DNA from: a virus
Lineage: Duplodnaviria > Caudoviricetes
DNA length: 61,941 bases
Strand: one strand, 5' to 3'
IMG/VR virus record: IMGVR_UViG_3300033144_000144
Location: 1 to 61,941 of that record
Shown: piece after piece, positions 1 to 61,941 of the stretch
Numbering within the stretch: the stretch's first letter is position 1
Layout of the letters: each line of letters opens with the position of its first letter
The notes under the pieces: generated by a model
Databases searched by the model: none
Seen by the model: the letters and a program-made list of their open reading frames with translations, nothing else
What the model was told of the DNA's origin: nothing
Position numbers and translations under genes: made by a program

Positions 1-114
1 CCTCCTGAAAGTCTAATGTTTTGATCATCAATAACCTCAAGAACCCAATAAGCCTCTCCGTCTGTTGTATTATATACAATTGCTCCTGGATTAATTCCAG
101 CTGCCTCCAAACCT
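1..114. repeat. Terminal direct repeat, copy 1 (circular assembly overlap)
   Basis: 1-114 (cctcctgaaag...ccaaacct) is identical to 61828-61941 and lies inside a CDS. Confidence 0.95.
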
Positions 115-263
115 CCAGATGCTACAGTAGCTAAATCTGCTTTAGTGAAGTCACCTGTTTCGTTTGCAAGTGATAGTATTAATGAATTTGGATCAGGGAT
201 TCTAACTTCATCACTTGGGATGACAGCTAATGCCTGTGCGTAATTTAACTTTTGATATGCCAT
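1..263 (-). CDS. 5' part of a putative virion structural protein spanning the circular junction (continues 61827->61533)
   Basis: ATG at 263 reads MAYQKLNYAQALAVIPSDEVRIPDP...GGLEAAGINPG, in frame with ORF 61533..61937. Confidence 0.8.
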   Translation of the reverse strand, partial: MAYQKLNYAQALAVIPSDEVRIPDPNSLILSLANETGDFTKADLATVASGGLEAAGINPGAIVYNTTDGEAYWVLEVIDDQNIRLSG

Positions 264-269
264 TTTTAT

Positions 270-437
270 TTATTTATTATAAGGAAAGGCTCTGTTCAAG
301 CTATCTCTTCTCTTTCCACAACCACAGTCTTTACCAGTAGCTTTTGATACAGTATCAACTACTTTCTTTATTCCAGTTGCGGTAGTGAACTTCTCTATTG
401 AATCTCCTAACCCTCTTGATGTTTTAGTTCGTTTCAT
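270..437 (-). CDS. Small basic protein, 55 aa (RGLGDSIEK...CGCxKR motif)
   Basis: Hand translation MKRTKTSRGLGDSIEKFTTATGIKKVVDTVSKATGKDCGCGKRRDSLNRAFPYNK; below ORF-track cutoff. Confidence 0.7.
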   Translation of the reverse strand: MKRTKTSRGLGDSIEKFTTATGIKKVVDTVSKATGKDCGCGKRRDSLNRAFPYNK

Positions 438-574
438 TTTTTACAAGTACATAATTTATTAGGACAAGAATCTACACTGAACATTAACTTTCCAATAAGC
501 CAATTCCATCCACATTGAAACTTGCACCATACGGATTGCATCCACAATCCTATTTTAACAAATAGTTTTCCCAT
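434..574 (-). CDS. Small Cys/Trp-rich protein, 46 aa
   Basis: Hand translation begins MGKLFVKIGLWMQSVWCKFQCGWN and ends SCPNKLCTCKK; ATGA overlap with next gene. Confidence 0.6.
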   Translation of the reverse strand: MGKLFVKIGLWMQSVWCKFQCGWNWLIGKLMFSVDSCPNKLCTCKK

Positions 575-578
575 AATT

Positions 579-779
579 TTATCTTTTATATCCTTTAACA
601 GAGCCTTTCTTATTTCTACATCCCTTGCCGCTCTTGAGACTTCTTGAACAAATGTTTGCTAACTTTTGTCCAACTCTTGCTCCTTTATTAGCTCTTCTTT
701 TTGCTTTACGCATTGCTCGTCTTCCGTATCCTCCTCCTGAAGGTGTGGCTGCTAAAGGGATTGACTCTCTAAACTCCAT
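579..779 (-). CDS. Small Lys/Arg-rich protein
   Basis: ORF 579..815; more plausible start MEFRES at 779 just after upstream stop. Confidence 0.6.
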   Translation of the reverse strand: MEFRESIPLAATPSGGGYGRRAMRKAKRRANKGARVGQKLANICSRSLKSGKGCRNKKGSVKGYKR

Positions 780-780
780 A

Positions 781-987
781 TTATTTTTTTGTTTTACAAC
801 CAAAGTTGTTGGCATAGTTCGCCATTTTAACTACTCTATCAGAATACTTGTCAGTCTTTTTCATAACAGCAGAAGCTGCACTACAAGCATCTTTGAATCC
901 ATTAGACTTAGCCCACTTAGTAAAATCACCCTGGCGAGACTTTTTAATCTCAGGAAACTTTTGTTTTGTTTTTCCTTTGTAAGCCAT
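781..987 (-). CDS. Small basic hypothetical protein
   Basis: 68-aa ORF with tight operon packing. Confidence 0.7.
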   Translation of the reverse strand: MAYKGKTKQKFPEIKKSRQGDFTKWAKSNGFKDACSAASAVMKKTDKYSDRVVKMANYANNFGCKTKK

Positions 988-1205
988 TACTTTCTAATTG
1001 CAGATCCGATCTTTTTCTTCACATTATTAATGCACTCGTAAGACATATTGTGATCTCCACCATATGCATGACCGTAATCTTTTTTAGACATTGCTTTAGA
1101 CTCATCTCTTCTTGCTTTGAAAGACTGAGACTTCTTTCCGTTCTTAGCTCCCAAAGACTCATCAAGTCTTGAGTTGTAACCTTGCTTTTTAGATTTTTTA
1201 TACAT
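987..1205 (-). CDS. Small basic hypothetical protein (QGYNSRLDESLG motif)
   Basis: 72-aa ORF downstream of -7 element at 1229-1236. Confidence 0.7.
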   Translation of the reverse strand: MYKKSKKQGYNSRLDESLGAKNGKKSQSFKARRDESKAMSKKDYGHAYGGDHNMSYECINNVKKKIGSAIRK

Positions 1206-1228
1206 GATAATTAATTTTTAATATTTCA

Positions 1229-1236
1229 CAAAGATA
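1229..1236 (-). promoter_or_regulatory. Bacteroidota -7 promoter element TATCTTTG
   Basis: CAAAGATA on + strand, intergenic, ~24 nt before ATG 1205. Confidence 0.7.
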
Positions 1237-1251
1237 ATAATATTTTAAAGA

Positions 1252-1920
1252 CTATCCCCAGGTCTGATCCCAGCGTCTTAGCCCAGCTCTTTCTAATGCT
1301 TTAGCTCTGTTCTTCTTTCTTCTTTTGTTACCTCTTTTGTATCTACTCTCAGCCATATCCTCCCTCATGTTTGCTCTCTTGATTCTTCTTTCAGATGCTT
1401 TGTTAACCATCTTCATTCTTTTAGCACCCCTATCTTTAATCCTGTTTTCTGTCTTAGCTGCTCTACTTGCTGCTTTATCCATAGTCTTCATAGACTTACC
1501 AGCAACCTTCTTTTGTTTATCAGCTAACTTTTGCTTTCTTTTTTCAGAAGAGGTTTTGTTAATTTTGCTTTGAATCTTATCGTATTTAGCAATTGCTTTT
1601 GAAGCAGCATTACCAGCTTTCTTTTCAAAACGAGATTTACTCTTTTCAAGTTTAGCAGCCTGAGATTTTTTGTTTGCCCTATTCTTTTCTATATTCTTAT
1701 TAGCAGCCTTTACCCTTCTTGAAACAGCATCTCCTTTTGATTTAATGTTTCTTTTATCAGCGGCAATCTGTTTATTAGTTCTGTTCTTTCTAATTTTAGA
1801 TTGTCTTCTTGCAATCTTCTCATCTCTAACAGGATCTAAACTGGATGGTCTTTTAGCCCTAACTCTTTTGTGTTTTGAGTCTGGGCCAATATACTTCTTC
1901 CTTTTCTTATCTTCAGGCAT
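1252..1920 (-). CDS. Extremely Lys/Arg/Ala-rich protein (histone H1/protamine-like composition)
   Basis: ORF 1252..1959; likely start MPEDKK at 1920 downstream of promoter 1949-1956. Confidence 0.7.
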   Translation of the reverse strand: MPEDKKRKKYIGPDSKHKRVRAKRPSSLDPVRDEKIARRQSKIRKNRTNKQIAADKRNIKSKGDAVSRRVKAANKNIEKNRANKKSQAAKLEKSKSRFEKKAGNAASKAIAKYDKIQSKINKTSSEKRKQKLADKQKKVAGKSMKTMDKAASRAAKTENRIKDRGAKRMKMVNKASERRIKRANMREDMAESRYKRGNKRRKKNRAKALERAGLRRWDQTWG

Positions 1921-1948
1921 ATCTTTTAATTTTGTACTTTCGTATCCA

Positions 1949-1956
1949 CAAAGATA
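1949..1956 (-). promoter_or_regulatory. Bacteroidota -7 element TATCTTTG
   Basis: CAAAGATA at 1949-1956. Confidence 0.65.
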
Positions 1957-1969
1957 CAAATTAAATTTA

Positions 1970-2440
1970 ATGCAAAATATAGTACGAAAGAACTACGATA
2001 GAGTTCAGCCCTCCCATGATTATATGAAGTATTGGAGGGTGATAAGGTATTGGGCTAAAGCCAAATACAAGGTCGGAACTCCAGACATTGATATGCTATT
2101 TTTTCTATATAGCGAACAGATATTCAATAAGACAAAGTTTAAAGAATTCGAAGAATGCATGTCTTGGGATGAACCCAGATTCCATAGGCTTCTAAAAGAA
2201 GGATGGATACATATATGGAGAAAGAGAAACGGTAGCGAAGCTACCTTGTACGAATTATCCTACAAAGGAAAGAGACTTGTCAATACTTTATATAAGAAAC
2301 TTAATGGAGAAGAAATAGGGGAGAACCCAAGAGTTAACCCCCTATTTAGAAATGATGCATCTTATATGGATAAGATATATCGGAATATGATTATAGAGAT
2401 GAATCAGTTTATAAAACAACAACGACATCTCTCTCAGTGA
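1970..2440 (+). CDS. Putative winged-helix DNA-binding protein
   Basis: Likely start MQNIVRK at 1970; FHRLLKEGWIHIWRKR...LYELSYKGK resembles a MarR-type wHTH wing. Confidence 0.55.
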   Translation: MQNIVRKNYDRVQPSHDYMKYWRVIRYWAKAKYKVGTPDIDMLFFLYSEQIFNKTKFKEFEECMSWDEPRFHRLLKEGWIHIWRKRNGSEATLYELSYKGKRLVNTLYKKLNGEEIGENPRVNPLFRNDASYMDKIYRNMIIEMNQFIKQQRHLSQ

Positions 2441-2666
2441 TAACCATATAAGGATTATCCTCGATCAACATCTCGTGTCCAGATGATTTATCATAATAGA
2501 TAATATCACCTTCGTTTATAACACTCACATCTGTACCTGACTTAATTACCTCACCCTTACGATATCTAAAGTCCGATGCGTCTTGTGCTGAAAGCAAAAG
2601 ACCTGATTCGGTTTTTAGTTCTTCTTTAATGGTTTTGATAATAATGTATTTACCTATTGGTTTCAT
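2409..2666 (-). CDS. groES: Co-chaperonin GroES
   Basis: MKPIGKYIII...TESGLLL...GEVIKSG...GDIIYY...ERDVV; ATGA-coupled to GroEL. Confidence 0.92.
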   Translation of the reverse strand: MKPIGKYIIIKTIKEELKTESGLLLSAQDASDFRYRKGEVIKSGTDVSVINEGDIIYYDKSSGHEMLIEDNPYMVITERDVVVVL

Positions 2667-4321
2667 CTTTCAGCTCTTTTATGTGTAACGATTGCATTAG
2701 TAGTTAAGATAGTTGTGGCTACACTAATAGCATTCATCAATGCGTTCTTAGTTACTTTGGCTGGATCTACAATCCCCATCTCAATCATATCTCCATACTC
2801 TTGTTTAAACACATCGTATCCTTTTGTATTGAATGCTGGGTATGGTGCATTTTCGAAATCACCAAAAGCTCTCTCATCATATATCTCTTTCAATACTTCA
2901 TCTTCATCTAATCCAGCGTTCTTAAGTATTTGTTGAAGTGGTGCTTTAAGTGCTTCTCGAATAATCATTTCAGTAGCCTGGTCTTCTGCAATAGTTTCAT
3001 CTGTTGCATCTTCACAATTACAACCGAAGTGACGGTGTATATCATATAAGAATAATCCGCCTCCAGGCAGAATGCCTTCTTGTAGTGCGGAACGCACTGC
3101 ACACACCGAGTCATCGACTCGGTCAAATTTTTCTTTTTGCTCTATATCTGAGTTAGCTCCAACATATATACAACCAATACCTCCAGCCAAACTCGCAATC
3201 CTTTCGTTGATAAACTCTTTCTCATGTTTAGCTGTGGTATTATCTTGTTGAACTTTTAGTTCTGCAATTCTATTAGTTATCTCTTCTGACTGATCTCCAT
3301 CTTTTATAATTACTGTATTTGTTTTACCTACAATAATCTTATCTGCAAAACCTAAATCGTCTGCTGTGATTAAAGATAAATCATCTCCAGTCTTTTCAGA
3401 AAAGTATTTAGCCCCAATAGCTAAAGCAATATCTTGCATAAGCTCGTGAGTCTTATATCCAAATGAAGGCGGTAGTATATTACAGAACTTCAAACCATTA
3501 CGAGCAACATTAGCTGCCAGTGTATTAATTACATTACCAGAACATGTTCCTATGATAAGTAACTTTTCTCCAGCATTGATAATTGGTTTTAGAATATTTT
3601 CGATTTGAAGGATATTGTTAATCTCAGTATCACATACTAATACTCTAACACCCTCCATGATACACTCATCTTTTCTCTGGTCATTAATAAACAATGGTGA
3701 AGTATAACCTCTATCGATTCGAATACCGTTGGTAACTTCAGAGTAAGTTTCATCTGTTTGAGATCTTTCAACTGTTACTATTCCATCTTGACCAACTTGC
3801 TTATATGCATCAGCAATAATTTTACCTAAATCAAAATCATTGTTAGCAGAGATAGAAGCAATGTGATATAACATATCATCGGTAACCTCAACTGAGCGTT
3901 CTTTAATCTTTTTAAGAATAATTTCAGAGTCATACTTAATTCCATTAATTACCTCCCACACATTGTGATGAGGTTGTATCCATTTTAGTCCAGCCTTTAC
4001 AAAAGCCTCAGCTAATACAATAGCAGTAGTTGTTCCATCTCCAGCTACATTAGCTGTTTTCTCAGATGCTTGTTTAATCATTCTAACCGCAAGGTTCTCA
4101 ATTGGATCATCGAGATGAATTGACTTAGCTACAGTAACTCCATCTTTGGTAACTGTTAATCCTTGTAAATGGTCTGGTGATTCTACCAACACTGTTTTAC
4201 CTCGTGGCCCAAGTGTTGATTTAACTGCTTTAGAGATTTTAGTTATTCCGCTGATTAACTTCTCTCTTGCCTCCTTATCAAAAGTAAGGTCTTTTGGAAT
4301 GTATCCTTGTTCTGCATTCAT
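2663..4321 (-). CDS. groEL: Chaperonin GroEL
   Basis: TLGPRG, VTKDGVTVAK, AGDGTTT, DRGYTSPLFI, EGILPGGG, GIVDPAKVT motifs. Confidence 0.97.
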   Translation of the reverse strand: MNAEQGYIPKDLTFDKEAREKLISGITKISKAVKSTLGPRGKTVLVESPDHLQGLTVTKDGVTVAKSIHLDDPIENLAVRMIKQASEKTANVAGDGTTTAIVLAEAFVKAGLKWIQPHHNVWEVINGIKYDSEIILKKIKERSVEVTDDMLYHIASISANNDFDLGKIIADAYKQVGQDGIVTVERSQTDETYSEVTNGIRIDRGYTSPLFINDQRKDECIMEGVRVLVCDTEINNILQIENILKPIINAGEKLLIIGTCSGNVINTLAANVARNGLKFCNILPPSFGYKTHELMQDIALAIGAKYFSEKTGDDLSLITADDLGFADKIIVGKTNTVIIKDGDQSEEITNRIAELKVQQDNTTAKHEKEFINERIASLAGGIGCIYVGANSDIEQKEKFDRVDDSVCAVRSALQEGILPGGGLFLYDIHRHFGCNCEDATDETIAEDQATEMIIREALKAPLQQILKNAGLDEDEVLKEIYDERAFGDFENAPYPAFNTKGYDVFKQEYGDMIEMGIVDPAKVTKNALMNAISVATTILTTNAIVTHKRAER

Positions 4322-4353
4322 AAGAAATATATTTAATTTAAATTAATTATGGG

Positions 4354-4361
4354 CAAAGATA
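4354..4361 (-). promoter_or_regulatory. -7 element of groEL-groES promoter
   Basis: CAAAGATA on + strand. Confidence 0.7.
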
Positions 4362-4375
4362 CTAAAAAAATATTT

Positions 4376-4479
4376 GTGTCAATGTGTCAATGTTTTTTTA
4401 TTTATAGACTATATATATTCTATTACTATATATTATTTTTTTATTTATAAAATATTAGATTTCGTTGACACTTCGACAC
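4376..4479. repeat. Origin-like element copy A: tandem GTGTC(A/G)A arms in inverted orientation around an AT-rich core
   Basis: GTGTCAAtGTGTCAA-N12-TATAGACTA...TTGACACtTCGACAC; second copy at 13840-13942. Confidence 0.7.
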
Positions 4480-4550
4480 TAATTAATATAAGTAACTATA
4501 AATGAGTAACTTACAAAGTGTCAATAAAAACAGGGCTTAACACTGTATAT

Positions 4551-4584
4551 AAAAAAAAGAGGCTACCTCTCAGTAAACCTCTCT
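4551..4584 (-). terminator. Possible intrinsic terminator
   Basis: AGAGG...CCTCT stem next to an A-run (U-tail on - strand), after ORF 4609..4809. Confidence 0.5.
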
Positions 4585-4608
4585 TACAACAGAACAAATG
4601 GGATTTCT

Positions 4609-4809
4609 TTAGAACTTAAATATCTTCTTATGTTCTTTACGCATCTCAGCTCTTTCAATACCGTCAGCGATTTTATCTATTTCATATTGCTTCTTCATTT
4701 GATTTCTATACATCGAAGCCTCTTGGATTCCAGTCATACCAACTGGGCGATCATTAATTAATCTTCCGTTCTTAATTCTTAATCCGTCCATGTCTGCGTA
4801 CTTTTTCAT
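4609..4809 (-). CDS. Hypothetical protein
   Basis: 66-aa ORF with -7 element at 4825-4832 and a downstream terminator. Confidence 0.7.
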   Translation of the reverse strand: MKKYADMDGLRIKNGRLINDRPVGMTGIQEASMYRNQMKKQYEIDKIADGIERAEMRKEHKKIFKF

Positions 4810-4944
4810 ATCGTTTATTTTTTACAAAGATATAAAAATTTTTTAGATGTCTGGGGGCTGAGGGTTATATGTCATCATACATTGCGTTGTGCGTTTAGAA
4901 AACAAAAAAAAATTTGCACCCCCCCCTAACCAAATCGGTTCACC

Positions 4945-5086
4945 TTGTCCAAATGTTTTGGCTTTTTTTCCAGCTGGGCTGGATGGCTACCTCTGTCCAG
5001 TTAGATAGGTGTACCAGTTACCCTTGTCCAGTTGTCGTTGTCCAGTTAAGTTGTCCAGTTAAGCTACCTTCCCCCATCTGACCAGT
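4945..5086 (+). repeat. Iteron-like direct repeats (T/C)TGTCCAGTT
   Basis: Copies at 4993, 5024, 5038, 5051; variants at 4945, 5011, 5078; in the non-coding gap between divergent arms. Confidence 0.8.
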
Positions 5087-5258
5087 AAGGATAAGACAAA
5101 TGCTCACTTTGAATAGACAAAGAGAGATGTCTTATAACCCCTGACCGAGAGCCATAATGCGTAAACAAAACAAAAAAGTTATCAACAATCTAACTGACTG
5201 ATAATCACTGACATTACATATTGAATTTGTATGGGACAATGTATTCAACAAGTATTTG

Positions 5259-5290
5259 TTTGTCTATGTCATAGAATTAGACTATCTTTA
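5259..5290 (+). promoter_or_regulatory. Early promoter TTTG-N20-TATCTTTA
   Basis: Near-consensus Bacteroidota -33/-7 ahead of first early ORF. Confidence 0.65.
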
Positions 5291-5325
5291 CACTGAATTT
5301 AAACATTAAACAAACACAAATTATT

Positions 5326-5583
5326 ATGAAAAATTACGAAAAAGCATTCGAAGAATTGAGAAAATTGAACATAGCTGTCCAGCGTAACTGGGGCGATGAC
5401 AAGGTACACGAAGACAGAGGTTACTTCTGGATATGGTGCGAAGGCATCACTGATGAAACCAGTTATCACATCGACTACTGGAACAGATTCGAAGGTAGCG
5501 AAAAGGTTCAGTCGATACTGGAGAAGCACGACCTATATTTCGAATGGGAGAATAGTGCAGTAGCATCAATCTACGATGCATAA
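5326..5583 (+). CDS. Early hypothetical protein (FEWEN motif)
   Basis: 85-aa ORF with AU-rich leader. Confidence 0.8.
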   Translation: MKNYEKAFEELRKLNIAVQRNWGDDKVHEDRGYFWIWCEGITDETSYHIDYWNRFEGSEKVQSILEKHDLYFEWENSAVASIYDA

Positions 5584-5584
5584 A

Positions 5585-5638
5585 GGCAATCTGATGAGAC
5601 CTGAATGGTCGAAACTGGAGGAGACTCCAGTCATTGTC
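5585..5638 (+). ncRNA. Hammerhead ribozyme type I (HH1), predicted cleavage after C5632
   Basis: Stem I GGCAAT/ATTGTC; CTGATGA; stem II GACC-TGAAT-GGTC; GAAA; stem III CTGGAG-GAGA-CTCCAG; GTC triplet. Confidence 0.93.
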
Positions 5639-5662
5639 AAACAAAATTTAAACGAAATTATT

Positions 5663-5899
5663 ATGAATTTAATTGCAAAAAATCCCAAGCATCAAACGAT
5701 GGTTAACCGATGTGTTAACTGGTTAAAAAAGTACAATGAGTACAACACACAAAGAGACATTGCTGATGGCAATGGAGATGAAAAGCAGTATGCTAAATGG
5801 GACAAGAAATGCATCAAAGCATTCGATATGTACCTTGAGTACCTATCTGAATTACCGAAGAGAGAGGTAACTCAAATCGAGAAATCAGAATTATATTAA
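5663..5899 (+). CDS. Early hypothetical protein
   Basis: ORF 5576..5899; likely start MNLIAK at 5663 because the upstream portion is HH1. Confidence 0.7.
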   Translation: MNLIAKNPKHQTMVNRCVNWLKKYNEYNTQRDIADGNGDEKQYAKWDKKCIKAFDMYLEYLSELPKREVTQIEKSELY

Positions 5900-5919
5900 T
5901 CACTAAAAATCACACAGAA

Positions 5920-6492
5920 ATGAACACACAAAATTTGAATTTAATCGCAACTCAGCTGAAGGTAACTCAGCTGGTGAACCAGTACCACAAAGTGTACAAA
6001 GCTACACTGGAGAAGAATCTGAACGATAAACCAATCAAGAACGATGGCTGGGATTCTATGCAAGAGAGAGAAGAACAAGTATCTTACAAGTTAGGTAACA
6101 AGTTTTATCCGAAGTTAAGAATGATACTGGAAGAGGTAGGTATCTCAAATGATATGGCTACCACCATCGGACATCTGTTACTGGACGAGCCAAGTAAGGA
6201 ACACTGGACAATAATCAAGTCTTTCTTTGAGCCAATTGAATTCATCAGTGAGGATGAAATCAATAGATCTATAGAAAAGCATAATGGGTACACTAACATT
6301 GAGACCTACAGACTATGTCTGATACTGGATAACATTGTTATGAAACATAATGCTATGCACTACTTTTTCGAGTACCTCCAGCAAGGAGAATTCACTGAAA
6401 AAGACTACCATAAAATTAACTGGAACGAGGTTAATGAGAGGTATTTAGAACAACATATGGATATTAACTATGATAACATCCTGAATCGATAA
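5920..6492 (+). CDS. Early hypothetical protein
   Basis: 190-aa ORF. Confidence 0.75.
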   Translation: MNTQNLNLIATQLKVTQLVNQYHKVYKATLEKNLNDKPIKNDGWDSMQEREEQVSYKLGNKFYPKLRMILEEVGISNDMATTIGHLLLDEPSKEHWTIIKSFFEPIEFISEDEINRSIEKHNGYTNIETYRLCLILDNIVMKHNAMHYFFEYLQQGEFTEKDYHKINWNEVNERYLEQHMDINYDNILNR

Positions 6493-6555
6493 ATACTCTG
6501 ATGAGCAACACTGGAAGGTGGCGAAACTTCCCCAGTCAGCTGGGGGAGTCAGTAT
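6493..6555 (+). ncRNA. Hammerhead ribozyme type I (HH2), predicted cleavage after C6550
   Basis: ATACT/AGTAT; CTGATGA; stem II GC[AA]CACT-GGAA-GGTGGC; GAAA; stem III CTTCCCCAG-TCAG-CTGGGGGAG; GTC. Confidence 0.9.
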
Positions 6556-6573
6556 AAACTAAATAATATAAAA

Positions 6574-7011
6574 ATGGGATACAACACAGACTGGAATGGG
6601 TACTTGGAGACAAGTCGACCATTCACCGAAAGCGAGATTAATCAGTGGACAGAGATGGCTGAAACAAGGCACGATAGCGAGTACCATTATGGTAACTCAC
6701 AAAGGGAATACCCATCAATATGGTGCGACTTTGAAATCAGTAATCAGGAAGGTACTGGAGTCTTCCAGTGGAACGGAAGTGAAAAAACCTATGAAGGTTT
6801 AGGATGGATTAAATACTTCCTTAACTGGACAATGAAACTTGATGAACCAATGGTGGTGAAAGGTAGGTTTGATTGGGAAGGTGAAGAAGAAGGTGATGAA
6901 GGAGTAGTTATAGTAGAACGCAAAGATAGAGACTACATCATCCATATTGGTGAGGTAGAAAAACATTACCACAAAGTGATGAAGGCACATACTCTGATGA
7001 GACTTAAGTAG
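6574..7011 (+). CDS. Early hypothetical protein (MGYxTDW...WNGxEKxY...GEEExD)
   Basis: 145-aa ORF bracketed by HH2 and HH3. Confidence 0.8.
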   Translation: MGYNTDWNGYLETSRPFTESEINQWTEMAETRHDSEYHYGNSQREYPSIWCDFEISNQEGTGVFQWNGSEKTYEGLGWIKYFLNWTMKLDEPMVVKGRFDWEGEEEGDEGVVIVERKDRDYIIHIGEVEKHYHKVMKAHTLMRLK

Positions 7012-7043
7012 TCGAAACTACTCCAGCTGGAGTAGTCAGTATG
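6988..7043 (+). ncRNA. Hammerhead ribozyme type I (HH3), predicted cleavage after C7037
   Basis: CATACT/AGTATG; CTGATGA; GACT-TAAGT-AGTC; GAAA; CTACTCC-AGCT-GGAGTAG; GTC; overlaps last codons of 6574..7011. Confidence 0.93.
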
Positions 7044-7064
7044 AATTTAAATAATAACACACAA

Positions 7065-7553
7065 ATGAAAAAGTACATTGTAATAGATACTTGGAATGGT
7101 GAAGGTTACTCCGACCAAAATGGAGTAGATACCAAGCAGTTTCAGTATAAAAAGTCAGCATTTAAATATGCTTATGACAGAACCTTAAGTAATGCTGATG
7201 GAGATGCAGATTTAGTTTGCAGATATTCAGATGAAGAATCTGATAGTGAACACTGGTCACCAGTTAAAAGAGATGCTGATGGAGATGGATTCTATTGGGA
7301 TACCTATGATGATAATTCAGGTAGCTATCAAGTTTATGAGATTAAAGATGCATATGCAGTTATGATACTATGCAACACAAACGAAGTTTATATGCTTACT
7401 GAAGATGAGTACATCGACAGAAAAAATGAATTGTATGAAGATTATGCTTCAGCTGAATATACAGATGAAATATATGAAGAAGAAAATGGTGATTCTTTTT
7501 ATCCAGCAATAGATGATTATGACTACCAATTTAGATTAATTAAAAACCTATAA
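7065..7553 (+). CDS. Acidic early hypothetical protein
   Basis: ORF 7041..7553; start 7065 (MKKYIV) or 7041. Confidence 0.75.
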   Translation: MKKYIVIDTWNGEGYSDQNGVDTKQFQYKKSAFKYAYDRTLSNADGDADLVCRYSDEESDSEHWSPVKRDADGDGFYWDTYDDNSGSYQVYEIKDAYAVMILCNTNEVYMLTEDEYIDRKNELYEDYASAEYTDEIYEEENGDSFYPAIDDYDYQFRLIKNL

Positions 7554-7555
7554 AA

Positions 7556-7738
7556 ATGAAAAAGACAATAATAATATTCTCTGCAATAATCACATTGAGT
7601 AGTTGTGGAATGATGAACAAGTTATCTGATGAGCAATTACATCAAAGAAATAAAATTGATTATGAGATGTCAAAACTTTGGAATGAATACCAAGTAAAGA
7701 ACGACTCTTTACTAATTGAATACTATAAAATTAAATAG
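7556..7738 (+). CDS. Small lipoprotein
   Basis: MKKTIIIFSAIITLSS-C signal peptide II/lipobox. Confidence 0.75.
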   Translation: MKKTIIIFSAIITLSSCGMMNKLSDEQLHQRNKIDYEMSKLWNEYQVKNDSLLIEYYKIK

Positions 7739-7740
7739 AT

Positions 7741-8079
7741 ATGGAAATGAAAATTATGAGATTAAGCGAAGTAACATTTGAGATGTTACAGAACCAGTAT
7801 CCTGAATGCTACAAATCAAAATTCGGCAGAGGTGTAACAATGCCAAATGCAGATGACTCACAAAGAGTAATATCTAATGAGGATGCGTTAACACACTACA
7901 AAGAATTAATGATTGGCATGTGGGGAGATGTAATGATTCAATTAAATCCTGAAAGTTTCACTTGGTTTGACCGAGTACAGATTCAGGATGCAAACTTCAA
8001 AGATGCACGAAGAAGATTTACAGAACACAAAGCCGAAGTCATTGCTGACTGGAGCAAAAAAGGATACAATACCGATTAG
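7741..8079 (+). CDS. Early hypothetical protein
   Basis: 112-aa ORF. Confidence 0.75.
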   Translation: MEMKIMRLSEVTFEMLQNQYPECYKSKFGRGVTMPNADDSQRVISNEDALTHYKELMIGMWGDVMIQLNPESFTWFDRVQIQDANFKDARRRFTEHKAEVIADWSKKGYNTD

Positions 8080-8173
8080 TTTGTGTGTGAAGAAGGTTTA
8101 ATTCACCTTCCTACCTTAACCTCAATGCGTAAATGCATTGGGGATTTGGTGGTAGAGGGATGTTCCTCGCAAA
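8080..8173 (+). ncRNA. Candidate structured RNA (multi-stem junction), family not recognised
   Basis: TTTGTG/CGCAAA closing; GAAGGT/ACCTTC; CTACC/GGTAG with internal loop and CCTCAATGCG/TGCATTGGGG; GAGGG/TCCTC. Confidence 0.55.
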
Positions 8174-8189
8174 ATTAAATTAAATTATT

Positions 8190-8648
8190 ATGGCAAAAAG
8201 AATTGCAAATTTCAATGTATCTGACCACTTATCCAGTCAGATAGAATACTTTCAGAAAAACAAAGGAGAGTATCAAGAAAACTTTACCAATGGATTTGAT
8301 GACAGAAGTTTAGATCTAATTACTGACAAAGAGATACAAGATTATTTCTTTTCAGCTGATAGTGAAGAACACCATTATCACTGGGAAGACTTCCTCTATG
8401 ATTTAGAAGAAGAATTCAGTCAGTACATAGGTAAAGTAGTTTCTGTTGAAGGAAGAAATATGGGCTGGAATAATAAAACTGGCTACAAGACATTTCAAAT
8501 TGAATCTACTGAAGATATCTTCAGACAGATAGCACCTGAATGTGACTTGACTTTTTCAATAGACAAAGTAGATAACAAAGAATATGAGGTGGTCATAGCA
8601 CATCACGACTCACCAATGGGAGAAAATTATAACTTAAAAATTAAATAG
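8190..8648 (+). CDS. Early hypothetical protein (GRNMGW...HHDSPMGE)
   Basis: 152-aa ORF. Confidence 0.8.
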   Translation: MAKRIANFNVSDHLSSQIEYFQKNKGEYQENFTNGFDDRSLDLITDKEIQDYFFSADSEEHHYHWEDFLYDLEEEFSQYIGKVVSVEGRNMGWNNKTGYKTFQIESTEDIFRQIAPECDLTFSIDKVDNKEYEVVIAHHDSPMGENYNLKIK

Positions 8649-8650
8649 AT

Positions 8651-8890
8651 ATGGCAATTAAAAGACATCCAAAAGACAGAGGATATGGTTACAAGAAATC
8701 ATATAACTATGAGCAATCGATAGCTGAACACGAAGATTTAGAACCAACAAAAGAAGACTGGGCAAAGTTAAGGGAGAGAATGCCTTCACTGATATGTGAG
8801 TCACTAATCTTTGGATTTGGGGCTGGTACATTCCTTCTGATTATAGCTTCGATAATCATCGGAGTATTGAACCTATTACACACATTATAA
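8651..8890 (+). CDS. Small membrane protein
   Basis: C-terminal hydrophobic segment LIFGFGAGTFLLIIASIIIGVL. Confidence 0.7.
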   Translation: MAIKRHPKDRGYGYKKSYNYEQSIAEHEDLEPTKEDWAKLRERMPSLICESLIFGFGAGTFLLIIASIIIGVLNLLHTL

Positions 8891-8899
8891 ACACAAAAG

Positions 8900-8931
8900 T
8901 TTGGTTATTTAATATATTTAAACTATTATTG
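8900..8931 (+). promoter_or_regulatory. Promoter TTTG-N20-TATTATTG
   Basis: Near-consensus -33/-7, intergenic. Confidence 0.55.
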
Positions 8932-8948
8932 TACAAAATTTAAACATT

Positions 8949-9185
8949 ATGACAGAGCAACAATACCATTCTCTTACAAGATATCTTGCAGAGGAAACTG
9001 CACACCATAAGTTTGGTGAGGATGCAGTACACTACAACTCCAGCACTGGAGAACACGAATTCACACATCACGCTGAAAAATTTATTAGAGATGAAATTAG
9101 TAATCTTGAATTTCTGTTTGAGGTGTATGATGTGAAACCTAAATTAAGTTTAATTAAAAGAATAAAAAAATGGCTGAAAAATTAA
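8949..9185 (+). CDS. Hypothetical protein
   Basis: 78-aa ORF. Confidence 0.7.
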   Translation: MTEQQYHSLTRYLAEETAHHKFGEDAVHYNSSTGEHEFTHHAEKFIRDEISNLEFLFEVYDVKPKLSLIKRIKKWLKN

Positions 9186-9538
9186 TTGACAAAGTAGATG
9201 ATGGATTCAACTACTTTAGTTACCGATTAGAAGAATTAAAGACAGATGATGTGTACTACATAAAAGCATTTATGAAGTACATTGAATCTCTTGAATCAAA
9301 ACTATCTAAAGTTAGTAAAGACTACAGAAACACATTAAATGATTATCAGTCACCTATGTGGCTGATGACATACAATGATGTTGTTGGAGGATCTACACAC
9401 GAGGTAGTTACAAATGATCCCCAGTTATATCTCAAGAGACTTAACAGAGACAGAGTAGCTGATGGTGAATTACCTGATACGATGGATGAATTCACCAAGA
9501 CCTTAATCAAATTAGAAACCTTTAAAAAATCAAAATAA
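9170..9538 (+). CDS. Hypothetical protein
   Basis: 122-aa ORF. Confidence 0.7.
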   Translation: MAEKLIDKVDDGFNYFSYRLEELKTDDVYYIKAFMKYIESLESKLSKVSKDYRNTLNDYQSPMWLMTYNDVVGGSTHEVVTNDPQLYLKRLNRDRVADGELPDTMDEFTKTLIKLETFKKSK

Positions 9539-9801
9539 TGAGAGAAGTAAAGATTAGTAGTCGTACTATATACTCCAAGACTTGTGAGATATATATTGAA
9601 ATTCCAAAAGACATACCTCAAGATAAAGTATCAGACTGGTTATTCGAAAACGAAATAAAGTGGACTGATGCTATCGACAATGCAAATGGCGAAGCAGTTT
9701 TAGACTTCGGATTTGGATTAGATGATGGTATGGAAGATAAGAATTCTGAACACGAGATGAGATTTGACATCGTAGGTGAAAACTATGGTGGACATATTTA
9801 A
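9538..9801 (+). CDS. Hypothetical protein
   Basis: 87-aa ORF, TAATG coupling. Confidence 0.75.
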   Translation: MREVKISSRTIYSKTCEIYIEIPKDIPQDKVSDWLFENEIKWTDAIDNANGEAVLDFGFGLDDGMEDKNSEHEMRFDIVGENYGGHI

Positions 9802-9857
9802 ATACTCTGATGAGCCAATGAGATTTTGGCGAAACTGGTAGCAATACCAGTCAGTAT
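9802..9857 (+). ncRNA. Hammerhead ribozyme type I (HH4), predicted cleavage after C9852
   Basis: ATACT/AGTAT; CTGATGA; GCCAA-TGAGATT-TTGGC; GAAA; CTGGTA-GCAA-TACCAG; GTC. Confidence 0.94.
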
Positions 9858-9875
9858 AAATTAAATAAAATCGTT

Positions 9876-10604
9876 ATGCCTAATTATGTTTATTGTGGGA
9901 TATCTCCCACTAAAGATTTGACTCCTGAACAAATCGAGATAGCAAAAAAGATTCAGGAAGCTGGAGGATTATGTAGATATTATGTACCAAGACCAGCTGA
10001 ATTAGATAAGACTACTTCACCAACAAGAGTAGTTAGTGATGAAGAGTATCACAAAGCAATGAAACTCAATGAGACTGAAAAATTTAAATCTTATCCTATT
10101 ACAAGGGAGATGCAAAAGTCTTTATTGAAAGCACATAACTTTGACAATTGGTACGATTGGTCACACTATCACTGGGGAACAAAGTGGGGAGATTGTGACT
10201 TCGATATAGACTGGAATAAAGATGGAACTCACTTCGAAATGAGGTTTGATACTGCTTGGTCACCAATTGCTTTAGAAATTATTATTATGTTTGCTAAAGA
10301 TTTCCCTGATTTCACTTACTGGTGGGAAGAAGAACAAGGATGGGGAGGAGAATGCGACTACACTAATGGAGAAGAGTCAAGATATATGGAGTATGATATT
10401 CCAAACTGGACTGATGAAGAAGAAGTAGAGATCTCGCATAAAGGAAAGCTAATAGTTACTACGCTGACTAAACTTGCAGACCAGCATCCTAACTATGATA
10501 ATGGTACTGGATACTATTTAGATTATGGTCACGAATATGCTGGTAAGACAAGAATCGAAGCACTGGAATATGTGATGAAAAATTATGAGAAAGAAAATGT
10601 TTAG
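9876..10604 (+). CDS. DUF1281/YubB-type ferredoxin-like domain protein
   Basis: MPNY...NWYDW...WGTKWG...FDTAWSP signature. Confidence 0.8.
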   Translation: MPNYVYCGISPTKDLTPEQIEIAKKIQEAGGLCRYYVPRPAELDKTTSPTRVVSDEEYHKAMKLNETEKFKSYPITREMQKSLLKAHNFDNWYDWSHYHWGTKWGDCDFDIDWNKDGTHFEMRFDTAWSPIALEIIIMFAKDFPDFTYWWEEEQGWGGECDYTNGEESRYMEYDIPNWTDEEEVEISHKGKLIVTTLTKLADQHPNYDNGTGYYLDYGHEYAGKTRIEALEYVMKNYEKENV

Positions 10605-10893
10605 GTTAATTAGACAAGAGAAGCTGAAGTCGAAACCTGATGTAGATTATATCAGGTTTCTTCAGCAACTTACCGACAGAGAAAATGTTAAAGCATTCCT
10701 ATCCGAATATAAGCAAACTAAACATTTAGAAAAGCTACGCAAAGCCAATGTAATTGAATTAAATGACTACTTTAATTATAGTGGTAAGCGAGAAGAGAAC
10801 GGAAGAATAACAAAGAAACCAATTGAATATCAGGATAAAAAAACTATCACGATAATCAATGATATGAGTAAATATAAATTTAATAAAAATTAG
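10585..10893 (+). CDS. Hypothetical protein
   Basis: 102-aa ORF. Confidence 0.6.
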   Translation: MRKKMFRLIRQEKLKSKPDVDYIRFLQQLTDRENVKAFLSEYKQTKHLEKLRKANVIELNDYFNYSGKREENGRITKKPIEYQDKKTITIINDMSKYKFNKN

Positions 10894-10894
10894 T

Positions 10895-11176
10895 ATGAAA
10901 AAAACCACTGAAGAATTAATCAAAGAAGTAGGGAGAGAAGTAGTTATGTTGCTACTTGAAAAGAACAAAGCGTATGGCGATACTGCCAACAAGCCCCCTA
11001 AAATATTTTCAAAGCTATCAGCAAAGGAAGGTATCCTTGCAAGGATCGATGACAAGTTAAGTAGGATCAAGCAAGTAGGTATCAATGACAAAACAGAAGA
11101 CACTTTGCTGGATCTTATTGGCTACCTTATATTGTATAGAGTACAATGTAAGATGGAAGAAATTAAAAAAAGTTAA
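10895..11176 (+). CDS. DUF1599 / nucleotide-modification-associated domain 1 protein
   Basis: KNKAYGD...RIDDKLSRI...EDTLLDLIGYLIL. Confidence 0.8.
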   Translation: MKKTTEELIKEVGREVVMLLLEKNKAYGDTANKPPKIFSKLSAKEGILARIDDKLSRIKQVGINDKTEDTLLDLIGYLILYRVQCKMEEIKKS

Positions 11177-11182
11177 ACATAA

Positions 11183-11214
11183 TTTGCTCAAGTAATACTA
11201 AAGTATTATCTTTG
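11183..11214 (+). promoter_or_regulatory. Consensus Bacteroidota promoter TTTG-N20-TATCTTTG
   Basis: Perfect -33/-7 match. Confidence 0.8.
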
Positions 11215-11331
11215 ACAACTAATAAAAATTAAGGTGTGTAATGGTAGTAGCGTAATTATCTACAACACACTTAATAAGAGAGAAATCATTTGCGAACCAA
11301 ACTCTTGCCTTATTTTTCTAAATTCAATTAA

Positions 11332-11625
11332 ATGAAAAAAAATATTTTCGATGCGTATGCGTTAGCAATCGCAAAGCAATTTCATCTGTCACTCGATCAG
11401 ATGTTTACCAAGACTAAAAGAAGAGAGGTAGTAGATGCAAGACAAATGTTATACTATCTCTGTATGGAAAGACCAATTCGTATATCCTACATACAAAGAT
11501 TTATGGAGGATGCTGGATTAAGCGTATGCCACTCTACTATTATACATGGTTACAAGAAAGCAAAGGAGACTATAGATAAAGATAAAGACTTTAAAGATAT
11601 AGTAACTCAACTTCAGGATGTATAA
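11332..11625 (+). CDS. Stand-alone DnaA C-terminal (domain IV) HTH protein
   Basis: TKRREVVDARQMLYYL...HSTIIHG matches DnaA_C signature. Confidence 0.8.
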   Translation: MKKNIFDAYALAIAKQFHLSLDQMFTKTKRREVVDARQMLYYLCMERPIRISYIQRFMEDAGLSVCHSTIIHGYKKAKETIDKDKDFKDIVTQLQDV

Positions 11626-12025
11626 TTTAGAAGACATATTTACTCAAGCCGAAGCTGATGCATCAGGGATACAGATTACAATGCTCAATGGGAAAAGCAT
11701 TGTAAACTATGGTGTAAAGATTCAGAAGTTTCCATCCAAGATCGAGATACTTAATTGTGGTCGAAGTGGAGATTACTTTAACGAATGCAACGATGATGAG
11801 TATAAACTTTTCTTCAAGTACGGATGGAGAGAAGGTGCATTAAGATTATCATTATCCAATTATAAACGGAAGTTAGATATGATTGAAGAAAAAATCAGGA
11901 CTGAAGTTAACACAAGGAAAAATGATAAGCACATTCAACGACTTAAAACGAGTCGAGAAAAATTATTAATTAAATATAGTAACAGAAATCGTAAATTAAA
12001 TTTATTAAACAATGGGACAAAGTAA
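11618..12025 (+). CDS. Hypothetical protein
   Basis: 135-aa ORF. Confidence 0.7.
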   Translation: MYNLEDIFTQAEADASGIQITMLNGKSIVNYGVKIQKFPSKIEILNCGRSGDYFNECNDDEYKLFFKYGWREGALRLSLSNYKRKLDMIEEKIRTEVNTRKNDKHIQRLKTSREKLLIKYSNRNRKLNLLNNGTK

Positions 12026-12629
12026 GAAAAACAATTTCAAGGATTTATCTTCCATATCTATTGCAGATAAAACAGATAAGAAAGGAAAGTTTAGCTATTT
12101 ATCTTGGGCTACTGCTTGGTCGATGATCAAGACAGAACATCCTGATGCACAAAGAACAGTGTATGAATCTGAACATACTGGACTTAACTTCTTTACAGAT
12201 GGTAAGTCAGCATATGTGAAGGTAGGTATTACTATTGATGGTATGGAACACATAGATTACCTACCAGTAATGGACTATCGTAATAATTCTATTCCAATTG
12301 ATAAGGTAACATCAATGGATGTAAACACTGCAATTCAAAGATCAACTGCAAAAGCTATTGCTATGCATGGATTAGGTTTATCATTATGGATTGGTGAAGA
12401 CACAATGATGGTGGCTAAACCTACTGCACAAGCAGTGGCTAAAACACCAGTGCCACCAAAGAAAATTACCACAATGGAATTAAATATTGGTGATGAGAAT
12501 TGGGATAAAGTTATTAAGTACATAGTAGCTAATAAACAATTAGGGCTACCTAAAATTGTAAAGCAACTGGAAGCCAAGTACAAGATAAAAGCAGTAGTAA
12601 AAAAGGAATTATCAAAACATATTAAATAA
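12012..12629 (+). CDS. Sak3/DUF1071 single-strand annealing recombinase
   Basis: FSYLSWATAW...LPVMDYRN...NTAIQRSTAKAIAMHGLGL. Confidence 0.85.
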   Translation: MGQSKKNNFKDLSSISIADKTDKKGKFSYLSWATAWSMIKTEHPDAQRTVYESEHTGLNFFTDGKSAYVKVGITIDGMEHIDYLPVMDYRNNSIPIDKVTSMDVNTAIQRSTAKAIAMHGLGLSLWIGEDTMMVAKPTAQAVAKTPVPPKKITTMELNIGDENWDKVIKYIVANKQLGLPKIVKQLEAKYKIKAVVKKELSKHIK

Positions 12630-13387
12630 TGAAGTTTACTACTAAACAATGGAAAGAAAGCATTGAGAAGCTAAAAGATGATTCTCAATATTACGGAGAC
12701 TTTGGTAAACAATACTTATCAAACTCTGATATCATAACTCTACTTAATGATCCTAAAAATTTCAGGAAAGAAAAGGAGATGACCAAAGCTATGCTACTTG
12801 GAAGATACTTCCATACTGCAATGTTAGAACCTAACAAACTACATAGCGAAGAGTACATTCCTATTGATGCATCAAGTCGTAGCACTAAAAAGTATAAAGA
12901 AGAAATTCTACAATACAACAGACCGATAATGATGCTGAAAAAGGAAATGGAAGAGATAGATGTGGCTATCAATACAATGAAAGCTAACCTTGAATTCTAT
13001 GATGCAATCTATCATCCAAAGAATGAGTATGAAGTACCAGCTATCCAAGAGGTAGAAGGTATGATGTGGAAAGGTAAAGCTGATATTGTAGCTGAAGATA
13101 TTCTTATTGATCTGAAGACAACTTCAAACATCAAAGATTTTAAATACTCGGCTCGTAAGTATAATTACGATAGTCAAGCGTATCTTTACCAGCAATTCTT
13201 TGGTAAGCCACTGGTATTCTATGTGGTAGATAAATCAACATATGAATTAGGAATCTATTATCCATCTCAAACTTTCTTGGAGTATGGAAAAGACAAAGTA
13301 GAGAGAGCAATAGAAGTGTATAACAAATTCTTTAAAGAAAATGCAGAAGAAAATATTGAATCTTATATCATTAAAGAAACTCTTTAA
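12629..13387 (+). CDS. PD-(D/E)XK exonuclease (RecE/ExoVIII-like, DUF3799)
   Basis: LSNSDI...GRYFH...KGKADI...DLKTT...YDSQAYLY. Confidence 0.85.
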   Translation: MKFTTKQWKESIEKLKDDSQYYGDFGKQYLSNSDIITLLNDPKNFRKEKEMTKAMLLGRYFHTAMLEPNKLHSEEYIPIDASSRSTKKYKEEILQYNRPIMMLKKEMEEIDVAINTMKANLEFYDAIYHPKNEYEVPAIQEVEGMMWKGKADIVAEDILIDLKTTSNIKDFKYSARKYNYDSQAYLYQQFFGKPLVFYVVDKSTYELGIYYPSQTFLEYGKDKVERAIEVYNKFFKENAEENIESYIIKETL

Positions 13388-13511
13388 GTATAAAAAAAAT
13401 GATGTCGTGTGGTTGCAAGTTCCTAACAACCTCAAGACTCAAGCTGATCGTGACAAGGTCATGGAGGCAACAATGAACAAATTGGAACAAATAATTTACA
13501 AATCAATTTAA
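13341..13511 (+). CDS. Possible small protein, 56 aa
   Basis: Hand translation MQKKILNLISLKKLFKYKKNDVVWLQVPNNLKTQADRDKVMEATMNKLEQIIYKSI fills the gap; start uncertain. Confidence 0.4.
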   Translation: MQKKILNLISLKKLFKYKKNDVVWLQVPNNLKTQADRDKVMEATMNKLEQIIYKSI

Positions 13512-13513
13512 TT

Positions 13514-13783
13514 ATGGCAGAAGAAAAAATCTATGTCGGAAACGGAGTTTCCAAATTCGAAGGGAATCTTATCTCTTGTAGTGTGTGCTTAACAGATCTT
13601 CCACAGGAACATATGTTCGAGTACAATGGTAAGAAGTACATTAAGTTAAATGTACAAGCAAAGCGTGATGGTGCTGATGAGTATGGCAAGACACACTATG
13701 TGGCAGTCGATACTTACAAACCTGAACCAAAGAAGGAAGAAGTAAAACCTACTGCACCAGCAGAGGAAGATCTTCCATTCTAA
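13514..13783 (+). CDS. Putative ssDNA-binding protein
   Basis: Acidic C-terminal tail EEDLPF; follows SSAP and exonuclease. Confidence 0.7.
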   Translation: MAEEKIYVGNGVSKFEGNLISCSVCLTDLPQEHMFEYNGKKYIKLNVQAKRDGADEYGKTHYVAVDTYKPEPKKEEVKPTAPAEEDLPF

Positions 13784-13805
13784 TACTTGTTTTAGTAGAA
13801 AAGTT

Positions 13806-13834
13806 AGGGGACTTGTTCCCCTTTCTTTTTCTTT
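13806..13834 (+). terminator. Intrinsic terminator
   Basis: AGGGGA-CTTGT-TCCCCT followed by TTCTTTTTCTTT. Confidence 0.75.
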
Positions 13835-13839
13835 AATCG

Positions 13840-13942
13840 GTGTCGAAGTGTCAAGTAAAATAAAATTATAGACTATTAGTATTAATATATACTTCTATCT
13901 ATTTACTTTTTACTTTTTTAAAATACTTTGACACTTTAACAC
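13840..13942. repeat. Origin-like element copy B
   Basis: GTGTCGAaGTGTCAA-N12-TATAGACTA...TTGACACtTTAACAC, directly upstream of primase-helicase. Confidence 0.7.
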
Positions 13943-13975
13943 TAAATATTAATTAAAATATATCAACCAACTCAA

Positions 13976-16387
13976 ATGGAAATAACAATATTTAAAGATA
14001 TTAAAGATACTGCTCAACCTTTTTATAGAGATGTATCGATAATATTAGACAGAATAAAAAAGGGAGCATCACAAGAGATAGTGAGAGCAATCCGATCAGA
14101 ATCAGATAAAGAAAAAAGAAATCTATTAAAGCAGTCATTACCAGCAATTTGTTTCAGTGGTAAATTTACCAAAAGAAATGACAGTTCATTGAGCCAACAT
14201 AGTGGTATCATATGTTTAGACTTCGACAACTTCCCATCAGAGAAGTTAATGCTGGAAGAAAAAGAAATTATAACACAAGATAGATATACCTATTCTTGTT
14301 TCATTTCACCAAGTGGTCTTGGGTTAAAGGTGTTGGTTAAGATACCAGCTGAAGAAGACAACCATAAAAAATTCTTCAACTCATTACAACATCATTATGG
14401 TTCAGAGTTCTTTGACCAAACATGCAAGAATGTATCAAGGGTTTGTTATGAATCATATGATCCACTGATTTACATCAACGAACAATCAAGTATATTCAAT
14501 CAAATAACTGAACAAGAATATCAAGAGGTAGTAAAACATAAAGATGCACAGACAATTCCAATCACAGATGAAAATAAAATAGTAGAGATACTTATGAAGT
14601 GGTGGGAAAGAAAATACGGATTTAAAAGTGGTGAAAGAAATAATAATATATATATTCTTGCATCAGCTTTCAATGACTTTGGTGTTACACAAACACTGGC
14701 GGAGTATGTAATGAATCCATTTACCTCTGATGACTTTAGTTCATATGAATTAAAAAGAACAATTAGATCAGCTTACGCACAGAAACAAAACTTCGGTACA
14801 AAGTATTACGAAGATGAGGAGAAAGTTAAAAGCGTAAAGCAAAAGATACGAAGAGGTATATCTAAAAGTGAAATCAAAAATCAATTGGTAGATTCAAGTG
14901 AGATAGATGAGGTAGTGGTTGATAATGTATTGAGAAGGTTTGAAGAGGAGCAAGATGAACAAAAGTTCTGGAGTAAAAGTGAGAAGGGTGTAGTAAAGAT
15001 TATTCATCTATCATTTAAAAACTTTTTAGAAGACAATGGATTCTATAAGTTTAGTCCTGAAGGTAGTAAAAACTATGTCTTTGTAAAGGTGACTAACAAC
15101 CTCATCGAACACGCATCAGAAAAAGAAATAAAAGATTTTGTATTGGAGTATCTATTAGAGATAGAAGATACCAGTATATATAATTACTTTGCTGAATGTA
15201 CTCGATACTTTAGAGAAGAGTTCCTCACATTACTTTCTTCTATCAGCGTTTACTTTATTGCAGATGATAAAGATACTGCATACTTATACTATACAAATTG
15301 TGCAGTAAAGATTACTAAAGATGATGTTACACCAATTGATTACTTGGATTTGGGTGGATATGTGTGGAAGGATCATGTAATAGATAGGGTGTTTGATATA
15401 TGTGAGATAACTGATTGTGATTTTCAAACTTTTATAAATAACATTTCAGGAAACGATAGCAAGAGAACCAAATCAATGGAATCCACTATTGGATTTTTAC
15501 TGCATGGTTGGAAGAATTTATCTTATTGTCCAGCCACTATATTAAATGATGAGATTATATCTGACAATCCTGAAGGTGGTACTGGTAAGGGTTTGTTTAT
15601 GAATGGAATATCCCATATGAAGAAGCTCGTAGTTATTGATGGAAAATCCTTTAACTTTGAAAAATCATTTGCATACCAGCTGGTGTCAGCTGACACACAA
15701 ATACTTTGTTTCGATGATGTTAAAAAGAATTTTAACTTTGAAAGATTATTTAGTGTGGTGACAGAAGGATTAACTTTAGAGAAGAAGAACAAGGATGCTA
15801 TCAAGATTCCTTTTTCTAAATCACCTAAAGTAGCAATCACTACTAACTATGCGATTAGAGGTAAGGGTAATTCATTTGCTCGTAGAAAGTGGGAGTTAGA
15901 ATTAAATCAATTCTATACTAAAGAGTTCACTCCACTTGTAGAGTTTGGTAAGCTAATGTTTGGGGAATGGGATGATAATGACTGGTGTCAGTTCGATAAT
16001 TATATGATTAAGAACCTTCAGTTATATTTAGATAAAGGTTTATTGAGAAGTGATTTCATTAATCAAAAGACCAGGACATTTGCCGCCAATACATCTTACT
16101 CATTTGTAGAATGGTGTGGTGTGATTGACAATAAGAGACACCCAAAGTTGGTGACTAAAACAAAAATCTATAAGAACGATTTGTATTTAGATTTTATAGA
16201 TGATTATCCTGATTACGCACCTAAAAGTAGGGAAGCAATCAGTCGTAATGAGTTTGGTAAATGGCTGATGTCATATGCAGATTTCCAGTACGGATGTGAT
16301 GCCTTACAAGGTAGGGACAACATAGGTAGATGGATAGAGTTTGTAACAAAAAGTTATTATGAAAAACAAGAAACATTAAAATTATGA
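13976..16387 (+). CDS. Primase-helicase (BT4734/VirE-N-like primase, PriCT, P-loop SF3-type helicase)
   Basis: LPAICFSGKF...HSGIICLDFD...SPSGLGLK; GERNN; Walker A GGTGKG; FDDV; ITTN. Confidence 0.85.
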   Translation: MEITIFKDIKDTAQPFYRDVSIILDRIKKGASQEIVRAIRSESDKEKRNLLKQSLPAICFSGKFTKRNDSSLSQHSGIICLDFDNFPSEKLMLEEKEIITQDRYTYSCFISPSGLGLKVLVKIPAEEDNHKKFFNSLQHHYGSEFFDQTCKNVSRVCYESYDPLIYINEQSSIFNQITEQEYQEVVKHKDAQTIPITDENKIVEILMKWWERKYGFKSGERNNNIYILASAFNDFGVTQTLAEYVMNPFTSDDFSSYELKRTIRSAYAQKQNFGTKYYEDEEKVKSVKQKIRRGISKSEIKNQLVDSSEIDEVVVDNVLRRFEEEQDEQKFWSKSEKGVVKIIHLSFKNFLEDNGFYKFSPEGSKNYVFVKVTNNLIEHASEKEIKDFVLEYLLEIEDTSIYNYFAECTRYFREEFLTLLSSISVYFIADDKDTAYLYYTNCAVKITKDDVTPIDYLDLGGYVWKDHVIDRVFDICEITDCDFQTFINNISGNDSKRTKSMESTIGFLLHGWKNLSYCPATILNDEIISDNPEGGTGKGLFMNGISHMKKLVVIDGKSFNFEKSFAYQLVSADTQILCFDDVKKNFNFERLFSVVTEGLTLEKKNKDAIKIPFSKSPKVAITTNYAIRGKGNSFARRKWELELNQFYTKEFTPLVEFGKLMFGEWDDNDWCQFDNYMIKNLQLYLDKGLLRSDFINQKTRTFAANTSYSFVEWCGVIDNKRHPKLVTKTKIYKNDLYLDFIDDYPDYAPKSREAISRNEFGKWLMSYADFQYGCDALQGRDNIGRWIEFVTKSYYEKQETLKL

Positions 16388-17622
16388 TACAATTTAGAGA
16401 CTATCAATTAGATATTATTTCAAGAGGTTCAAAGATTCTTTATGAGAATAAATTTCTTTATCTCGCAATGGAAGTTCGAACAGGTAAAACACTCACAAGT
16501 TTAGGGATTTGTGATGGGCTTGACAACGCTAACAATGTCCTATTCATTACAAAGAAGAAAGCTATTTCAAGTATTCAAAATGATTATGATCTATTGAATC
16601 CTAACTATGCTTTGACTGTAATTAATTATGAATCATTACACAAGGTGAGACAAGATGAATGGGATGTAGTTATTTGTGATGAAGCACATGGTATGGGAGC
16701 ATATCCTAAACCAAGCGGTAGAGCAAAGAAGGTTAAGAAGTTAATCTTTGAATCTAATCCTTATGTAATATTATTAAGTGGAACACCTACACCTGAAGCA
16801 TATTCACAAATGTATCATCAGGTTTATTTTATTCCTGGTAATCCATTTCGTAAATTCAAAACCTTCTATCAGTTTGCTAATGAATATGTTAGTATAAAAA
16901 AGAAGAAGGTAGGGGGTAATTATATAAACGATTACTCAAAAGGAAGTGAACAGATCCTAACGGAGATGGCTCCTTATACAATTAGATATAGTCAGAAAGA
17001 TGCTGGGTTCGTTGTGAAGACTGAAGAGACTGTGCTAAATGTAGATATGCCATCAGACATTTCCAAGATGATCAATAAACTACAGAAAGATTTAGTTGTC
17101 GAAGGAGAAAGAGAAACAATCCTTGCGGACACTGCGGTTAAGTTAATGACTAAAACTCATCAGCTTACCAGTGGTACAATTAAATTTGAAAGCGGTAACT
17201 CAATGGTTCTTAATCCATACAAGGCAGAGTTTATTAAAAATAAATTTAAAGGTAAGAAGATAGGTATCTTCTATAAATTTAAAGAAGAACTCAATGCACT
17301 TAAGCAAGTGCTTGGTGATAAGATTGTCACAGAACTTGATGACTTTAATAAAGGTAAAAATAAAAAGTGGATAGCACTTCAGATTGTTTCAGGTAGAGAA
17401 GGCATATCATTAAGGAAAGCTGATGCTCTTGTATATTACAATATTGATTTCAGTGCTACATCATATTGGCAGTCAAGAGATAGGATGACAACCAAAGAAA
17501 GATTACACAACGATGTGTATTGGGTGTTCGCAAAGGGAGGTATAGAGCATGATATATATAAAGCAGTGATTGCTAAAAAGGATTATACGCTAAAACATTT
17601 TAAAAGAGATTTATTAAATTAG
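16384..17622 (+). CDS. SF2 (SNF2-like) helicase
   Basis: RDYQ, RTGKT, DEAH, LSGTP, QSRDR motifs. Confidence 0.88.
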   Translation: MIQFRDYQLDIISRGSKILYENKFLYLAMEVRTGKTLTSLGICDGLDNANNVLFITKKKAISSIQNDYDLLNPNYALTVINYESLHKVRQDEWDVVICDEAHGMGAYPKPSGRAKKVKKLIFESNPYVILLSGTPTPEAYSQMYHQVYFIPGNPFRKFKTFYQFANEYVSIKKKKVGGNYINDYSKGSEQILTEMAPYTIRYSQKDAGFVVKTEETVLNVDMPSDISKMINKLQKDLVVEGERETILADTAVKLMTKTHQLTSGTIKFESGNSMVLNPYKAEFIKNKFKGKKIGIFYKFKEELNALKQVLGDKIVTELDDFNKGKNKKWIALQIVSGREGISLRKADALVYYNIDFSATSYWQSRDRMTTKERLHNDVYWVFAKGGIEHDIYKAVIAKKDYTLKHFKRDLLN

Positions 17623-17626
17623 CAGT

Positions 17627-17809
17627 ATGAGGTTTATTCGATTTCTACTGATATGGATCAGTGAAAATTTAGCTATTCCTTTTTGGGTTGTTGGGCATAT
17701 ACACCTATCAATCCACACCTACCACGATTTAGTCGAGTTAATATCCTCACTCGGTATGAACATAATTGTGGCGATAGGTTTCTTTGAGGACTATAAAAAA
17801 AATGGATGA
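17627..17809 (+). CDS. Small membrane protein
   Basis: 60 aa, two hydrophobic stretches. Confidence 0.55.
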   Translation: MRFIRFLLIWISENLAIPFWVVGHIHLSIHTYHDLVELISSLGMNIIVAIGFFEDYKKNG

Positions 17810-18054
17810 CTGAACAGCAAATACAAGCACAAAGGATAAAGCAATTAGAGTCAGAAGGATACTATGTTCTTAAGCTACTCAAGACTAATAAGAATGGTAT
17901 CCCTGATCTGATTGCAATACCACCTAACTGTGATGTTTTGTTTTCAGAAATTAAAAAACCAAATGGGAGATTATCTAAATTACAAGAGTATAGATTAAGA
18001 GAGTTAGAAAAACATGGAGTTAAAACAGAAGTATATAAAGGAAGGGGGTTATGA
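17806..18054 (+). CDS. VRR-NUC nuclease (putative Holliday junction resolvase)
   Basis: TEQQIQ...GIPDL...EIKKPNGRLSKLQ. Confidence 0.85.
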   Translation: MTEQQIQAQRIKQLESEGYYVLKLLKTNKNGIPDLIAIPPNCDVLFSEIKKPNGRLSKLQEYRLRELEKHGVKTEVYKGRGL

Positions 18055-18382
18055 TATTGGTGAAGATTTTGTTGAGACAATACAAACTTTAGATATCAGA
18101 ACTGGAATAAAGGTTGCTCAATTTATAGATAAAAATATAGATAAAGTACCAGCAAACTCATTGGTGTCTACTGTACTGGGAGGTATAGTAGTTGATGACT
18201 TCAATGAAACTTTTCCTTTTGCATTAGAGGTTATTAAACACGATGAGGAATCAGAAGTTATTTTATCTGATCTTCAAATAATTTCTATGGATGAATACTT
18301 GGACTTATATAATATAAATTTAAATTTAATACAACATGAACATGAACATACAGAAAGTAAAAGCAGTAAAGAACCTGGTTAG
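18014..18382 (+). CDS. Hypothetical protein
   Basis: 122-aa ORF. Confidence 0.65.
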   Translation: MELKQKYIKEGGYDIGEDFVETIQTLDIRTGIKVAQFIDKNIDKVPANSLVSTVLGGIVVDDFNETFPFALEVIKHDEESEVILSDLQIISMDEYLDLYNINLNLIQHEHEHTESKSSKEPG

Positions 18383-18860
18383 GACAGAGACTGGGGCGGA
18401 TGTAGACTCAAGAAGTAAAACAGATGAACTGGTAAAAGCCAGGGCGATGTGTTACAAAATACTTAGGGACGAATGTTATATGACATATTCATATATAGCA
18501 AACTCATTCAACAAGAATCACGCAACAATTATTCATGCACTCAGAGAGTTTGAGTGGATGCTAAAATCTGATAAGGGAATGGAGAGAATCTTCATTAGTG
18601 TTATCAATAAATGGAGACAACAAAAGGGAGACTATGAAGAATTAAATCCATATGATCTAAAAAAACAGCTAAATAATTTGGCTGAACAAAATAAATTGTT
18701 AAATTTGTCTTTAATAAATGTTCAAGAAAAGTGTGATGCTCTTCAAAATCATGCCAGTAAGTATGATAATATAATAGAATCTATTGAGGAGCATAAATTA
18801 ACAGACGAAAGGTTTGAGTCACTACAAAAGAAACTAAAACATTTACTGAATGGACTGTAA
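18336..18860 (+). CDS. Second DnaA C-terminal-like HTH protein with coiled-coil tail
   Basis: SRSKTDELVKARAMCYKILR...IANSFNKNHATIIHA. Confidence 0.7.
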   Translation: MNMNIQKVKAVKNLVRTETGADVDSRSKTDELVKARAMCYKILRDECYMTYSYIANSFNKNHATIIHALREFEWMLKSDKGMERIFISVINKWRQQKGDYEELNPYDLKKQLNNLAEQNKLLNLSLINVQEKCDALQNHASKYDNIIESIEEHKLTDERFESLQKKLKHLLNGL

Positions 18861-19089
18861 ATACAAGCATACAGATGTCGAGAAGGTATTGGGATTTACC
18901 TCTTGGTCAAATAAAAAAAAGGTAGACACTCTACTTCATATTGACTGTATCATGTATTCCAACCTTGGAACAGAGACATCCATAGCAGAAAGAAAATCAA
19001 CAAAACAAATTTCAAAAAAGATTTATAGAGCAATACGAGAGATTAAGCCAGAGCTTGGTAACTCATTGCTATCAGCCATGGATAAATAA
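18850..19089 (+). CDS. Hypothetical protein
   Basis: 79-aa ORF. Confidence 0.7.
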   Translation: MDCKYKHTDVEKVLGFTSWSNKKKVDTLLHIDCIMYSNLGTETSIAERKSTKQISKKIYRAIREIKPELGNSLLSAMDK

Positions 19090-19280
19090 TGTCGAGAATA
19101 GCACCAGAGGATACACAGTCAATACAACATATACTACATGTATGTGAAAGTATTCACGACTTTGGTGATGAGCTTTATGAAGATCTAATGGACAGAGATC
19201 ACGAGTCTGCCAAGGTTAAAGCACAAGAGCTAATTAAAGAATTGGCTGACTTAATTCAATCTATGACAGATGAAATCTAA
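19089..19280 (+). CDS. Hypothetical protein
   Basis: 63-aa ORF, TAATG coupling. Confidence 0.65.
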   Translation: MSRIAPEDTQSIQHILHVCESIHDFGDELYEDLMDRDHESAKVKAQELIKELADLIQSMTDEI

Positions 19281-19989
19281 CGAAATAAGACCAAGGCTGA
19301 GTGGTAATCGAAGAACCGCATACGAACAGCTGACAAAAAACGAAAGAAGAATATTAGTAATTGGAGATCTTCATTGCCCTTTTGAGTTGGAGGGTTATCA
19401 TCAGCACTGCCTGGACACCTATGCTAAATTTAATTGTAATCAAGTAATATTCATTGGGGATTGTTTGGATAATCATTATTCCAGCTACCATGAGACAGAT
19501 GCAAATGGTATGGGCGGAGCTGATGAACTCCATTACGCAATACATTGTTTGGCTAAATGGAATCATTCATTCCCAAAAGCAGATGTTATAATCGGAAATC
19601 ATGATCGCATGATAATGAGACGAGCTCAAACTTCTAATGTACCAGCTGAATGGATCAAGACTTACAATGAAGTATTAGGAACTAATTGGAACTGGACAGA
19701 AAGAGTTGTGTACGATGGTGTACAATACATACATGGGGAAGGGGGTACTGCTCGTACCAAAGCAAAAAATGATATGATGTCGACTGTACAGGGCCATATC
19801 CATACACAGGCGTACTGTGAGTGGATGGTTGGTAGAAACTTTAGGGTGTTTGGAATGCAAGTGGGCTGTGGAATTGATGCCTCATCATATGCGGCAGCTT
19901 ATGCAAAACACTTTAAGAAACAAGCAATTGGTTGTGGAGTAGTAATAGGAGGACATACTGCTATCAATTGTTTAATGGATTTAAAATAA
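19270..19989 (+). CDS. Calcineurin-like metallophosphoesterase
   Basis: GDLH, GDCLD, GNHD, HG, GHIH motifs. Confidence 0.9.
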   Translation: MKSNEIRPRLSGNRRTAYEQLTKNERRILVIGDLHCPFELEGYHQHCLDTYAKFNCNQVIFIGDCLDNHYSSYHETDANGMGGADELHYAIHCLAKWNHSFPKADVIIGNHDRMIMRRAQTSNVPAEWIKTYNEVLGTNWNWTERVVYDGVQYIHGEGGTARTKAKNDMMSTVQGHIHTQAYCEWMVGRNFRVFGMQVGCGIDASSYAAAYAKHFKKQAIGCGVVIGGHTAINCLMDLK

Positions 19990-19995
19990 GAACCA

Positions 19996-20069
19996 GGACG
20001 AGTAGCTCAATTGGATAGAGCATTAGCCTTCTAAGCTAACGGTTGAAGGTTCGAGTCCTTCCTCGTTCA
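19996..20069 (+). tRNA. tRNA-Arg (anticodon TCT)
   Basis: Acceptor GGACGAG/CTCGTTC; D arm AGCTCAATTGGATAGAGC; anticodon arm TTAGC-CT TCT AA-GCTAA; T arm GAAGG-TTCGAGT-CCTTC; no encoded CCA. Confidence 0.95.
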
Positions 20070-20118
20070 CGAAATAAAATAAAATGTTTAGAGAAAAATT
20101 AATAGTAATCTGGCCATC

Positions 20119-20514
20119 ATGAATAAACAAATAGCACACGAGCTCAATAAGTTCAGTAAAAAAATAGCAGAGAAATATTCTCGCAAAGATAGAGAAGGTA
20201 ATTTCAACGGAGAAACTTTTAGTGTAGATGAGATTATACCCACATCAGATCATACAGCTGTAATTAATTTTAAAAAAAATACTGGTAAGATTGGGGTTGC
20301 TTTTTGTTATTATATAAATAGAGGAATGTCTAAAGGCTGGAAATATTTTTTTCCTACTGACTCACATGTGAATGGATTCCAGGCTTTCTTATACTATAAG
20401 TTAGATGCTGAAAGAAGAAACTTTGATAAGAATTTTTTAGTAAAACAGTATAATAGAAACAGAGCTCCTGAAGATCATATTAAATACCCTCATGAAATAC
20501 CCTCTGAGAGTTGA
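20119..20514 (+). CDS. Hypothetical protein
   Basis: 131-aa ORF, last gene of + arm. Confidence 0.75.
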   Translation: MNKQIAHELNKFSKKIAEKYSRKDREGNFNGETFSVDEIIPTSDHTAVINFKKNTGKIGVAFCYYINRGMSKGWKYFFPTDSHVNGFQAFLYYKLDAERRNFDKNFLVKQYNRNRAPEDHIKYPHEIPSES

Positions 20515-20741
20515 ATAGAACGCTTCTTATGAAGTATCTCTGCACATTTCTCATACTCTTCCGTTGAGGTAAAATACTCTATTAAAACATCGTATACATC
20601 GTCAATCATAACGATGGTTGGTTTAGAAGGATTATGTATAAAGTAAAGAACTTCTTGTTCTTCCAGTAATTCATCAATTGTTTTCTTACCAAGTAGCAAT
20701 TGATAGCTACTTCTCATACATAAGTCTTCATTAAAATCCAT
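20490..20741 (-). CDS. Hypothetical protein (EEYEKCAEI UVR-like motif)
   Basis: 83-aa ORF. Confidence 0.7.
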   Translation of the reverse strand: MDFNEDLCMRSSYQLLLGKKTIDELLEEQEVLYFIHNPSKPTIVMIDDVYDVLIEYFTSTEEYEKCAEILHKKRSIQLSEGIS

Positions 20742-20751
20742 ATTTATTTAT

Positions 20752-23700
20752 TTAATTATTAAATGCTTCGTCTAAGGCTTGTTGTCTCATTTGTTTTTCT
20801 TGTTGCTTAAACTCTTTCATCATCTCATTATACTCTTGCATCTCAGGAGAATTATTGAACTCATCTATCTGATCCATTGCATCAGGAAAGTATTTTCTCA
20901 TTTCAGTCTTATTTAACTTTTTTGGCTTCGGCTTCTTCTCTGGCTTACCTTCAATTACATAGTCCGAATAATTAAACATTCGCAAGAACACTTCTTTAGG
21001 ATCACCTCCACTGTTTATAATCTTCTGCATATTCATTCTCATCCTATCTAAAGTTTTAAGAGGTAGGGATGCAATGTTTCCTGGCACACCCAGTACAGCA
21101 GTAAGAGGTAGTAAAGCAAAGTACGCTTGTTTCTCTGCCTCTGCTTGTTTAGCTGGATCTTTTAAATTCTGAGCCTTAACAAGTTTATCATAGAAGTCTG
21201 TAAACAAATCAAATATTGGGAATTGTTTAGTGTCTTTCCACCAAGGCTTACCTTGTGCAACATCAGCTGTTTGTTCTAAGATTTGTCCAACAACAAAGAT
21301 TGAGTTAAACACACTAAGTATAGATGCTCTTAACATATCTTCTTTGTCCTCATCATCCCAATCTGTAACAGGGAATCCTGAACCAGCCCATTGGAATATC
21401 ATTGGCATAGCAAATTGATAAACCATAATTGTTCTTAGGTTTTGTTGCCATGTTCCTTTTCCTGAACCATCAACAATGTTTCTACCTAACTCTCTATATC
21501 CTCCAAAGATTTGTCTGAAGTATGCTTTAGGTGCAGACATAAACATATTAAACAACTGAATGTAACCACCAGCATTTTGCAATGCATCTTTGTCTTGCTT
21601 GTCTGAAGACTGCTGAACTTCTTTTGTTTGTTCTTCAAACTTTATCATAGCTTTTTTCTTAGCAGCTTCAGGACTCATACCTTCTTTCTGGTATTTGTTT
21701 TTCAGATAAACATAGTTGGGAATACCACCTAAAAATATAGCTTGTTTATCACCAGCTTTAATTGGTGACATAAGAAGTCGAGTAATCTTATCTCCTTTAT
21801 TTCCAGGAGTATAAGTTTCCATCTGCTTCTCTCCATACGACTCAATAGTCTTACTAATCTGTTCCCAGTATCGGTACTTAATATATACTGACTCTTCCGA
21901 TATTTCTTGCCACGCTTTTTTAAATTCAGAAACACCCATCGTACTGGCTGTCTTAATCCAATTACGGTAACCAATATAGTTTCCATATGTAGCAATAGAT
22001 GTAAGCTGTTTTAAATAAACAGTTAGTCCAGCTCCTAACTTCTGTACAATAAATACATTGTTGGCTCTGTTAACTCTTTGAACCATAGCATCAGATTGAT
22101 TAGCACCTCTTTTAGCTGTAGCCATCAATGCGTTTCTAACAGTGTCATATACTCCTTTACCATGTATGTTTACAATAGTATTAGCAATATCTTTATTGAA
22201 GAACACTTTAGATATATCATTCATATTCTCACCGTAAGCAGCAAAGTGTTCCATATCTTTTATATATGTATCAATTGCAGTGAACGCATCAACAGGCATA
22301 ATAGCTTTGTTGTTCTTCCTGGTTAACTTAGTAGAGTTACCAATCACATTCATACTCATTTGAGATGTACCTTGATCTGACAATAAAGAAAGAGGATCAT
22401 ACTTCTCCATCTCAACTTTATCACCAACACTTAACTGTCTAAATGTTCTACCAGAATAACTATCTCGTTGAGGTAAATCAGTATTATATAATCTTCTATA
22501 TACTTTATTATACTTCTCATATAAAGTTGGAAGCATTTCTTCTACTTGCCATCTACCCATTTCTAAAAGGTCAGAATAGTTTTCTTCAAAATACTTACTT
22601 AAACCATCCATAATTTCAGCATAGTTATCTCCTAATGAAGTTTCAAAACCAGCATGAGTGTCAGGTTGTTTGTATTGGAAGTATAGATATTGTAATTGAA
22701 GTGGAGTCAATCCAGAAAATGGAATGTTTTCTCTTATGGTTTTATTTAAGTTCTCCTTGTTCTTTGAAGTTGGATCATTATCAAACTTCTTTTGAGCTTC
22801 TTGAACTTCTTGAGGATTCTTAAATAAATTACCATCTTCAATTTGAGTAAAGTCTAATTGCTTTCTATACTGTTTTATCTTCTTTAAATAGTCTGGCCCT
22901 AAATACTCTCTACTCTTTTCTGTAATGAGTTGATCAAGAGCCATAATACTTTCTTTATACATACGAGTAGACTCATTTACTTTACGATAAACAAAGTCTT
23001 TTATAAAGCCATCACCAAATACTTCGCCTGGAAGTCTATCTAAAGTTTCTGATAACTGGCTCAAACCAAGAGTACCTTCCTTCAAGAAACTACTAATGTT
23101 GTTTCCAATATTTTGGAAGTATTTTTTAATACGGTTTCTACCATAGTCAGATGCCTTTTCATCCGCTCTTCTTTTTATTTCTTTTCTAACCTCCTCTAAA
23201 ACTTCTGGATCACTAAAGTCTCTGGACTCTTTCTGACCAGTTAATGCTTGATAAAACTTAGATGTGTTTTCAGCATACTTTTTAGATCTTCGAGCAGCTG
23301 CATCTTTAAAGTTATTACGACCAGTTGTAACTAATGATTTTAGATTTTCATAAACCTCAGCTAACTGATCAGCTTTTCGAGGATTGTTATCCTCCATTAA
23401 CTTAGAGTTGTTAATACCTAAAGCAATATTTAAAACTAACATTTGAGTTTCCTCTTCAGGTGTCAATGTAGTTTTCTCATTAAGTTTATTTATTTCTGTA
23501 ATGATATTAGTTTGCTCTGCGATAATATCATCTTTTATTTCAGCACCTTTATATAGTTTCTCTTTTATTTTTTCTACTATCTTTCTGGTCTGCATGTCTA
23601 TCTTGACACCTCGCTTTACACCACCTATGTTTACTTCAAACTCTTTACTCAGAATTTTATCTATAAGTTTATTTAAAGTAGAAACATTTTTGGTAGCAGC

Positions 23701-26700
23701 CATTTCCTCAATCTTACCGATTAAGTTTCTTAGATTACCCTTCAACCATTTTGGTTCGGCTTCCTGGATAGTTCTAAGTAAAGATCTAACCTCTCCTTTG
23801 GTGTAATCACCTTTAGGCATGATCTCTCTTATAGCTCTTTGCAATTGTCTTTTAATATCACGAATCTCTCTCGCCCCTCTTTTCTTTTGGCGAATAAGTT
23901 TCTTAAGATTACTTATAGTTTTACTAACATCCTTAACTGCTCTACCACCCAACGCTTCTTGCATTTCAACCTCAAGCTGTTGTTGTAAAGTAGACTGTTC
24001 TTTTTTAGAGACAACACCTTCAGTAGATTCTTGATAAGGCTTAAGAGTTTTCATAAACTCTATAGACTCATTAATAATATCTGCTATGCTTCTCTGTTTT
24101 TTCTTAGGAAGTTTATTATTCTTTTTAATTAAAGCATCAAACTTTCTTTTAGTTGCTTCAAAAAGTTTTCTCCCTACATTCATACCTCCTGGAACATTAC
24201 CAAATACTGGAGGGATAGAATCAAATAAATCTAAATCTATTTTTAATAGATCTTTAATCTCTTTTACTTTAAGTTTCTTACCGTCTTTCTTTTTGTATTC
24301 GTTTCTTAAAAAGTATTCTATCTCGCTATTTTCAAAACCAGCTTGACGAGCTAACTTAATTATATCAATAGGGTTATCAAACTTATTGAAAGTCTTTTGC
24401 CATCGTTGTCTACCGTACTGATTCTTTCTTTGAGATGGGAATTTAACCATGCTTCCACCTTGAGATCTTGGTCTGGTGTAAAAAGCATAACCTGTTAATC
24501 TACCTCTGTCATATCCTTCTTGAGAATACAATGCTTCTAATGTATACCCAAGCTCCTCAGCTTTTCTTCGTAGAGCTTGAGGGTTAAATAATGTAGCTGG
24601 GAAAAAGTTATTTTGTTTTAAACCATATTGGTTACCCAACTTAAACAACATGTCTTTACGACTTGCTTGTTTTTGTTCTCTAACTGCAACTGATTCTTTA
24701 TCTTGAGTAGTTTCCGTTTGTGTTTCACCAGATTTTACTTTACCAGTTACTACACTAACATTTCTTACAGCATATGCTTTACCAGAAGATTGAACCAAAA
24801 CATCACCACCTGGTTGTCTATTCTTAAATAAATGAAGGATAGGTTTACCCCCACCTTTTAACGCTATATGAAATGGGTAGCTTGGATGAGAGTCTTCTCT
24901 TACCTCTACCTCACCATCAACTTCTATTGCGGCATAAACATCTCCTACATTTAAACCTTTGGTTAGTTTTTCAGCTGCCATCTTAGCAACTAAATCAACC
25001 AGTGACTGAGAGCCTGGCCCTCTAACTCCAGCTGGAGTATTACCTACACCAACATTTTTCTGAATATCTCCACCTAAAAATTCAGCAATAGCTGCTTGAC
25101 TTTCTTTAGGTAAATTCTTAGCTATAGTAGCTACAATATCTTTTACTACAAATCCTCTCTTCTCAAATGTACTTGTGTTTGGATCAGTGAAATATTTTTT
25201 TATGTCAGCTTTTAAATCTTTAGCACTTTGTCTTAAATTAATTTCACCTTTTGCTTTTCTTACCGCAGAAGATACTGCTGATCTAAATAATGATGGACTA
25301 ATTAATTTATTATCCAACATAGTATTAAGTATAGCTAATGTAGAGTTAACTCCTGACGCACTACTAACTAACTTAGCATCAGTACCTTTAGTTAAAACCA
25401 AATACGCTTTGCCATCATTTGTTTTTATTTGTTTGTTTAAAGCATTGGCTATGGTATTTGCAGTTCCTTTTTTACCAGAAGCCCAAACATCTCCAAACTT
25501 AGTTACAAAGAATACACCACCTTCACCCTCAAATATAACCTTATTGTTATACTTTATTTCACCAGCCAACATATCATCAGGAGCAGTGATTGTAACATCC
25601 TTACCTTCCATGAAAGATGTATCCATAGGTTCTTTAATCAAACCTTTCTTAATCATCTCAGCCACACTATCTTGTTGTGTATATGTAACTTCAAACCCAC
25701 CAACCTTTTGCTCTCTTAAAGCAGCAGCTGGGTTCTTTACTTTTTGCCCTCCTTCTATTTGTTCTATATCACCCTCTTGGATTTCTTCTCCAGTGGTAAC
25801 CTTAGATGCAATAGTGTTTAGTAAATCAATAACAGCTTGATCATCAGCAGTTATATCATTAATTTTAATACCGAACTTTTTAGCAACCTTTTCTATCCAT
25901 CTACGAACCACACTCTTTTGAGGAACAGTTAACTGAGAATAGTTTGCAGATAACTGACCTATAATTTCAGCTAACTTCTCTTCGTTCTGAATATTTTCTT
26001 CATAAGATTCTGCGAAGTTATCAATCTTCTTTTTTAACGGACTGTTCTTATCAAGTGTTTTACTTACGGACTGCATCATTGCCTTAGTAACACGCTGAGT
26101 TTCTAAGTCAGTTCCTAATTTACTTAACAAGATAGCATGAAACGCTTCGTGTGCTACTGTAGAATTAGTTGCGTCCTGAAGATTAATATGAATAGTATTA
26201 TCAAAGAAAGTACCTCTACCTCTTGAACCTGTTGCTTTGGTAAAATCGTCTGCACTTTCATGCATAATGATTTTAATATTAGGCACTACTTTCTTAAGGG
26301 CTTTAGATGCGAGGTCTACCCTACGCATTATACTATCCTTTAACGGATTCTGTTCAGTAACTGGGGACTTAGATTTGTTAATAGAAACAACATCATCAAC
26401 CTCCTCTAATTGTTCACGAGGTATAGGTTCTTTGGTTTGCTCTTGAGAGTCTTCTTGTTCTTGTTGAACCAACTCTTTTATTTGATCAGACCTTTCTTCT
26501 ATTGTTACTTCCGTTTCCGCATCCTGGGTACTACTGGTCTCACCTTCTTGCCCACCCTCTTGGGTAATCTCAATGTTGGTGTTTCCATCTCCCACTTCCT
26601 GGCTACTGTCGGTAGATTCTTGTACATCCACCTTCTCTGTGCTTGACTCTTGAATGGCATCTTCTTTGGTTTTAGTTTCTTTTAAATCAACTGATCCTTC

Positions 26701-29433
26701 TTCTGATGTACCTATTTTAGACAACTGCTCTTTAATTTTATTTACAGTTTCTTGTTTAGCTTTATAAGTACCAAGGTCAGGATCAAGACCTTCCATTTCG
26801 TTTTCTATTTTATTCTTCAAGAAGACTAATCCTAAAGCCTTCTTTGTTTGGTTTTCATTTAACTGATTATCCTTAGATATAGTTTGTGCTGCACCAGAAA
26901 GCATTTCGAAGTTCATCATCTCCTGTTCTGCTTGTGCTTTAGTTAGTTCTTTATTAGCAACCTTTATATCTAACTGAGATCTAAATGCTTCTACAGTTAC
27001 TTCGTCATTACGAATCTGATTAAATAAAGTTACTAACTCATCAGACACACCCTCTATATCTCCCTTACTAAACGCAGTGGTAAGTGCACCAGGTGTCCCT
27101 AAAACAAAACCACCAACAGCTTCAGCTAAGGATGCTCTAACTACTTGATCAGCAAACTCTTCCGACCACATCTCTGGAGTTTTAAACATGTCTTTTTCAT
27201 ACATGTCATTCCAGACATTCTTCATTGATATCTCTGCAATTTGTTGTAGACCACCTGTCTCTGCTTCTGCCAAGGTAGCACCAGCTACTCTAAATACACC
27301 TTGAGAAATTTTGTTCTGAACTACTTTATTCAAAGCCGCTCTAAACATAGAAGGAGTTGCTCCTTTAGGTAGCATTTTAGTAACCTGGCCCATTAGACCA
27401 GAGATAATTGTTTTATTAGTAGCTATGTTTCTTAAACCATATCTTTCTAATACAGCTGTTGTCATAGCTAATGGAAGTATGATAGCTTTCTTTTCTGTCT
27501 CTGTAACTTGTGCAAAGTCTGGATCGTTCTCCATCTCTTCCATCAAAGCATCTGTTTGCAGTAAACTAAACCCTACTGTTTGAGCTACTGCACCTCTATT
27601 GGTAATATAGTTTTTAAAACTTTGCTGAAGTTTTTTAACCACACCCTTTACTTGTTGTTGAGATGCTTTAGATTTACCTCTACCAAGAAGACCTAACATA
27701 ATAGATGGGCCTGATTGAGCTAAACCAAATAGCCCTTCATATATAAATGAACGCTCTTTCATGTCTGCCATCAACTCATCAGATACACCTTCAGCTGCGG
27801 CAAAGTTCAGCATGTTTCTTACAAACTCCTTTTGAGGGTTTTTAGTTTCCTTAACCTCACGATCTAACACAAGTCTTCTTAACTTGTCATCTATTGATTT
27901 ATCAAAAATATCTACAGGAACTTCTTCATACCCACCTTTACCAAGAATACCTCCGTCCTTCTTCCACATCAACATGTCACCATCTGCATTTAAAATTCTA
28001 CTGGTGTCATATCCTTGTGCTTGTAAGTCAGCCTTAACTTTTTCTTGATACTCTGCGTCTATCTCATCTCTGTTTAAAGATTGATACCATTTATTATAAA
28101 CAGCTTCATCCTCTATATTATCAGGCAGAACATACCCTAATTCTTTAGCAACCTCTATGTATCTATCTTTCTTTTCTTCAGTACTCATACCGAAGTCCTC
28201 ATCAATCTTTTGGGCTATACCATAGAAGGTGTCAACAAGTCCACCCCAACCAGCAGCTAAAGGTTTAGTGATACCTCTTGTAACGAATTCATTATACATT
28301 CCTTTTACAACAGCACTAACAGGGTTTCCTATCTCCTCTTTCATTAAGGTGTAATCACCAACAGCTGAGTTTATTTGAGCTTCATAAGATTGAAAATCTT
28401 TAAACTCATTTTGTAGCTGAACCTTTATTGTGTTAAGAGATTGTTTATCTTTAAGTAACTGATTGTATTGAGCTACTTGTTCAGGGTTTAATTCAGGAAG
28501 TGTAGCTAACGCATCTATCTTTGCATCAACAGCTGTGTTATTACTTAAATAACTTTTGTACCTCTCAGTAAGTGTAGCCGCTTTTTGTTTGACATTCTTG
28601 ATGTCAGCCATCATAGCTGCTGAACTAAAATATTTTTTTCTACTCTGGTCGTATTCGTCTATCAGTAAATCCATTTCAGGAGTTACTATTTTATTCTTTT
28701 CTAAAAAGTTTTTTAATTCTTGAGCCTTCTCTTCACTACGAAAACCAAAGTTAGGATCTAAGTTTACTATTAACTTTTCTCCATTCTCAGCCTCAACGAC
28801 CATGCTATCCCCAATACCTCTTTCAGTAAATTCAAAACCATAATCTTTAAAATGATATTTCATTTTAGCAACTACTTCCTCCTCTTCTCTCTCTATCATT
28901 TCACCAGTTATGTAGGCTAATGATCTTTCAAAAGGAGATGCGTTTGCATCATACTCTACAGTGGCATCTACACCACGCTCCAAAGGATCGTATTGTACAT
29001 CTTCTGTAATAGTCTGGTCTTCTACAATCTCTTCCCCTTCAGGAGTATCTTGTATAGACTCACTATCAAACTGAGAAGTAACAACATCTTCTGTAGCTTC
29101 AGGAGTATCTTGATTATTATCTAATGGGTTTGTTGGATCTGAAGACTCCGATGAGCCAGGTACTTCCTCTTGAACTTGAGTATTTGATTCCGTAAGCTCC
29201 TCTTCTCCAGTAGGTTGAGCAATGTCTTTTTTTTTTACTTTCACCATCCACTGTTCGAATGGTTCTCTTTCCTCAAAAGTATTATCAGTGGAGGCAATCC
29301 ACTCATACAGTTCTTTAGAATATTCTTTATCCTGTCCAACCTTTACAGACCACTCTTCAAAAGGTTCTCTTTCTGCAAATGTAGGATCTGTTTCTGAAAT
29401 CCAATCGTATAATAATTGTGGGTAATCTTCCAT
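20752..29433 (-). CDS. Giant internal virion/ejection protein (large polyvalent protein-like) with zincin HExxH motif
   Basis: 2893 aa at end of podoviral morphogenesis operon; VAHEAFHAIL...EEKLAE; hydrophobic segments. Confidence 0.7.
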   Translation of the reverse strand: MEDYPQLLYDWISETDPTFAEREPFEEWSVKVGQDKEYSKELYEWIASTDNTFEEREPFEQWMVKVKKKDIAQPTGEEELTESNTQVQEEVPGSSESSDPTNPLDNNQDTPEATEDVVTSQFDSESIQDTPEGEEIVEDQTITEDVQYDPLERGVDATVEYDANASPFERSLAYITGEMIEREEEEVVAKMKYHFKDYGFEFTERGIGDSMVVEAENGEKLIVNLDPNFGFRSEEKAQELKNFLEKNKIVTPEMDLLIDEYDQSRKKYFSSAAMMADIKNVKQKAATLTERYKSYLSNNTAVDAKIDALATLPELNPEQVAQYNQLLKDKQSLNTIKVQLQNEFKDFQSYEAQINSAVGDYTLMKEEIGNPVSAVVKGMYNEFVTRGITKPLAAGWGGLVDTFYGIAQKIDEDFGMSTEEKKDRYIEVAKELGYVLPDNIEDEAVYNKWYQSLNRDEIDAEYQEKVKADLQAQGYDTSRILNADGDMLMWKKDGGILGKGGYEEVPVDIFDKSIDDKLRRLVLDREVKETKNPQKEFVRNMLNFAAAEGVSDELMADMKERSFIYEGLFGLAQSGPSIMLGLLGRGKSKASQQQVKGVVKKLQQSFKNYITNRGAVAQTVGFSLLQTDALMEEMENDPDFAQVTETEKKAIILPLAMTTAVLERYGLRNIATNKTIISGLMGQVTKMLPKGATPSMFRAALNKVVQNKISQGVFRVAGATLAEAETGGLQQIAEISMKNVWNDMYEKDMFKTPEMWSEEFADQVVRASLAEAVGGFVLGTPGALTTAFSKGDIEGVSDELVTLFNQIRNDEVTVEAFRSQLDIKVANKELTKAQAEQEMMNFEMLSGAAQTISKDNQLNENQTKKALGLVFLKNKIENEMEGLDPDLGTYKAKQETVNKIKEQLSKIGTSEEGSVDLKETKTKEDAIQESSTEKVDVQESTDSSQEVGDGNTNIEITQEGGQEGETSSTQDAETEVTIEERSDQIKELVQQEQEDSQEQTKEPIPREQLEEVDDVVSINKSKSPVTEQNPLKDSIMRRVDLASKALKKVVPNIKIIMHESADDFTKATGSRGRGTFFDNTIHINLQDATNSTVAHEAFHAILLSKLGTDLETQRVTKAMMQSVSKTLDKNSPLKKKIDNFAESYEENIQNEEKLAEIIGQLSANYSQLTVPQKSVVRRWIEKVAKKFGIKINDITADDQAVIDLLNTIASKVTTGEEIQEGDIEQIEGGQKVKNPAAALREQKVGGFEVTYTQQDSVAEMIKKGLIKEPMDTSFMEGKDVTITAPDDMLAGEIKYNNKVIFEGEGGVFFVTKFGDVWASGKKGTANTIANALNKQIKTNDGKAYLVLTKGTDAKLVSSASGVNSTLAILNTMLDNKLISPSLFRSAVSSAVRKAKGEINLRQSAKDLKADIKKYFTDPNTSTFEKRGFVVKDIVATIAKNLPKESQAAIAEFLGGDIQKNVGVGNTPAGVRGPGSQSLVDLVAKMAAEKLTKGLNVGDVYAAIEVDGEVEVREDSHPSYPFHIALKGGGKPILHLFKNRQPGGDVLVQSSGKAYAVRNVSVVTGKVKSGETQTETTQDKESVAVREQKQASRKDMLFKLGNQYGLKQNNFFPATLFNPQALRRKAEELGYTLEALYSQEGYDRGRLTGYAFYTRPRSQGGSMVKFPSQRKNQYGRQRWQKTFNKFDNPIDIIKLARQAGFENSEIEYFLRNEYKKKDGKKLKVKEIKDLLKIDLDLFDSIPPVFGNVPGGMNVGRKLFEATKRKFDALIKKNNKLPKKKQRSIADIINESIEFMKTLKPYQESTEGVVSKKEQSTLQQQLEVEMQEALGGRAVKDVSKTISNLKKLIRQKKRGAREIRDIKRQLQRAIREIMPKGDYTKGEVRSLLRTIQEAEPKWLKGNLRNLIGKIEEMAATKNVSTLNKLIDKILSKEFEVNIGGVKRGVKIDMQTRKIVEKIKEKLYKGAEIKDDIIAEQTNIITEINKLNEKTTLTPEEETQMLVLNIALGINNSKLMEDNNPRKADQLAEVYENLKSLVTTGRNNFKDAAARRSKKYAENTSKFYQALTGQKESRDFSDPEVLEEVRKEIKRRADEKASDYGRNRIKKYFQNIGNNISSFLKEGTLGLSQLSETLDRLPGEVFGDGFIKDFVYRKVNESTRMYKESIMALDQLITEKSREYLGPDYLKKIKQYRKQLDFTQIEDGNLFKNPQEVQEAQKKFDNDPTSKNKENLNKTIRENIPFSGLTPLQLQYLYFQYKQPDTHAGFETSLGDNYAEIMDGLSKYFEENYSDLLEMGRWQVEEMLPTLYEKYNKVYRRLYNTDLPQRDSYSGRTFRQLSVGDKVEMEKYDPLSLLSDQGTSQMSMNVIGNSTKLTRKNNKAIMPVDAFTAIDTYIKDMEHFAAYGENMNDISKVFFNKDIANTIVNIHGKGVYDTVRNALMATAKRGANQSDAMVQRVNRANNVFIVQKLGAGLTVYLKQLTSIATYGNYIGYRNWIKTASTMGVSEFKKAWQEISEESVYIKYRYWEQISKTIESYGEKQMETYTPGNKGDKITRLLMSPIKAGDKQAIFLGGIPNYVYLKNKYQKEGMSPEAAKKKAMIKFEEQTKEVQQSSDKQDKDALQNAGGYIQLFNMFMSAPKAYFRQIFGGYRELGRNIVDGSGKGTWQQNLRTIMVYQFAMPMIFQWAGSGFPVTDWDDEDKEDMLRASILSVFNSIFVVGQILEQTADVAQGKPWWKDTKQFPIFDLFTDFYDKLVKAQNLKDPAKQAEAEKQAYFALLPLTAVLGVPGNIASLPLKTLDRMRMNMQKIINSGGDPKEVFLRMFNYSDYVIEGKPEKKPKPKKLNKTEMRKYFPDAMDQIDEFNNSPEMQEYNEMMKEFKQQEKQMRQQALDEAFNN

Positions 29434-31592
29434 TAAGATATTTGTTTAAAGGTTACATCAACTTTACTATAATCAACATGATAGTAATCACCAACTTTTA
29501 CTTGAGCGTCTGGAACTTCTTGTGCCATTACACCTTGATATACACCTGAGCCATAAGACTTCTTATCTCTATATTCAAAGGTATAAATATTATGACCGCT
29601 TTTAGAAACACCAATTTTATTTATATTGGTTTTTAATCTTCTGTCTGATGGAGCTTGATTGCCTGTCTTCTTTTTATTCCTTTGAGTCTTCTTATAGTTA
29701 TTGATTACTTTTTGAAGTTCACTTTGGAATTTTTGAGGTTCTTTCCTTGAATCAAACTCAATCCTTGTCTTATTACCGTCAATAGTAACTTCTACTGCGT
29801 TTTTGTCTCCAGTGCCTGTAAAAATGTCATCACTGTTTACACTATAATTAGTTGTCAGATCTTTCAATTCTTCAGCTAAAAGACTTGATGTTACAGTTGT
29901 ATATTCGTTTAATAGAAGCTCATCTGCACCTTCCATCTTAGCTATAGTATTAAATCTATCTGCTAATTTTACAGGAGATCCCTCTACCAATACCATTTTT
30001 GTTCCAAGGTTAGTATCTTTAATTACTTTATCACCAATACCTGTATAGTTAACTGTCTTACCTGAGCCGCCATAATCTTTTAATCCACCAGGATTAGCTT
30101 TGTTGTACTCTTTATATATTTGATCAGTTGAACCTTCTACTGGAGACATATATGACATTACTTCAGAGTTCATTAACTGTTGTGATCTTGGTATCTTTTT
30201 ACCATTAGAATCTAACTTAGGATTCCCTGAAGAATCTACTTCAAAACGAGCTACTTTTCTTGTGTCTCCATCTGCGTAAGTAATAACAATATTATTTGGA
30301 TCGCTGTTTCTATCTACTGGGTTATCTGCCAAAGGTTTTATTTTACCTTTATTTGATGCGTTATAAGAGTTTGCAAGTGTGGTAACACCAGCGTTAAAGT
30401 CTTCTTGATCACCTGATATAATTTGTTGTGCTTGATTTACATAACTAAAGTTATCTTGCTGTAATTTTTCATTACCAAGTGTAGTTGCTGACTTTTGTTG
30501 CCACTGGAAACTACTTTCTTTCATGTCTTCTTTTCGACCTAACTTAGCTTTCATACTTCTTACGAAGTAATCTTCAGCAGCCTTTTGTTGTCCTTCAGTA
30601 ATAGTTGGCTCTACGATAACACCGTTTTCTTTGTAGCCCATAACAATAATAGGATTCTGATCCTCCATACCTGGGTTAGCTGCATTCCATTCATCGAAGT
30701 CTTTTTGATCTCCACCTCTAAACTTCTCACCCTTACTATTAGTAACACCATTATCAGCAAGTACACTACCTGTAGAAAAAGGACTTGATGTTACTGCTTT
30801 AGCTTTATCTCTTAAATAAGTTTCAGCCTCTGGTGTCTGCATAAAGTCATCAATAGTAACAACCGCTCTTGCACTTCCGTCTTTACCCATAGTACTTGCA
30901 TTACCAGCTGTAATATAATCACCAAGTTCAGTGGCAGTAGTATTAACTATTTCACCTACATTTACATTATCAATCTCTTGCTTACTAATAGCAGTCATTC
31001 TATTGATACTAATCAAGTCATCTGGCCCATCAAGTAGGTTTCCATTTTCATCTATTCTACCAAAAGCTAAATTACCTGTTACTGGATTAGTAACTAACTG
31101 TAAGTTTTTAAGATTACCAAAAGCCTCCATACGCTCACCAAGGTATGCTTCAAGAGAACTACCCTCACCATCTTTTAATCTTTTAGTGTATCGAGCAAAG
31201 TCCGTATCCCAGCTCTTTGCATTTTTCTGAAACTGAGTAAACCCTGAGCTAATGTTTTGTTTTAGTTTTTGAAAGTCTTGAGGTCTTAATTCACCTCTTT
31301 TCATTTTTTGTTCTGCCTCATAAATTGCATTGGCTGCACCATTAGCTCCATCGATAGTCATATTCATGAGCGTTGGATTATCCATCGCATCAAGATTATT
31401 TAACTTATCTAAATTAGTTTTGGTATCAGCATCAATCTCGTCTTTTCTTTTTTGACGATCTTCAGCTACATCAGAAAAAGCTGTAGCAACTGACGAAAGT
31501 TGTTCTTGCCAATTTACATTCTGACTTGGATCAGGCTTTTCATAGACATTAAAGTCTATATTTCTTTTTGCTTTAGTAGGATCTACTGCCAT
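29433..31592 (-). CDS. Internal virion protein with C-terminal peptidase S74 (auto-cleaving chaperone) domain
   Basis: PSDRRLKTNI...IYTFEY...GVMAQEV...VDYSKV. Confidence 0.75.
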   Translation of the reverse strand: MAVDPTKAKRNIDFNVYEKPDPSQNVNWQEQLSSVATAFSDVAEDRQKRKDEIDADTKTNLDKLNNLDAMDNPTLMNMTIDGANGAANAIYEAEQKMKRGELRPQDFQKLKQNISSGFTQFQKNAKSWDTDFARYTKRLKDGEGSSLEAYLGERMEAFGNLKNLQLVTNPVTGNLAFGRIDENGNLLDGPDDLISINRMTAISKQEIDNVNVGEIVNTTATELGDYITAGNASTMGKDGSARAVVTIDDFMQTPEAETYLRDKAKAVTSSPFSTGSVLADNGVTNSKGEKFRGGDQKDFDEWNAANPGMEDQNPIIVMGYKENGVIVEPTITEGQQKAAEDYFVRSMKAKLGRKEDMKESSFQWQQKSATTLGNEKLQQDNFSYVNQAQQIISGDQEDFNAGVTTLANSYNASNKGKIKPLADNPVDRNSDPNNIVITYADGDTRKVARFEVDSSGNPKLDSNGKKIPRSQQLMNSEVMSYMSPVEGSTDQIYKEYNKANPGGLKDYGGSGKTVNYTGIGDKVIKDTNLGTKMVLVEGSPVKLADRFNTIAKMEGADELLLNEYTTVTSSLLAEELKDLTTNYSVNSDDIFTGTGDKNAVEVTIDGNKTRIEFDSRKEPQKFQSELQKVINNYKKTQRNKKKTGNQAPSDRRLKTNINKIGVSKSGHNIYTFEYRDKKSYGSGVYQGVMAQEVPDAQVKVGDYYHVDYSKVDVTFKQIS

Positions 31593-31595
31593 GTT

Positions 31596-32585
31596 TTATA
31601 ATTCTTTAAATTCTACATCTATCATAGCGTAGTTAACCATATCATAAACCCCTGATCTAACAACCGCTTCTTTTGGAACTTCGTCAGACATAACTCCTTG
31701 GTATGTACCTTCTTGGTCTTTATACTTAAAACTATATATATTTAATCCGCTTGGGGAAACCCCTATCTTCTTAATGTTTTCTTTCAGCCTTCTGTCTGAT
31801 CCAAATAAATTTGGATCTAATCCTAATGCGTTGCCTCCAAATTGATAGTTTTGATTTGTTAAACTAAATTTAGGCTTAGGTGAAAAAGAATTTAAACTTA
31901 AACCACCTGGCTGATTCATTTTTAAACTACCACTTAATGATGCTGGTGGTTGGAATCCGCCACTGGAAAAGCTATTACTACCAAAAGAAGACTTAGCAGC
32001 TGTATCACCAAGAGATTTACCAACACCCTTACTCTTTCCGAACAATGGTGCAGCAGCTCCTATAGCAGTAACAGTAGAACCTATACCTTGTATACCCTGT
32101 TGAATAGACTCTGCTCTGGCAGCTTCAGCTGCATTCTTACGCTGGTTTTGTTCCTTTGCATAAGCCACATCCATTTCTAAAAGTTGTTGATTGACAGCGT
32201 CTTTAGATTGAGCTTTAGTTGCCTGAAGGTCAGATAGTTCTTGCCCCATAGCAATACGAGTATTCTCCGCATTCTCTGCTGAAGAAGCACCTATTCTACC
32301 TACACCAGCAGCTAATGCTCTGGCATCACCTTCTTGTAATGCTTCTGTATTTTGTTGAGCTACTGCTAAATTGTTTTCAAATTCTGCTTCATACGCATCA
32401 AGAGGTACATTAAGACCTTCGTAAAAATCTTTTGATGCTTTTGTTTTAGCATCTAACATTGCTTGTTTTGCTGCTTTATCAGCTTCTTCAGCTGCTCTCT
32501 TTTGCTTTGCGGCATTGGCGAAACTCATACCTGTACTGGCTACTGCTGTTCCTATTCCTACAACCGCTGATGTTACTGCTGCCAT
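31596..32585 (-). CDS. Ala/Gly/Gln-rich ejection (pilot-like) protein with C-terminal S74 domain
   Basis: Hydrophobic Ala/Gly N-terminus, coiled coil, GSDRRLKENI...YQGVMSDEV. Confidence 0.75.
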   Translation of the reverse strand: MAAVTSAVVGIGTAVASTGMSFANAAKQKRAAEEADKAAKQAMLDAKTKASKDFYEGLNVPLDAYEAEFENNLAVAQQNTEALQEGDARALAAGVGRIGASSAENAENTRIAMGQELSDLQATKAQSKDAVNQQLLEMDVAYAKEQNQRKNAAEAARAESIQQGIQGIGSTVTAIGAAAPLFGKSKGVGKSLGDTAAKSSFGSNSFSSGGFQPPASLSGSLKMNQPGGLSLNSFSPKPKFSLTNQNYQFGGNALGLDPNLFGSDRRLKENIKKIGVSPSGLNIYSFKYKDQEGTYQGVMSDEVPKEAVVRSGVYDMVNYAMIDVEFKEL

Positions 32586-32586
32586 A

Positions 32587-33006
32587 TTATATTGTTTTAA
32601 TCATTTCGTGAGTGTAAGTACTGCCTTCAACAAAACCTACTTTTTTATATACATTAATTAAAGGTTTGTTTTTAATTAATGCGTATATATATTTTTTACC
32701 CATTCTCTCCGCATCATCGCTGATGGTTTGTACCAAAAGTTCTAATGCTTCTTTTCTTTTTTGTCTGTCTTTATATTTGAGATTAGATATAATCCAATCA
32801 CACCATACTGCCTTAGAGTTAGTTACATACATAAACCCAGCACATATTGGGGTATCTTTATCATAAACAATGTAACCACCCATTCCGTCTTCTGGTAAAA
32901 ACTCTTTTGAAGGAGGAGTCCACCTCCAATCTTTCCACCATCCACACAGAATATCTTTATAATCATTTTCTCTAAGCGGTATTATACTTAATTCCATTAC
33001 TCGCAA
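32587..33006 (-). CDS. GNAT-fold acetyltransferase-like protein
   Basis: ICAGFMY...LINVYKKVGF; position between tail and ejection genes; -7 element at 33004-33011 implies start at second Met. Confidence 0.65.
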   Translation of the reverse strand: MRVMELSIIPLRENDYKDILCGWWKDWRWTPPSKEFLPEDGMGGYIVYDKDTPICAGFMYVTNSKAVWCDWIISNLKYKDRQKRKEALELLVQTISDDAERMGKKYIYALIKNKPLINVYKKVGFVEGSTYTHEMIKTI

Positions 33007-33019
33007 AGATAATAAAAAT

Positions 33020-33799
33020 CTATGGATATGATTTCATCACACTACTACCGACAGAAAACAGCTCAACCGCTTGAGTGTTTGTGTTTTCAAGCGTATACTG
33101 CATAAAGTAACCACGAGCACCATGAGATTCGGCAACTGGGTTCTTGTAATAAAATATATATGATCCGTTTGGAGGAATAATACCAGCCTGTCCAATAGGA
33201 TCAGGAACTGATTCGTCTACTGTTAATACATTATTTACTTGATCTATACCTGTTACCTGACCAAAGTAAAGAGAGTTAGCACCAGCATATATATAGTCTC
33301 CTATACTTATTATACTTCCAAGATCAACATTGAATGAAATTGTAAATGCACCAGGGATACCTCCAATAAGTAAACAAGATCCTATTCCGTTAGCTGACCT
33401 TAGATTGAAGTTGACATTAGTACTATTGTCTCTAAGGAATGTAAACCATTCTCTTTCCTTCTGTACAAAATAAGTATCCAACATTGATCCTCCACTTAAC
33501 TCTGTAAACAAAGCTGTACAAGCCCAAGCGTCATCACTTTCGTAAGACATTGTTTTAAACAACTTAATGGTTTGAGGTTCAGTATTAAAGACAGATGTTA
33601 TTCGAGAGTTATATTGAACACCATAATAATTGTTTCTTAATACATTGGTATTGTGTCTATAGAGATTTCCATTTCTAAATGTATAGAAATAACTATTCAT
33701 CCCAATCATAAAATCAGGAATGTATGAATAGAAAGAAGGCCAACCTTTAGCCTCTTCGCTATATGATAATGTATACTCTTCTGCTGTTTGTACCGCCAT
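33020..33799 (-). CDS. Tail protein resembling the C-terminal part of a crAss-like muzzle/stabilization protein
   Basis: TLSYSE...WPSFYSYIPD...NGNLYRHN...NYYGVQY...KEREWF. Confidence 0.6.
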   Translation of the reverse strand: MAVQTAEEYTLSYSEEAKGWPSFYSYIPDFMIGMNSYFYTFRNGNLYRHNTNVLRNNYYGVQYNSRITSVFNTEPQTIKLFKTMSYESDDAWACTALFTELSGGSMLDTYFVQKEREWFTFLRDNSTNVNFNLRSANGIGSCLLIGGIPGAFTISFNVDLGSIISIGDYIYAGANSLYFGQVTGIDQVNNVLTVDESVPDPIGQAGIIPPNGSYIFYYKNPVAESHGARGYFMQYTLENTNTQAVELFSVGSSVMKSYP

Positions 33800-33800
33800 A

Positions 33801-34739
33801 TTAACAAATACTTAATTGTTTAACTACTCCGTTCTCTACTTGCATACACTGATTAATACCAGCTACTACCGCTCTATAATATCCATCAGCCATTTCAGTA
33901 ACTCCATTTGAATCTATAAATACCCAGTCATGTAATTGTACTAAACCACCAGCTTGTCCACTAACTGGGTAATGGTATTTTGTTACTGGATCATTTACAT
34001 TTTGACATGCACTTATACAGTCTGTAAGTGATGCAATATCATCTACAGTAAATGGGGATAATGAAGTAGGACATTCTACTTGAAAAGTCCAAGGAATAAT
34101 ACCACTAACATTAGGAGCCATGTCTATTTCAAATGTAGCTGTCGAAGGTGCTGCATTTGGTTTTGGTATAATCATAGTTGTTACACCATATCCACCAGCT
34201 GGATTCAAAGTTACATCGTTGGCTGTATAAGGGCCCCAGTTAGCAACACCATTGTTTACCCATCCAGTTGGATCTAACTGATATTCAGTTCCATTATAAG
34301 CAACACCATTACTACCGTTTATATTATCTACACCACAACATACTTCAGAACCTATTAAACCTTGAGCATATCCCCAGTTAGGAGAAGAGTATTCAGAAGC
34401 AGTTGTTCCGTCATATGTCCATGTGCATCTCACTGCTGAGTCAACACCTACAAAAAACTTAACCGCAACAGCACCAGTTGCTGATCCTAAATCTACAGTA
34501 ATTTTGTATTTACCAAAAGCACCTGTCCCTTCGCCTGATAAAGCTGGATCATTACAAGCAAACCCACAGGAAGCACAAGTTTGAGGGTTGCCCAATATGC
34601 CACCAGCCATTTGTCTATATATTCCACCTTGAGAATACCAGCCATTTGGTGCTACTTGAGTTAAACCAGAGTCTGTACAAAGTGTAGTTGCACTTGCAAA
34701 GCTCGTTCCGTCATAATAATAAGTTCCTAATGTTGCCAT
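33801..34739 (-). CDS. Cys-rich tail-associated structural protein
   Basis: 312 aa, beta-rich; ADGYY...VENGVV C-terminus. Confidence 0.6.
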   Translation of the reverse strand: MATLGTYYYDGTSFASATTLCTDSGLTQVAPNGWYSQGGIYRQMAGGILGNPQTCASCGFACNDPALSGEGTGAFGKYKITVDLGSATGAVAVKFFVGVDSAVRCTWTYDGTTASEYSSPNWGYAQGLIGSEVCCGVDNINGSNGVAYNGTEYQLDPTGWVNNGVANWGPYTANDVTLNPAGGYGVTTMIIPKPNAAPSTATFEIDMAPNVSGIIPWTFQVECPTSLSPFTVDDIASLTDCISACQNVNDPVTKYHYPVSGQAGGLVQLHDWVFIDSNGVTEMADGYYRAVVAGINQCMQVENGVVKQLSIC

Positions 34740-34752
34740 ATTTATTTAATTT

Positions 34753-37700
34753 TTAACATGTTCCTCCATCTATTACTGCACCGTTATTACCAATTTCAAT
34801 CCAAGTTTTAGGGAAAGGCCCTGGATTAGCATTAGCTACAATGTAGAATCCTGATGGAAGAGGATCATTGAAATTGCAATTGTTATTGTTAAAGCAAACC
34901 TCTCCAATCTGAGGAACAGATCCAGTACCATGGAATGTATTTTTTATACTTCCAGGATCTCCAACATTTGTTGTACAAGCTAATGATTGAGTAGATTGCA
35001 TTGGCCCAAACCATGCTTCAGTACAAGTAAAGTTACAACCACAACACGCATCAGCTGGAGTTGTAGCGGAGTAACATAATTGTGACTGAGTAGTTTCTCG
35101 TAAATCCCAAACTAAGTACAAGTACTGATTAGCTGGAGGCATAGTTGCCGCAGTTGTAGTTACAGATGCCTCATAATTTCCACTGCTTGGATTTAGAATT
35201 GGTACAATCTCTGCAATATTTGGATCTTGTAACAATAAATTCATACCAGCTGGAGTGTTAGGATATAAAGAATTCGATGATAACCATTTGAAACTATCCT
35301 GTAAAGGATTAAAGTCAAAGTCATCAAAGTTCTGTTTTAAACTACGCATAGTAATTGTAGCTCCAGAATAAGGGAAAACCCCAACTGAAGAATTACCAGT
35401 TTGCGATATATACTCTGCTGGAGTATTGGTAGATAAAGAAGCTAAGTCATTTACATTTGGACTAACCGTAGTGGTATCATTCCAGTTATATTCATAGTGA
35501 ATAAACTTCCCAGTATCACTTGGTGAGTTTAGTACTACTCTAACAATAGTAAGCTCGTTAGATGGAATACAATTAACTGTAACCCCATAACTTGCACTAC
35601 CTTGTGGCTGTACTGTTATCTCAACTTCATTTGGAATACCAACTCCTTTATTAAAAGTAAGAGTTCCTGAAGAATTTACAACACCAGTTGAATAAGCTAC
35701 ACCGTTATATACAGCAGTAACTATAATAGATCCAGAGGTTATGGTGTATGGTATATCTACATCCCCAATAGACTCTCCTAAATTTACTATATAGTTTAAA
35801 TCAGAGACTGCGTTTACTTGAGTGATAGTAGTTCCACATGGAGTTCCAACTTGAGGAGTTGGTATCTCTCTATTGTTTGTACTCAGTACATACTCATTCA
35901 TGTACGGATCAAATCCACCTAACTTTTGAGTACTAAGCTGAGTAACAAATTGGTCTCTAAACCAAGAACGCATACCATATGAAGATACAATTTGTATCTG
36001 ATCATTACCTCTTGATGTTCCTCTTAAATTAATTACTGAAGACCTTTTAGTGTCCGTAAAGAACATGTCAGCTCCCCAAGCAGCAAAACTCTCAGGATTA
36101 AAACTAATACCATATTCTTCAATACGAGCTACTTGCGTTCCTAAAACTTCTGGCACAGATGCAATTGCTCCACCACCAGTAGAATCTGTTATAACATTTT
36201 TAGATGATAACACATAAGATATTCTGTCTTCTTGTAAAGTAAGTATATCTGTTTCTCTTGAATGTAATAATTGTATAGGGCCAAATGATGGCTCACAATC
36301 TTTGTAGTTAACTAATCCTAAATTAAACTCATTTAAGTTATTTGAATTAGCAGCTCCACTAAACACACCACTATATGTCATACCAGCAAAACGATCTGCT
36401 TCTTTGTAATCTTGATTAGATACAGCTAAAACTCTTTGCCCCATAACCATAGACTTGGTTGTTGGAGAATCAGTTATTCTAAAACTTTCTACACCATTAC
36501 CAAAAGTATAACAGTTAGCAAACTTTAAAGTCTGTATTAAAGGTTGAGCAGCGTTTTGATTTTGATCTGATGAGCCTCCAGCTGATTGATGATATCTTTT
36601 ACCATCAGCTGGATCTACCACGATATCCATCATTTCTGAAGCATCATAAAATAAATTTGGATCTGCTTCTTGTGGTTCAGTTTCCCATACAATTAATTGT
36701 CCACCACGAGTGATTTCAATTCTTGTTCCAACATGTCCTGGTCTTTTATCGTAGAAAGGCCCACATCTTGGAATACCACATCTATTTCTAAAAAATAACT
36801 CTCCACCTTGTTCGTATACAAATAGCTTTGTTACGAAACAAGAAGATCCAATAGCATTAGATGAGTTGTAAGGCCCTAATCCATTATTTAAAAATTGCTG
36901 ACACGACACCCCATTACTACTACCTGTAGTAAAGTCTTGCCCATCACCATTCCACCATAGATAAAAGTTAGGGTAATCTTGACTGGCTACAAAAGACTCG
37001 TCATATCTGTAATGTTTCTTATTACAATTATTTCCTTTACTACCTCTCCAGTTATCTATTTGAACTCTAATAGTAGAACCAGCTGGTAGGTCATATGGGT
37101 TTCCAGCGTTAGGTGATGTAGAAGGAAAGTTTAAACTATAACTTTTTGAAAGACTACAACCTGTACTATTAGAAGAACCACTCTTCATACCATAGTTTAT
37201 AGTGGCATCTTCTCCTATCTCCGTATTAAACCCACCAGGTTTTATAGACATATATAAACCAGGTAAACTACTCGCTGGAGCATTAGCTAACTCATCTTTA
37301 CCGTAGGCTTTTATTTCTAATATCTTACAAATCTCTTGAGTGTTAGTAGGCCCTAAAGTATCCATTTTGATAATTAGGTTCATTCCTGTTTGAGCAATAC
37401 TTGTATTGTCTCCTTCAAGTTTAAACCAAAATACCGAAGCATCTTGTGGATCTTCATAATAAGTACTTGCGTATATTGTATTGTAACTTCCTTCACTTGG
37501 CTTAACAACAAACTTATATTTAGTTGCCCAGTATGGAGGTAGGTTACTTAAAGTAACTTGAATAGCATTTTTATCAGGTGCTGAAGATGGTGGAACAAAT
37601 ATGGTATTTGAATTAGAAACCAAAGCTGTTGATGCTCTACCAAAATCATCCATATAAACAATAGCGGTTTCATAATCTCTATTACTATGAAGACTTTGAG

Positions 37701-39564
37701 TGTCTGATAACAATAAAAAAGCACCGCTACTTGCGTAATCTAAAAATGTAAAAAACTCCCACTGCTCAGAAACATCTACACCAGGTGCTGTTTCTGAATA
37801 ATATCTTACAGCTGGTGCTTGAAGCTGAAACCCAGTAGCAGTAGGGGTGTACGCAAATCCTTGTTGAGTACATATACTTGTGGCTGGAGGGCCTGGAGCG
37901 GCACAACCTGTAGTGATAGAACTATTTATAATCTCCATATTAGTTGCTGGAGGTGCTATAATATAGTTGTTAAATTTATCTGTTAATGTTCCTCCGTTAC
38001 CTGATAAGTTTACAGGTGTTAAGGGTTGGAAGTTGCCAAGAGGTGTTGTCCCTATTGGTGTTTCAAACTCTACAGAGTTAACTAAATCATTTAGAGAGTT
38101 ATATTGTTGTGTAGCAATAAAACTCCATTGTAAATCAAATGGGCCTGTTTGCTTAAATGTTGGATCAACATCAACTCCACCGTTATCCTGTGGGTTGTTA
38201 CCACCTGGTGCAGACTGCATGGAGACCTCAAAGTTTAATGTAAAACCAGCGTATATAGGAAAAGTAATATTACTTAAATCAAAAGTAATTAACGACTCGT
38301 TAAAAGTTCCAGTCCCTGGTTGTCCAACTGTATAGTTAACACCATTCCCAGAAACAGGAGCTGCTAACTCTTCAGCACCAATATCCTGAATAAGATGATT
38401 AGTAATATAATCAATAGGAATTTTAGCTCCGTTTTCATTTACAATATCATAACCATCTACATAGTTTCCGTATACCAACCTATTACCCTGAATGGTTTGA
38501 GCTTTAGCTATTCGAGGAACATTATCATACTGTCTTAGTAATTCATCTGATCCTAAAGTTGTGTATATTTTACTATTAGTAAAAGTTAAACTTTTTTGAA
38601 TATTATCAGCCCAACCTAAATCAGATTTGTTATATCTTTCAATAACATATATAACATTAGTATTAGAGTCTTTATATAATAAGTCAACTTGAGTAACTCT
38701 TTTAGATCCAGTGGAAAAGGTAATGGTAGCTCCATTATACCTGTTTATCATACCACCATTATTATATTTATCTAAATCAAACCTAAATGCTTTAGGCTGA
38801 AAAGCTGCATTACTAAATAAAGAAGTGGCACTATATCCGCCATCGGTGTATCTATATCTATACGCAAAAGATAAGAATCTTGTTTCCATATAATTCTCAT
38901 CCCCAGGAAAGTTTTCAAGTTTTACATTTGGAACTGGTAAAGGAATATTACCACCAATAGGTGTTTCAAACCCAGGGGGCTTGACAATAACCGTCAAGTC
39001 TTCAGGAACTATTTGATCTACACCAGCCGCTGGATCTAAATAATTTCTTTTTACATTAATTGTTCTCGGAGGATTTAAATCATCCGTAAAAAATAATAAG
39101 TCTTCTATTTTATTGACTCCTGTTATTAAATACTTAGGATCAAAATTCAAAGTAGTTTTACCAGAACCGCTACCATCATCTATTGATACCACATGATATT
39201 GCGTAATCTCTGTATTAGTATTAAATGATACTATTAAATCTACCTTACCAGAAGGAGATAATGGGTTGTTAGAATCATGAACAAACCAGTATATGGTTTC
39301 ATTCATACCATCTTCAAACGCACCAATACAAAATGTAGTAGGAGGTTGACCAGGTAATGCTGGGGTTGATAAAGGGCTTCCACCATACTGCAAAAAACTT
39401 AATTGAGTATTACCCTTAGAGTTTTCTACCGCACCAATCTCAGTAGTTTCGGTAGATCCTAAACGAACATTTAATGCATCAACATACTCGCCTGGAGGAA
39501 CTAATCGTTCATCCACACTCTTGTTCATTTTACCAGCTATAAAATTTGATCTAATATCCGCCAT
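34753..39564 (-). CDS. Tail muzzle/stabilization protein (P22 gp10/tubular B-like), crAss-type
   Basis: NFIAGKMNKSVDERLVPPGEYVDALNVR; LFFTDDLNPPR; FAYRYRY; GNRLVYGNY; YGISFNPES. Confidence 0.75.
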   Translation of the reverse strand: MADIRSNFIAGKMNKSVDERLVPPGEYVDALNVRLGSTETTEIGAVENSKGNTQLSFLQYGGSPLSTPALPGQPPTTFCIGAFEDGMNETIYWFVHDSNNPLSPSGKVDLIVSFNTNTEITQYHVVSIDDGSGSGKTTLNFDPKYLITGVNKIEDLLFFTDDLNPPRTINVKRNYLDPAAGVDQIVPEDLTVIVKPPGFETPIGGNIPLPVPNVKLENFPGDENYMETRFLSFAYRYRYTDGGYSATSLFSNAAFQPKAFRFDLDKYNNGGMINRYNGATITFSTGSKRVTQVDLLYKDSNTNVIYVIERYNKSDLGWADNIQKSLTFTNSKIYTTLGSDELLRQYDNVPRIAKAQTIQGNRLVYGNYVDGYDIVNENGAKIPIDYITNHLIQDIGAEELAAPVSGNGVNYTVGQPGTGTFNESLITFDLSNITFPIYAGFTLNFEVSMQSAPGGNNPQDNGGVDVDPTFKQTGPFDLQWSFIATQQYNSLNDLVNSVEFETPIGTTPLGNFQPLTPVNLSGNGGTLTDKFNNYIIAPPATNMEIINSSITTGCAAPGPPATSICTQQGFAYTPTATGFQLQAPAVRYYSETAPGVDVSEQWEFFTFLDYASSGAFLLLSDTQSLHSNRDYETAIVYMDDFGRASTALVSNSNTIFVPPSSAPDKNAIQVTLSNLPPYWATKYKFVVKPSEGSYNTIYASTYYEDPQDASVFWFKLEGDNTSIAQTGMNLIIKMDTLGPTNTQEICKILEIKAYGKDELANAPASSLPGLYMSIKPGGFNTEIGEDATINYGMKSGSSNSTGCSLSKSYSLNFPSTSPNAGNPYDLPAGSTIRVQIDNWRGSKGNNCNKKHYRYDESFVASQDYPNFYLWWNGDGQDFTTGSSNGVSCQQFLNNGLGPYNSSNAIGSSCFVTKLFVYEQGGELFFRNRCGIPRCGPFYDKRPGHVGTRIEITRGGQLIVWETEPQEADPNLFYDASEMMDIVVDPADGKRYHQSAGGSSDQNQNAAQPLIQTLKFANCYTFGNGVESFRITDSPTTKSMVMGQRVLAVSNQDYKEADRFAGMTYSGVFSGAANSNNLNEFNLGLVNYKDCEPSFGPIQLLHSRETDILTLQEDRISYVLSSKNVITDSTGGGAIASVPEVLGTQVARIEEYGISFNPESFAAWGADMFFTDTKRSSVINLRGTSRGNDQIQIVSSYGMRSWFRDQFVTQLSTQKLGGFDPYMNEYVLSTNNREIPTPQVGTPCGTTITQVNAVSDLNYIVNLGESIGDVDIPYTITSGSIIVTAVYNGVAYSTGVVNSSGTLTFNKGVGIPNEVEITVQPQGSASYGVTVNCIPSNELTIVRVVLNSPSDTGKFIHYEYNWNDTTTVSPNVNDLASLSTNTPAEYISQTGNSSVGVFPYSGATITMRSLKQNFDDFDFNPLQDSFKWLSSNSLYPNTPAGMNLLLQDPNIAEIVPILNPSSGNYEASVTTTAATMPPANQYLYLVWDLRETTQSQLCYSATTPADACCGCNFTCTEAWFGPMQSTQSLACTTNVGDPGSIKNTFHGTGSVPQIGEVCFNNNNCNFNDPLPSGFYIVANANPGPFPKTWIEIGNNGAVIDGGTC

Positions 39565-40485
39565 CTATTTTATCCATTTATCCTGGCCTCTTAAATTCTG
39601 TAAAAGTCTACCAGGGTGTATGTTACTTAATCTTAGTTTAGCATTTCTTAGCAAAGAAGATTTATCTTTTCTTGCTCTGTTTACTATATATTCCTGGACT
39701 CCTAACTTGCCATTCAAAATAGAATATCTAATATATGCATATAGAAATTCTTCAAACAATTTGTTTACTTGCACACGAGAGTCATTACCATTTTCCATAC
39801 CATCAGAAACATACTCAAGAATTACAAACTCTCCAGCCATCTCTGAATTAAAAGTGATTAAACCATCTCTCTTATTAATACTAAATGTAGGATTAATATT
39901 AGCTGTTTCAGTATTGAGTCCGAAGCGTCCTCCAATTTGATAATCAAAACACCACTCTCCATTTACACACCAGCCCATCTTACCATTGTAAGGGCCTGTA
40001 CCCATGTACATATTTTTTTGTGTTCCTTCAAGTCTTTTTATATCAAAGAAAGAATCTTTTGGTTTTAAAACATTCCCATCTATATCAAACAATATTCTAC
40101 AGTCATGGTCTTGCAAATAAGCTCCACTCCAGTTGGTTTGTATGTTTTGAGTCATAGGATATAGCATCCCATTCTTCATTAAATTTACCCTAACCCAGTT
40201 AACATAATCAGGTGGCAATACAAACCTTAATGTATCACAAACTTTTAATTCTAATATTTTTATTTCTTTCATTGCATCATAATGCAATTCTTGTATTCCT
40301 CTTTTAGCGTGGAATAAAACTTGGTATCTATTGAGATTGTTTACTAATTCATGGTTTCCTTGATATATTAGCATAAAGTTATTTACAATATCTTCCAGGC
40401 TAACATATTGATATGAACCCCAATTCTCATCAGTAGGTATTATCCCACTGTTTTCGTAATACTGATAATCTGTTATATAACTCAT
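39565..40485 (-). CDS. Tail ring/connector protein
   Basis: LPPDYVNWVRV motif; position. Confidence 0.65.
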   Translation of the reverse strand: MSYITDYQYYENSGIIPTDENWGSYQYVSLEDIVNNFMLIYQGNHELVNNLNRYQVLFHAKRGIQELHYDAMKEIKILELKVCDTLRFVLPPDYVNWVRVNLMKNGMLYPMTQNIQTNWSGAYLQDHDCRILFDIDGNVLKPKDSFFDIKRLEGTQKNMYMGTGPYNGKMGWCVNGEWCFDYQIGGRFGLNTETANINPTFSINKRDGLITFNSEMAGEFVILEYVSDGMENGNDSRVQVNKLFEEFLYAYIRYSILNGKLGVQEYIVNRARKDKSSLLRNAKLRLSNIHPGRLLQNLRGQDKWIK

Positions 40486-40487
40486 AA

Positions 40488-41441
40488 TTAACTACTTTCT
40501 TGGGTTTCTGTTTGTTCTAATGTATTTCCAAATCCATACACCATTTCTTCTCTAATCTCTATACCTATGTACTGACATATCTTAGCAATTAATGTAGGCT
40601 CGTCAGAGTCTGGTAATTCAAACTCTTGAAAGTCAGGCTGAGTCTGATCAAACATCGGTTCTCCTCCAGCTAAGTTTAACCAAGTCCACTTTGGATCACG
40701 AGGATATCTTATATACTGAGACATCACATCTCCAGGATTCATTATAGTGGTTGGATATACAGTAATTGAATTACCATCCAATACATATGCTGGATATGTT
40801 GTGCTTGGCTGAGTAAGCATAGAGTTTGTTAAGTAAAACATTTTACTCTGACTAACTCTTTCTACTTCTCTAATATTAGTAGGCGAATACATTGCATAAG
40901 ACATCATTGGTGCAGTAAATATATCTGCACTTAATGTTACTGTATTTGCATTTAAAACCCCTGTTACATAAGCCTCATCAAATGTAGATGTGTTTACCAC
41001 TAAAGTGCCTATATGTGGTGTAGGATTTGAAGCTGGTATAGTAGTCCAACCTACAGCCAAAGGATCTATTAATTGATTAGCTACTGGCCCAGCTGCATTA
41101 CCAGAAAATAAAAGAGTAGAATAATAGTAAACTTTATTTATTAAATAATAATCATTAGGCAAAGAATATACATTAGCATTAACTTGATTAAGGTGTACTT
41201 GAGTTGAAAAACTATCTATAACCTCAGCTAACCCTTTAACAATGTTTGCATATTCTGTTCCTGACGATCTATTGTTCTCTCTATTAATCCAGTTATTATA
41301 CTGATAAAAATAGTCCTCAAACATATCCATCTGGGCTTGTTTAGCATATAGATTAAAATCTTGAGGAGAAATGTATCCGTAATTATTTTTATTCGCTATA
41401 GCTAATACAGTATTTCGTACTTCATTTATTGATGCCGCCAT
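40488..41441 (-). CDS. Tail ring protein (tubular A-like)
   Basis: NKNNYGYISPQDFNLYAKQAQ, YSLPNDY, YIRYPRDPKW. Confidence 0.7.
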   Translation of the reverse strand: MAASINEVRNTVLAIANKNNYGYISPQDFNLYAKQAQMDMFEDYFYQYNNWINRENNRSSGTEYANIVKGLAEVIDSFSTQVHLNQVNANVYSLPNDYYLINKVYYYSTLLFSGNAAGPVANQLIDPLAVGWTTIPASNPTPHIGTLVVNTSTFDEAYVTGVLNANTVTLSADIFTAPMMSYAMYSPTNIREVERVSQSKMFYLTNSMLTQPSTTYPAYVLDGNSITVYPTTIMNPGDVMSQYIRYPRDPKWTWLNLAGGEPMFDQTQPDFQEFELPDSDEPTLIAKICQYIGIEIREEMVYGFGNTLEQTETQESS

Positions 41442-41459
41442 ATTATAAAATGATTTCTA

Positions 41460-41505
41460 CAAAGATAACAAAAAAAAAGAGGCCTACTTTTTTTGTAGAC
41501 CTCCT
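41460..41505 (-). promoter_or_regulatory. Terminator hairpin (41470-41505) followed by -7 element (41460-41467)
   Basis: GAGG-CTAC...GTAG-CCTC stem with A-run, then CAAAGATA. Confidence 0.6.
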
Positions 41506-41525
41506 TTAAATTTAGTGAAATAAGG

Positions 41526-42296
41526 TTACGACCAAACAACACCAGTAGCGTAAAGTACTGGAGATGTACTGCCTGACGGAGAAGGAATTAGTGGCATTTC
41601 ATTTACCACATGTGTCCACTCCGCTGCCATAGTTTCTTCCATTAGATTTAACCATGCTTTGGAATAACTATAGTCTGCTTGAGGTTCGTTTATCTCTATC
41701 TGAACTTTCTTAGTACCGTTAGATTCTTTGTACTCTATTTCAAGAGGTGTAGTACCAGCTCCACCAGCTGTTACTCCTGGCATTAAGATATCTTTTAGAT
41801 TTACTAAATGACATCCAAATCCATTACGAGAAATAATTACTGCTGTATCAGAAGCGTTATCATCAAAGATCAAAGTATCCATCATGATTTCAGTTGCACT
41901 TGTAATAGAAGTTACCGTAGCGTGTCTGCCAGTGTCTGAGTTTAAAACAAAGTCACCAGGTCTAACACTACCAAAAGATCCACTTCCACCTTTCTTTAAA
42001 GAGTAAGCATCACTTCTTGGCCAAATCTTAAAGTTTGCACCACTTAATTCTAATGTTTTGTTTCCAGCTCCAGAAATACTAAGTTCTGTATCACTATCAA
42101 TTGCAGTTACTATAGAAGTAACCCAATTGTCTGTGTCTAATACTATATCCCCTACAGATACTGCTCCTTCAAATCCTCCTGTTCCATAAGTCAAATGACC
42201 TATGAGAGTTGCTGAAGTTGCTCCACCTATAATGGGATTAGCCATGTCCGCCTGTTGTTGGTACAGGGGGGTTGGCACACTAATAAACTTCCCCAT
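41526..42296 (-). CDS. Putative capsid auxiliary/decoration protein
   Basis: Likely start MGKFISVP at 42296 (TAATG coupling); paralogous ends with 42296..42574. Confidence 0.6.
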   Translation of the reverse strand: MGKFISVPTPLYQQQADMANPIIGGATSATLIGHLTYGTGGFEGAVSVGDIVLDTDNWVTSIVTAIDSDTELSISGAGNKTLELSGANFKIWPRSDAYSLKKGGSGSFGSVRPGDFVLNSDTGRHATVTSITSATEIMMDTLIFDDNASDTAVIISRNGFGCHLVNLKDILMPGVTAGGAGTTPLEIEYKESNGTKKVQIEINEPQADYSYSKAWLNLMEETMAAEWTHVVNEMPLIPSPSGSTSPVLYATGVVWS

Positions 42297-42574
42297 TAGG
42301 CGATTACGATTCCAGATACCGCTTGTGGAGGTACTACTGAGTAAGTTACACGAGTCCAAGAAGTTGATAGTGCTGCCACCATTGCGTCTTGAATTGCTTT
42401 TCTCATACTGAAGTCTACTTGAGCATCAGATGTAATTGTCGCTGTATTACCGTTTAGGTAAGCGATTACTGTATCAGTTGCAGTTGCACTTCCAGCTGAA
42501 ACTGATATTACTTCATTGACATTCAAAAGAATGTCCCCAGATCCTGTCACTGGGATAGATAAAAATTTTTCCAT
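42296..42574 (-). CDS. Small structural protein
   Basis: Likely start MEKFLSIP at 42574 after -7 element 42608-42615. Confidence 0.65.
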   Translation of the reverse strand: MEKFLSIPVTGSGDILLNVNEVISVSAGSATATDTVIAYLNGNTATITSDAQVDFSMRKAIQDAMVAALSTSWTRVTYSVVPPQAVSGIVIA

Positions 42575-42654
42575 TTTATAAATAGTTTTTAATGGGTTAA
42601 TAAAGTACAAATATAACCAAAAAAAAACACCCCTTTCGGAGTGTTCTTAAATTG

Positions 42655-43407
42655 TTAATCTTTTAATAGTTTCTTGAGTGTTTTATAAACCTCAATTCCA
42701 TCATCACTTTGCAAGAATGATGCTACCATATATTCAGGTTCTTCTCCAAAAGGAACAGACAACATTTTCTTTTTATTGTTTTTCAAATTAAAGTAAATAT
42801 CTTTTCCGTTGTTTCTAAGCATTAGTTTCCCAGTTTGGAAAAGCATAACAACATCCTCTTGTACTTGTAATGTAGGATCATTTAATACCTCCATAAAATC
42901 ATGAGGGTAGTTTTTAGCATAAACTAAAACATCTCTTTTTAGTTCGGCTGTACTCATATTCTCTACATTAGATCCTAATAGAACTCTACCTACTGTAACA
43001 AGTTTTTCTACAGATAAAGAACGAGCTTCAATCTGAGCGTCAAGCTCAATGTTAGCCATTTCTAAATCTTCTTGTGCATCTCTTTGATCATTTACTTCCT
43101 CAAAGACTTGTCCATTCCCTGGATGTAATGCTAAAAAGTGTTGTAGTACTTGATTGTTTTTAGGTACATGTAAAAAACCATCTTCAAAAATAATAGGCTC
43201 CATGATAACATTACCATCTTGCTCATCTTCAAAAGGTGATTTTTGATTTCTTGCGTAACGCAAAGCTCTGTTTTCTCCTGTGCTATCATCGAAGTGTAGA
43301 AGACTACTTCTTTTAGAATTGTGTGATGATAACATGTATGCTAACGGTGTGTTGTTAGACATTAGTCTGTAGTTCTTAGCTACAAATTGTTTTGATTTTT
43401 TTGCCAT
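42655..43407 (-). CDS. Conserved hypothetical protein downstream of capsid gene
   Basis: 250-aa ORF. Confidence 0.75.
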   Translation of the reverse strand: MAKKSKQFVAKNYRLMSNNTPLAYMLSSHNSKRSSLLHFDDSTGENRALRYARNQKSPFEDEQDGNVIMEPIIFEDGFLHVPKNNQVLQHFLALHPGNGQVFEEVNDQRDAQEDLEMANIELDAQIEARSLSVEKLVTVGRVLLGSNVENMSTAELKRDVLVYAKNYPHDFMEVLNDPTLQVQEDVVMLFQTGKLMLRNNGKDIYFNLKNNKKKMLSVPFGEEPEYMVASFLQSDDGIEVYKTLKKLLKD

Positions 43408-43431
43408 TTTATTATATATTAAATTAAAATT

Positions 43432-43462
43432 AAAAAAAAGGGGAGGAGTTTAACCCTCCCCC
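43432..43462 (-). terminator. Intrinsic terminator after major capsid gene
   Basis: AGGGGAGG...CCTCCCCT stem with A-run on + strand. Confidence 0.8.
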
Positions 43463-43473
43463 TAATTACTTAC

Positions 43474-44889
43474 TTAGTCTTGGAATAAGAAGAAGTTGTT
43501 AGCACCTAAAGTACAACAAGCTCTCTCACTCAAGAAGTTTACTTGCATTGCATCCAAGTCAGAAGTTCTTGCTCCACCAGCAGAACCAGTGATCCAAGTT
43601 TTGTATCTTCTGTCTTCAGCTTCTGAAGCTCTATATCTAACATGCAAGAATGGTCTTTTAGCATTCTTACCTAAGATTTGGTCATATACAGAAGTAGATC
43701 CAGCTGGAACTAATAGTCCGCTAATTCCACCACCTACGATATCACCTCTCATAGTTGCATCGTTTAGATACTTCCAGTCAGACTTGTAGAAGTCATAACC
43801 TCTTCTGAAACCTGTGAATCCAAGATTCAAAGCCATATCCTCATCATTGTCAAATAGACCATATGAAGTACCACCAGCTCCGTAAGAGTTTTGAGCAGCT
43901 AACATATCATCAATATCAAATGAGAACTGACGGTCTACGAAAAGAACATTCTCTTCGATAGCACCTTGCTTATCTAATCTCTGAATAACTGTATCGAATC
44001 CAGCAAGTGTTGTTGGGTTACCACCGCCCCATACATTTCCTCGTGTACCTACTACATAGAATACACCTTCAGAACCAGCGTTGATTGTACCAGCGGCTGG
44101 AGCTGATGTAGAAAGAGCAGCTTCTGCACCAGAACCTGGAGCAGCTGGAACAGCTTCGATCATTGCAGTTTCAAGATAATCTTCGAATCTCAATCTTGTT
44201 TCATGCTCAGACTTCAAATACCATAGGTATCCTGATCCGCCATTTTCTGTAGAGATTTCTACCCAACCAATTTGAGCCATGTCAGAACCACTTACTTCGT
44301 AAGTATCCTTAATGATAATTGGTTTGTTGTCAAAGAATACATCGTTTGCTTCTAATGAATCATTCATTCCTGGAGTTCCTTTTGCAAATTCAGATCCGTA
44401 AATCATTACAGATAAGTTTGTTGCAGCTGGAACAACACCAGCGATTTCATAATAAGAAGCAGTAAATGTGTTCTGAGTCACAGCAGTTACTACAGCTTTA
44501 TTGCTAAGTGCAGATCCTGGAGTGTTGTCAGAAATGAAAACCGTTTGTCCAATTCTAACTGCAATGTTAGAACCAGCTGGAGTAAGCGGATCATTTACTG
44601 TAAATACACCAGCAGTACCACCAGCCGCAGCTACTGTTACTTGTGTGTATTTTGTGTGTAGTCTACCTTGTTCAGCCCATTTAATCATGTCTGAGTTTGA
44701 AGGCATTTCAGCACCCACCATTCTTAAGAATGATGCTACTGTTCTGTTACCATATCTTTCGAATTCTTTCTCGTAAGTATCAGGAAGATACTGATTCAAG
44801 AAGTCGAAGTTGGTAATGTAATTTGTAGGAAGTGCAACTCTTTCCGATGAAGGTTGTAGTTGAAATCCTGGGTTTGCTAATACTGGCAT
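43474..44889 (-). CDS. Major capsid protein
   Basis: 471 aa; follows portal and scaffold; strong terminator; KWAEQGRLH and GFTGFRRG motifs. Confidence 0.85.
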   Translation of the reverse strand: MPVLANPGFQLQPSSERVALPTNYITNFDFLNQYLPDTYEKEFERYGNRTVASFLRMVGAEMPSNSDMIKWAEQGRLHTKYTQVTVAAAGGTAGVFTVNDPLTPAGSNIAVRIGQTVFISDNTPGSALSNKAVVTAVTQNTFTASYYEIAGVVPAATNLSVMIYGSEFAKGTPGMNDSLEANDVFFDNKPIIIKDTYEVSGSDMAQIGWVEISTENGGSGYLWYLKSEHETRLRFEDYLETAMIEAVPAAPGSGAEAALSTSAPAAGTINAGSEGVFYVVGTRGNVWGGGNPTTLAGFDTVIQRLDKQGAIEENVLFVDRQFSFDIDDMLAAQNSYGAGGTSYGLFDNDEDMALNLGFTGFRRGYDFYKSDWKYLNDATMRGDIVGGGISGLLVPAGSTSVYDQILGKNAKRPFLHVRYRASEAEDRRYKTWITGSAGGARTSDLDAMQVNFLSERACCTLGANNFFLFQD

Positions 44890-44909
44890 TTCTTTTAATT
44901 TTTAAATTA

Positions 44910-46049
44910 TCAACTTTTTTTAATACTTCTAATCTTGAGTCCTCGTCCACTACTCGTGTCACCTACCGCTCTGATTTTTAATCCATCTTTGCTCATTGTG
45001 GTTGGTGTCTTTCTCATCTCCATATTTATGTTCTTAGATTTTTTACTTACTTCATCTACAGTGGATGTTACTCCTTGATTGTAGAAGAACTCTGCAAACT
45101 TATCTAAGTTCATAGCAACAGACATAGCTCGATGGTATCCTTCAGCATCTTTAATCATTCCTGTCTCCTCATCCATGTATTTACCCACGAAATTGTTGAC
45201 ATCAGATTGTCGACTCTTCAATTCATTTCCATCACCAGGTTTGAATGTAAACTTTTTCTCTCCGACATTGAACTCAAAACCTTTGAACTCATCGTTAAAA
45301 ACCTCATTGGTTTTATCCAAGAAATAATCATACCTTCTTTTCTGTGCTTCTTGAGCAGTCTTTGATTCCTCAATATAACTTCTATAACTTTCGAATTTCT
45401 CTTTGTCTTCAGATGATAACCCACCCCCACTTGACTCAAGAGGAGTTTTATACTTATCTCGTTGTTCATTAAGATACTTCTTAGCTTTAACAAGTTCTCT
45501 TTTTTTGGCTAATTGCTTTTTCTTAATATCTTTCGGATCATCTAACTCTTCGTCAAAGCTAAACTTATCCTCCATAATACTTTGAATATCATCACTATCC
45601 AAACCTTCTTCGGTTGAATTGTAATAAGCTCTTAGCACTTGGTCACTGTCCATTTCATCATAGTCCTTTTGCAATTTGTAAAAGTCCTCAATTCCACGAC
45701 CAGTGTCTTTCTTGTATTTTAAATATGCAGCAACATCTTCTGGTAAATCTTCATTTGATTCTTTAGCGTCAAATAATTGATCTACTGATTCAATGTTTTT
45801 GTCATATCTATTTTTAATATATGAAAGAACATCTGCATCATTTAACTCTGATGCTGGAGTTTTATCTTCATTAGAAGTTTCTTTCAGCTCTACCTTTTCT
45901 GCTTCTTCTTCTTTTGGTTTAGCGTCATCAAACTTCTCTTCATGTTTATCTAACAACTCTTGCTCAACTTCTGCACGAGATTTCTCTTCTCCAGATACTT
46001 CTCTTACAGTGAACTGTTGTTCTTGTGTTTCTTTTTTATTCTCTTCCAT
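44910..46049 (-). CDS. Putative scaffolding protein
   Basis: Highly acidic and helical; between portal and capsid. Confidence 0.65.
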   Translation of the reverse strand: MEENKKETQEQQFTVREVSGEEKSRAEVEQELLDKHEEKFDDAKPKEEEAEKVELKETSNEDKTPASELNDADVLSYIKNRYDKNIESVDQLFDAKESNEDLPEDVAAYLKYKKDTGRGIEDFYKLQKDYDEMDSDQVLRAYYNSTEEGLDSDDIQSIMEDKFSFDEELDDPKDIKKKQLAKKRELVKAKKYLNEQRDKYKTPLESSGGGLSSEDKEKFESYRSYIEESKTAQEAQKRRYDYFLDKTNEVFNDEFKGFEFNVGEKKFTFKPGDGNELKSRQSDVNNFVGKYMDEETGMIKDAEGYHRAMSVAMNLDKFAEFFYNQGVTSTVDEVSKKSKNINMEMRKTPTTMSKDGLKIRAVGDTSSGRGLKIRSIKKS

Positions 46050-46104
46050 TTTATTTAATTTAATTTGTACAAAGTTAATATATTATTTCTTGTTTATTTA
46101 AGGT

Positions 46105-48540
46105 CTACCTTGGGTTAAATTCAGCAAGATCAAAACCATCTAAACTGTCTTCGTTAGACTCAAAGTTTATTGGAGGGCCTCCAGTTTTTCTTTGAGTAAT
46201 CATTTTAGATTGTTGAGTGTTGGCTTCAGCTATTCTTTTAGATTTACCATCTTCTCTTTGTTTCTCTCGCATATCTACTTGCTGCTGCTCCATACCCCTT
46301 AACTGCATATTGTAGTTAAACTCAACATCCATTAATCTTCTTTTTAGTTCAGCTTCATTGTTTTGCTTTTCCATCTCAAACTGTATCTCTGCTTGTTTGA
46401 TTTGAATCTTAGCTTGTATCTCAGCTTGAGTTTGTTGCATCTTAGCTTGAGCAGCTTGTTGCTGAATTTGCATTTGTTGCTGACCTTGCATAGCTTGAGC
46501 TTGTTGTTTTTGTTGTTGCTCTTGCTCTTGCTTTTGTTTTCTCTTAACTTTTAATAGCTGGTTAGCCATCTTTAAATTATTAAGAGTTCTAATATCAATA
46601 GCGTCTTCTAAATCAATGCCACCCTTTTGTAAAGCCATTTGAATGTTTTGTTCAAGTTGTGCTTTCTCTTCTTCATCAGGTGTCATTTCAATATATATAC
46701 CAAAATCATATAGGTAAAGGTTTTTAATCTCTTCTAAAATACCTAAGTTATACTTACCTATTTGCATTGCAAACTCATCTCTAAAGTCTGCATACTCTAA
46801 AATATCCGCAGTTCTTATAGATAATGCTTCAGCTAAAGTTCTTGTTATATATAAACTTGATTGGAGAATATGTCTTGTAGCTACATTAGAATTAAGTGCA
46901 GCTAATTTTTGTACACCAACTAATGAATTAGGATCTGGTGTAGAAGCATCTCTGGCTTCATTAAGCCCTGTTACTTGTCGTAACATATTTAGATAGTGAT
47001 TATAGTTACCTATAAGCATTTGCATTTTGCTACCACCACTATTAGATGTTAACTGAGAGATAGGAACTTTAGCATTATTAAATTCACCATCTTGTGTATA
47101 CGACCTACCCACAACACTACCTGTTTGGAAATAAAGTCTTAATGCATCTGAAGGATCATAAGCATTACCTGTACCTAAATCTACTTCACTTAATCCATCC
47201 GCATCTATAAATACACCATCAGGTACAACTTTAGAAACTACTTGTTGTATTTTTAAGTGAGTCATTTGAATTAAATCAGCAAAAGGTATCATCCTTCTAA
47301 CTAAAGAATCTAATGCTCCTTTATACATTCTTGGTGCACATGCTACATAATTAGGCATAGCAAATTGATTAGCAGAATTAGGGCGAACCATATTCTCCAT
47401 CAATTCCCACTTCAATAAAAGGTTACTACCCATAACCATTACACCATCATACCAAACATCTATTCTCTTTTCAACTCTTTCAAAGTTTCCTTCATCCATC
47501 ATTTCTTGTGGTGGATTAAACTCATCGGTTTTTTCTACAGTCTTAAATGTTCCTTCAGCTAATTGTTTCTTTTTGTAAACAAAACTGTTTGTGCTTTTGT
47601 AATTAAAAAACAATAATGTACAAGTATCTCTTGCAAACATACTGTTCTCATACATTGCAGCTACATTATAATAATCATACCACGACTGACTGTACTTAGA
47701 TATTTCATCTAAATCCTCTTCTGTTAAGTCTGGGTTTATTTTTAAAACTTCTGTAATTGGAACTGTTTTAATTTCACCCCAATAAAAACAATCCTTAAAG
47801 TAAGGATCTTCAGTATAACTATAAACAACATTAGCTGGATCAACATACTCTACACGAATACCATCACCTTGCTGAAACATATGTTTAGTCATACCTATAC
47901 CTAAAGTAGCTAAATCCATATCCACTCTTTTACGAGTATCTTGATAATGGTTTTCTTCAAGCATAGTATTAATAGCAATCTCATTAGCAATTTCTATAGA
48001 TGGCTTATAATTTAATTGCATATAAAGCTCCATCTCAGAATCACTTTGTGGTAATGTTTTAGGATCAACCTGAAACACTTCCATTTGAAAATCCTTTTCT
48101 ACTTGATGAAATAAATCTTGAGCAGCAACATTAACCTCAACCATCTTTTGGAATTGGTTTCTTTTCTCGGCTGACATAGCATCTGAAGCTACACAGTTTA
48201 CTTTGAATAATCTATCAGCCATACCGTTAACAACGATATCTACAAACTTGGGAATAATAGGTATAGGAGTCCAATCTAAATTTAAGTAAGACAAATCACC
48301 GTCTACTGCTAATTCTTCTTTGTATTTTGCTATTGACTGCTCTCCTCTTGCGTATAACCTGAGTCGGTTAAATTCCGTCCATTGATTGTAGAATCTACAA
48401 CTCATGCCATCCTTTCTGAACCACTCGTATTGTATAGCTTGACCTACCTGTAATCCGAACTCTTTTGTAGCTTTCGTAGAATCAGACACAAATTGATCAG
48501 GAAATGCAGCAGACTGTATATCTATTTGGACTGCTTTCAT
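46105..48540 (-). CDS. Portal protein
   Basis: 811 aa; LDWTPIPIIPKFVDIVVNGM; TGLNEARD; Gln-rich C-terminal barrel. Confidence 0.85.
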   Translation of the reverse strand: MKAVQIDIQSAAFPDQFVSDSTKATKEFGLQVGQAIQYEWFRKDGMSCRFYNQWTEFNRLRLYARGEQSIAKYKEELAVDGDLSYLNLDWTPIPIIPKFVDIVVNGMADRLFKVNCVASDAMSAEKRNQFQKMVEVNVAAQDLFHQVEKDFQMEVFQVDPKTLPQSDSEMELYMQLNYKPSIEIANEIAINTMLEENHYQDTRKRVDMDLATLGIGMTKHMFQQGDGIRVEYVDPANVVYSYTEDPYFKDCFYWGEIKTVPITEVLKINPDLTEEDLDEISKYSQSWYDYYNVAAMYENSMFARDTCTLLFFNYKSTNSFVYKKKQLAEGTFKTVEKTDEFNPPQEMMDEGNFERVEKRIDVWYDGVMVMGSNLLLKWELMENMVRPNSANQFAMPNYVACAPRMYKGALDSLVRRMIPFADLIQMTHLKIQQVVSKVVPDGVFIDADGLSEVDLGTGNAYDPSDALRLYFQTGSVVGRSYTQDGEFNNAKVPISQLTSNSGGSKMQMLIGNYNHYLNMLRQVTGLNEARDASTPDPNSLVGVQKLAALNSNVATRHILQSSLYITRTLAEALSIRTADILEYADFRDEFAMQIGKYNLGILEEIKNLYLYDFGIYIEMTPDEEEKAQLEQNIQMALQKGGIDLEDAIDIRTLNNLKMANQLLKVKRKQKQEQEQQQKQQAQAMQGQQQMQIQQQAAQAKMQQTQAEIQAKIQIKQAEIQFEMEKQNNEAELKRRLMDVEFNYNMQLRGMEQQQVDMREKQREDGKSKRIAEANTQQSKMITQRKTGGPPINFESNEDSLDGFDLAEFNPR

Positions 48541-50783
48541 GTAATTATTTTACTTTGAGTACTCTTATTATTATATCTCGCAAAGTTAATACTTATTTTT
48601 GATTTTGGTTTAGACGGTGTGTATAAGTGCTTTTGTGTAGCCATTATCGCTAAACCTGAACTAATAGCGGCATCAAACTTTGTTCTCTTTGTTATATCGA
48701 ATTTTGCCCAGTCCTCTAATGTTCTACCAAAATACATAGAACCCATATCTCCTGAATCTCTATAAGTACCTTCAAAATCAATACCAACATATTTTTCTAT
48801 ATACGATTCTATGGCAGATGCGTGAGACTGTTTTACATCTTCTGAACTGTTAGGTATTCCCCCAAGTTCTCTTTCTGTTTTAGAAAGTTTATTATATACT
48901 TTGTCAGGCCTATTCATTGAATAACCTCTATATCCTCTATTCTTTAAATGATATAGTAATCTTGGTTTATTGTTCTCACACAATATAGGCATACCGTAAA
49001 AAACCAAAGCCATTAAAACTTCTTCAAAAAATATCTCTGCTGTTTGTGGTCTTGCTATGTATTCTAAAAAGAATTCATTACTTGGTGCTTCATCCATATT
49101 AAATTTAGTTAGACCATGTAATGCACCATTAGATCCTTTACCAACAACAACACCAGATATATCATAACTATCACATCCAAATGCACCCAGATGTTCGTTG
49201 CCTGGTTTCTTCATACCACGCTCAACAACCTGTCTATTTTGTAAATGAGCTGGAGGCATCCATGTACAAAGAAACCTACCGTTTTTATTTGGTGTCCAAA
49301 TTACTTTAGTATCCTTTATACCATCTTTCCAGTGAAACGATCCTCTGGTTACATGGTGTGACATAATTAAAGAATCATTGTAATCTATTTGCTGATATAT
49401 CTTAGTTAGATTAAATAAAGATTGTTTACTTTCATCTCTAAATGCGTGTGATTCTGTTCTTGGGAATTGTCTATAAAACTCATTTAAAGCATCAGGATCT
49501 TGTGATAAAGACTCTACTTCATTTTCCCAATAATCTATAGCCCCCATTGTTATATCTTCTCCATCAATTCCTATGATAGTTTTAATAGGTGTTTTTAATA
49601 CAGGCATACCATACCTATCTATATAACCCTCAAAGTTCCATTCCATAGGAATGAACAGGCAATATAATCCGCTTTTAGTTTGACCGTTAGCGTTTCTCTC
49701 ACTCGGCATAGAGTCATTGTATAATTTTTTAAAATTATCACCACCCTTATCCAAAGCATTAGATGTAGATCCCATCATACACTTACCGATAATCTTACTA
49801 CCTAATCTTAAACAAGTCTTTGTAACTCTCCAGTTGTTTAATATATTATCTGGCTTTTCCCATTTACCACTTTCATCATGTAATAGTAGTTGTAGTTTCT
49901 CACCATCATAACTATTATCTCCAGTGTTCTTCCAGTCAATAGTAGTGTCTAATCCTTCAAGCTCCTCATCAGCAATACTATGCATATTCTTTTTAGTAAT
50001 CTTAGATGCTGGAACTCTATATGCTAATTCTGTTTTAGGTTTATCCATACCATCTTGTATGGGTTTAAAAAAGAAAGGGTAGTTATTAGATATAGGAACT
50101 ACCTTATCAGTAAACATTTTTTTAGCATCCGAACCTGTCTTAGATAATATACCTATACGAGCATCCTTAGTAATAGTTGCTTGGTTGACTCCTTCAGAAG
50201 AACTCATAAAAGAAAATCCAGATCGTCTTATCTTTAAATAACACATTCCAAAACTTCTTTTATCTGCTTTACATGCTTCCCAAAAAATATAGAACACTCT
50301 ATTTGCTTCTCTAAAATCAGGATTACCTACATCAATCTTTGTCCATTGTAAATACATATAGTGTGTTCCTGTAATGTATGTAGGAACTCCTTTATTCATG
50401 AACCAATGTCCCTGTTCTCTTCTGTCAAACTCTTCTTCAATATACTCTACCCATTGAGACTTAAATACATCAGGAGTATCGTGCCATTGAAATATAGATT
50501 TTATTCTACTTAATTCTTTTGATATAGGTGTGGATTCCCAGTATTGGTCTTCCTTTTTATTAGCCCTACTATATACATTTTTAGGGGGTTTAGGTAAAGC
50601 AATCTTTAAACCATTGACATCAATAATAGTTTCAATCTGACCTGTTTTAGATATTACAACAATGTCATACTTTTCATTATAACCATACACCCAACTTCTT
50701 GCTCTATTTTTATTTGTTAAAACAGATTTAGGTATATGATTATTTATTGTTTTGTATAAACTATTTTGATCTTGATTCTGCAA
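48537..50783 (-). CDS. terL: Terminase large subunit
   Basis: LKIRRSGFS, LLLHDESGKW, GSTSN, FGCDSYD, LCENN, FDAAISSGL. Confidence 0.9.
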   Translation of the reverse strand: MQNQDQNSLYKTINNHIPKSVLTNKNRARSWVYGYNEKYDIVVISKTGQIETIIDVNGLKIALPKPPKNVYSRANKKEDQYWESTPISKELSRIKSIFQWHDTPDVFKSQWVEYIEEEFDRREQGHWFMNKGVPTYITGTHYMYLQWTKIDVGNPDFREANRVFYIFWEACKADKRSFGMCYLKIRRSGFSFMSSSEGVNQATITKDARIGILSKTGSDAKKMFTDKVVPISNNYPFFFKPIQDGMDKPKTELAYRVPASKITKKNMHSIADEELEGLDTTIDWKNTGDNSYDGEKLQLLLHDESGKWEKPDNILNNWRVTKTCLRLGSKIIGKCMMGSTSNALDKGGDNFKKLYNDSMPSERNANGQTKSGLYCLFIPMEWNFEGYIDRYGMPVLKTPIKTIIGIDGEDITMGAIDYWENEVESLSQDPDALNEFYRQFPRTESHAFRDESKQSLFNLTKIYQQIDYNDSLIMSHHVTRGSFHWKDGIKDTKVIWTPNKNGRFLCTWMPPAHLQNRQVVERGMKKPGNEHLGAFGCDSYDISGVVVGKGSNGALHGLTKFNMDEAPSNEFFLEYIARPQTAEIFFEEVLMALVFYGMPILCENNKPRLLYHLKNRGYRGYSMNRPDKVYNKLSKTERELGGIPNSSEDVKQSHASAIESYIEKYVGIDFEGTYRDSGDMGSMYFGRTLEDWAKFDITKRTKFDAAISSGLAIMATQKHLYTPSKPKSKISINFARYNNKSTQSKIIT

Positions 50784-51039
50784 ATCCTTTTAATGTATTA
50801 GTTTTCTTTTCAGCTACATCTCCATTTAACATAGCTCTTTCTTCATCTATTTTTTTTATAATTTCAAACGCATCCATTATGCAAAGTTTTTTAGTAGCAG
50901 CAGCGTTCTTTAATCTATCAGCAGCAAGTTCATCATCTTTTTCATATTTAATAATATCTTCTTTAGCCACCTTTATAAGTTGTTGAACAGCTTTCTCTCC
51001 AGCTTCTATAATACTTTCTTTTAATTTCTTCGTATCCAT
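50761..51039 (-). CDS. Putative terminase small subunit
   Basis: Helical 92-aa ORF overlapping TerL start; ends GFAE. Confidence 0.5.
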   Translation of the reverse strand: MDTKKLKESIIEAGEKAVQQLIKVAKEDIIKYEKDDELAADRLKNAAATKKLCIMDAFEIIKKIDEERAMLNGDVAEKKTNTLKGFAESRSK

Positions 51040-51611
51040 TATTTAAATTTATAAAACATTACATATACTTCCCTTCCCTCTTTCCAAGATCTATTAGGAT
51101 ATTTACTATGGAAATAGTTAGAAGGATAAGATACAAGTCTGTTTTGTTCATAACCAAGTACAGATGTTAGTCTCCACTTATTTAACATTTCAGCATCTTC
51201 CGTAAGCAATAAATCAAATTCTTTATCGCTAATATCCATGGGTAGTTTATCACCATATATATCATGTTCCCACAAAGCAGTTCCATTTAACTCTTCTAAT
51301 TCTCTTGGTGACATATAAAGAACTAAAGCTCTATCTGGCTGTTCTCCATTTATTTTTGCGTCTGCATGTATTCTCCAGCTTGTATCTAAATCATCATTAG
51401 ACATTCTAAAGAAACTTAATATATTGTATAACTCTTTTCCTTCAAAGTTAGACAGCTTACTTAATACATAATCATCAAATGCTTTCGGTGACTCTTGAGT
51501 ATAGAAGTGTTTTTCACCCACCTTTCTATCAAGCCATTTACCTTTTTTTAAATAGTCAGTAGCTATTTTAAATAAATCTTTATCTACGAAATCATCTAAT
51601 ATATATATCAT
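51039..51611 (-). CDS. 2OG-Fe(II) oxygenase-like (DUF6445-like) protein
   Basis: ILDDF...IHAD...LYMSP...GTALWEH...NRLVSY...FHS...R. Confidence 0.7.
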   Translation of the reverse strand: MIYILDDFVDKDLFKIATDYLKKGKWLDRKVGEKHFYTQESPKAFDDYVLSKLSNFEGKELYNILSFFRMSNDDLDTSWRIHADAKINGEQPDRALVLYMSPRELEELNGTALWEHDIYGDKLPMDISDKEFDLLLTEDAEMLNKWRLTSVLGYEQNRLVSYPSNYFHSKYPNRSWKEGREVYVMFYKFK

Positions 51612-52171
51612 AAAGTCATGGTTATATTATTAGTAAACATTCGATATAGCTTTTCCCCTTCCACTTGAAAAGGATATTCACTACCAGGAGTGAATGATAT
51701 CTCATCTCCTTGTTTTACACCTAAATCCAACAACTCTTGATTAATATATTTTATTTTACCAAACAGAGGTTCTTCTCCTCCTGGTTTAAATATGTATGAG
51801 TCCTTTATATCTACAGGTTCAACAAAACAATACTTTCCCCAAGCATTCCATTCTTTACCATTATGATACATATAAAATTGTTCTTGGTCTACTAAGAACA
51901 AATTTTCTTTTAAATAACTTCTTCCGCTTTTTCTTCTACCCTTCATATCGTTGTAGAATTTAAAAACATTGTGATGCACTAATAAAGTATCACCCTTTTT
52001 AATAGGGCCTTTATATCCAATAGGAGTTTCAACAACTATTGCAAAACGATTAGATGCGGTATGATCTTCCTCAGAAACACTGGTAATAAAATTAACTCCA
52101 CCAATCTCTTTCTGATTATCATACCTCCTGTCGTTAACTGGAGTTACAATAAAGCAGTATGGAGATTTCAT
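51608..52171 (-). CDS. GroES-like (tandem) protein
   Basis: Two GroES-like halves: AIVVETP...KGDTLLVHH and GKIKY...GDEISF...GEKLYRM. Confidence 0.55.
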   Translation of the reverse strand: MKSPYCFIVTPVNDRRYDNQKEIGGVNFITSVSEEDHTASNRFAIVVETPIGYKGPIKKGDTLLVHHNVFKFYNDMKGRRKSGRSYLKENLFLVDQEQFYMYHNGKEWNAWGKYCFVEPVDIKDSYIFKPGGEEPLFGKIKYINQELLDLGVKQGDEISFTPGSEYPFQVEGEKLYRMFTNNITMTL

Positions 52172-52386
52172 TAGAAGTTTATATTATATTCTACAGATAT
52201 TGGTAGGGTATTTAAAAACTCTTTCCACACAAAAACTTTTTCGTCTTTCTGTACCCAGATTCTAAAAGATTCTTTTTGTGCTTGTATAAGGTGTATGGTG
52301 TGAGAACCTCCTAAGACCTCTTGTCCTTTAATGTAGTGCATTCCTGTTTTGTAGTCTGCACCAACTGATATTTTTCTAATGTCCAT
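52171..52386 (-). CDS. Hypothetical protein
   Basis: 71-aa ORF. Confidence 0.7.
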   Translation of the reverse strand: MDIRKISVGADYKTGMHYIKGQEVLGGSHTIHLIQAQKESFRIWVQKDEKVFVWKEFLNTLPISVEYNINF

Positions 52387-52405
52387 TTCATTTTATTTAA
52401 TTATT

Positions 52406-55291
52406 TTATACTACATATAGCCTCTCCAATTCAATATCAATCTGTCCTGAGAACTTAAATAAAGAAGTTGCAGTTGTCGTTACAGCCATCATAATAGCCT
52501 CATCTTGTCCTAATCTCTTATCTGATGTAGGTATTCCTGATAAATCCATTTGACAACAATTCATATCATTATATAAACCAGCTGTTTGTATAAGAGTACA
52601 ACTACCCATTAATGTCCATGTTACAACATCTGCTTCATTATTACATATGGCTCTTTTATAAAGATTTACAGTTAGATTTTTTATATCCATAGCTAACCGT
52701 ACATTAACCGTACACAACTCATAAAACTCATTAGATGTACATGGGCCATTTGATCCAGGTGAAGCCCACAAGATTGAGTTCATAATTCTTCCTCCATTGC
52801 TTGGATTAGTTATTGTAGGATCAAAAATATTATAACCTATCAAATCGTTAGACATTATTGTGTTAGGAGGAAGAGGGGCTGTAGGATCGCAAGGATCTTC
52901 GAAAAGCCAAAAGTCTTTGTTTGGATCTTGTTTTGTTAGACCAGCATTAGGACTATAAAACTTTCTACTTCTAAAAATAGTATTATTTCCACTACCACCA
53001 CCAGAAGCTGCGATAGTAACTGAACCAGTGCTTTGATTTATATTAATTCCAGCACCAGCAACAATTTCTGTTACACCAGTGTTGGTGATTGTAAGAGTAT
53101 CAACATTACTTGTTGTGGTTTGTATACCAGTTCCTCCTAAGACATCAAGTTTATCCTGATCACTAATAGTTTGAGTTGGGCCTCCATCAGCTGTAACATC
53201 AAAAGATGTCATACCACCACCACCGCCACCAGAAGATGCGATAGTTATTTCATTAGAACCATTGTCTGTTAAGGTAATATTAGCACCAGCTACTAATTTT
53301 ACTATATCAGTATTAGCTGGATTACTTTGTAGATAAGTCATATCTACATTAGAACCGTTTTGTGCACTGGTAAATGTTGCAGATCCACCTACTGTTCCGT
53401 TAGAAGCAGCGGTAATCTGTCCTTGAGCATTTACTGTGATATCAGCATTTGTGTAAGCCCCAGCCACTACCCCTGTATTAGCTAAAGTATAAGTAACAGT
53501 ATCTACCGCTGTAACAGCAGATGTTAATCCTGTTCCAGCTAAGAAGAAAACACTATCACCATCAGTAACACCTTGGGTTGCTCCAGCACCATCTTCTATC
53601 TTAAATGAACTCATAGATCCACCACCACCAGTAGCGTCAAGTGTTATTGAACTTCCAGTATCAGTAATGGTAATATTAGTACCAGCAATAATCTGAACAT
53701 TATCTATTGTGCCATCACTACCTATTAAACTTAGGGTTGAATTGTTTCCGTTCTGTTGTGATGATAAATCATATGTTGTGTCTGTTGGAGTAGCTCCACT
53801 ACTAATAGCAGATACATGGCCATACTGATCAACTGTAACGGTTGCATAAGTAAATTGTCCAGCTGGGCCTGTACCAAGAGCGTGGTGTATCTCTACGGTA
53901 TCTACCGCCATTGCCTTAGTGTAAATAGGATTGTTACCTACTTGACCTGTAAAAGTAAGTATATCATTATTTACTATTGGTAGGTTAGCACCACTATCAG
54001 CTCTTACATCAAAAGTACTCATTCCTCCAGGTGCATTCACCCATGTTATAGAGTTACCATTTGATTGTAGTATTTGACCAGCAGCTCCTGTTCCATTGTT
54101 AGCTACTATGAATCCAGGAGTCATAGAAGGTGCGGTTATATTTGCTGCACCTGTTAATATGATATTATTATTTGAGGTATTACCAACAGTTAAGGTATCA
54201 TCTAAATCACAACACTTTAGAGAAGGTGTAGTCCACTCAACTCCTGTTGCTGTTGCTGTTAAATAATCACCCACATTACCTACTGATGCATTTGCACTAA
54301 TTGTAGTGTTCGTTCCTAAAACTAAACTTCCTGATAAATCAATAAGACCTGTTAGATTAATATCTTGTACAGCTGTATTACCAGCATCTAAAACCTCTTG
54401 AAGTGTCGATGCTCCTGTATTATTTATCCAAGCAACTCCAGCTCCAGTTGAGCTAAGGATTTGACCAGCAACTCCAACTAATCCGTTGTTGTCTTCTATT
54501 GGCCCATCAACATCTAAAGTTCCAGAGAAAGTATTTGTTCCACTCCATGTATTTGCACCTGAAGATTGGATTAATGCATTAGCATCAAAGGTTGTGCTAC
54601 TCGGCCCTTCAAAGTTAATGCCTACACCTATAGCGGTATTACCAGCTGTTAAAGTTCCCTGAATAGTACAGCAATTTGCTAAGGCTGGATCAGCCCAAAC
54701 TATTTGTGCACCATCCCAAGTTAATACTTGACCAGGAGCACCGAATGTTCCTGTAGCATCATCAATAGTAGTACCTGGTGCTATATTAATAGAACCTGAT
54801 CCATCAATAACAAGATCAGTTCCGTTTGTCATTGAAAGAGTTTGGTTTGCACCTGACATTAATATACTTCCAGTAGTCAGTATATCTGTTCCGCCAGTTG
54901 TGTTACCAACTGCAAGTGTATCTTTTAATGAACAACAATTTGCCGCAGCTGGTGATGTCCAAGTAGCACATGCTCCTATACCTTGTGATGTTAAAACATC
55001 GCCAGGAGCACCAACGCTACCAGATAAAAATATTTGACATAAGTCAAGGTAGCCGACTCCAGGGCCACCAAACAATTCAATATGACCAGTTAAGTTAATA
55101 TCTTGTGTGGCAGCATTACCTGTATCCAACACAGACTGCAATCCTTGAAGAAGACCACCGCCACCCCCAGCGATATCACTAACTAAAAAAGTGACCGTCT
55201 TATTATCGTCACTTACATCAGTTCCAACTATGTAGTCATCCATTGCTGGAGTGACCGTAGGGTATACCGTAGTATTCTCAATTTTTGCCAT
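52406..55291 (-). CDS. Tail fibre protein with modular repeats
   Basis: 961 aa Gly/Thr-rich; LQxVLDxGN, GQVLT, TVDQYG repeats. Confidence 0.8.
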   Translation of the reverse strand: MAKIENTTVYPTVTPAMDDYIVGTDVSDDNKTVTFLVSDIAGGGGGLLQGLQSVLDTGNAATQDINLTGHIELFGGPGVGYLDLCQIFLSGSVGAPGDVLTSQGIGACATWTSPAAANCCSLKDTLAVGNTTGGTDILTTGSILMSGANQTLSMTNGTDLVIDGSGSINIAPGTTIDDATGTFGAPGQVLTWDGAQIVWADPALANCCTIQGTLTAGNTAIGVGINFEGPSSTTFDANALIQSSGANTWSGTNTFSGTLDVDGPIEDNNGLVGVAGQILSSTGAGVAWINNTGASTLQEVLDAGNTAVQDINLTGLIDLSGSLVLGTNTTISANASVGNVGDYLTATATGVEWTTPSLKCCDLDDTLTVGNTSNNNIILTGAANITAPSMTPGFIVANNGTGAAGQILQSNGNSITWVNAPGGMSTFDVRADSGANLPIVNNDILTFTGQVGNNPIYTKAMAVDTVEIHHALGTGPAGQFTYATVTVDQYGHVSAISSGATPTDTTYDLSSQQNGNNSTLSLIGSDGTIDNVQIIAGTNITITDTGSSITLDATGGGGSMSSFKIEDGAGATQGVTDGDSVFFLAGTGLTSAVTAVDTVTYTLANTGVVAGAYTNADITVNAQGQITAASNGTVGGSATFTSAQNGSNVDMTYLQSNPANTDIVKLVAGANITLTDNGSNEITIASSGGGGGGMTSFDVTADGGPTQTISDQDKLDVLGGTGIQTTTSNVDTLTITNTGVTEIVAGAGININQSTGSVTIAASGGGSGNNTIFRSRKFYSPNAGLTKQDPNKDFWLFEDPCDPTAPLPPNTIMSNDLIGYNIFDPTITNPSNGGRIMNSILWASPGSNGPCTSNEFYELCTVNVRLAMDIKNLTVNLYKRAICNNEADVVTWTLMGSCTLIQTAGLYNDMNCCQMDLSGIPTSDKRLGQDEAIMMAVTTTATSLFKFSGQIDIELERLYVV

Positions 55292-55551
55292 TACTCAACT
55301 TTTTCTAATTCATTTTTTTCTTTTTCGGAAATTTCTCCAGTTTGAATATCGATAACAGCGTCTTCACCATACTTCTCAGTTAGTCTATCTTCGACTAATT
55401 TGTAACTATCTTTTAGCTTCTTAACTTCTGCAAGAAGATGCTCTTTAGTTAGTTCAGTATCAGCGATCTTTAATTTAAGCTGATTAAAAGCGTTATTCAT
55501 AGATTGAACTTCAACCAATTCTGCTTCCGTAATTTTTTTTGCTTCTGCCAT
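55291..55551 (-). CDS. Small coiled-coil protein (paralogue of 59152..59400)
   Basis: EKYGEDAVIDIQTGEI. Confidence 0.7.
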   Translation of the reverse strand: MAEAKKITEAELVEVQSMNNAFNQLKLKIADTELTKEHLLAEVKKLKDSYKLVEDRLTEKYGEDAVIDIQTGEISEKEKNELEKVE

Positions 55552-55619
55552 TTTATTTAATTTTAGATTAATATTTAATAGTTACAAAGATAGTAAAATA
55601 TATTTTGTCGGTCTAACGA

Positions 55620-56309
55620 CTATCTCCCACTTTCAGCTGACTCAAGAATACCATCCGCAAAGTTAAGTCTTACAGGATTACCTCTACAATCACACAGATC
55701 TATTGTTCCTGTAAATCCAACTGTACCAGTTATAAATCCAGCACCATTAGTTAACATATTAGTATTTATTGAGGAAATAGGAGCTTTCTGAACTCCACGA
55801 CCTGGCTCGTCAAATATAAACTGACACTCTTTATTGGGTTGACCACTTGGTGCTGCAAGAATTACATTGTTATTTGAAAGGCCATAATCTACCTCTACAC
55901 TTGCAGTTCCAGAAGTAGAACCTCCAGTTAGTCCAAGTAATGTTGTTACACCAGTTATAGTACCTACTCCATAACCAGCTCCATTTGTGAGTTGATTATT
56001 GTTTGTGATATAATTAGCATTAGTATCTCCTGTAAATCCTAAAGTACCCAGAGACATTGTTCTGGTAGTTACTGATAGAACAACACCATCTTTTGTGTCT
56101 AAAGAAGCTAATACATTTTGACCTGAATAGTTAAGGCTTGAGGTTGTACCAATAACTGTGTTACCACTGCTTGTTACATAACCAGCTCCATTGATGAGCT
56201 GATTATTATCAGTGGGTATAGTAGTACTGGTAAACGCATTAAGTCCAAGGTTGTTTCCATTAATTTGAATATCTGGGACTTGTATGTCATCCTTAAATTG
56301 TATTGCCAT
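55620..56309 (-). CDS. Short fibre protein
   Basis: Three NNQLxNGAG(Y/F)-like repeats. Confidence 0.7.
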   Translation of the reverse strand: MAIQFKDDIQVPDIQINGNNLGLNAFTSTTIPTDNNQLINGAGYVTSSGNTVIGTTSSLNYSGQNVLASLDTKDGVVLSVTTRTMSLGTLGFTGDTNANYITNNNQLTNGAGYGVGTITGVTTLLGLTGGSTSGTASVEVDYGLSNNNVILAAPSGQPNKECQFIFDEPGRGVQKAPISSINTNMLTNGAGFITGTVGFTGTIDLCDCRGNPVRLNFADGILESAESGR

Positions 56310-56319
56310 TTATATATGT

Positions 56320-58398
56320 TTATGATACCTTGGCTATCGTGTAGTTTAATGCATTAGCACCTACAGAAGCTGCAACGGTAATTGTTACTTCATTTACCGA
56401 TGGTCGTGTAATTCGTGCATAAACAGTATCATAATTTCCACTATTTAAGTAAACTTCCACCTGTACATTTCTTGTGTTAAATCCATGATTTATAGTCCAA
56501 GATGCTGCACTACCAATAGTTCCGCTTTTATGGTTACCAGTAGAAACACATGATTCAACTTCATCACAGAAGTTAGTTACTTGAGAAGCAGCTATTTGAA
56601 TGCTTTGTGCTGACTTAGATGTTACCCTACCTTTAGAATCTGTAGTTATACTTAACGATTGACTCGCACTACCTACTGAACCTGAAGATCCTGTATTTGG
56701 TAAACTTACCGCACCAGATGAAACGCTAAGTCCACCAGCTGTTGGGAAGTTTGCGATACCTAATACTGTAGCTGTTGCTACATCAATGTTCTTGTTAATC
56801 TCTGTCCAATCACCAGCATTTACAGGGTTGTCTTGATTAGCAATAATCAAATCACCAACTTCTAATTGAGGACTCCAGAATCCAGCTGGACTACCTGTAC
56901 CAGCAACTGTTACTGCATAAGTAAATCCTTTCTTAATTGAAGTTCCTGTTGGTGCAGCTGTTGTTGCATCGTAACCACCTTGATAAATTAAAGCTCCTGA
57001 TCCAGCAAAAGTTGTATCTACATAGTTCTTAGTTGCCGCATCTTGAGCAGCAGTAGGATCAGTAACATTAATAAGTTTTTTATTATTGATACTAAGGTTT
57101 GCTGAAGGTACAGCAAATTGGCTTAATGAAATCTTCTCACTTAAAATTCTTTTATTACCACTACCGTCCCAGAAAGCTAAGTAATCAGTTGATTGATTCC
57201 ATGATGTTTCAATTGAAAGCTCATCTAAAGCTAAAGCAAAAGATACCTCATCACCAGCAAGGCCTCGTGTTGCAATTCCATTATCACCAGTAAGTGTTAA
57301 TGTATTACCATCACTTATTGTATTTGTTTGTCCACCATCCGCAGCAACTTCAAAAGAACTCATAGTTCCTGGTGCACTACCAGCAGTAATTGCTGTGACA
57401 TGGCCAAATGCATTAACCGTAACAGAAGATGGATATGCACTTGTACCAGCGGTTACACCTGAGTTATCATGCTTTACAGTAACTGTATCTGGAGAACTAA
57501 CTACTGTTGATATTGGAGCAGTTCCAGCAATTGTAACTGTATTACCATCACTAACAGTTTCTGTTGTTCCAGAATCCGCAGCTAAATCCCAAGAAGTCAT
57601 TGTACCAGCACCACCAGCTGTAGCGGCAGTTACCCTACCGTATTGGTCAACTGTAATGTTAGCCGATGTATATGAACCAGCTGAAACACCTGAATTTGTT
57701 AAATTAACATCTAAAGTGTTAGCTGTAGAAGCGTCAAAAGAAAGAGTACCTGTTGAACTTAAAAACTCTACCGTAGCCGCTGAAGCAACAGTAAATGTAT
57801 TACTACCATCACTAACCTCCCAGCCATTATATCCAGCTGGAACACTTGCCCAAGTACCGTCTTGTCTTAAGAACTGACCAGAACTACCACCAGTTAGGTT
57901 AAAGGTTATTGTACCACCTGAACCAGTTAAAGGAGAATTTCCTACAGCAAATGCTGCAATGTTAGAAGTAAATCCAACACTTGTAATTCCAGAATTGTTA
58001 GTGAATGGCAAGTCACTAACATTACCAAAGTTTACGACAGAAGATCCATCGCTATACAGAATATCCGCAGATGCTGGTATAGCTGTTCCTTGTGCGTCAG
58101 TAGCTTTTAAAACAACATTGTTTGAAGTGTCATAAGCTACAGAAACTGTAGCAACACCAGCACTTGTATTTACTTTAATACCAGAACCAGCTGATACTCC
58201 AGTAACAGAACCTTGTCCATCTAATTCTACCCATTGATTGTTAACACCATCGTAGTACTTAATAGTACCAGCGTTAGAGTCATAAACTATTTGACCACCA
58301 CCGAGATTTGATGATGGTGTACCTGTTGAACTTTGTAATAGAACATTTGATATCTCTGTTCCGTTAAAATCAATTCCTTCTAAAAACTGTATTGCCAT
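56320..58398 (-). CDS. Tail fibre protein
   Basis: DPTAAQDAATKNYVD, TVDQYGRVT, WTINHGFNTR. Confidence 0.8.
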   Translation of the reverse strand: MAIQFLEGIDFNGTEISNVLLQSSTGTPSSNLGGGQIVYDSNAGTIKYYDGVNNQWVELDGQGSVTGVSAGSGIKVNTSAGVATVSVAYDTSNNVVLKATDAQGTAIPASADILYSDGSSVVNFGNVSDLPFTNNSGITSVGFTSNIAAFAVGNSPLTGSGGTITFNLTGGSSGQFLRQDGTWASVPAGYNGWEVSDGSNTFTVASAATVEFLSSTGTLSFDASTANTLDVNLTNSGVSAGSYTSANITVDQYGRVTAATAGGAGTMTSWDLAADSGTTETVSDGNTVTIAGTAPISTVVSSPDTVTVKHDNSGVTAGTSAYPSSVTVNAFGHVTAITAGSAPGTMSSFEVAADGGQTNTISDGNTLTLTGDNGIATRGLAGDEVSFALALDELSIETSWNQSTDYLAFWDGSGNKRILSEKISLSQFAVPSANLSINNKKLINVTDPTAAQDAATKNYVDTTFAGSGALIYQGGYDATTAAPTGTSIKKGFTYAVTVAGTGSPAGFWSPQLEVGDLIIANQDNPVNAGDWTEINKNIDVATATVLGIANFPTAGGLSVSSGAVSLPNTGSSGSVGSASQSLSITTDSKGRVTSKSAQSIQIAASQVTNFCDEVESCVSTGNHKSGTIGSAASWTINHGFNTRNVQVEVYLNSGNYDTVYARITRPSVNEVTITVAASVGANALNYTIAKVS

Positions 58399-58410
58399 AA
58401 TTGTTATTCT

Positions 58411-59145
58411 TTAGTTACAAAACGCTTCTCCTGAAAAAGGTGCGTTAAATGTTATTGTTAATTTATTTTTATCTATATAATCTACTCTTCCGTACACTTG
58501 CTCCTTAAATGAGTTAACCACACTTACTGATGGATACTTATTTAAGTTGTGATTTACAACCCATACTAACTGTGGTGTTCCTTGTGAAAAATTAAAGGTT
58601 TTGTCACCACCTATTGCAGTAGGATTCCAATTCAACAAAGATATGAAATATTCTTCACCAGCTACAAGCGATCCTTGAGACGCTTGATGAGTTAAAGATA
58701 TATTATAAAAATCCGTTTCTATAGGATCTGGAGTTGCATTACTCCACATATATACTCCGAATTTACTTATGTCTTTTGTGTTAGAAATAAAAACACGAGA
58801 GTCAATTAGTTTAGTATAAAAATCAGAAATATCAATTGGATTATTACCCATTGCCAAATACTGTAAGGAATAGTTACTTAACATGAACTGAAGGTTCGCA
58901 TTAAAAGAAACTTGTGTTCCTTGATTTGGATTAAAAGAAATTGTTCCTTTCTCTCTGGGCATAGTTGGCTGAACAAATTGAAATTTATATCTCAATGTTT
59001 GCGAATCTACTGCTGAGGTAAGATTGATAAATTCAATCACCTCTTCAACCGTAAAGTTTTTAGTAGCATCAGTACCTTGCTTAGTACCTATCCACTTGTC
59101 TCCCAGTTGAACATTAGACGCTATTGGATAACTTTCAATTCTCAT
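58411..59145 (-). CDS. Fibre-associated structural protein
   Basis: C-terminal WVVNHNLNKYPSVSVV domain. Confidence 0.7.
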   Translation of the reverse strand: MRIESYPIASNVQLGDKWIGTKQGTDATKNFTVEEVIEFINLTSAVDSQTLRYKFQFVQPTMPREKGTISFNPNQGTQVSFNANLQFMLSNYSLQYLAMGNNPIDISDFYTKLIDSRVFISNTKDISKFGVYMWSNATPDPIETDFYNISLTHQASQGSLVAGEEYFISLLNWNPTAIGGDKTFNFSQGTPQLVWVVNHNLNKYPSVSVVNSFKEQVYGRVDYIDKNKLTITFNAPFSGEAFCN

Positions 59146-59151
59146 GTTCTT

Positions 59152-59400
59152 TTACTTTTCTACCTTGAGTTCTTCTTTCTCTTTTATAACACCTGTCTCT
59201 AAATTGATTATAGCATCCTTGCCATACTTCTCTCCGAGATCAGTTTCTAAAGCCTGAAACTCTGCTTTAATTCTTTCTACCTTCAAACACAATCCATGTT
59301 TTTGTAATGTAAGATCTCCTAATTGAGACTTAACAGTATTAAACTCTGTGTTTAAAGATTGGAGCTTTGTAAGCTCTTGTTCACTTAATTTTTTTTCCAT
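59152..59400 (-). CDS. Small coiled-coil protein (paralogue of 55291..55551)
   Basis: EKYGKDAIINLETGVI. Confidence 0.7.
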   Translation of the reverse strand: MEKKLSEQELTKLQSLNTEFNTVKSQLGDLTLQKHGLCLKVERIKAEFQALETDLGEKYGKDAIINLETGVIKEKEELKVEK

Positions 59401-59452
59401 TATAGTAAATTTAATTATTTACGCAAAGATAATAAAAGTTATCGAACCTCTT

Positions 59453-59587
59453 TTACTTTCCTTGCCCCCTATATTTTTTAGAATAGTTCTTGCTTGACTT
59501 AAGAGAACTGGTTTTAGATTTGCTATGTACCCCTGGTCTTTTTTTCTTAGATGAAGACCTATATACAAACGCTACTGATTTAGCCAT
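59453..59587 (-). CDS. Small basic protein, 44 aa
   Basis: Hand translation MAKSVAFVYRSSSKKKRPGVHSKSKTSSLKSSKNYSKKYRGQGK. Confidence 0.65.
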   Translation of the reverse strand: MAKSVAFVYRSSSKKKRPGVHSKSKTSSLKSSKNYSKKYRGQGK

Positions 59588-59588
59588 T

Positions 59589-59981
59589 TTATTTTTTTAT
59601 TTTTTCAAATGTTCTTCCACCGAAATAAGATCCAATAACAACCATCAAGATTACTTCTAAAAGTGAAGTCCACTTTTCTTCTACATTAAATGAAATCGTT
59701 CCAGCGTCAATGAATATTAGGAGAACTGTACACAACACTAAGAATATTAAGACCATAGGCCTAACATTCTTACTGAGCCACGAATCGGATTTCAAATCGT
59801 AGCCCCAACGCTCAGTTACATTTCTTTGCATCTCTGCTTCAGCTTCGATAAAAAGTTTTTGCATTTCCATTTCAAAGGCTGCTTTTTCTTCCTTTGTTTG
59901 AATAAACTTATCTGCAATGTTAGCTACCTTATCAGCTACATTTAATGCACCCTTACCAAATATCTTAGTCCATATACTCAT
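59589..59981 (-). CDS. Holin (3TM gene-transfer-release-like)
   Basis: SDSWLSKNVRP, TM segments, YFGGRTFEK. Confidence 0.8.
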   Translation of the reverse strand: MSIWTKIFGKGALNVADKVANIADKFIQTKEEKAAFEMEMQKLFIEAEAEMQRNVTERWGYDLKSDSWLSKNVRPMVLIFLVLCTVLLIFIDAGTISFNVEEKWTSLLEVILMVVIGSYFGGRTFEKIKK

Positions 59982-60235
59982 TATCTTCTTGATTTTTTAC
60001 CTACACATTTCCATCTCTTACGAGATAAATTATTAGGAGTGTTAGGATCATTTCTTTTCCCAATAGGTAATCCCATTTTTATTCCATAACTTCTTGCACA
60101 ATATGAATCACCTTTAGAAGTACCAGGCTTTACTCTTGGGCCTCCGCCTTTAGCCTTACCAGCTTGTCCGTAACTAACCTTCTTACCACTTGCGGTAATT
60201 TTTACTTTTGCTTTTCCTTTTCTTGGTGTTGCCAT
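59981..60235 (-). CDS. Small basic protein (YCARS...SRKRWKC)
   Basis: 84-aa ORF. Confidence 0.75.
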   Translation of the reverse strand: MATPRKGKAKVKITASGKKVSYGQAGKAKGGGPRVKPGTSKGDSYCARSYGIKMGLPIGKRNDPNTPNNLSRKRWKCVGKKSRR

Positions 60236-60236
60236 A

Positions 60237-60464
60237 TTATACTCCTTTTACATTTTTAACAAATTGTTTTCCTTTAGATCCTTCTTTCTTTTTCTTTCTT
60301 GCGGTTGCAGAAAGTTTACTTTTAGATAATCGTCTTGCTTTTGCTAATGGTAAACAACGATCAGGATTCTTTTTGTTTTTAGATGTACCACATGGCCCTT
60401 TTATTTTACCATCAGTTCCAATACGAACCCACTTCTCTTCTCTCCATTTTTTTAACTCCCCCAT
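60237..60464 (-). CDS. Small basic protein (LKKWxxEKWV, DUF5872-like)
   Basis: 75-aa ORF. Confidence 0.65.
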   Translation of the reverse strand: MGELKKWREEKWVRIGTDGKIKGPCGTSKNKKNPDRCLPLAKARRLSKSKLSATARKKKKEGSKGKQFVKNVKGV

Positions 60465-60625
60465 TACTTTTTCTTTTTACCTTTTGCGTAATTAGGATCT
60501 TTACAATACTTAGATGCTGCCATGTTAGCATATGCACTTGGGTATTTATCAAATGTTCTTTTTGCCCAAGCTATTCCAGCTGGACAAATTTTATTTCCTT
60601 TTTTCTTTTTAGTTCTTCCAGCCAT
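60464..60625 (-). CDS. Small basic protein, 53 aa (YPSAYAN motif)
   Basis: Hand translation MAGRTKKKKGNKICPAGIAWAKRTFDKYPSAYANMAASKYCKDPNYAKGKKKK. Confidence 0.7.
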   Translation of the reverse strand: MAGRTKKKKGNKICPAGIAWAKRTFDKYPSAYANMAASKYCKDPNYAKGKKKK

Positions 60626-61034
60626 TAGTTATGTCTTTATATTCTTCTGTCGCATCAAAAGAAGGACAGGCTTTAGATGAAAAATCCCGATGACCATGTA
60701 TAATAGCATCAGGGTGTAACTTGACTAAAACAGTTAGTAACTGTCTTAAACTAATGATTTGTTCTGGTGTTCTTGTGTCTTTTGGATTTAAGTCTTTATC
60801 GACTCCTCCGATATAACATATCCCAATGCTATATTTATTTTTTCCTTTAGTATGAGCTCCTGGTGTAGCGACAGGTCTTCCGTACTCTATTGATCCATCT
60901 AATCCTATAACGAAATGATATCCGATTCCTGACCAGCCTCGTGCCTTATGCCAAACATCTATCGTGGCAGCATCGATGTTCTGTCCCTCTCTGGTTGCAG
61001 AACAGTGAACTATAATTTTTCTAATCTTTCTCAT
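60609..61034 (-). CDS. Endolysin, N-acetylmuramoyl-L-alanine amidase (T7 lysozyme-like)
   Basis: IVHCSAT, IGYHFVI, GAHTKG, GICYIGG, GHRD, KACPSF; start MRKIRK at 61034. Confidence 0.93.
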   Translation of the reverse strand: MRKIRKIIVHCSATREGQNIDAATIDVWHKARGWSGIGYHFVIGLDGSIEYGRPVATPGAHTKGKNKYSIGICYIGGVDKDLNPKDTRTPEQIISLRQLLTVLVKLHPDAIIHGHRDFSSKACPSFDATEEYKDITNGWKN

Positions 61035-61224
61035 TATCCTTTCCCTTCGCAAACTTGTAAATCGTAAACGCAATGGCAAGGCTTAATGATATAAATTGTA
61101 AAATTTCGTTACACTCGGTAAGTGTTAATCCTAATGCTCCAGCATTTGCCAGGCCTACTTCTACGGTATCTTTCACGCTTTTAGTCATTTTTAATGTTAA
61201 TTGTATCGCTTTGATACCACTCAA
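61021..61224 (-). CDS. Small membrane protein upstream of endolysin (holin/antiholin-like)
   Basis: Hydrophobic ILQFISLSLAIAFTIY, basic tail. Confidence 0.55.
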   Translation of the reverse strand: MSGIKAIQLTLKMTKSVKDTVEVGLANAGALGLTLTECNEILQFISLSLAIAFTIYKFAKGKDNEKD

Positions 61225-61288
61225 TCATTTCAGTATGTGTCGATGTTTCTATCCAGTTGATCATGGTTACAAAGATATAATTATTTAT

Positions 61289-61522
61289 TTAGACTTTTCG
61301 GCCAGGTTTCATGGCTCTGGTTGCGTCTCGGACACCCTTACTTTTCTTATGTAAATCGGTATGAGCTTTAACAACACTCTTAACCATGTTGTAAGCTGTC
61401 TTGACAGGATTTGGGGGACTACCCATCTTAACTTTCTTTTCAGCCGCAGTTAGCCTACGAAGTTGTTTGTTGGCATTCCTGTGGTTCTTGTTGGTTTTAT
61501 TTTTTCCGTTGGGATCTGGCAT
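61289..61522 (-). CDS. Small basic hypothetical protein
   Basis: 77-aa ORF. Confidence 0.6.
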   Translation of the reverse strand: MPDPNGKNKTNKNHRNANKQLRRLTAAEKKVKMGSPPNPVKTAYNMVKSVVKAHTDLHKKSKGVRDATRAMKPGRKV

Positions 61523-61532
61523 AACTATCTGA

Positions 61533-61827
61533 TTACCAAAGTGCTACAATATTCTCTACAGTAGTTCCTGTTTTTCTTACCATTATAACATTGATAGGAT
61601 GATAGTGCCCAGGGATTACATTCTTATATGTAATAGGACTCATTCCTGTAACATCATCAGCTTGAGTCCAAGAATGATTTTGTTCTGCCATAACAACTGT
61701 TAGGTCACCACCAATAGCTGGGTTTGTCGGCCCAACATTACCTGATACAAATCCTCCAGTATATAGGTTACATGCTTCGGCTTGTCTGTTATAAATATTA
61801 AATACTGCACCAGCTGAACCTGTAGCT
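61533..61827 (-). CDS. 3' part of junction-spanning structural protein
   Basis: Continuation of ORF starting at 263; ends ENIVALW. Confidence 0.8.
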
Positions 61828-61941
61828 CCTCCTGAAAGTCTAATGTTTTGATCATCAATAACCTCAAGAACCCAATAAGCCTCTCCGTCTGTTGTATTAT
61901 ATACAATTGCTCCTGGATTAATTCCAGCTGCCTCCAAACCT
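61828..61941. repeat. Terminal direct repeat, copy 2
   Basis: Identical to 1-114. Confidence 0.95.

What the first reader, a model, noticed from the sequence alone, without database searches (positions are those of the whole stretch)
5585..9857. Four hammerhead ribozymes punctuate the early operon, each at a stop codon
Seen: four complete type I hammerhead folds (5585-5638, 6493-6555, 6988-7043, 9802-9857), each with CUGAUGA, GAAA and a GUC triplet. Stems II and III differ in sequence but stay paired, mostly with GNRA-type or tetraloop caps. Three begin 1-2 nt after the upstream stop; HH3 overlaps it. Each cuts 23-30 nt before the next likely ATG. Known: hammerheads leave a 5'-OH and a 2',3'-cyclic phosphate, and they have been reported in phage intergenic regions. 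Inference: the phage has a protein-independent system that cuts its early mRNA into cassettes (5633-6550, 918 nt; 6551-7037, 487 nt; 7038-9852, 2815 nt; 9853 onward), analogous to RNase III processing of T7 early RNA. It may set stability or open SD-less leaders for translation.
Basis: partly seen in the sequence, partly recalled or inferred. Interest (0 to 1): 0.9.

Follow-up and report, generated by a model that had tools for sequence, protein, structure and literature searches.

The report
Four hammerhead ribozymes between phage genes
Four real hammerhead self-cutting RNA motifs sit exactly at gene boundaries in the variable early-gene block of a complete 62-kb phage, a known kind of arrangement whose biological role is still untested, and a second, unnamed structured RNA occupies the same kind of slot.

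Summary
Four complete type I hammerhead motifs lie on the + strand at 5585-5638, 6493-6555, 6988-7043 and 9802-9857. A descriptor found 4 hits, against 0 in 300 shuffles. A covariance model built from relatives scores them 61.2, 60.8, 42.6 and 33.9 bits; the next best match scores 12.

Rfam's curated thresholds miss all four. The window is a complete phage genome with terminal repeats. Its relatives infect Flavobacteriia.

About 100 similar hammerheads occur in related viral contigs, with compensatory changes in all three stems. Placement is stereotyped:
- the stop codon abuts stem I;
- the cut lies 19-37 nt before the next ATG in 85 of 93 cases.

They occur only in the hypervariable early block and are patchy at orthologous junctions.

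Processing of long phage transcripts by clustered hammerheads was proposed, and shown in vitro, in 2011 (PMC3088659). This is therefore a new member of a known kind. No RNA data exist for this phage, so cleavage in vivo and its purpose remain inferred.

A second conserved RNA motif (8103-8172) with no Rfam match fills the same slot.

The parts
5585..5638 (+). HH1, a type I hammerhead. Stem I is GGCAAU/AUUGUC (6 bp), stem II 4 bp with loop UGAAU, stem III 7 bp with loop GAGA. Predicted cut is after C5632.
   Evidence: 60.8 bits; this sequence is in the training alignment; the minimum-energy fold equals the hammerhead fold; 35-39% of the ensemble in context.
6493..6555 (+). HH2, a type I hammerhead. 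Stem I is 5 bp (AUACU/AGUAU). Stem II is GC-(AA bulge)-CAC with a 6-nt loop. Stem III is 10 bp with loop UCAG. Predicted cut is after C6550.
   Evidence: 33.9 bits. The same stem II type recurs in L008, L011, L069, L070, L074 and L076. The predicted fraction of the ensemble in the full hammerhead fold is below 1%.
6988..7043 (+). HH3, a type I hammerhead. Stem I is 6 bp, stem II 4 bp with loop UAAGU, stem III 8 bp. Predicted cut is after C7037. Its 5' half encodes the last 8 codons and the stop (7009-7011) of ORF 6574-7011.
   Evidence: (61.2 bits, not in the training set).
9802..9857 (+). HH4, a type I hammerhead. Stem I is 5 bp, stem II 5 bp with a 7-nt loop, stem III 7 bp with loop GCAA. 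Predicted cut is after C9852.
   Evidence: 42.6 bits. An identical stem II occurs in L067 and L074. The closest relative carries a hammerhead at the orthologous junction, L076:576-699.
5633..5662 (+). The 30-nt A-rich leader left on the downstream RNA after the HH1 cut, ending at ATG 5663.
6551..6573 (+). The 23-nt leader after the HH2 cut, ending at ATG 6574.
7038..7064 (+). The 27-nt leader after the HH3 cut, ending at ATG 7065. An in-frame ATG at 7041 is an alternative start.
9853..9875 (+). The 23-nt leader after the HH4 cut, ending at ATG 9876.
5326..10604 (+). The block of small accessory genes that the hammerheads punctuate. ORFs: 5326-5583, 5663-5899, 5920-6492, 6574-7011, 7065-7553, 7556-7738, 7741-8079, 8190-8648, 8651-8890, 8949-9185, 9170-9538, 9538-9801, 9876-10604.
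   Evidence: The genes have 0-19 homologues among 80 relatives' loci, against 67-80 for the genes from 11332 onward.
8103..8172 (+). A second structured RNA ('motif 2') in the same kind of slot. It follows stop 8077-8079 and is followed by a 21-nt A-rich leader to ATG 8190. It is not a hammerhead.
   Evidence: (78.5 bits).

Best explanation
The four sites are genuine type I hammerhead self-cleaving ribozymes. They are encoded on the coding strand of the hypervariable accessory ('early-like') gene block of a complete 61.9-kb phage with terminal repeats, whose host is probably a member of the Flavobacteriia.

Proposed mechanism:
1. They are transcribed as part of one long polycistronic RNA.
2. 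Each folds once its 3' stem I strand has emerged, and cuts after C17 (C5632, C6550, C7037, C9852).
3. Because the topology is type I, the whole ribozyme body, carrying a 2',3'-cyclic phosphate, stays as a compact structured 3' end on the upstream mRNA.
4. The downstream mRNA begins with a 5'-OH, the 5-6 nt of stem I, and an unstructured A-rich leader without a Shine-Dalgarno sequence, 23-30 nt in all before the ATG.
5. The likely effect is to uncouple neighbouring cistrons, so that stability and translation initiation are set for each cassette.

What is shown and what is inferred:
- Shown: the motif, its statistics, covariation in relatives, and the stereotyped placement.
- Inferred: co-transcription, cleavage in vivo, and the physiological effect.

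My odds are about 0.9 for ribozyme identity, 0.75 for cleavage in infected cells, and 0.5 for cistron uncoupling as the selected function.
For: Motif and statistics:
- 4 descriptor hits against 0 in 300 shuffles.
- R1 scores of 33.9-61.2 bits, against 12.0 for the next best match in the window.

Family and covariation:
- A core pattern that fixes only the core, 3 pairs of stem I and the closing pairs of stems II and III matched 80 places (64 unique) in 71 IMG/VR stretches.
- Of the 64 unique matches, stem II has at least 3 pairs in 53, stem III at least 5 pairs in 61, and both in 52. The shuffled-interior control gives 11.0, 4.0 and 0.7.
- In the 34-sequence alignment A2, 14 of 17 pairs show changes on both sides. 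The covariation score is 0.72, against 0.15 for shuffles and at most 0.10 for slid registers. The rows were chosen for pairing, so the 100% paired figure is by construction.

Strand and placement:
- All 30 R1 matches in the 80 relatives' loci lie on the strand of the primase gene.
- Among 97 unique hammerheads, stem I is exactly 6 pairs in 81, and the base before stem I is A in 87.
- The upstream stop ends within -1 to +2 nt of the start of stem I in 39 of the 92 with a scorable upstream ORF. In 9, the UGA of CUGAUGA is itself the stop.
- The cut-to-ATG distance is 19-37 nt in 85 of the 93 with a downstream ORF.

Orthologous junctions keep a hammerhead while its stems change:
- L076:576-699, after an 86%-identical upstream gene, has a different stem II and an 85-nt stem III.
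- The 6574-7011 gene family is flanked by hammerheads on both sides in the window and in 3 of its 13 homologues, in L045 and in L026/L083, two loci of one contig.

Other support:
- HH1 and HH3 fold as hammerheads at minimum free energy.
- No + strand terminator-like site lies between 4300 and 13805.
- Precedent: clustered prophage hammerheads cleave in vitro (PMC3088659, passages). Type I hammerheads that fill the intergenic UTRs of fungal RNA viruses cleave in vivo and are needed for translation (PMC13725137, abstract and passages).
Against: - There is no RNA evidence of any kind for this phage.
- No Rfam hammerhead model reaches its gathering score. Rfam also flags 0 of 24 descriptor hammerheads in 7 relatives' loci.
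- HH2 and HH4 have 5-pair A/U-rich stem I helices. Secondary-structure thermodynamics places the full hammerhead fold at under 1% (HH2) and 0.2-13% (HH4) of the ensemble.
- No tertiary contact between stem I and loop II was established.
- Hammerheads are dispensable for a given gene. Only 8 of 23 homologues of ORF 9538-9801 have one just downstream, only 3 of 13 homologues of 6574-7011 are flanked, and 0 of 60-89 homologues of each of six core genes (11332-16387) have one.
- Start regions are predicted to be open with or without cleavage.
- 'Early' timing and the promoter are not established. The sigma-70 scan found fewer sites than chance, and a Bacteroidetes-type promoter consensus that I recalled gave 2 matches against 4.3 expected.
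Confidence: 0.65

Rival explanations
1. The hammerhead plus its leader is mainly a mobile or recombining intergenic module. The conserved 13-20 nt blocks (stem I, core and leader) act as microhomology for shuffling accessory gene cassettes, or the element spreads selfishly. Cleavage would then be incidental to gene expression. This reading does not exclude the best explanation.
For: - Hammerheads occur only in the mosaic block. The window region 4800-11300 aligns to relatives only in patches, whereas 11320-14000 is collinear at 72-77%.
- Presence is patchy at orthologous junctions: 8 of 23 and 3 of 13.
- The 5' half of the hammerhead at the HH4-orthologous junction of L076 is 97% identical over 39 nt to the window's HH2, not to HH4. 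Protein identity drops from 86% upstream to 43% downstream of that junction.
- HH2, HH3 and HH4 share the same stem I and leader start.
Against: - Microhomology alone would not maintain three paired stems through compensatory changes, or an invariant catalytic core.
- It would not explain the strict strand bias of 30 of 30.
- It would not explain the tight spacing to the stop and the ATG.
Confidence: 0.2
2. Cleavage is conditional. Ribosomes terminating at, or translating into, the ribozyme unfold stem I and the core. The stop abuts stem I, and for HH3 it lies inside stem II. The cut would therefore report translation of the upstream cistron, or physiological Mg2+, and would tune expression of the downstream gene.
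For: - The stop codon sits within about 1 nt of stem I or inside the ribozyme.
- HH2 and HH4 are predicted to be only marginally stable.
- Perreault et al. raise regulated cleavage for slower phage variants (PMC3088659, passages).
Against: - No sensor element or alternative conserved pairing was found.
- Close packing at the stop is also what a compact phage genome would give by itself.
Confidence: 0.1
3. Paired hammerheads excise segments of 918, 487 and 2815 nt whose 5'-OH and 2',3'-cyclic-phosphate ends are joined by a host RtcB-type ligase into circular or spliced RNAs.
For: The end chemistry of hammerhead products suits such ligases (review PMC6765202, passages). The segments are bounded by two hammerheads of the same topology.
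Against: - Perreault et al. looked for spliced or circular products from clustered prophage hammerheads and detected none (PMC3088659).
- Of the 22 window proteins scanned against Pfam, none matched an RNA ligase or an RNA end-healing enzyme.
- Most relatives' loci carry a single hammerhead.
Confidence: 0.03
4. The motifs are chance look-alikes or decayed relics without catalytic activity.
For: They fall below the Rfam gathering scores. Stem I of HH2 and HH4 is weak.
Against: - 0 hits in 300 shuffles.
- A perfect 15-position core in 4 of 4.
- Covariation across the family.
- R1 E-values of 5e-8 to 9e-17.
Confidence: 0.02

Closest known systems
Clustered hammerhead ribozymes flanking genes in prophages (Perreault et al. 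2011, PLoS Comput Biol, PMC3088659; passages read)
   Same: - Several hammerheads close together flank single genes or short gene blocks of phage origin, and the flanked genes vary.
- The same proposal was made: long phage transcripts are processed into gene-length mRNAs.
- The core and pairing criteria used there (C3 U4 G5 A6 N7 G8 A9 G12 A13 A14 A15.1 U16.1 H17, with the pairs next to the core intact) are met by all four sites here.
   Different: - Those examples are in prophages of Clostridium, Azorhizobium and Agrobacterium and mix types I, II and III.
- Here all are type I, in a complete lytic-looking phage of a Flavobacteriia-infecting group, with a stereotyped stop / stem I / roughly 25-nt leader layout that I did not find described.
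- I could not see their Dataset S1, because supplements are closed. It may already hold members of this subfamily from marine metagenomes.
RAGATH-1 hammerhead (Rfam RF03152)
   Same: It is the best Rfam match for HH3, HH2 and HH1. Shared features are type I topology, a 5-pair stem I, a long stem III and the GACUU start of stem II. HH1 also has a hairpin just upstream (5563-5581).
   Different: Scores of 34.9, 30.3 and 24.6 bits are far below the gathering score of 56.3. HH4 does not match at all. The upstream hairpin is not convincing for HH2-HH4. Stem II here is a regular 4-5 bp helix. What I say about the origin of RAGATH-1 is recalled; the paper was not held.
Type I hammerheads in UTRs and intergenic regions of chrysovirids and fusarivirids (Lopez-Galiano et al. 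2026, NAR, PMC13725137; abstract and passages read)
   Same: They are type I hammerheads with a long helix III that fill the short untranslated region before an ORF. In one case a 66-nt intergenic UTR has the cut 7 nt before the start codon. Cleavage occurs in vivo, and self-cleavage is required for translation of the downstream ORF.
   Different: Those are eukaryotic RNA viruses, and the role concerns cap-independent translation. That study set aside hits in DNA bacteriophages. The bacterial translation and RNA decay machinery is different.
RNase III processing sites of T7 early mRNA
   Same: Cuts fall between early cistrons of one long transcript and leave a structured 3' end on the upstream piece.
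   Different: T7 uses a host protein enzyme acting on irregular hairpins and leaves 5'-phosphate and 3'-OH ends. Here the RNA cuts itself and leaves 5'-OH and cyclic-phosphate ends. Motif 2 at 8103-8172, a 5-bp helix, internal loop and 9-bp helix, looks more like a T7-type site than the hammerheads do. This was not tested.
HHphage of haloviruses HF1 and HF2 (discussed in PMC3088659)
   Same: A hammerhead lies 13 nt before the start codon of an early gene. The mapped 5' end of the transcript lies within 3 nt of the cleavage site.
   Different: It is an archaeal virus, a core-variant hammerhead that needs high salt, and a single copy at the start of the transcript.

Membership tests
Hammerhead ribozyme | Conserved catalytic core: C3 U4 G5 A6 N7 G8 A9, G12 A13 A14, A15.1-U16.1, H17. 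| tested here: met
   All four carry CUGAUGA, GAAA and ...GUC with C17. Criteria are as listed in PMC3088659.
Hammerhead ribozyme | Three helices around the core, with the pairs next to the core intact (10.1-11.1, 1.1-2.1, 15.1-16.1). | tested here: met
   Stem I is 6, 5, 6 and 5 bp. Stem II is 4, 5 (with an AA bulge), 4 and 5 bp. Stem III is 7, 10, 8 and 7 bp. G10.1-C11.1 is present in 4 of 4.
Hammerhead ribozyme | Stems kept by compensatory changes in homologues while the core stays fixed. | tested here: met
   14 of 17 pairs change on both sides in A2. In an unselected set, 52 of 64 have stems II and III both paired, against 0.7 expected. The orthologous junction in L076 has different stems.
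Hammerhead ribozyme | Score at or above the Rfam gathering threshold of a hammerhead model. | tested here: not met
   Hammerhead_1 scores 19.7 against 34, Hammerhead_3 scores 20.0 against 48.5, and RAGATH-1-hammerhead scores at most 34.9 against 56.3. Rfam also flags 0 of 24 relatives' hammerheads. I read this as narrow seed alignments rather than as evidence against the fold.
Hammerhead ribozyme | Tertiary contact between stem I and loop II that allows fast cleavage at cellular Mg2+. | tested here: inconclusive
   The geometry is conserved: stem I is exactly 6 bp in 81 of 97, A flanks it on both sides, and loop II is U-N-N-R-U in the commonest class. No covarying pseudoknot was identified.
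Hammerhead ribozyme | Site-specific self-cleavage giving 2',3'-cyclic-phosphate and 5'-OH ends. | not testable with these tools
   No RNA run holds the stretch. An in vitro transcription assay is needed.
Type I topology | Stem I is open; stems II and III are closed by loops. | tested here: met
   The order is 5' stem I strand, CUGAUGA, stem II hairpin, GAAA, stem III hairpin, UC, 3' stem I strand, in 4 of 4.
RAGATH-1 hammerhead (RF03152) | A conserved upstream hairpin and linker, a minimal stem II, and a score of at least 56.3 bits. | tested here: not met
   Scores are 34.9, 30.3 and 24.6 bits, and HH4 has no match. Only HH1 has a clear upstream hairpin.
Ribozyme-processed polycistronic phage transcript (Perreault-type arrangement) | Several hammerheads on the coding strand of one co-directional gene block, with no terminator between them. 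| tested here: met
   Four lie on the + strand within 4.3 kb. No + strand terminator-like site lies between 4300 and 13805. The transcript itself was not observed.

The most novel reading that the evidence does not exclude
In a large clade of Flavobacteriia phages, the variable early block is punctuated by two unrelated structured RNAs that fill the same slot: stop codon, RNA, A-rich leader of about 21-25 nt without a Shine-Dalgarno sequence, then AUG. One is the type I hammerhead. The other, motif 2 (window 8103-8172), is a new self-cleaving ribozyme class or a dedicated RNA-processing signal. Together they would form a 5'-end-generating system that launches translation of individual cistrons in hosts that do not use Shine-Dalgarno pairing. 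This would be the bacterial counterpart of the ribozyme-dependent translation just shown for fungal RNA viruses.
Probability: 0.15. Interest if true: 0.8.

Novelty: new member of a known kind. Interest (0 to 1): 0.5.

Why it matters
The biological role of bacterial and phage hammerheads is still called largely elusive (review PMC6765202).

This phage group offers an unusually clean natural data set:
- about 100 type I hammerheads, all in one topology, in one genomic slot and on one strand;
- copies gained and lost between close relatives;
- none of them visible to standard Rfam annotation (0 of 24 flagged).

That makes the question 'what does the cut do?' testable by comparing orthologous junctions with and without a ribozyme. 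Cultured relatives exist: Flavobacterium phages of the genus Elemovirus, one of which carries a weaker hammerhead.

The layout parallels the ribozyme-dependent translation reported in 2026 for fungal RNA viruses. It points to a possible link with Shine-Dalgarno-independent initiation in Bacteroidota.

The co-located motif 2 is a candidate for the approach that found twister, pistol and hatchet, namely looking next to hammerheads.

Tried and rejected
- **RNA evidence.** The look-up of sequencing runs listed no RNA holder. Three metatranscriptome runs of the same study hold next to none of the stretch's words. I therefore did not use read laying, because contigs with no matching words cannot show RNA ends.
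- **Rfam.** The gathering search of the window found only a tRNA. The hammerheads appear only below threshold.
- **Near relatives in the 'phages' collection by DNA.** No match. A protein search found only distant cultured relatives.
- **Terminal hairpin.** I tested whether the stem I 3' strand refolds into a 5'-terminal hairpin after the cut. This holds for 13 of 97, against 11.5 in shuffles, so it is not enriched overall. One subfamily of 8 does share a conserved hairpin.
- **Promoters.** The sigma-70 scan found 59 sites, against 77.6 in shuffles. Neither is informative.
- **Leader opening by cleavage.** The effect is small, 0.9-2.5 kcal/mol.
- **Tertiary contact.** By eye, loop II of HH1 and HH3 could pair with AUUUA in the leader. 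I did not test this statistically, because A/U-rich flanks make chance matches common, and I make no claim.
- **RNA repair enzymes.** None was found among the 22 window proteins scanned against Pfam.
- **Motif 2 against Rfam.** No relevant match at E up to 10.
- **Gene-specific operator.** I rejected this for motif 2, because its downstream genes fall into 13 clusters among 20 instances.
- **Literature on the layout.** These searches found no paper describing this stop/hammerhead/leader layout in DNA phages: hammerhead + Flavobacterium phage (0 papers); hammerhead ribozymes + phage + start/stop codon + intergenic; hammerhead + Bacteroidetes + phage + mRNA stability. Subscription papers and supplements were not searchable.

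Full report
**What the window is.** The 61,941-base window is a whole IMG/VR virus record with direct terminal repeats, rated 100% complete.
- The - strand carries GroEL (2663-4321) and the structural and packaging genes (portal, large terminase). Two proteins of 2893 and 1603 residues have no Pfam match.
- The + strand block from about 5.3 to 20.5 kb holds many small ORFs of unknown function. They are followed by a Sak-like annealing protein, an exonuclease, a primase-helicase, a helicase and a metallophosphoesterase.
- The primase-helicase has only distant cultured relatives, all phages of Flavobacteriia or Bacteroides (Flavobacterium 21 records, Nonlabens 4, Polaribacter 2, Cellulophaga 2, Maribacter 1, Bacteroides 1).
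- 14 of the 18 bacterial genome contigs that hold the same hammerhead pattern are Flavobacteriales or Bacteroidetes assemblies.
- Start codons in the block are preceded by A/T-rich leaders without a Shine-Dalgarno sequence, which fits such a host.

**The observation.** The descriptor requires CUGAUGA, a closed stem II, GAAA, a closed stem III ending in U, then H, then a stem I that pairs with the bases before the core.
- The same descriptor found 0 hits in 300 dinucleotide-preserving shuffles of the window, both strands. A relaxed version added nothing.
- The core pattern read backwards gives 0.
- I built covariance model R1 from 34 hammerheads: 33 from other viral contigs plus HH1. With filters off over the whole window it scores HH3 at 61.2, HH1 at 60.8, HH4 at 42.6 and HH2 at 33.9 bits. 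The fifth-best match is 12.0 bits, E 0.49. There are four copies and no more.
- HH1 and HH3 adopt the hammerhead secondary structure as their minimum-energy fold.
The gap after the stop is 0-1 nt. Stem I of HH2 and HH4 is 5 pairs. Only two of the four stem III loops are GNRA.

**Rfam.**
- At gathering thresholds Rfam 15 reports only the tRNA.
- With E-value reporting, three sites match RAGATH-1-hammerhead at 34.9, 30.3 and 24.6 bits (gathering score 56.3). HH1 matches Hammerhead_1 at 19.7 (34). HH4 gets only a mis-registered Hammerhead_3 match at 20.0 (48.5).
- The same holds for relatives. Seven loci with 24 descriptor hammerheads gave 0 hammerhead matches at gathering thresholds.
- I take this as narrowness of the curated models, because every defining sequence and pairing criterion is met.

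**The family.** A pattern fixing only the core, three stem I pairs and the closing pairs of stems II and III matched 80 places in 71 stretches of IMG/VR contigs, many of them 55-65 kb.
- Of the 64 unique matches, stem II has at least 3 consecutive pairs in 53, stem III at least 5 in 61, both in 52, and the three outer stem I positions pair in 53. With interiors shuffled the means are 11.0, 4.0, 0.7 and 13.0.
- In alignment A2, 14 of 17 pairs show changes on both sides. The covariation score is 0.72, against 0.15 for shuffles and at most 0.10 for slid registers. The rows were selected for pairing, so the 100% paired figure carries no weight. The number of pair types does.
- Stem II comes in a few recurring designs. 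HH1 and HH3 have the common one, 4 bp with a U-N-N-R-U loop. HH4's stem II is identical in L067 and L074. HH2's bulged stem II recurs in L008, L011, L069, L070, L074 and L076.

**Placement.** Among 97 unique hammerheads with their flanks:
- stem I is exactly 6 consecutive pairs in 81;
- the base before it is A in 87, and each of the two bases after it is A in 80;
- of the 92 with a scorable upstream ORF, the stop codon ends within -1 to +2 nt of the first stem I base in 39;
- in 9, the UGA inside CUGAUGA is the stop;
- of the 93 with a downstream ORF, the distance from cut to ATG is 19-37 nt in 85.

The window's four sites (30, 23, 27 and 23 nt) are typical. The cut never removes a stop codon from the upstream ORF. 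I found no description of this layout in DNA phages.

**Distribution among relatives.** The search for related loci with the primase-helicase confirmed 273 relatives and kept 80 loci.
- R1 found 30 hammerheads in 22 of the 80 loci, all on the primase strand. L076 adds one that R1 missed because its stem III is 85 nt long. Several loci do not reach far enough upstream, so these are lower bounds.
- Genes from 11332 onward have homologues in 67-80 of the 80 loci. The genes between 5326 and 10893 have 0-19.
- DNA similarity to eight relatives is patchy before about 11,300 and collinear after it.
- Hammerheads lie only in that mosaic part. None sits next to any of the 60-89 homologues of each of six core genes (11332-16387).
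- They are facultative. A hammerhead lies just downstream of 8 of 23 homologues of ORF 9538-9801. Of the 13 homologues of ORF 6574-7011, 3 are flanked on both sides: L045 and L026/L083, which are two loci of one contig.
- Where the junction is shared the ribozyme is kept but its stems differ. After an 86%-identical upstream gene, L076 has a hammerhead whose 5' half is 97% identical to the window's HH2 rather than to HH4.

**How it most likely works.** There is no + strand terminator-like site between 4300 and 13805, and the genes are tightly packed. A long polycistronic RNA is therefore the simplest reading, although it is not observed.
- Each hammerhead should cut after C17. This follows from the established chemistry of the class (PMC6765202).
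- Type I topology leaves the ribozyme body with a 2',3'-cyclic phosphate on the upstream piece. The downstream piece keeps a 5'-OH, 5-6 bases of stem I and an A-rich leader.
- I infer that this uncouples neighbouring cistrons in stability and translation.
- The specific claim that cutting opens the leader is weak. Predicted opening energies of the start region are 1.2-2.4 kcal/mol when cleaved and 2.2-4.8 kcal/mol when uncleaved.

Points against efficient cleavage: HH2 and HH4 are predicted to populate the full fold at under 1% and 0.2-13%, and I could not identify the tertiary contact between stem I and loop II. No public RNA run holds the region.

**Known parallels.**
- Perreault et al. 2011 (PMC3088659; passages read) report that multiple hammerheads flank genes or short gene blocks in prophages. 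They propose processing of long phage transcripts. They show that about 2-kb constructs from three bacteria give the products expected if all ribozymes are active. They looked for spliced or circular products without success.
- The 2019 review (PMC6765202; passages) still calls the roles elusive.
- A November 2026 paper (PMC13725137; abstract and passages) shows type I hammerheads filling the UTRs before ORFs of fungal RNA viruses, cleavage in vivo, and dependence of translation on self-cleavage. It set hits in DNA phages aside.
- The window's sites are thus new members of a known kind.

**A second RNA in the same slot.** The 110-nt spacer 8080-8189 folds well (z = -3.95) and is conserved in relatives.
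- *Structure.* It comprises a 5-bp helix (P2), an internal loop whose 3' side is (A/U)UUU, a 9-bp hairpin (P3, CCUCA...UGGGG) and a conserved GUGGUA. Many copies also have a GAGG/CCUC hairpin (P4).
- *Occurrence.* Model R2 scores the window copy at 78.5 bits, with no second convincing copy. It found 62 matches in 92 sources, 60 of them in the sense orientation, in 30 of the 80 primase loci and up to 3 per locus.
- *Covariation.* On the model-fitted alignment, P3 is 98.9% paired with 7 of 9 pairs changed on both sides. P2 is 79.2% paired with 4 of 5 changed. That alignment leans towards the structure.
- *Placement.* In the 20 unique full-length copies with a downstream ORF, the distance from the last CCUC to the ATG is 20-23 nt. 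The downstream genes fall into 13 clusters. It is therefore a generic intergenic module, not a gene-specific leader.
- *Relation to hammerheads.* In L144 the motif core is followed directly by a hammerhead, whose stem I takes the place of P4.
- *Rfam.* No relevant match at E up to 10.
- *Candidate functions.* An unknown ribozyme, or a T7-like RNase III site. Neither was tested. The hairpin plus a short U run also resembles a weak terminator.

**Verdict.** Novelty: new member of a known kind. Interest is moderate (0.5), for three reasons: the size and regularity of this unannotated subfamily, cultured relatives that allow the function to be tested, and the co-located unnamed motif.

Noticed in passing
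window 8080-8189 (core 8103-8172, + strand); relatives such as L083:1747-1814, L133:2483-2550 and 4280-4348, L132 (3 copies), L144 (3 copies): A conserved structured RNA ('motif 2') lies between a stop codon and a 20-23-nt leader. It is a 5-bp helix, an internal loop with (A/U)UUU, a 9-bp hairpin and GUGGUA, with an optional GAGG/CCUC hairpin. R2 found 62 hits in relatives. The two main helices covary, the downstream genes are diverse, and there is no Rfam match. It may be a new ribozyme or an RNase III-type processing site.
   Followed up: partly
L144:1295-1439: The motif 2 core is followed at once by a hammerhead, whose stem I sits where motif 2 usually has its last hairpin. The two elements can be fused in tandem.
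   Followed up: partly
window 19996-20070 (+): A tRNA-Arg (anticodon TCT) is embedded between ORFs (stop at 19989, next ATG at 20119) in the same + strand block. RNase P/Z processing there would cut the same kind of transcript a fifth time.
   Followed up: no
window 4938-5062 (+): A cluster of TTGTCCAGTT-like repeats, two of them in exact 13-nt tandem at 5037-5062, lies in the non-coding region just upstream of the first + strand gene. It resembles iterons or operators.
   Followed up: no
relatives, e.g. L013, L020, L022, L037, L040, L041, L045, L068: In one subfamily the leader starts with AUAA plus a copy of the 5' stem I strand. The cleaved downstream RNA could therefore form a 5-bp hairpin at its 5' end. 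Over all 97 hammerheads such hairpins are no more common than in shuffles (13 against 11.5).
   Followed up: yes
9 of 92 relatives' hammerheads: The UGA inside the catalytic CUGAUGA serves as the stop codon of the upstream ORF. The ribozyme core and the end of the gene share bases.
   Followed up: partly
L193:5927-6034 (MT497078.1 27080-27187): In the cultured Flavobacterium phage vB_FspP_elemoE_10-3D, a 35-residue CDS annotated on the opposite strand covers a hammerhead-like site (R1 35.9 bits; stems II and III imperfect). The CDS is probably spurious.
   Followed up: partly
L203 (2857-bp contig of a sediment MAG), 76-2637: Four matches to the hammerhead pattern lie within 2.6 kb of one short contig labelled only 'bacterium'. 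It is probably a fragment of a similar phage.
   Followed up: no
window 20752-29433 and 34753-39564 (- strand): Two very large ORFs (2893 and 1603 residues) have no Pfam match. I did not pursue their nature.
   Followed up: no

Follow-up and report, generated by a model that had tools for sequence, protein, structure and literature searches.

The early region of this phage genome raises the question of why three of its four clustered hammerhead ribozymes carry the same stem I, and whether this identity would allow the RNAs that they release to be closed into circles or rather reflects how the ribozymes were spread. The window, that is the whole stretch of 61,941 nucleotides that was analysed, is an IMG/VR record of a complete virus genome with terminal repeats. 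It belongs to a 61.9-kb marine phage whose hosts are likely Flavobacteriales, as suggested by metagenome bins and two single-cell assemblies.

Four type I hammerheads in an early operon

The pattern CTGATGA-N6-30-GAAAC-N6-34-GTC matches the 61,941-base window four times, compared with 0.10 matches expected; all four lie on the + strand within 4.3 kb and none of 100 shuffled windows reached this number. A three-stem detector with minimum lengths of 4 bp for stem I, 2 bp for stem II and 3 bp for stem III returned exactly these four sites, HH1 to HH4 (Table 1), and gave no detection across 20 shuffles. All four possess the core CUGAUGA-G...C-GAAA-C...G-UC, followed by an A that is paired with the U preceding the core. 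This corresponds to C3 U4 G5 A6 N7 G8 A9, G12 A13 A14, A15.1-U16.1 and H17 of the hammerhead core, which is surrounded by three helices with the 5' and 3' ends in stem I. Judged from their sequences, HH1 to HH4 are genuine type I hammerhead ribozymes, for which self-cleavage is predicted. Re-reading of the sequence confirmed the original prediction that HH2, HH3 and HH4 share an ATACT/AGTAT stem I, while their stems II and III are unrelated to each other, and that HH1 has a different stem I, GGCAAU/AUUGUC. HH3 additionally contains a sixth stem I pair, C6988-G7043. In minimum-energy folds, stems II and III form in all four ribozymes, but stem I forms in HH1 only and is absent in HH2 to HH4, as the AUACU/AGUAU helix is too weak.

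Table 1. Coordinates of the RNA elements, predicted cleavage products and genes discussed in the text.
Feature	Position	Strand	Details
HH1, type I hammerhead	5585..5638	+	stem I GGCAAU 5585-5590 / AUUGUC 5633-5638, 6 bp; predicted cut after C5632
HH2, type I hammerhead	6493..6555	+	stem I AUACU 6493-6497 / AGUAU 6551-6555; predicted cut after C6550
HH3, type I hammerhead	6988..7043	+	stem I AUACU 6989-6993 / AGUAU 7038-7042; predicted cut after C7037
HH4, type I hammerhead	9802..9857	+	stem I AUACU 9802-9806 / AGUAU 9853-9857; predicted cut after C9852
Predicted 487-nt cleavage product	6551..7037	+	AGUAU leader of 23 nt, ORF 6574-7011, HH3 body at 3' end
Predicted 2815-nt cleavage product	7038..9852	+	eight ORFs and RNA element 8104-8188
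ORFs of the 2815-nt unit, first four of eight	7065-7553, 7556-7738, 7741-8079, 8190-8648	+	
ORFs of the 2815-nt unit, last four of eight	8651-8890, 8949-9185, 9170-9538, 9538-9801	+	
Unclassified covarying RNA element	8104..8188	+	inside the predicted 2815-nt unit
Helix P_a of this element	8111-8115 with 8148-8152	+	
Hairpin P_b of this element	8120-8128 with 8135-8143	+	
Hairpin P_c of this element	8155-8158 with 8165-8168	+	
Sak-type (Rad52-like) single-strand annealing protein	12012..12629	+	Pfam PF06378, E = 2.6e-32
PD-(D/E)XK-like nuclease (DUF3799)	12629..13387	+	Pfam PF12684, E = 1.1e-21

An Rfam search with HH1 to HH4 gave no hammerhead match at the gathering score. The top-scoring model for all four was the RAGATH-1 hammerhead, RF03152, with 34.9 bits for HH3 (the best of the four), 30.3 for HH2, 24.6 for HH1 and 17.5 for HH4 against a gathering score of 56.3, and RF00163 (clan CL00010) matched HH1 only, with 19.7 bits against a 34-bit threshold. 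HH1 to HH4 resemble RAGATH-1 in their 5-bp stem I, their CUGAUGAG...CGAAAC...GUC core and their long stem III, but differ from it in that stem II is a full hairpin of 4-5 bp. The upstream hairpin of the RAGATH-1 model is clear only before HH1, where the RF03152 alignment places a clean 5-bp hairpin at 5563-5581; the alignment of HH3 requires a 33-nt insertion and the corresponding stem of HH2 has just 3 bp. The RAGATH-1 name is not mentioned in the main text of PMC5737381. Among 115 distinct matches to a pattern that specifies the core and stem I only, a stem II of at least 4 bp is present in 87%, compared with 8.8% when the interior is shuffled, and a stem III of at least 6 bp in 90%, compared with 2.2%. 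The sixth stem I pair of the AUACU-type hammerheads covaries across 146 copies (A-U 79, G-C 27, U-A 15, G-U 5, C-G 1, unpaired 19).

The four ribozymes sit at gene boundaries. HH1 begins 2 nt past the TAA stop codon of ORF 5326-5583, and HH2 and HH4 begin immediately after the TAA stop codons of ORF 5920-6492 (6490-6492) and ORF 9538-9801 (9799-9801), respectively; the next start codons are found at 5663, 6574 and 9876. The 5' half of HH3 lies within ORF 6574-7011, the TAG stop codon of which (7009-7011) is located in loop II. The distance from the cut site to the next start codon is 23-30 nt in the window, and among the AUACU-type copies the first start codon follows 23-28 nt past the cut in 101 of 146 and 30-35 nt past it in 33. 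Position 7065 was preferred over 7041 as the start of the first ORF of the 2815-nt unit, by analogy with relatives. The hammerheads bound blocks of 2, 1 and 8 ORFs, and no terminator-like site was found on the + strand between 4300 and 11400. The single-gene block encodes a protein of 145 amino acids without a Pfam family (ORF 6574-7011). The order of the cassettes varies among relatives; in L010 and L018, a hammerhead is followed by homologues of the genes at 7077 and 6574. Further downstream, the phage encodes its own Sak recombinase and a nuclease, which is likely the exonuclease partner of the annealing protein (Table 1).

A common stem I and shuffled stems II and III

The exact AUACU/AGUAU pattern is found in 25 viral stretches, in 14 genome-bin stretches (13 of them Bacteroidota) and in at least 120 metagenome stretches. 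Hammerheads of this type number at least 182 in at least 160 loci with the three of the window included, leaving at least 179 in at least 159 other contigs, which are mostly phage relatives or Flavobacteriales bins. In an unselected viral sample, AUACU/AGUAU is absent from all 120 distinct type I hammerheads; stem I is 6 bp long in 57 of these, 5 bp in 18 and at most 7 bp. As a comparison sample, we used 87 loci of relatives, which were picked by the recombinase rather than by the ribozyme, the Sak recombinase having at least 588 related stretches in viral contigs. These loci contain 41 hammerheads, all on the operon strand and upstream of the recombinase, with the stem I classes AUACU (10), GUUAA (10), AUUAA (9), UUACU (3), AUAAU (3) and six singles. 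The class follows the clade, with AUACU at 73-82% recombinase identity and AUUAA and GUUAA at 55-67%. By this distribution, the common stem I marks a single hammerhead lineage and is not peculiar to this genome. No hammerhead is present in many close relatives for which 10 kb of upstream sequence is available (L297, L303, L311, L313), and the modules are therefore dispensable.

It had been predicted that stem I stays identical within genomes yet varies among related phages, and the comparison points in this direction: stem I is identical in 14 of 25 within-locus pairs, but only in 122 of 795 between-locus pairs. Within genomes, stems II and III are identical in just 2 and 1 of the 25 pairs, respectively. 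Per-site identity within loci is 0.85 for stem I, 0.37 for stem II and 0.45 for stem III. Plain ancestry alone does not account for the retention of stem I within genomes with almost no retention of stems II and III. Furthermore, 50 types of stem II and 86 types of stem III make up 117 combinations; in six cases, two stem II types have at least two stem III types in common, the graph of the combinations contains 5 independent cycles and one stem III occurs with 9 different stems II. Stem II types associate with the sequence upstream of the ribozyme, stem III types with that downstream of it. The HH2 stem II module recurs in L005 and L029 with one base different, and that of HH4 recurs in L027 and L029 without any change. 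The shuffled combinations argue for DNA recombination inside the ribozyme, although this is based on modules of 12-20 nt and some of the stems III counted as different are separated by point changes only. Of the suggestion that the cassettes circularise or recombine, the second half thus holds at the DNA level, as shuffling of stems II and III, and the first is unsupported.

We propose that HH1 to HH4 are probably boundary modules of an early + strand operon, which process the transcript into cassette mRNAs and belong to a lineage spread by DNA recombination. Each module would consist, in order, of a stop codon, a 5-6 bp A/U-rich stem I, the core, two stable hairpins, the cut, an A/U-rich leader of 23-30 nt and a start codon. 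Cleavage would cut the polycistronic transcript into cassette mRNAs, a role suggested earlier for hammerheads (PMC3088659, PMC6765202). Each cassette mRNA would start with the same 5'-OH AGUAU leader, regardless of the upstream gene, and its 3' end would be the folded hammerhead body, bearing a 2',3'-cyclic phosphate. DNA recombination with crossover points within the ribozyme would have carried the lineage from one related phage to another as well as to further sites in the same genome, as a result of which stems II and III assort independently. The long G+C-rich stems II and III differ among the copies of one genome. Stem I is likely uniform because of its position next to the stop codon, because the next mRNA begins with it and because it is too short to act as a repeat.

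A second explanation, to which we give a clearly smaller though real chance, is that the asymmetry stems from selection on stems II and III, that is, tandem hammerheads must differ in their long G+C-rich hairpins. Identical hairpins of neighbouring copies would pair wrongly in the RNA, and as long direct repeats they would let the annealing protein delete the cassette between them; a 5-bp A/U stem is too short for either problem and would hence keep its ancestral sequence. In line with this, identical modules persist between genomes, such as the HH4 stem II or the stem III with several partners, whereas stem II identity within a genome (0.37) is no higher than between genomes (0.38). The phage also encodes the Sak annealing protein together with a nuclease, and stem I is capped at 5-7 bp in 120 of 120 unselected hammerheads. 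On the other hand, both stems are somewhat more alike within than between genomes in the unselected sample (0.54 versus 0.41 for stem II and 0.51 versus 0.30 for stem III), which indicates that such diversification is not general. Selection of this kind is compatible with boundary modules that process the transcript, and the two explanations do not exclude each other.

Possible circularisation of the released cassettes

In the original prediction, the 5' AGUAU of a released cassette folds onto the AUACU of its own 3' hammerhead and the ends are sealed again, through the hammerhead reaction running backwards or through an RtcB-type ligase acting on the 5'-OH and the cyclic phosphate. This would yield mRNA circles of 487 and 2815 nt, or cassettes that are skipped or shuffled. 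The fragment sizes and junction strings given for these products are correct. So is the geometry: HH2, HH3 and HH4 have identical stem I strands, the 5' AGUAU can in principle pair with the 3'-end AUACU and the cleaved ends could rebuild one hammerhead. The sharing of stem I within genomes is also far above that of stems II and III in two independent samples, and a one-gene cassette between two matching hammerheads is conserved, as a homologue of ORF 6574-7011 is flanked by two AUACU hammerheads approximately 500 nt apart in L011/L296 and L021. Loop II was not found to pair with the flanks in a copy-specific manner that would forbid swaps of the 3' strand, and retrozymes and viroids provide known cases of units between hammerheads that form circles (PMC7761336; PMC6765202).

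We nevertheless regard circularisation as very improbable. The AUACU/AGUAU duplex is worth -1.6 kcal/mol, and at the level of secondary structure the closing pairs have a probability of 0.24-0.34% in the cleaved 487-nt RNA, compared with 19-27% for the native stem in the precursor. Neighbouring hammerheads have a matching stem I in just 9 of 18 cases in the relatives and 11 of 31 in the unselected sample, and in the window itself the stem I of HH1 differs from that of the other three. In 28 of 146 AUACU-type copies, the 3' product begins with AGUAUC-loop-GAUAC, which would sequester the 3' strand after cleavage, and the 2815-nt unit contains a second conserved RNA that stands where relatives have hammerheads. 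A search of the phage for the RtcB, RNA_ligase and T4 Rnl1 families gave no match (for Rnl1 without a positive control), and RtcB was found in 0 of 10 Flavobacteriales bins with hammerheads of this type, bins that are incomplete and linked to the host indirectly. None of the holders listed for the window stretch is on record as RNA, and the contig ends of the collected loci never coincide with a cut site. With so weak a duplex, 0.3% closure and no RtcB found, the proposed mechanism is unsupported. Nor is it a candidate for an undescribed system, since the idea of spliced or circular products from clustered hammerheads was already in print in 2011: Perreault et al. sought both for clustered phage hammerheads and state, as data not shown, that neither was detected (PMC3088659). 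Most likely, the interchangeability of the RNA ends is real geometry that arises as a by-product rather than a device for making circles.

That the hammerheads are inactive relics or selfish passengers without a role in phage gene expression is the least probable reading of all, for although they are missing from many close relatives and score under the Rfam thresholds, their core is perfectly conserved and their stems are kept despite wholesale sequence change in more than 100 distinct copies, and they occupy the operon strand without exception, at a strictly kept position behind a stop codon and 23-35 nt ahead of a start codon.

Related systems and a second RNA element

The closest known arrangement is that of Perreault et al. 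(2011), who found hammerheads clustered in prophages and phages, proposed that they process long transcripts and raised spliced or circular products (PMC3088659). As in those clusters, the hammerheads of the window are closely spaced on the same strand, with single genes or short runs of unrelated genes between them. In contrast to them, HH1 to HH4 are all of type I with an A/U-rich stem I of 5-6 bp, and come from a single lineage of marine Flavobacteriales phages in which stem I is fixed. The available portion of that article (PMC3088659) describes neither a stem I common to the copies of one genome nor a reassortment of stems II and III, as seen here. Similar to retrozymes and viroid-like circles, the phage units lie between two hammerheads of the same orientation and would have 5'-OH and 2',3'-cyclic phosphate ends (PMC7761336, PMC5680766). 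Retrozyme and viroid-like units, as presented in these sources, are non-coding and highly self-paired, their ends are held together, and they have long flanking repeats or are true multimers, with closure by a host ligase in either case. The phage units are instead mRNAs, the 487-nt one with an ORF of 145 amino acids, which share only 13 + 8 nt, and their closing stem has a predicted occupancy of 0.3%, with no ligase found in the phage or in 10 bins.

The RNase III sites of T7 and the promoter-stem-loop cassettes of T4 are likewise short conserved structured elements between early genes, which cut or delimit cassette mRNAs and also mark sites of cassette exchange between related phages. These elements depend on host RNase III or on promoters, whereas the element described here is a predicted self-cleaving ribozyme with recombination junctions inside it. 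Type I hammerheads are also present in the 5' UTRs of fungal and plant RNA viruses, in which self-cleavage makes the translated 5' end (PMC13725137). Both stand just upstream of an ORF; however, those are eukaryotic RNA viruses with cap-independent translation, and this is a polycistronic operon of a bacterial DNA phage.

The second conserved RNA of the 2815-nt unit, at 8104-8188, matched no family in an Rfam search. It is composed of the helix P_a and the hairpins P_b and P_c (Table 1), and an A/U-rich leader separates P_c from the start codon at 8190. In one relative, an element of this type is located 20 nt upstream of the MGYNTDWNG gene, at the place where the window has HH2; going by this position, it replaces the hammerhead at the orthologous site.

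Hammerheads at the boundaries of early-gene cassettes

The window, a complete virus record that comprises 61,941 bases, has direct terminal repeats and a G+C content of 35% and carries a full hammerhead core in four + strand elements, HH1-HH4, which span 5585-9857. The pattern CTGATGA-N6-30-GAAAC-N6-34-GTC matched the window four times compared to 0.10 matches expected, and four matches were reached in none of 100 shuffles; a detector requiring three stems returned the same four elements and none in 20 shuffled windows. Re-reading of the sequence bore out the coordinates, the fragment lengths of 487 and 2815 nt and the junction strings of the original prediction, and confirmed that stem I is common to HH2-HH4 but different in HH1, while stems II and III show no sequence relationship among the four. 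In minimum-energy folds, stems II and III formed in all four hammerheads and stem I in HH1 only. None of HH1-HH4 reached the Rfam gathering score, the best model being RAGATH-1-hammerhead with 34.9, 30.3 and 24.6 bits versus a gathering threshold of 56.3. HH1-HH4 belong to a known kind, the clustered phage hammerheads.

Features of the window that bear on the hammerhead cassettes
Feature	Position	Strand	Basis or remark
HH1	5585-5638	+	stem I GGCAAT/ATTGTC, differs from HH2-HH4
HH2	6493-6555	+	stem I ATACT 5' of core, AGTAT 3' of cut; sequence reading
HH3	6988-7043	+	stem I as HH2; sequence reading
HH4	9802-9857	+	stem I as HH2; sequence reading
Structured RNA element	8104-8188 (flanks 8080-8189)	+	covarying, in no Rfam family; covariance model
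Sak-type (Rad52-like) single-strand annealing protein	12012-12629	+	Pfam, E = 2.6e-32
PD-(D/E)XK-like nuclease (DUF3799)	12629-13387	+	Pfam; adjoins annealing protein
tRNA gene	19996-20069	+	72.5 bits; sole Rfam match at gathering thresholds in the window

The hammerheads are placed between the stop and start codons of exchangeable early-gene cassettes. HH2 and HH4 directly follow the stop codon of the preceding ORF, and HH1 starts 2 nt after such a codon. HH3 departs from this layout, as its 5' half is covered by the ORF at 6574-7011, whose TAG stop codon lies within loop II. The distance from the cut to the next start codon is 30, 23, 27 and 23 nt for HH1, HH2, HH3 and HH4, respectively, with the start at 7065 picked by analogy with relatives. 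No Pfam family was found for seven cassette ORFs, and a blastn search of the INPHARED phage collection with window positions 5000-12000 gave no match. For the ORF that follows HH4 (9876-10604, +), Pfam gave a weak match (E = 1.8e-5, 25 bits with a cut-off of 22.8 bits) to DUF1281_C, which is a ferredoxin-like domain found in Api92-like proteins.

No terminator-like sites were found on the + strand in 4300-11400, which is weakly compatible with a single long early transcript. Sigma-70-like promoters were not enriched (25 found versus 29.3 expected), and the Bacteroidetes-type motif TTG-N17-21-TAnnTTTG occurs within the searched region at 8986 and 11184 only. The sequence TGTCCAGTT is present in four exact copies inside 67 nt (4994-5060, +), approximately 270 nt 5' of the first early ORF (5326), and in only two more exact copies elsewhere in the window; this cluster could represent operator sites or iterons.

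The ribozyme fold is conserved across the lineage. A pattern in which only the core and stem I were fixed gave 115 distinct matches, 87% of which had a stem II of at least four contiguous pairs and 90% a stem III of at least six, compared to 8.8% and 2.2%, respectively, with shuffled interiors. The sixth stem I pair, which was free in the search pattern, covaries among 146 copies (A-U 79, G-C 27, U-A 15, G-U 5, C-G 1, unpaired 19), its 5' partner being the base that ends the stop codon (TAA or TAG). In 120 unselected hammerheads, among the matches listed, stem I comprised 6 bp in 57 cases, 5 bp in 18 and 7 bp at most. The first start codon follows the cut by 23-28 nt in 101 of the 146 copies and by 30-35 nt in a further 33. 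For copy-specific pseudoknots between loop II or III and the flanking 20-25 nt, observed and permuted values were about the same and none was assigned. In 28 of the 146 copies, the cut is followed by AGUAUC-AUAA-GAUACC, for instance in the loci L010 at 7119 (-), L008 at 9229 (-) and L018 at 9563 (+) of other phages. The downstream GAUAC repeats the 5' strand of stem I, so that the 3' product is able to fold its own end after cleavage. This hairpin, which is absent from HH1-HH4, may trap the cleaved state or protect the 5' end.

Stem I as a lineage signature and reassortment of stems II and III

The shared stem I is not particular to the window genome. The exact ATACT/AGTAT hammerhead pattern was found in 25 other viral stretches, in at least 120 metagenome stretches and in 14 stretches from genome bins, which by title comprise 11 Flavobacteriales and one each of Weeksellaceae, Bacteroidetes and Dehalococcoidales. 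Among the matches listed, the three-stem detector identified 199 hammerheads in 160 loci including the window, 182 of them with the ATACT/AGTAT stem I and 153 of these distinct by sequence and flanks; this stem I was present in none of the 120 distinct type I hammerheads listed for the unselected viral sample. The viral contigs that bear it are mostly relatives of the window phage, with replication-module proteins 45-82% identical.

As the inner five stem I pairs are preset by the search pattern, their conservation has to be judged in a sample picked independently of the ribozyme. We therefore used an alignment of the annealing protein, which matched at least 588 stretches; 80 of these were kept and combined with 8 others, and 87 loci were examined. 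These contained 41 hammerheads, each of them located on the operon strand 5' of the recombinase. Their stem I classes were ATACT (10), GTTAA (10), ATTAA (9), TTACT (3), ATAAT (3) and six found once each. Many close relatives lacked a hammerhead even though 10 kb of their upstream sequence was present. The class tracks relatedness, with ATACT found at 73-82% recombinase identity to the window and ATTAA or GTTAA at 55-67%.

The original prediction also suggested testing whether stem I stays the same within genomes and varies between relatives, and this holds as a loose rule. In the deduplicated recombinase sample, the same five stem I pairs were shared by 14 of 25 within-locus and 122 of 795 between-locus pairs, but only 9 of 18 neighbouring hammerheads matched, so that about half of neighbours mismatch, HH1 being one example. 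Among the matches listed for the unselected sample, stem I was identical in 18 of 61 within-locus, 49 of 5192 between-locus and 11 of 31 adjacent pairs. The observed sharing was never reached in label shuffles, which ignore relatedness. Within loci of the recombinase sample, stem I had a per-site identity of 0.85, compared to 0.37 in stem II and 0.45 in stem III, and 14, 2 and 1 of the 25 pairs, respectively, were exactly identical; the corresponding per-site values in the unselected sample were 0.69, 0.54 and 0.51 (among the matches listed). Since stem I exceeds stems II and III within loci in both samples, the asymmetry seen in the window is general: tandem phage hammerheads retain stem I and diverge in stems II and III.

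Stem II and stem III modules have undergone reassortment. Among the matches listed, 50 distinct stem II sequences and 86 of stem III form 117 combinations in the 182 ATACT-type copies, and a single stem III occurs together with nine stems II. At least two stem III types are shared within each of six stem II pairs, a four-gamete violation, and the graph of combinations contains five independent cycles; two separate origins of an identical module of 13-20 nt are improbable. Among pairs of copies that agree in stem II and differ in stem III, 21% have similar upstream flanks (baseline 2.7%); among those that agree in stem III and differ in stem II, 6.6% have similar downstream flanks (baseline 0.9%) and only 4.1% similar upstream flanks (all among the matches listed), as expected if junctions lie between stems II and III. 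The HH4 stem II recurs unchanged in the loci L027 and L029, and that of HH2 recurs with one base changed in L005 and L029. Gene order also differs: the window reads HH2, 6574 ORF, HH3, 7077 ORF, whereas L010 and L018 have a hammerhead followed by the 7077 homologue and then the 6574 homologue. With modules reassorted and gene order rearranged, the proposal that the cassettes recombine is supported at the level of DNA exchange, and the phage has its own Rad52-like annealing protein, which together with the adjoining nuclease forms a recombination module that could drive the shuffling of cassettes and ribozymes. The common stem I marks the lineage and is held uniform while the rest of the ribozyme reshuffles by DNA recombination.

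In DNA contigs of four sequencing runs aligned to 4300-11300, the only joints were 4455-4642, 4524-4639 and 8179-8244; none connected two hammerhead sites, and these four samples thus give no sign of inter-hammerhead cassette loss. A contig from another sample (run X7) matches only the HH1 core (5581-5615), followed by a different stem III and the same ATTGTC after the cut, which makes it a relative's version of HH1 with stem III swapped.

Proposed processing and hypothetical re-joining of the cassette RNAs

We propose that HH1-HH4 would process the mRNA at the cassette boundaries, with each gene receiving a standard 5' leader, and consider this the most likely function of the hammerheads. Beyond processing, cassettes with matched ends, a 5'-OH AGUAU end and a hammerhead 3' end, might be re-joined by the reverse hammerhead reaction or by an unrecognised ligase in infected Flavobacteriales, yielding either permuted operon RNAs or circular translatable one-gene mRNAs. 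Under selection for such re-joining, stem I would remain uniform within a genome and stems II and III would be free to differ. The products would include a 487-nt circle in the window and circles of approximately 500 nt in two relatives. We regard such re-joining as very improbable. The AUACU/AGUAU duplex contributes only -1.6 kcal/mol, and the five pairs that would close the cleaved 487-nt RNA have probabilities of 0.24-0.34%, compared to 19-27% for native HH3 stem I in the precursor, both calculated for secondary structure without tertiary contacts or proteins. In the 28 relatives with the AGUAUC-loop-GAUAC hairpin, the 3' product start is predicted to capture the released stem I strand. The phage has no match to the RtcB, RNA_ligase or T4 Rnl1 families, the Rnl1 search having been run without a positive control, and RtcB was found in none of ten Flavobacteriales bins with an AUACU hammerhead, the bins being incomplete and the host link indirect. 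No contig ends at cut sites, a possible hint of RNA ends, were present among the collected loci, and a look-up of sequencing runs that contain 5300-10300 listed none of RNA.

The circular products had been put forward as an undescribed system, but the idea is already present in Perreault et al. (2011; PMC3088659), which reports that spliced or circular products of clustered phage hammerheads were looked for and none detected. The circular-RNA idea is neither new nor supported; overall we give it very little weight, and on present evidence no new circular-RNA system is revealed. In a 2019 review (PMC6765202), what phage hammerheads do is still counted as an open question, and the processing of polycistronic transcripts is mentioned. 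On the stem I and recombination ideas, only these two publications emerged among the papers searched; the hammerhead alignments of PMC3088659 or the motif lists of PMC5737381 may already include this hammerhead lineage or the 8104-8188 element.

The purpose of phage hammerhead clusters has been under question since 2011, and the large family described here, with at least 588 related viral-contig stretches and at least 120 metagenome contigs carrying the same hammerhead, makes it tractable. Stem I is uniform per lineage, stems II and III are reshuffled, and another RNA element replaces the hammerhead at one orthologous site, providing experimental access to the role of ribozymes in phage gene expression and to conserved RNA modules as recombination joints.

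A second structured RNA between HH3 and HH4

A candidate new processing RNA was also gained from the analysis. Between HH3 and HH4 there is a single long non-coding gap (8080-8189), and it contains an element that is 80-97% identical at the nucleotide level in 22 further loci (E < 1e-10), while the ORFs beside it share a protein identity of only 34-55% in most relatives. The element has a folding z of -3.6 and consists of a 5-bp helix around a 9-bp hairpin, connected via an asymmetric internal loop, followed by a small hairpin, an A/U-rich leader and the start codon at 8190. Its conserved strand has the sequence GGGG-WUUU-NGUNG-UA. An outer pairing, UUGUGUG/CGCACAA, can be seen by eye in close copies.

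A covariance model of 84 positions gave 112 matches at E <= 0.01 across 365 sources, with up to three per locus (operon) and nearly always on the operon strand; the 120 unselected loci L030-L149 gave no match. In 62 distinct copies, 94% of cells were paired in an alignment fitted to the covariance model, with two-sided changes in 16 of 18 pairs; the observed values were reached in none of 500 shuffles, and slid controls gave 43-50%. In an independent MAFFT alignment, RNAalifold recovered the two hairpins, and the manual structure was 82% paired versus 41-51% when slid. Rfam searches gave no family at E <= 10, and none at E <= 5 for seven small loci.

Since, in L010, the element lies 20 nt 5' of the MGYNTDWNG gene, the gene that HH2 precedes in the window, it occupies a position equivalent to that of a hammerhead. 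Phage T7 uses host-nuclease processing sites in its transcripts. The element may likewise mark a site where a host nuclease processes the RNA, or it may be a self-cleaving RNA of an unclassified type; a cut here would rule out a 2815-nt circle. In several relatives (L321 4159-7531, L010 5960-7890 and L352 715-4588), hammerheads and elements of this type alternate within one operon at distances of approximately 0.4-1.8 kb, an arrangement that resembles two interchangeable kinds of punctuation.

What the first reader, a model, noticed from the sequence alone, without database searches (positions are those of the whole stretch)
8080..8173. Unidentified multi-stem RNA in the same intergenic context as the ribozymes
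Seen: a GC-richer 94-nt spacer starting right after the stop at 8079 and ending 16 nt before the next ATG. It folds as closing TTTGTG/CGCAAA, hairpin GAAGGT/ACCTTC, a long arm CTACC-[TTAA]-CCTCAATGCG-loop-TGCATTGGGG-[ATTTGGT]-GGTAG, and hairpin GAGGG/TCCTC. It has no U-tail, and I could not match it to hammerhead, twister, pistol or hairpin cores. Known: new ribozyme classes and RAGATH motifs were found in this kind of gene neighbourhood. Inference: a candidate new self-cleaving RNA or nuclease processing site.
Basis: partly seen in the sequence, partly recalled or inferred. Interest (0 to 1): 0.7.

Follow-up and report, generated by a model that had tools for sequence, protein, structure and literature searches.

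The report
New structured RNA between phage genes
The spacer holds a real, conserved, folded RNA element found only in a group of marine phages, sitting between early genes exactly where these phages otherwise place self-cutting hammerhead RNAs, so it probably marks or cuts the boundary between genes, but its action is untested.

Summary
Window 8080-8173 (+) holds a structured RNA between two small early genes of a complete 61.9-kb phage related to Flavobacteriia podoviruses.

I found 71 copies, 48 of them distinct, in the window plus 50 other phage or metagenome loci. They lie upstream of different genes, always in the sense orientation, and some contigs carry up to three copies.

The conserved core has these parts:
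- a 5-bp lower stem
- an internal loop with a U-rich 3' side
- a 9-10-bp upper stem with strong covariation, often capped by a GNRA loop
- an invariant UAG
- a 5-bp/4-nt hairpin

About 20 nt of A-rich leader and the AUG follow.

No Rfam family matches it. It is absent from the two isolate or near-isolate relatives I tested and from bacterial genomes.

Four canonical hammerheads occupy equivalent spacers in the same operon.

Best reading (about 0.45): an intercistronic punctuation or processing module, cut near the UAG by an RNase or by itself. The share for a new self-cleaving class is about 0.2. Cleavage is untested, and no RNA data were available.

The parts
8080..8084 (+). 5' strand of the closing helix (UUUGU). 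It pairs with 8169-8173. This is a subgroup feature.
   Evidence: Sequence. Relatives have UUGUGUG/CACACAA extended to 10-12 bp, or (UUUG)n/(CAAA)n, in 18 of 55 contexts. The others have none. Own versus swapped flanks are not distinguishable overall, 7.8 vs 7.3 bp.
8092..8110 (+). Hairpin 1 (GAAGGU-UUAAUUC-ACCUUC), variable and optional.
   Evidence: It is replaced by GAUAGG/CCUAUC, GAUAGG/CCUGUC or UGAUGG/CCAUCA in relatives. It is absent in L002-type and class-B copies.
8111..8115 (+). Lower stem, 5' strand CUACC. It pairs with 8148-8152.
   Evidence: The pair next to the loop is C-G in 12 and G-C in 12 of 36 distinct rows. Allowing for register, 23 of 36 have a perfect 5-bp partner, against 245 of 916 for non-own partners.
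8116..8119 (+). 5' side of the internal loop (UUAA), variable in length and sequence (0-7 nt in relatives).
8120..8143 (+). Upper stem-loop: CCUCAAUGCG-UAAA-UGCAUUGGGG, with a conserved CCUC/GGGG base that includes a U.G pair.
   Evidence: 6 of 10 pairs show double compensatory changes and 94.4% of cells are paired. RNAalifold predicts it independently. Loops in relatives are often GAAA or GCGA.
8144..8147 (+). 3' side of the internal loop (AUUU), U-rich and conserved.
   Evidence: AUUU in 25, UUUU in 22 and CAUU in 1 of 48 distinct copies. Most copies were fetched with patterns that include this stretch.
8148..8152 (+). Lower stem, 3' strand GGUGG.
8153..8155 (+). The UAG after the lower stem: linker UA plus the first G of hairpin 3. 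It is invariant and is the predicted region of the mature 5' boundary or cleavage.
   Evidence: Present in 48 of 48 distinct copies, including the 6 that match none of the fetch patterns. The cleavage site is inference only.
8155..8168 (+). Hairpin 3: GAGGG-AUGU-UCCUC (5 bp, 4-nt loop).
   Evidence: 100% of cells are paired. It covaries to GGGCA/UGCCU and AGGCA/UGCUU in copies retrieved without constraining it, and it is absent in L083:9737-type copies.
8169..8189 (+). 3' strand of the closing helix (GCAAA, 8169-8173), then the A/U-rich unstructured leader up to ATG 8190.
   Evidence: The distance from GUAG to the ATG is 33-38 nt in 49 of 62 distinct contexts; 4 more are 28-29 nt. ATTAAAT-like leaders precede many other starts in the window.
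5586..5637 (+). Context: hammerhead 1 (CUGAUGA...GAAA...GUC|), 30 nt upstream of ATG 5663.
6493..6555 (+). Context: hammerhead 2, with cleavage before 6551, 23 nt upstream of ATG 6574.
6989..7042 (+). Context: hammerhead 3, with cleavage before 7038, 3 nt upstream of ATG 7041. This is the only one Rfam reports, and only below threshold.
9802..9857 (+). Context: hammerhead 4, with cleavage before 9853, 23 nt upstream of ATG 9876.
   Evidence: The MFE fold gives the canonical three stems.

Best explanation
The element is a cis-acting structured RNA module of a previously uncatalogued family. It is carried inside the polycistronic early mRNA of a clade of marine Flavobacteriia-type podophages.

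It lies between the stop codon of one small gene and the roughly 20-nt A-rich leader of the next. I read it as an intercistronic punctuation (processing) signal.

Proposed mechanism:
- The long arm (5-bp stem, U-rich internal loop, 9-10-bp stem) and the invariant UAG direct an endonucleolytic cut at or near the UAG.
- A host or phage RNase makes the cut, or the RNA cuts itself.
- The upstream cistron is left with a stable 3' hairpin.
- The downstream cistron is left with a short 5' hairpin followed by an unstructured leader.
- This is the same product layout that the neighbouring hammerheads create.

Shown here: conservation, structure, strand, position, copy number, and co-location with hammerheads.
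Inferred: co-transcription with the flanking genes.
Hypothesised: the cleavage and its site.
For: 1. Real family. There are 71 CM hits, 48 of them distinct, in the window plus 50 loci.

2. Structure. On 36 distinct rows, 89.6% of cells are paired against 76.2% in shuffles (0 of 500 shuffles reach it). The covariation score is 0.395 against 0.146. Partners slid by 1-3 columns give 43-53% paired. Diverged copies fold alone into the same shape, with z from -4.4 to -5.6.

3. RNA on the + strand. The structure has conserved G.U pairs: U.G in 34 of 36 rows at one upper-stem pair and G.U in 26 of 36 in hairpin 3. These would be A.C mismatches on the other strand. Loops are often GNRA.

4. Fixed placement. 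The lower stem starts a median of 14 nt after an upstream ORF end. GUAG lies 33-38 nt before the next ATG in 49 of 62 contexts. Downstream genes differ between copies.

5. Copy number. Some contigs have up to 3 copies ahead of consecutive small genes.

6. Hammerheads in equivalent spacers. Four canonical hammerheads occupy equivalent spacers of the same operon. A rule-based scan found 37 distinct hammerhead-like sites in the window and related loci, with cleavage 20-36 nt before the ATG in 32 of them. In 14 of the 37 the new 5' end can form a 5-bp/4-nt-loop hairpin (AGUAUCAUAAGAUACC) followed by a leader. That mirrors hairpin 3 plus leader.

7. Complementary distribution. Among loci of at least 8 kb, the 5 with three element copies have 0 hammerheads. 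Loci with one copy have 0-4.

8. Single transcription unit. No sigma-70-like promoter, Bacteroidota -7 box or terminator lies in the spacer. The first + strand terminator-like site is at 13806.

9. Precedent. Tandem hammerheads in phage-related polycistronic RNAs cleave as predicted (PMC3088659, passages read).
Against: - There is no direct evidence of any cleavage.
- The lower stem plus upper stem give only about 15 bp, shorter than classical RNase III substrates.
- The strong sequence conservation of GGGG-(A/U)UUU-...-GUAG would also fit a sequence-specific RNA-binding protein that does not cut.
- The fixed distance to the ATG would equally fit a translational role.
- Much of the 3'-half invariance is built in, because the fetch patterns contained it. 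Only 6 distinct copies escape all patterns.
- The complementary distribution with hammerheads rests on at most 2-3 independent lineages.
- I did not find the same gene junction carrying a hammerhead in one genome and the element in another.
Confidence: 0.45

Rival explanations
1. A new class of small self-cleaving ribozyme that replaces hammerheads as the cutter between cistrons. This is a special case of the processing model in which the RNA itself is the catalyst.
For: - It occupies the same spacers, orientation and distance to the ATG as bona fide hammerheads.
- It has conserved unpaired nucleotides (U-rich loop, UAG) next to covarying stems, with optional or variable hairpins and GNRA loops.
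- It occurs in several copies, ahead of unrelated genes.
- Contigs with three copies have no hammerhead.
- Twister-sister, hatchet and pistol were found by searching exactly this kind of neighbourhood (PMC6765202, passages read).
Against: - No match to any Rfam ribozyme model, even at E up to 10, so it would have to be a new class.
- Other motifs from such neighbourhoods did not cleave when tested (PMC6765202, passage).
- The conserved unit can shrink to one stem-internal loop-stem plus UAG (L083:9737-type copies).
- I found no conserved pseudoknot or multi-helix junction. The alternative CCUC:GAGG / GGGGA:UCCUC pseudoknot is contradicted by the 4 rows with a G-C flip at the first upper-stem pair.
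Confidence: 0.2
2. A non-cleaving translational operator or insulator. The folded module binds a phage or host protein, or simply keeps the following A-rich leader unpaired. In that way it sets or regulates initiation on the downstream gene. In the subgroup with a closing helix, termination on the upstream gene would melt the helix and free the leader.
For: - The spacing to the ATG is fixed at 33-38 nt in 49 of 62 contexts.
- Sequence conservation of both strands of hairpin 3 and of GUAG is strong.
- The host group does not rely on Shine-Dalgarno pairing (recalled). Leaders here are A/U-rich with no SD.
- The closing helix spans the upstream stop codon and part of the leader in 18 of 55 contexts.
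Against: - No candidate binding protein was identified. The neighbouring genes have no Pfam match, and the only PHROG match is one unnamed family.
- A simple insulator would not need invariant unpaired nucleotides.
- The parallel with the hammerheads points to cutting.
- The closing helix is absent from most copies.
Confidence: 0.25
3. A mobile DNA cassette: a MITE-like element, or a recombination linker that shuffles early genes, like the promoter-stem-loop cassettes of T4-type phages. The structure would be a by-product.
For: - The same element is flanked by different genes in different phages, and copy number varies.
- Class-A copies have 10-12-bp terminal inverted repeats, TAATTGTGTG...CACACAATTA.
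Against: - All copies are in the sense orientation at a fixed distance from the next ATG.
- Compensatory changes keep internal stems that a DNA linker does not need.
- The inverted repeats are missing in most copies.
- No promoter motif was found in the element.
Confidence: 0.05
4. A transcription signal: either a DNA hairpin promoter for a virion RNA polymerase (N4-like logic), or an RNA that makes RNA polymerase resistant to termination (put-like).
For: - Up to three copies lie ahead of consecutive early genes.
- The phage encodes an unannotated 2893-aa protein.
- The two-hairpin layout resembles put RNA (recalled).
Against: - The G.U pairs, internal loop and GNRA loops fit RNA, not an extruded DNA hairpin.
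- The giant protein has no match to any PDB chain, Pfam or PHROG family, so there is no evidence that it is a polymerase.
- Antiterminators act once per operon, not before each gene.
- No terminator-like site lies downstream within 5.6 kb.
Confidence: 0.05

Closest known systems
Intercistronic hammerhead ribozymes of phage and prophage polycistronic RNAs (Perreault et al. 2011, PMC3088659; here window 5586-5637, 6493-6555, 6989-7042, 9802-9857)
   Same: It lies in the same operon, strand and type of spacer (stop codon, then RNA, then A-rich leader, then ATG). The distance to the ATG is similar. It occurs in several copies ahead of unrelated small genes. A 5-bp/4-nt-loop hairpin can head the downstream leader.
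   Different: It has no CUGAUGA/GAAA core and no three-way junction. It matches no hammerhead model. Cleavage is not shown.
RNase III processing sites of phage T7 early and late mRNAs, R0.3 to R18.5 (recalled from the literature, not read here)
   Same: Both are repeated, mutually homologous intercistronic stem-internal loop-stem elements just upstream of gene starts. In T7 the cut in the 3' side of the internal loop leaves a protective 3' hairpin on the upstream RNA. Here the 3' side of the loop is the conserved, U-rich side.
   Different: The helix here is shorter, about 15 bp plus the loop. There is an extra invariant UAG and a second hairpin. The host is a Bacteroidota member. No nuclease has been tested.
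RAGATH-type orphan motifs: structured RNAs found near genes associated with twister and hammerhead (Weinberg et al. 2015 and 2017; PMC6765202 and PMC5737381, passages read)
   Same: It would be found by the same logic, as a conserved structure in a ribozyme-rich phage neighbourhood. Its function is unknown and it is a candidate ribozyme.
   Different: It matches none of the RAGATH families held in Rfam 15.
tRNA and tRNA-like structures as RNase P/Z punctuation
   Same: In class-A copies a 7-bp closing helix abuts the 5-bp hairpin 3 with no spacer, giving a 7 + 5 bp stack. Together with a 5-bp lower stem and hairpin 1 this looks like a cloverleaf.
   Different: ARAGORN and RF00005 do not call it. 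The loop of hairpin 3 has 4 nt, not 7. There are no D-loop or T-loop signatures. Most copies lack the closing helix.

Membership tests
Any Rfam 15 family (including hammerhead types, twister P1/P3/P5, twister-sister, pistol, hatchet, HDV-like, hairpin, RAGATH motifs, riboswitches) | Covariance-model score at or near the family's gathering threshold | tested here: not met
   At gathering thresholds the window gives only a tRNA. At E up to 10 on 7950-8300, 6 chance-level snoRNA, lncRNA or leader hits appear, and none is a ribozyme or riboswitch. Twelve further loci holding 14 copies give no hit at any copy.
Hammerhead ribozyme | Three-way junction with the CUGAUGA and GAAA core and a cleavage triplet (NUH) | tested here: not met
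   The core strings are absent from 8080-8189. The four true hammerheads nearby have them.
Self-cleaving ribozyme (any class) | Site-specific self-scission giving 2',3'-cyclic phosphate and 5'-OH ends | not testable with these tools
   This needs in vitro transcription and cleavage assays. No RNA run holding the sequence was listed.
tRNA / tRNA-like structure | Cloverleaf with a 7-nt T loop, D-loop and T-loop signatures, and detection by tRNA models | tested here: not met
   ARAGORN and RF00005 find only tRNA-Arg at 19996-20070. The hairpin 3 loop has 4 nt. The closing helix is absent from most copies.
T7-type RNase III processing site | Intercistronic stem-internal loop-stem, in several homologous copies | tested here: met
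   The architecture and repetition are shown. The helix, at about 15 bp, is shorter than the T7 sites (the T7 figure is recalled).
T7-type RNase III processing site | Cleavage by RNase III in the internal loop | not testable with these tools
   No enzyme assay and no RNA-end data were available.
Promoter-stem-loop mobile cassette (T4-type PeSL) or host promoter | A promoter consensus within the repeated cassette | tested here: not met
   No + strand sigma-70-like site lies in 8080-8189. There is no TAnnTTTG box there; the nearest ones are at 9008 and 11207.
N4-type hairpin promoter | Short perfect DNA hairpin (5-7 bp stem, 3-nt loop; recalled) and a virion RNA polymerase gene | tested here: not met
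   The hairpin has 15 bp with an internal loop and conserved G.U pairs. The 2893-aa ORF has no polymerase match.
Intrinsic terminator | GC-rich hairpin followed by a U run | tested here: not met
   The scan reports none in the spacer. The hairpin is followed by GCAAAAUUAAAU.

The most novel reading that the evidence does not exclude
The element is a new class of small self-cleaving ribozyme. Its core is a stem, a U-rich internal loop, a stem and a UAG. Marine Flavobacteriia phages would use it interchangeably with hammerheads to cut their early polycistronic mRNA just upstream of each gene's leader. That would give the first case where two ribozyme classes visibly substitute for each other at gene boundaries in one phage lineage, and so a handle on what phage ribozymes are for.
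Probability: 0.2. Interest if true: 0.85.

Novelty: new variant of a known kind. Interest (0 to 1): 0.6.

Why it matters
What self-cleaving ribozymes do in phage genomes is still unknown. In this lineage, hammerheads and this element sit at equivalent gene boundaries, with the same leader layout downstream. Contigs with three copies of the element have no hammerhead.

Two outcomes are possible, and both are testable:
- If the element is cut, by itself or by an RNase, the shared function would be cistron punctuation and 5'-end definition. This would be in a host group that initiates translation without Shine-Dalgarno pairing.
- If it is not cut, it is a new protein- or ribosome-binding leader element.

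In either case it is a well-supported new RNA family for Rfam. It has a clear covariation signal and simple tests: an in vitro cleavage assay and end mapping.

Tried and rejected
- Expression and ends. The run search listed no RNA holder of window 6400-10000. Three metatranscriptome runs were offered only by study, with next to none of the words.
- Whole-record searches. Metagenome loci are not held for this. I used the four IMG/VR records and the window instead, and each gave one copy with model R1.
- Isolated phages. blastn of 7000-9500 gave no match. blastn of the element gave only a 20-nt chance hit. Model R2 with filters off found nothing convincing in MW202828.1 (whole record) or in NC_055853.1 positions 1-32000; the best hit was 18.3 bits, E 0.063.
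- Bacterial genomes. A 19-mer gave 4 stretches and a degenerate 20-mer gave 18. I estimate about 17 by chance for the 20-mer, assuming equal base frequencies. None has the upstream hairpin.
- Second copy in the window. None: 92 bits at 8106-8176, and the next + strand hit is 11.6 bits, E 1.2.
- Alternative pseudoknot (CCUC:GAGG with GGGGA:UCCUC). Rejected because of the G-C flips at the first upper-stem pair, CG in 32 rows and GC in 4.
- Resemblance of TAACCTCACTA to the T3 RNA-polymerase promoter (recalled). Rejected because the following bases covary as a stem.
- Resemblance of GGGAUGU to the CsrA SELEX motif (recalled). Rejected because GGA is not kept in variants such as GGGCUAU and GGGCAAUAG.
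- SD-sequestering hairpin. Rejected because GAGG lies about 31 nt from the ATG.
- k-turn in the internal loop. Rejected because there are no tandem G.A pairs.
- Coding potential. The frame of the upstream gene stays open for 32 codons past its TAG. Relatives differ by indels, and the changes are compensatory, so I read this as chance.
- Flanking genes. There are no Pfam matches, and the only PHROG hit is one unnamed family.
- Literature. Four full-text searches found no description of this motif. The supplements of PMC5737381 and of the 2015 ribozyme paper were closed and may list it.

Full report
**What the window is.** The window is a complete 61,941-bp virus record with direct terminal repeats. 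Its large terminase is 74% identical to that of an uncultured podovirus, MW202828.1. It is 45% identical to those of Flavobacterium phages of genus Elemovirus, and Cellulophaga, Tenacibaculum and Maribacter phages are also among the 87 matching records. PHROGs identify portal, terminase, a virion structural protein, primase/helicase, helicase and a GroEL-like chaperonin. Genes on the + strand from about 4.6 to 20.5 kb are small, tightly packed and mostly without family matches. Structural genes lie on the - strand.

**The observation.** The upstream gene (7741-8079) ends with TAG at 8077-8079, and the next gene starts at 8190. The 94 nt at 8080-8173 have GC 0.426 against 0.35 for the window. 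They fold with z = -3.46. The core 8111-8168 folds with z = -4.70, and 0 of 200 shuffles do as well. There is no U run after it and no terminator-like site. The described stems are present, with the two corrections given under the observation check.

**Known families.** Rfam at gathering thresholds finds only tRNA-Arg at 19996-20069, and ARAGORN agrees. A permissive scan of 7950-8300 (E up to 10) gives six chance-level hits, none a ribozyme or riboswitch. A whole-window scan at E up to 0.1 adds one sub-threshold RAGATH-1-hammerhead match at 6935-7042, at 34.9 bits against a gathering score of 56.3. Twelve further loci holding 14 copies give no Rfam hit at any copy.

**How the relatives were collected.**
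- A protein search with the downstream gene gave one relative contig whose spacer already showed compensatory changes.
- DNA patterns drawn from the conserved 3' half then recovered copies. From IMG/VR: 2 stretches; 9 stretches, of which 4 are real; 14 stretches; and 50 stretches, of which 8 new loci are real by the model. From metagenome contigs: 31 stretches.
- I built a covariance model on 21 distinct cores (A1 and R1) and rebuilt it on 27 hits (R2).
- The models found further diverged copies inside the same loci that no pattern had targeted.
- In total there are 71 hits and 48 distinct sequences, in the window plus 50 loci covering 393 kb.
- Caveat: the fetch patterns contain the 3' half. 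Its invariance is therefore partly built in, and only 6 distinct copies match none of the patterns.

**Where the element is absent.** The window itself has a single copy. With filters off it scores 92 bits at 8106-8176, and the next + strand hit scores 11.6 bits, E 1.2. The element is absent from MW202828.1 and from the first 32 kb of NC_055853.1. blastn finds it in no isolated phage. In 185,579 bacterial species genomes, 4 and 18 pattern matches were found. I estimate about 17 by chance for the second pattern, and none has the hairpin.

**Structure.** On 36 distinct rows of alignment A4, 89.6% of cells form standard pairs against 76.2% after shuffling partners, and 0 of 500 shuffles reach that value. 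There are 88 cells with changes on both sides against 24 expected. Sliding the partners by 1-3 columns drops pairing to 43-53%.
- *Upper stem.* Double changes occur in 6 of 10 pairs. One position, for example, shows AU 12, GC 10, UA 9 and CG 4. RNAalifold predicts this stem and hairpin 3 on its own.
- *Lower stem.* It is blurred in that alignment because the 5' internal loop varies from 0 to 7 nt. The pair next to the loop is C-G in 12 rows and G-C in 12. Allowing for register, 23 of 36 rows have a perfect 5-bp partner, against 245 of 916 for non-own partners.
- *Hairpin 3.* It is nearly invariant in pattern-fetched copies. In copies retrieved without constraining it, it changes to GGGCA/UGCCU or AGGCA/UGCUU. 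It is missing in one copy type seen in three loci.
- *Strand.* Conserved G.U pairs and frequent GAAA/GCGA loops place the functional molecule on the + strand as RNA.
A flank-to-leader helix of at least 9 bp occurs in 18 of 55 contexts, and own versus swapped flanks do not differ overall (7.8 vs 7.3 bp).
- *Conserved unit.* The unit is lower stem, internal loop with an (A/U/C)(A/U)UU 3' side, upper stem, UAG, and usually a 5-bp/4-nt-loop hairpin. The G-rich strand, 4-nt loop, lower 3' strand and UAG are present in all 48 distinct copies.

**Placement.** In 62 distinct contexts the lower stem starts a median of 14 nt after the end of an upstream open frame. The GUAG lies 33-38 nt before the next ATG in 49 contexts and 28-29 nt before it in 4. 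In 8 contexts my rule picked the ATG inside the hairpin loop, and 1 context gave 94 nt. The downstream genes belong to different families. All copies are in the sense orientation. Some contigs carry two or three copies ahead of consecutive small genes. The A/U-rich stretch between the element and the ATG resembles the leaders of many other genes of the window, so it is not specific to the element.

**Hammerheads in the same operon.** The window has four sequences with the full hammerhead core and three stems: 5586-5637, 6493-6555, 6989-7042 and 9802-9857. Each lies in a spacer directly upstream of a start codon. Rfam's models miss three of them and score the fourth below threshold.

A simple rule (core plus a stem I complement) finds 37 distinct hammerhead-like sites in the window and loci scanned, a few of them doubtful. 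In 32 of the 37 the cleavage site lies 20-36 nt before an ATG. In 14 the new 5' end can form a 5-bp/4-nt-loop hairpin followed by a leader. That is the layout of hairpin 3 plus leader in the element.

Of the 50 element-bearing loci, 28 also hold at least one such hammerhead in the stretch held. Among loci of at least 8 kb, the five with three element copies have none, those with two copies have 0-2, and those with one copy have 0-4. These loci represent few independent lineages. I did not find the same gene junction carrying a hammerhead in one genome and the element in another.

**Transcription signals.** No sigma-70-like promoter on the + strand, no Bacteroidota-type TAnnTTTG box and no terminator-like site lie in the spacer. 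The first + strand terminator-like site is at 13806, and a plausible host-type promoter box is at 11207. I therefore infer that the element is transcribed within a long early polycistronic RNA.

**Interpretation.** The data establish a new, conserved, cis-located structured RNA at cistron boundaries. Three things point to definition of the boundary between cistrons: its equivalence in position and downstream layout to the hammerheads, its repetition, and its indifference to gene identity.

My preferred mechanism is endonucleolytic processing near the invariant UAG, at about 0.45. Of that, about 0.2 is for catalysis by the RNA itself and the rest for a host or phage RNase. The closest working analogy is the set of RNase III sites of phage T7, which I recall and did not read here.

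A non-cleaving translational operator or insulator is a serious rival, at about 0.25. A mobile DNA cassette and a transcription signal are each unlikely, at about 0.05. Nothing here tests cleavage. No RNA data were available, and the literature I could search does not mention the motif.

**Novelty and score.** The family is absent from Rfam 15 and from the papers searched. The kind of element, an orphan structured RNA in a ribozyme-rich phage neighbourhood, is known (PMC6765202 and PMC5737381, passages read). I rate it a new variant of a known kind, with interest 0.6. It would rise to about 0.85 if self-cleavage were shown.

Noticed in passing
window 5586-5637, 6493-6555, 6989-7042, 9802-9857 (+): Four canonical-looking hammerhead ribozymes lie directly upstream of start codons in the early operon. 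Rfam gathering thresholds detect none of them. Only one gets a sub-threshold RAGATH-1-hammerhead hit, at 34.9 bits against 56.3.
   Followed up: partly
related loci, e.g. L002 527-559, L030 3687-3718 (+): In 14 of 37 hammerhead-like sites, the RNA 3' of the cleavage site starts AGUAUCAUAAGAUACC. This can refold into a 5-bp hairpin with a 4-nt loop at the new 5' end, followed by a CA-rich leader and the ATG. It looks like a natural counterpart of engineered ribozyme insulators.
   Followed up: partly
window 11184-11271 (+): A Bacteroidota-type promoter candidate (TTG ... TATCTTTG at 11207-11214) is followed by a hairpin closed by GGUGUGU/ACACAC (11233-11271). The hairpin contains GGUAGUAG, which echoes the element's closing helix and GUAG motif. 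Model R2 does not hit it.
   Followed up: no
window 20752-29433 (-): A 2893-aa ORF has no PHROG, Pfam or PDB-sequence match. The closest relative record annotates a similarly placed giant gene only by a spurious name.
   Followed up: partly
window 2663-4321 (-): A phage-encoded GroEL-like chaperonin (PHROG 5725, E 4e-135). The relatives MW202828.1 and the Elemovirus phages also carry GroEL/GroES.
   Followed up: no
window, upstream of many + strand starts (e.g. 7741, 8651, 9876): ATTAAAT-like A/U-rich motifs recur 8-15 nt before start codons, and there is no Shine-Dalgarno sequence. This fits a Bacteroidota host.
   Followed up: no
window 8077-8178 (+): The reading frame of gene 7741-8079 stays open for 32 codons beyond its TAG stop, through the whole element. 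I judged this to be chance, because relatives differ by indels.
   Followed up: partly
L040 ~880-946 (+): A decayed copy of the element lies upstream of a homologue of window gene 5920. It keeps GAGGUUUUCGUAGUAGAGGG but has lost hairpin 3. In the window the same junction has only a 20-nt spacer.
   Followed up: no
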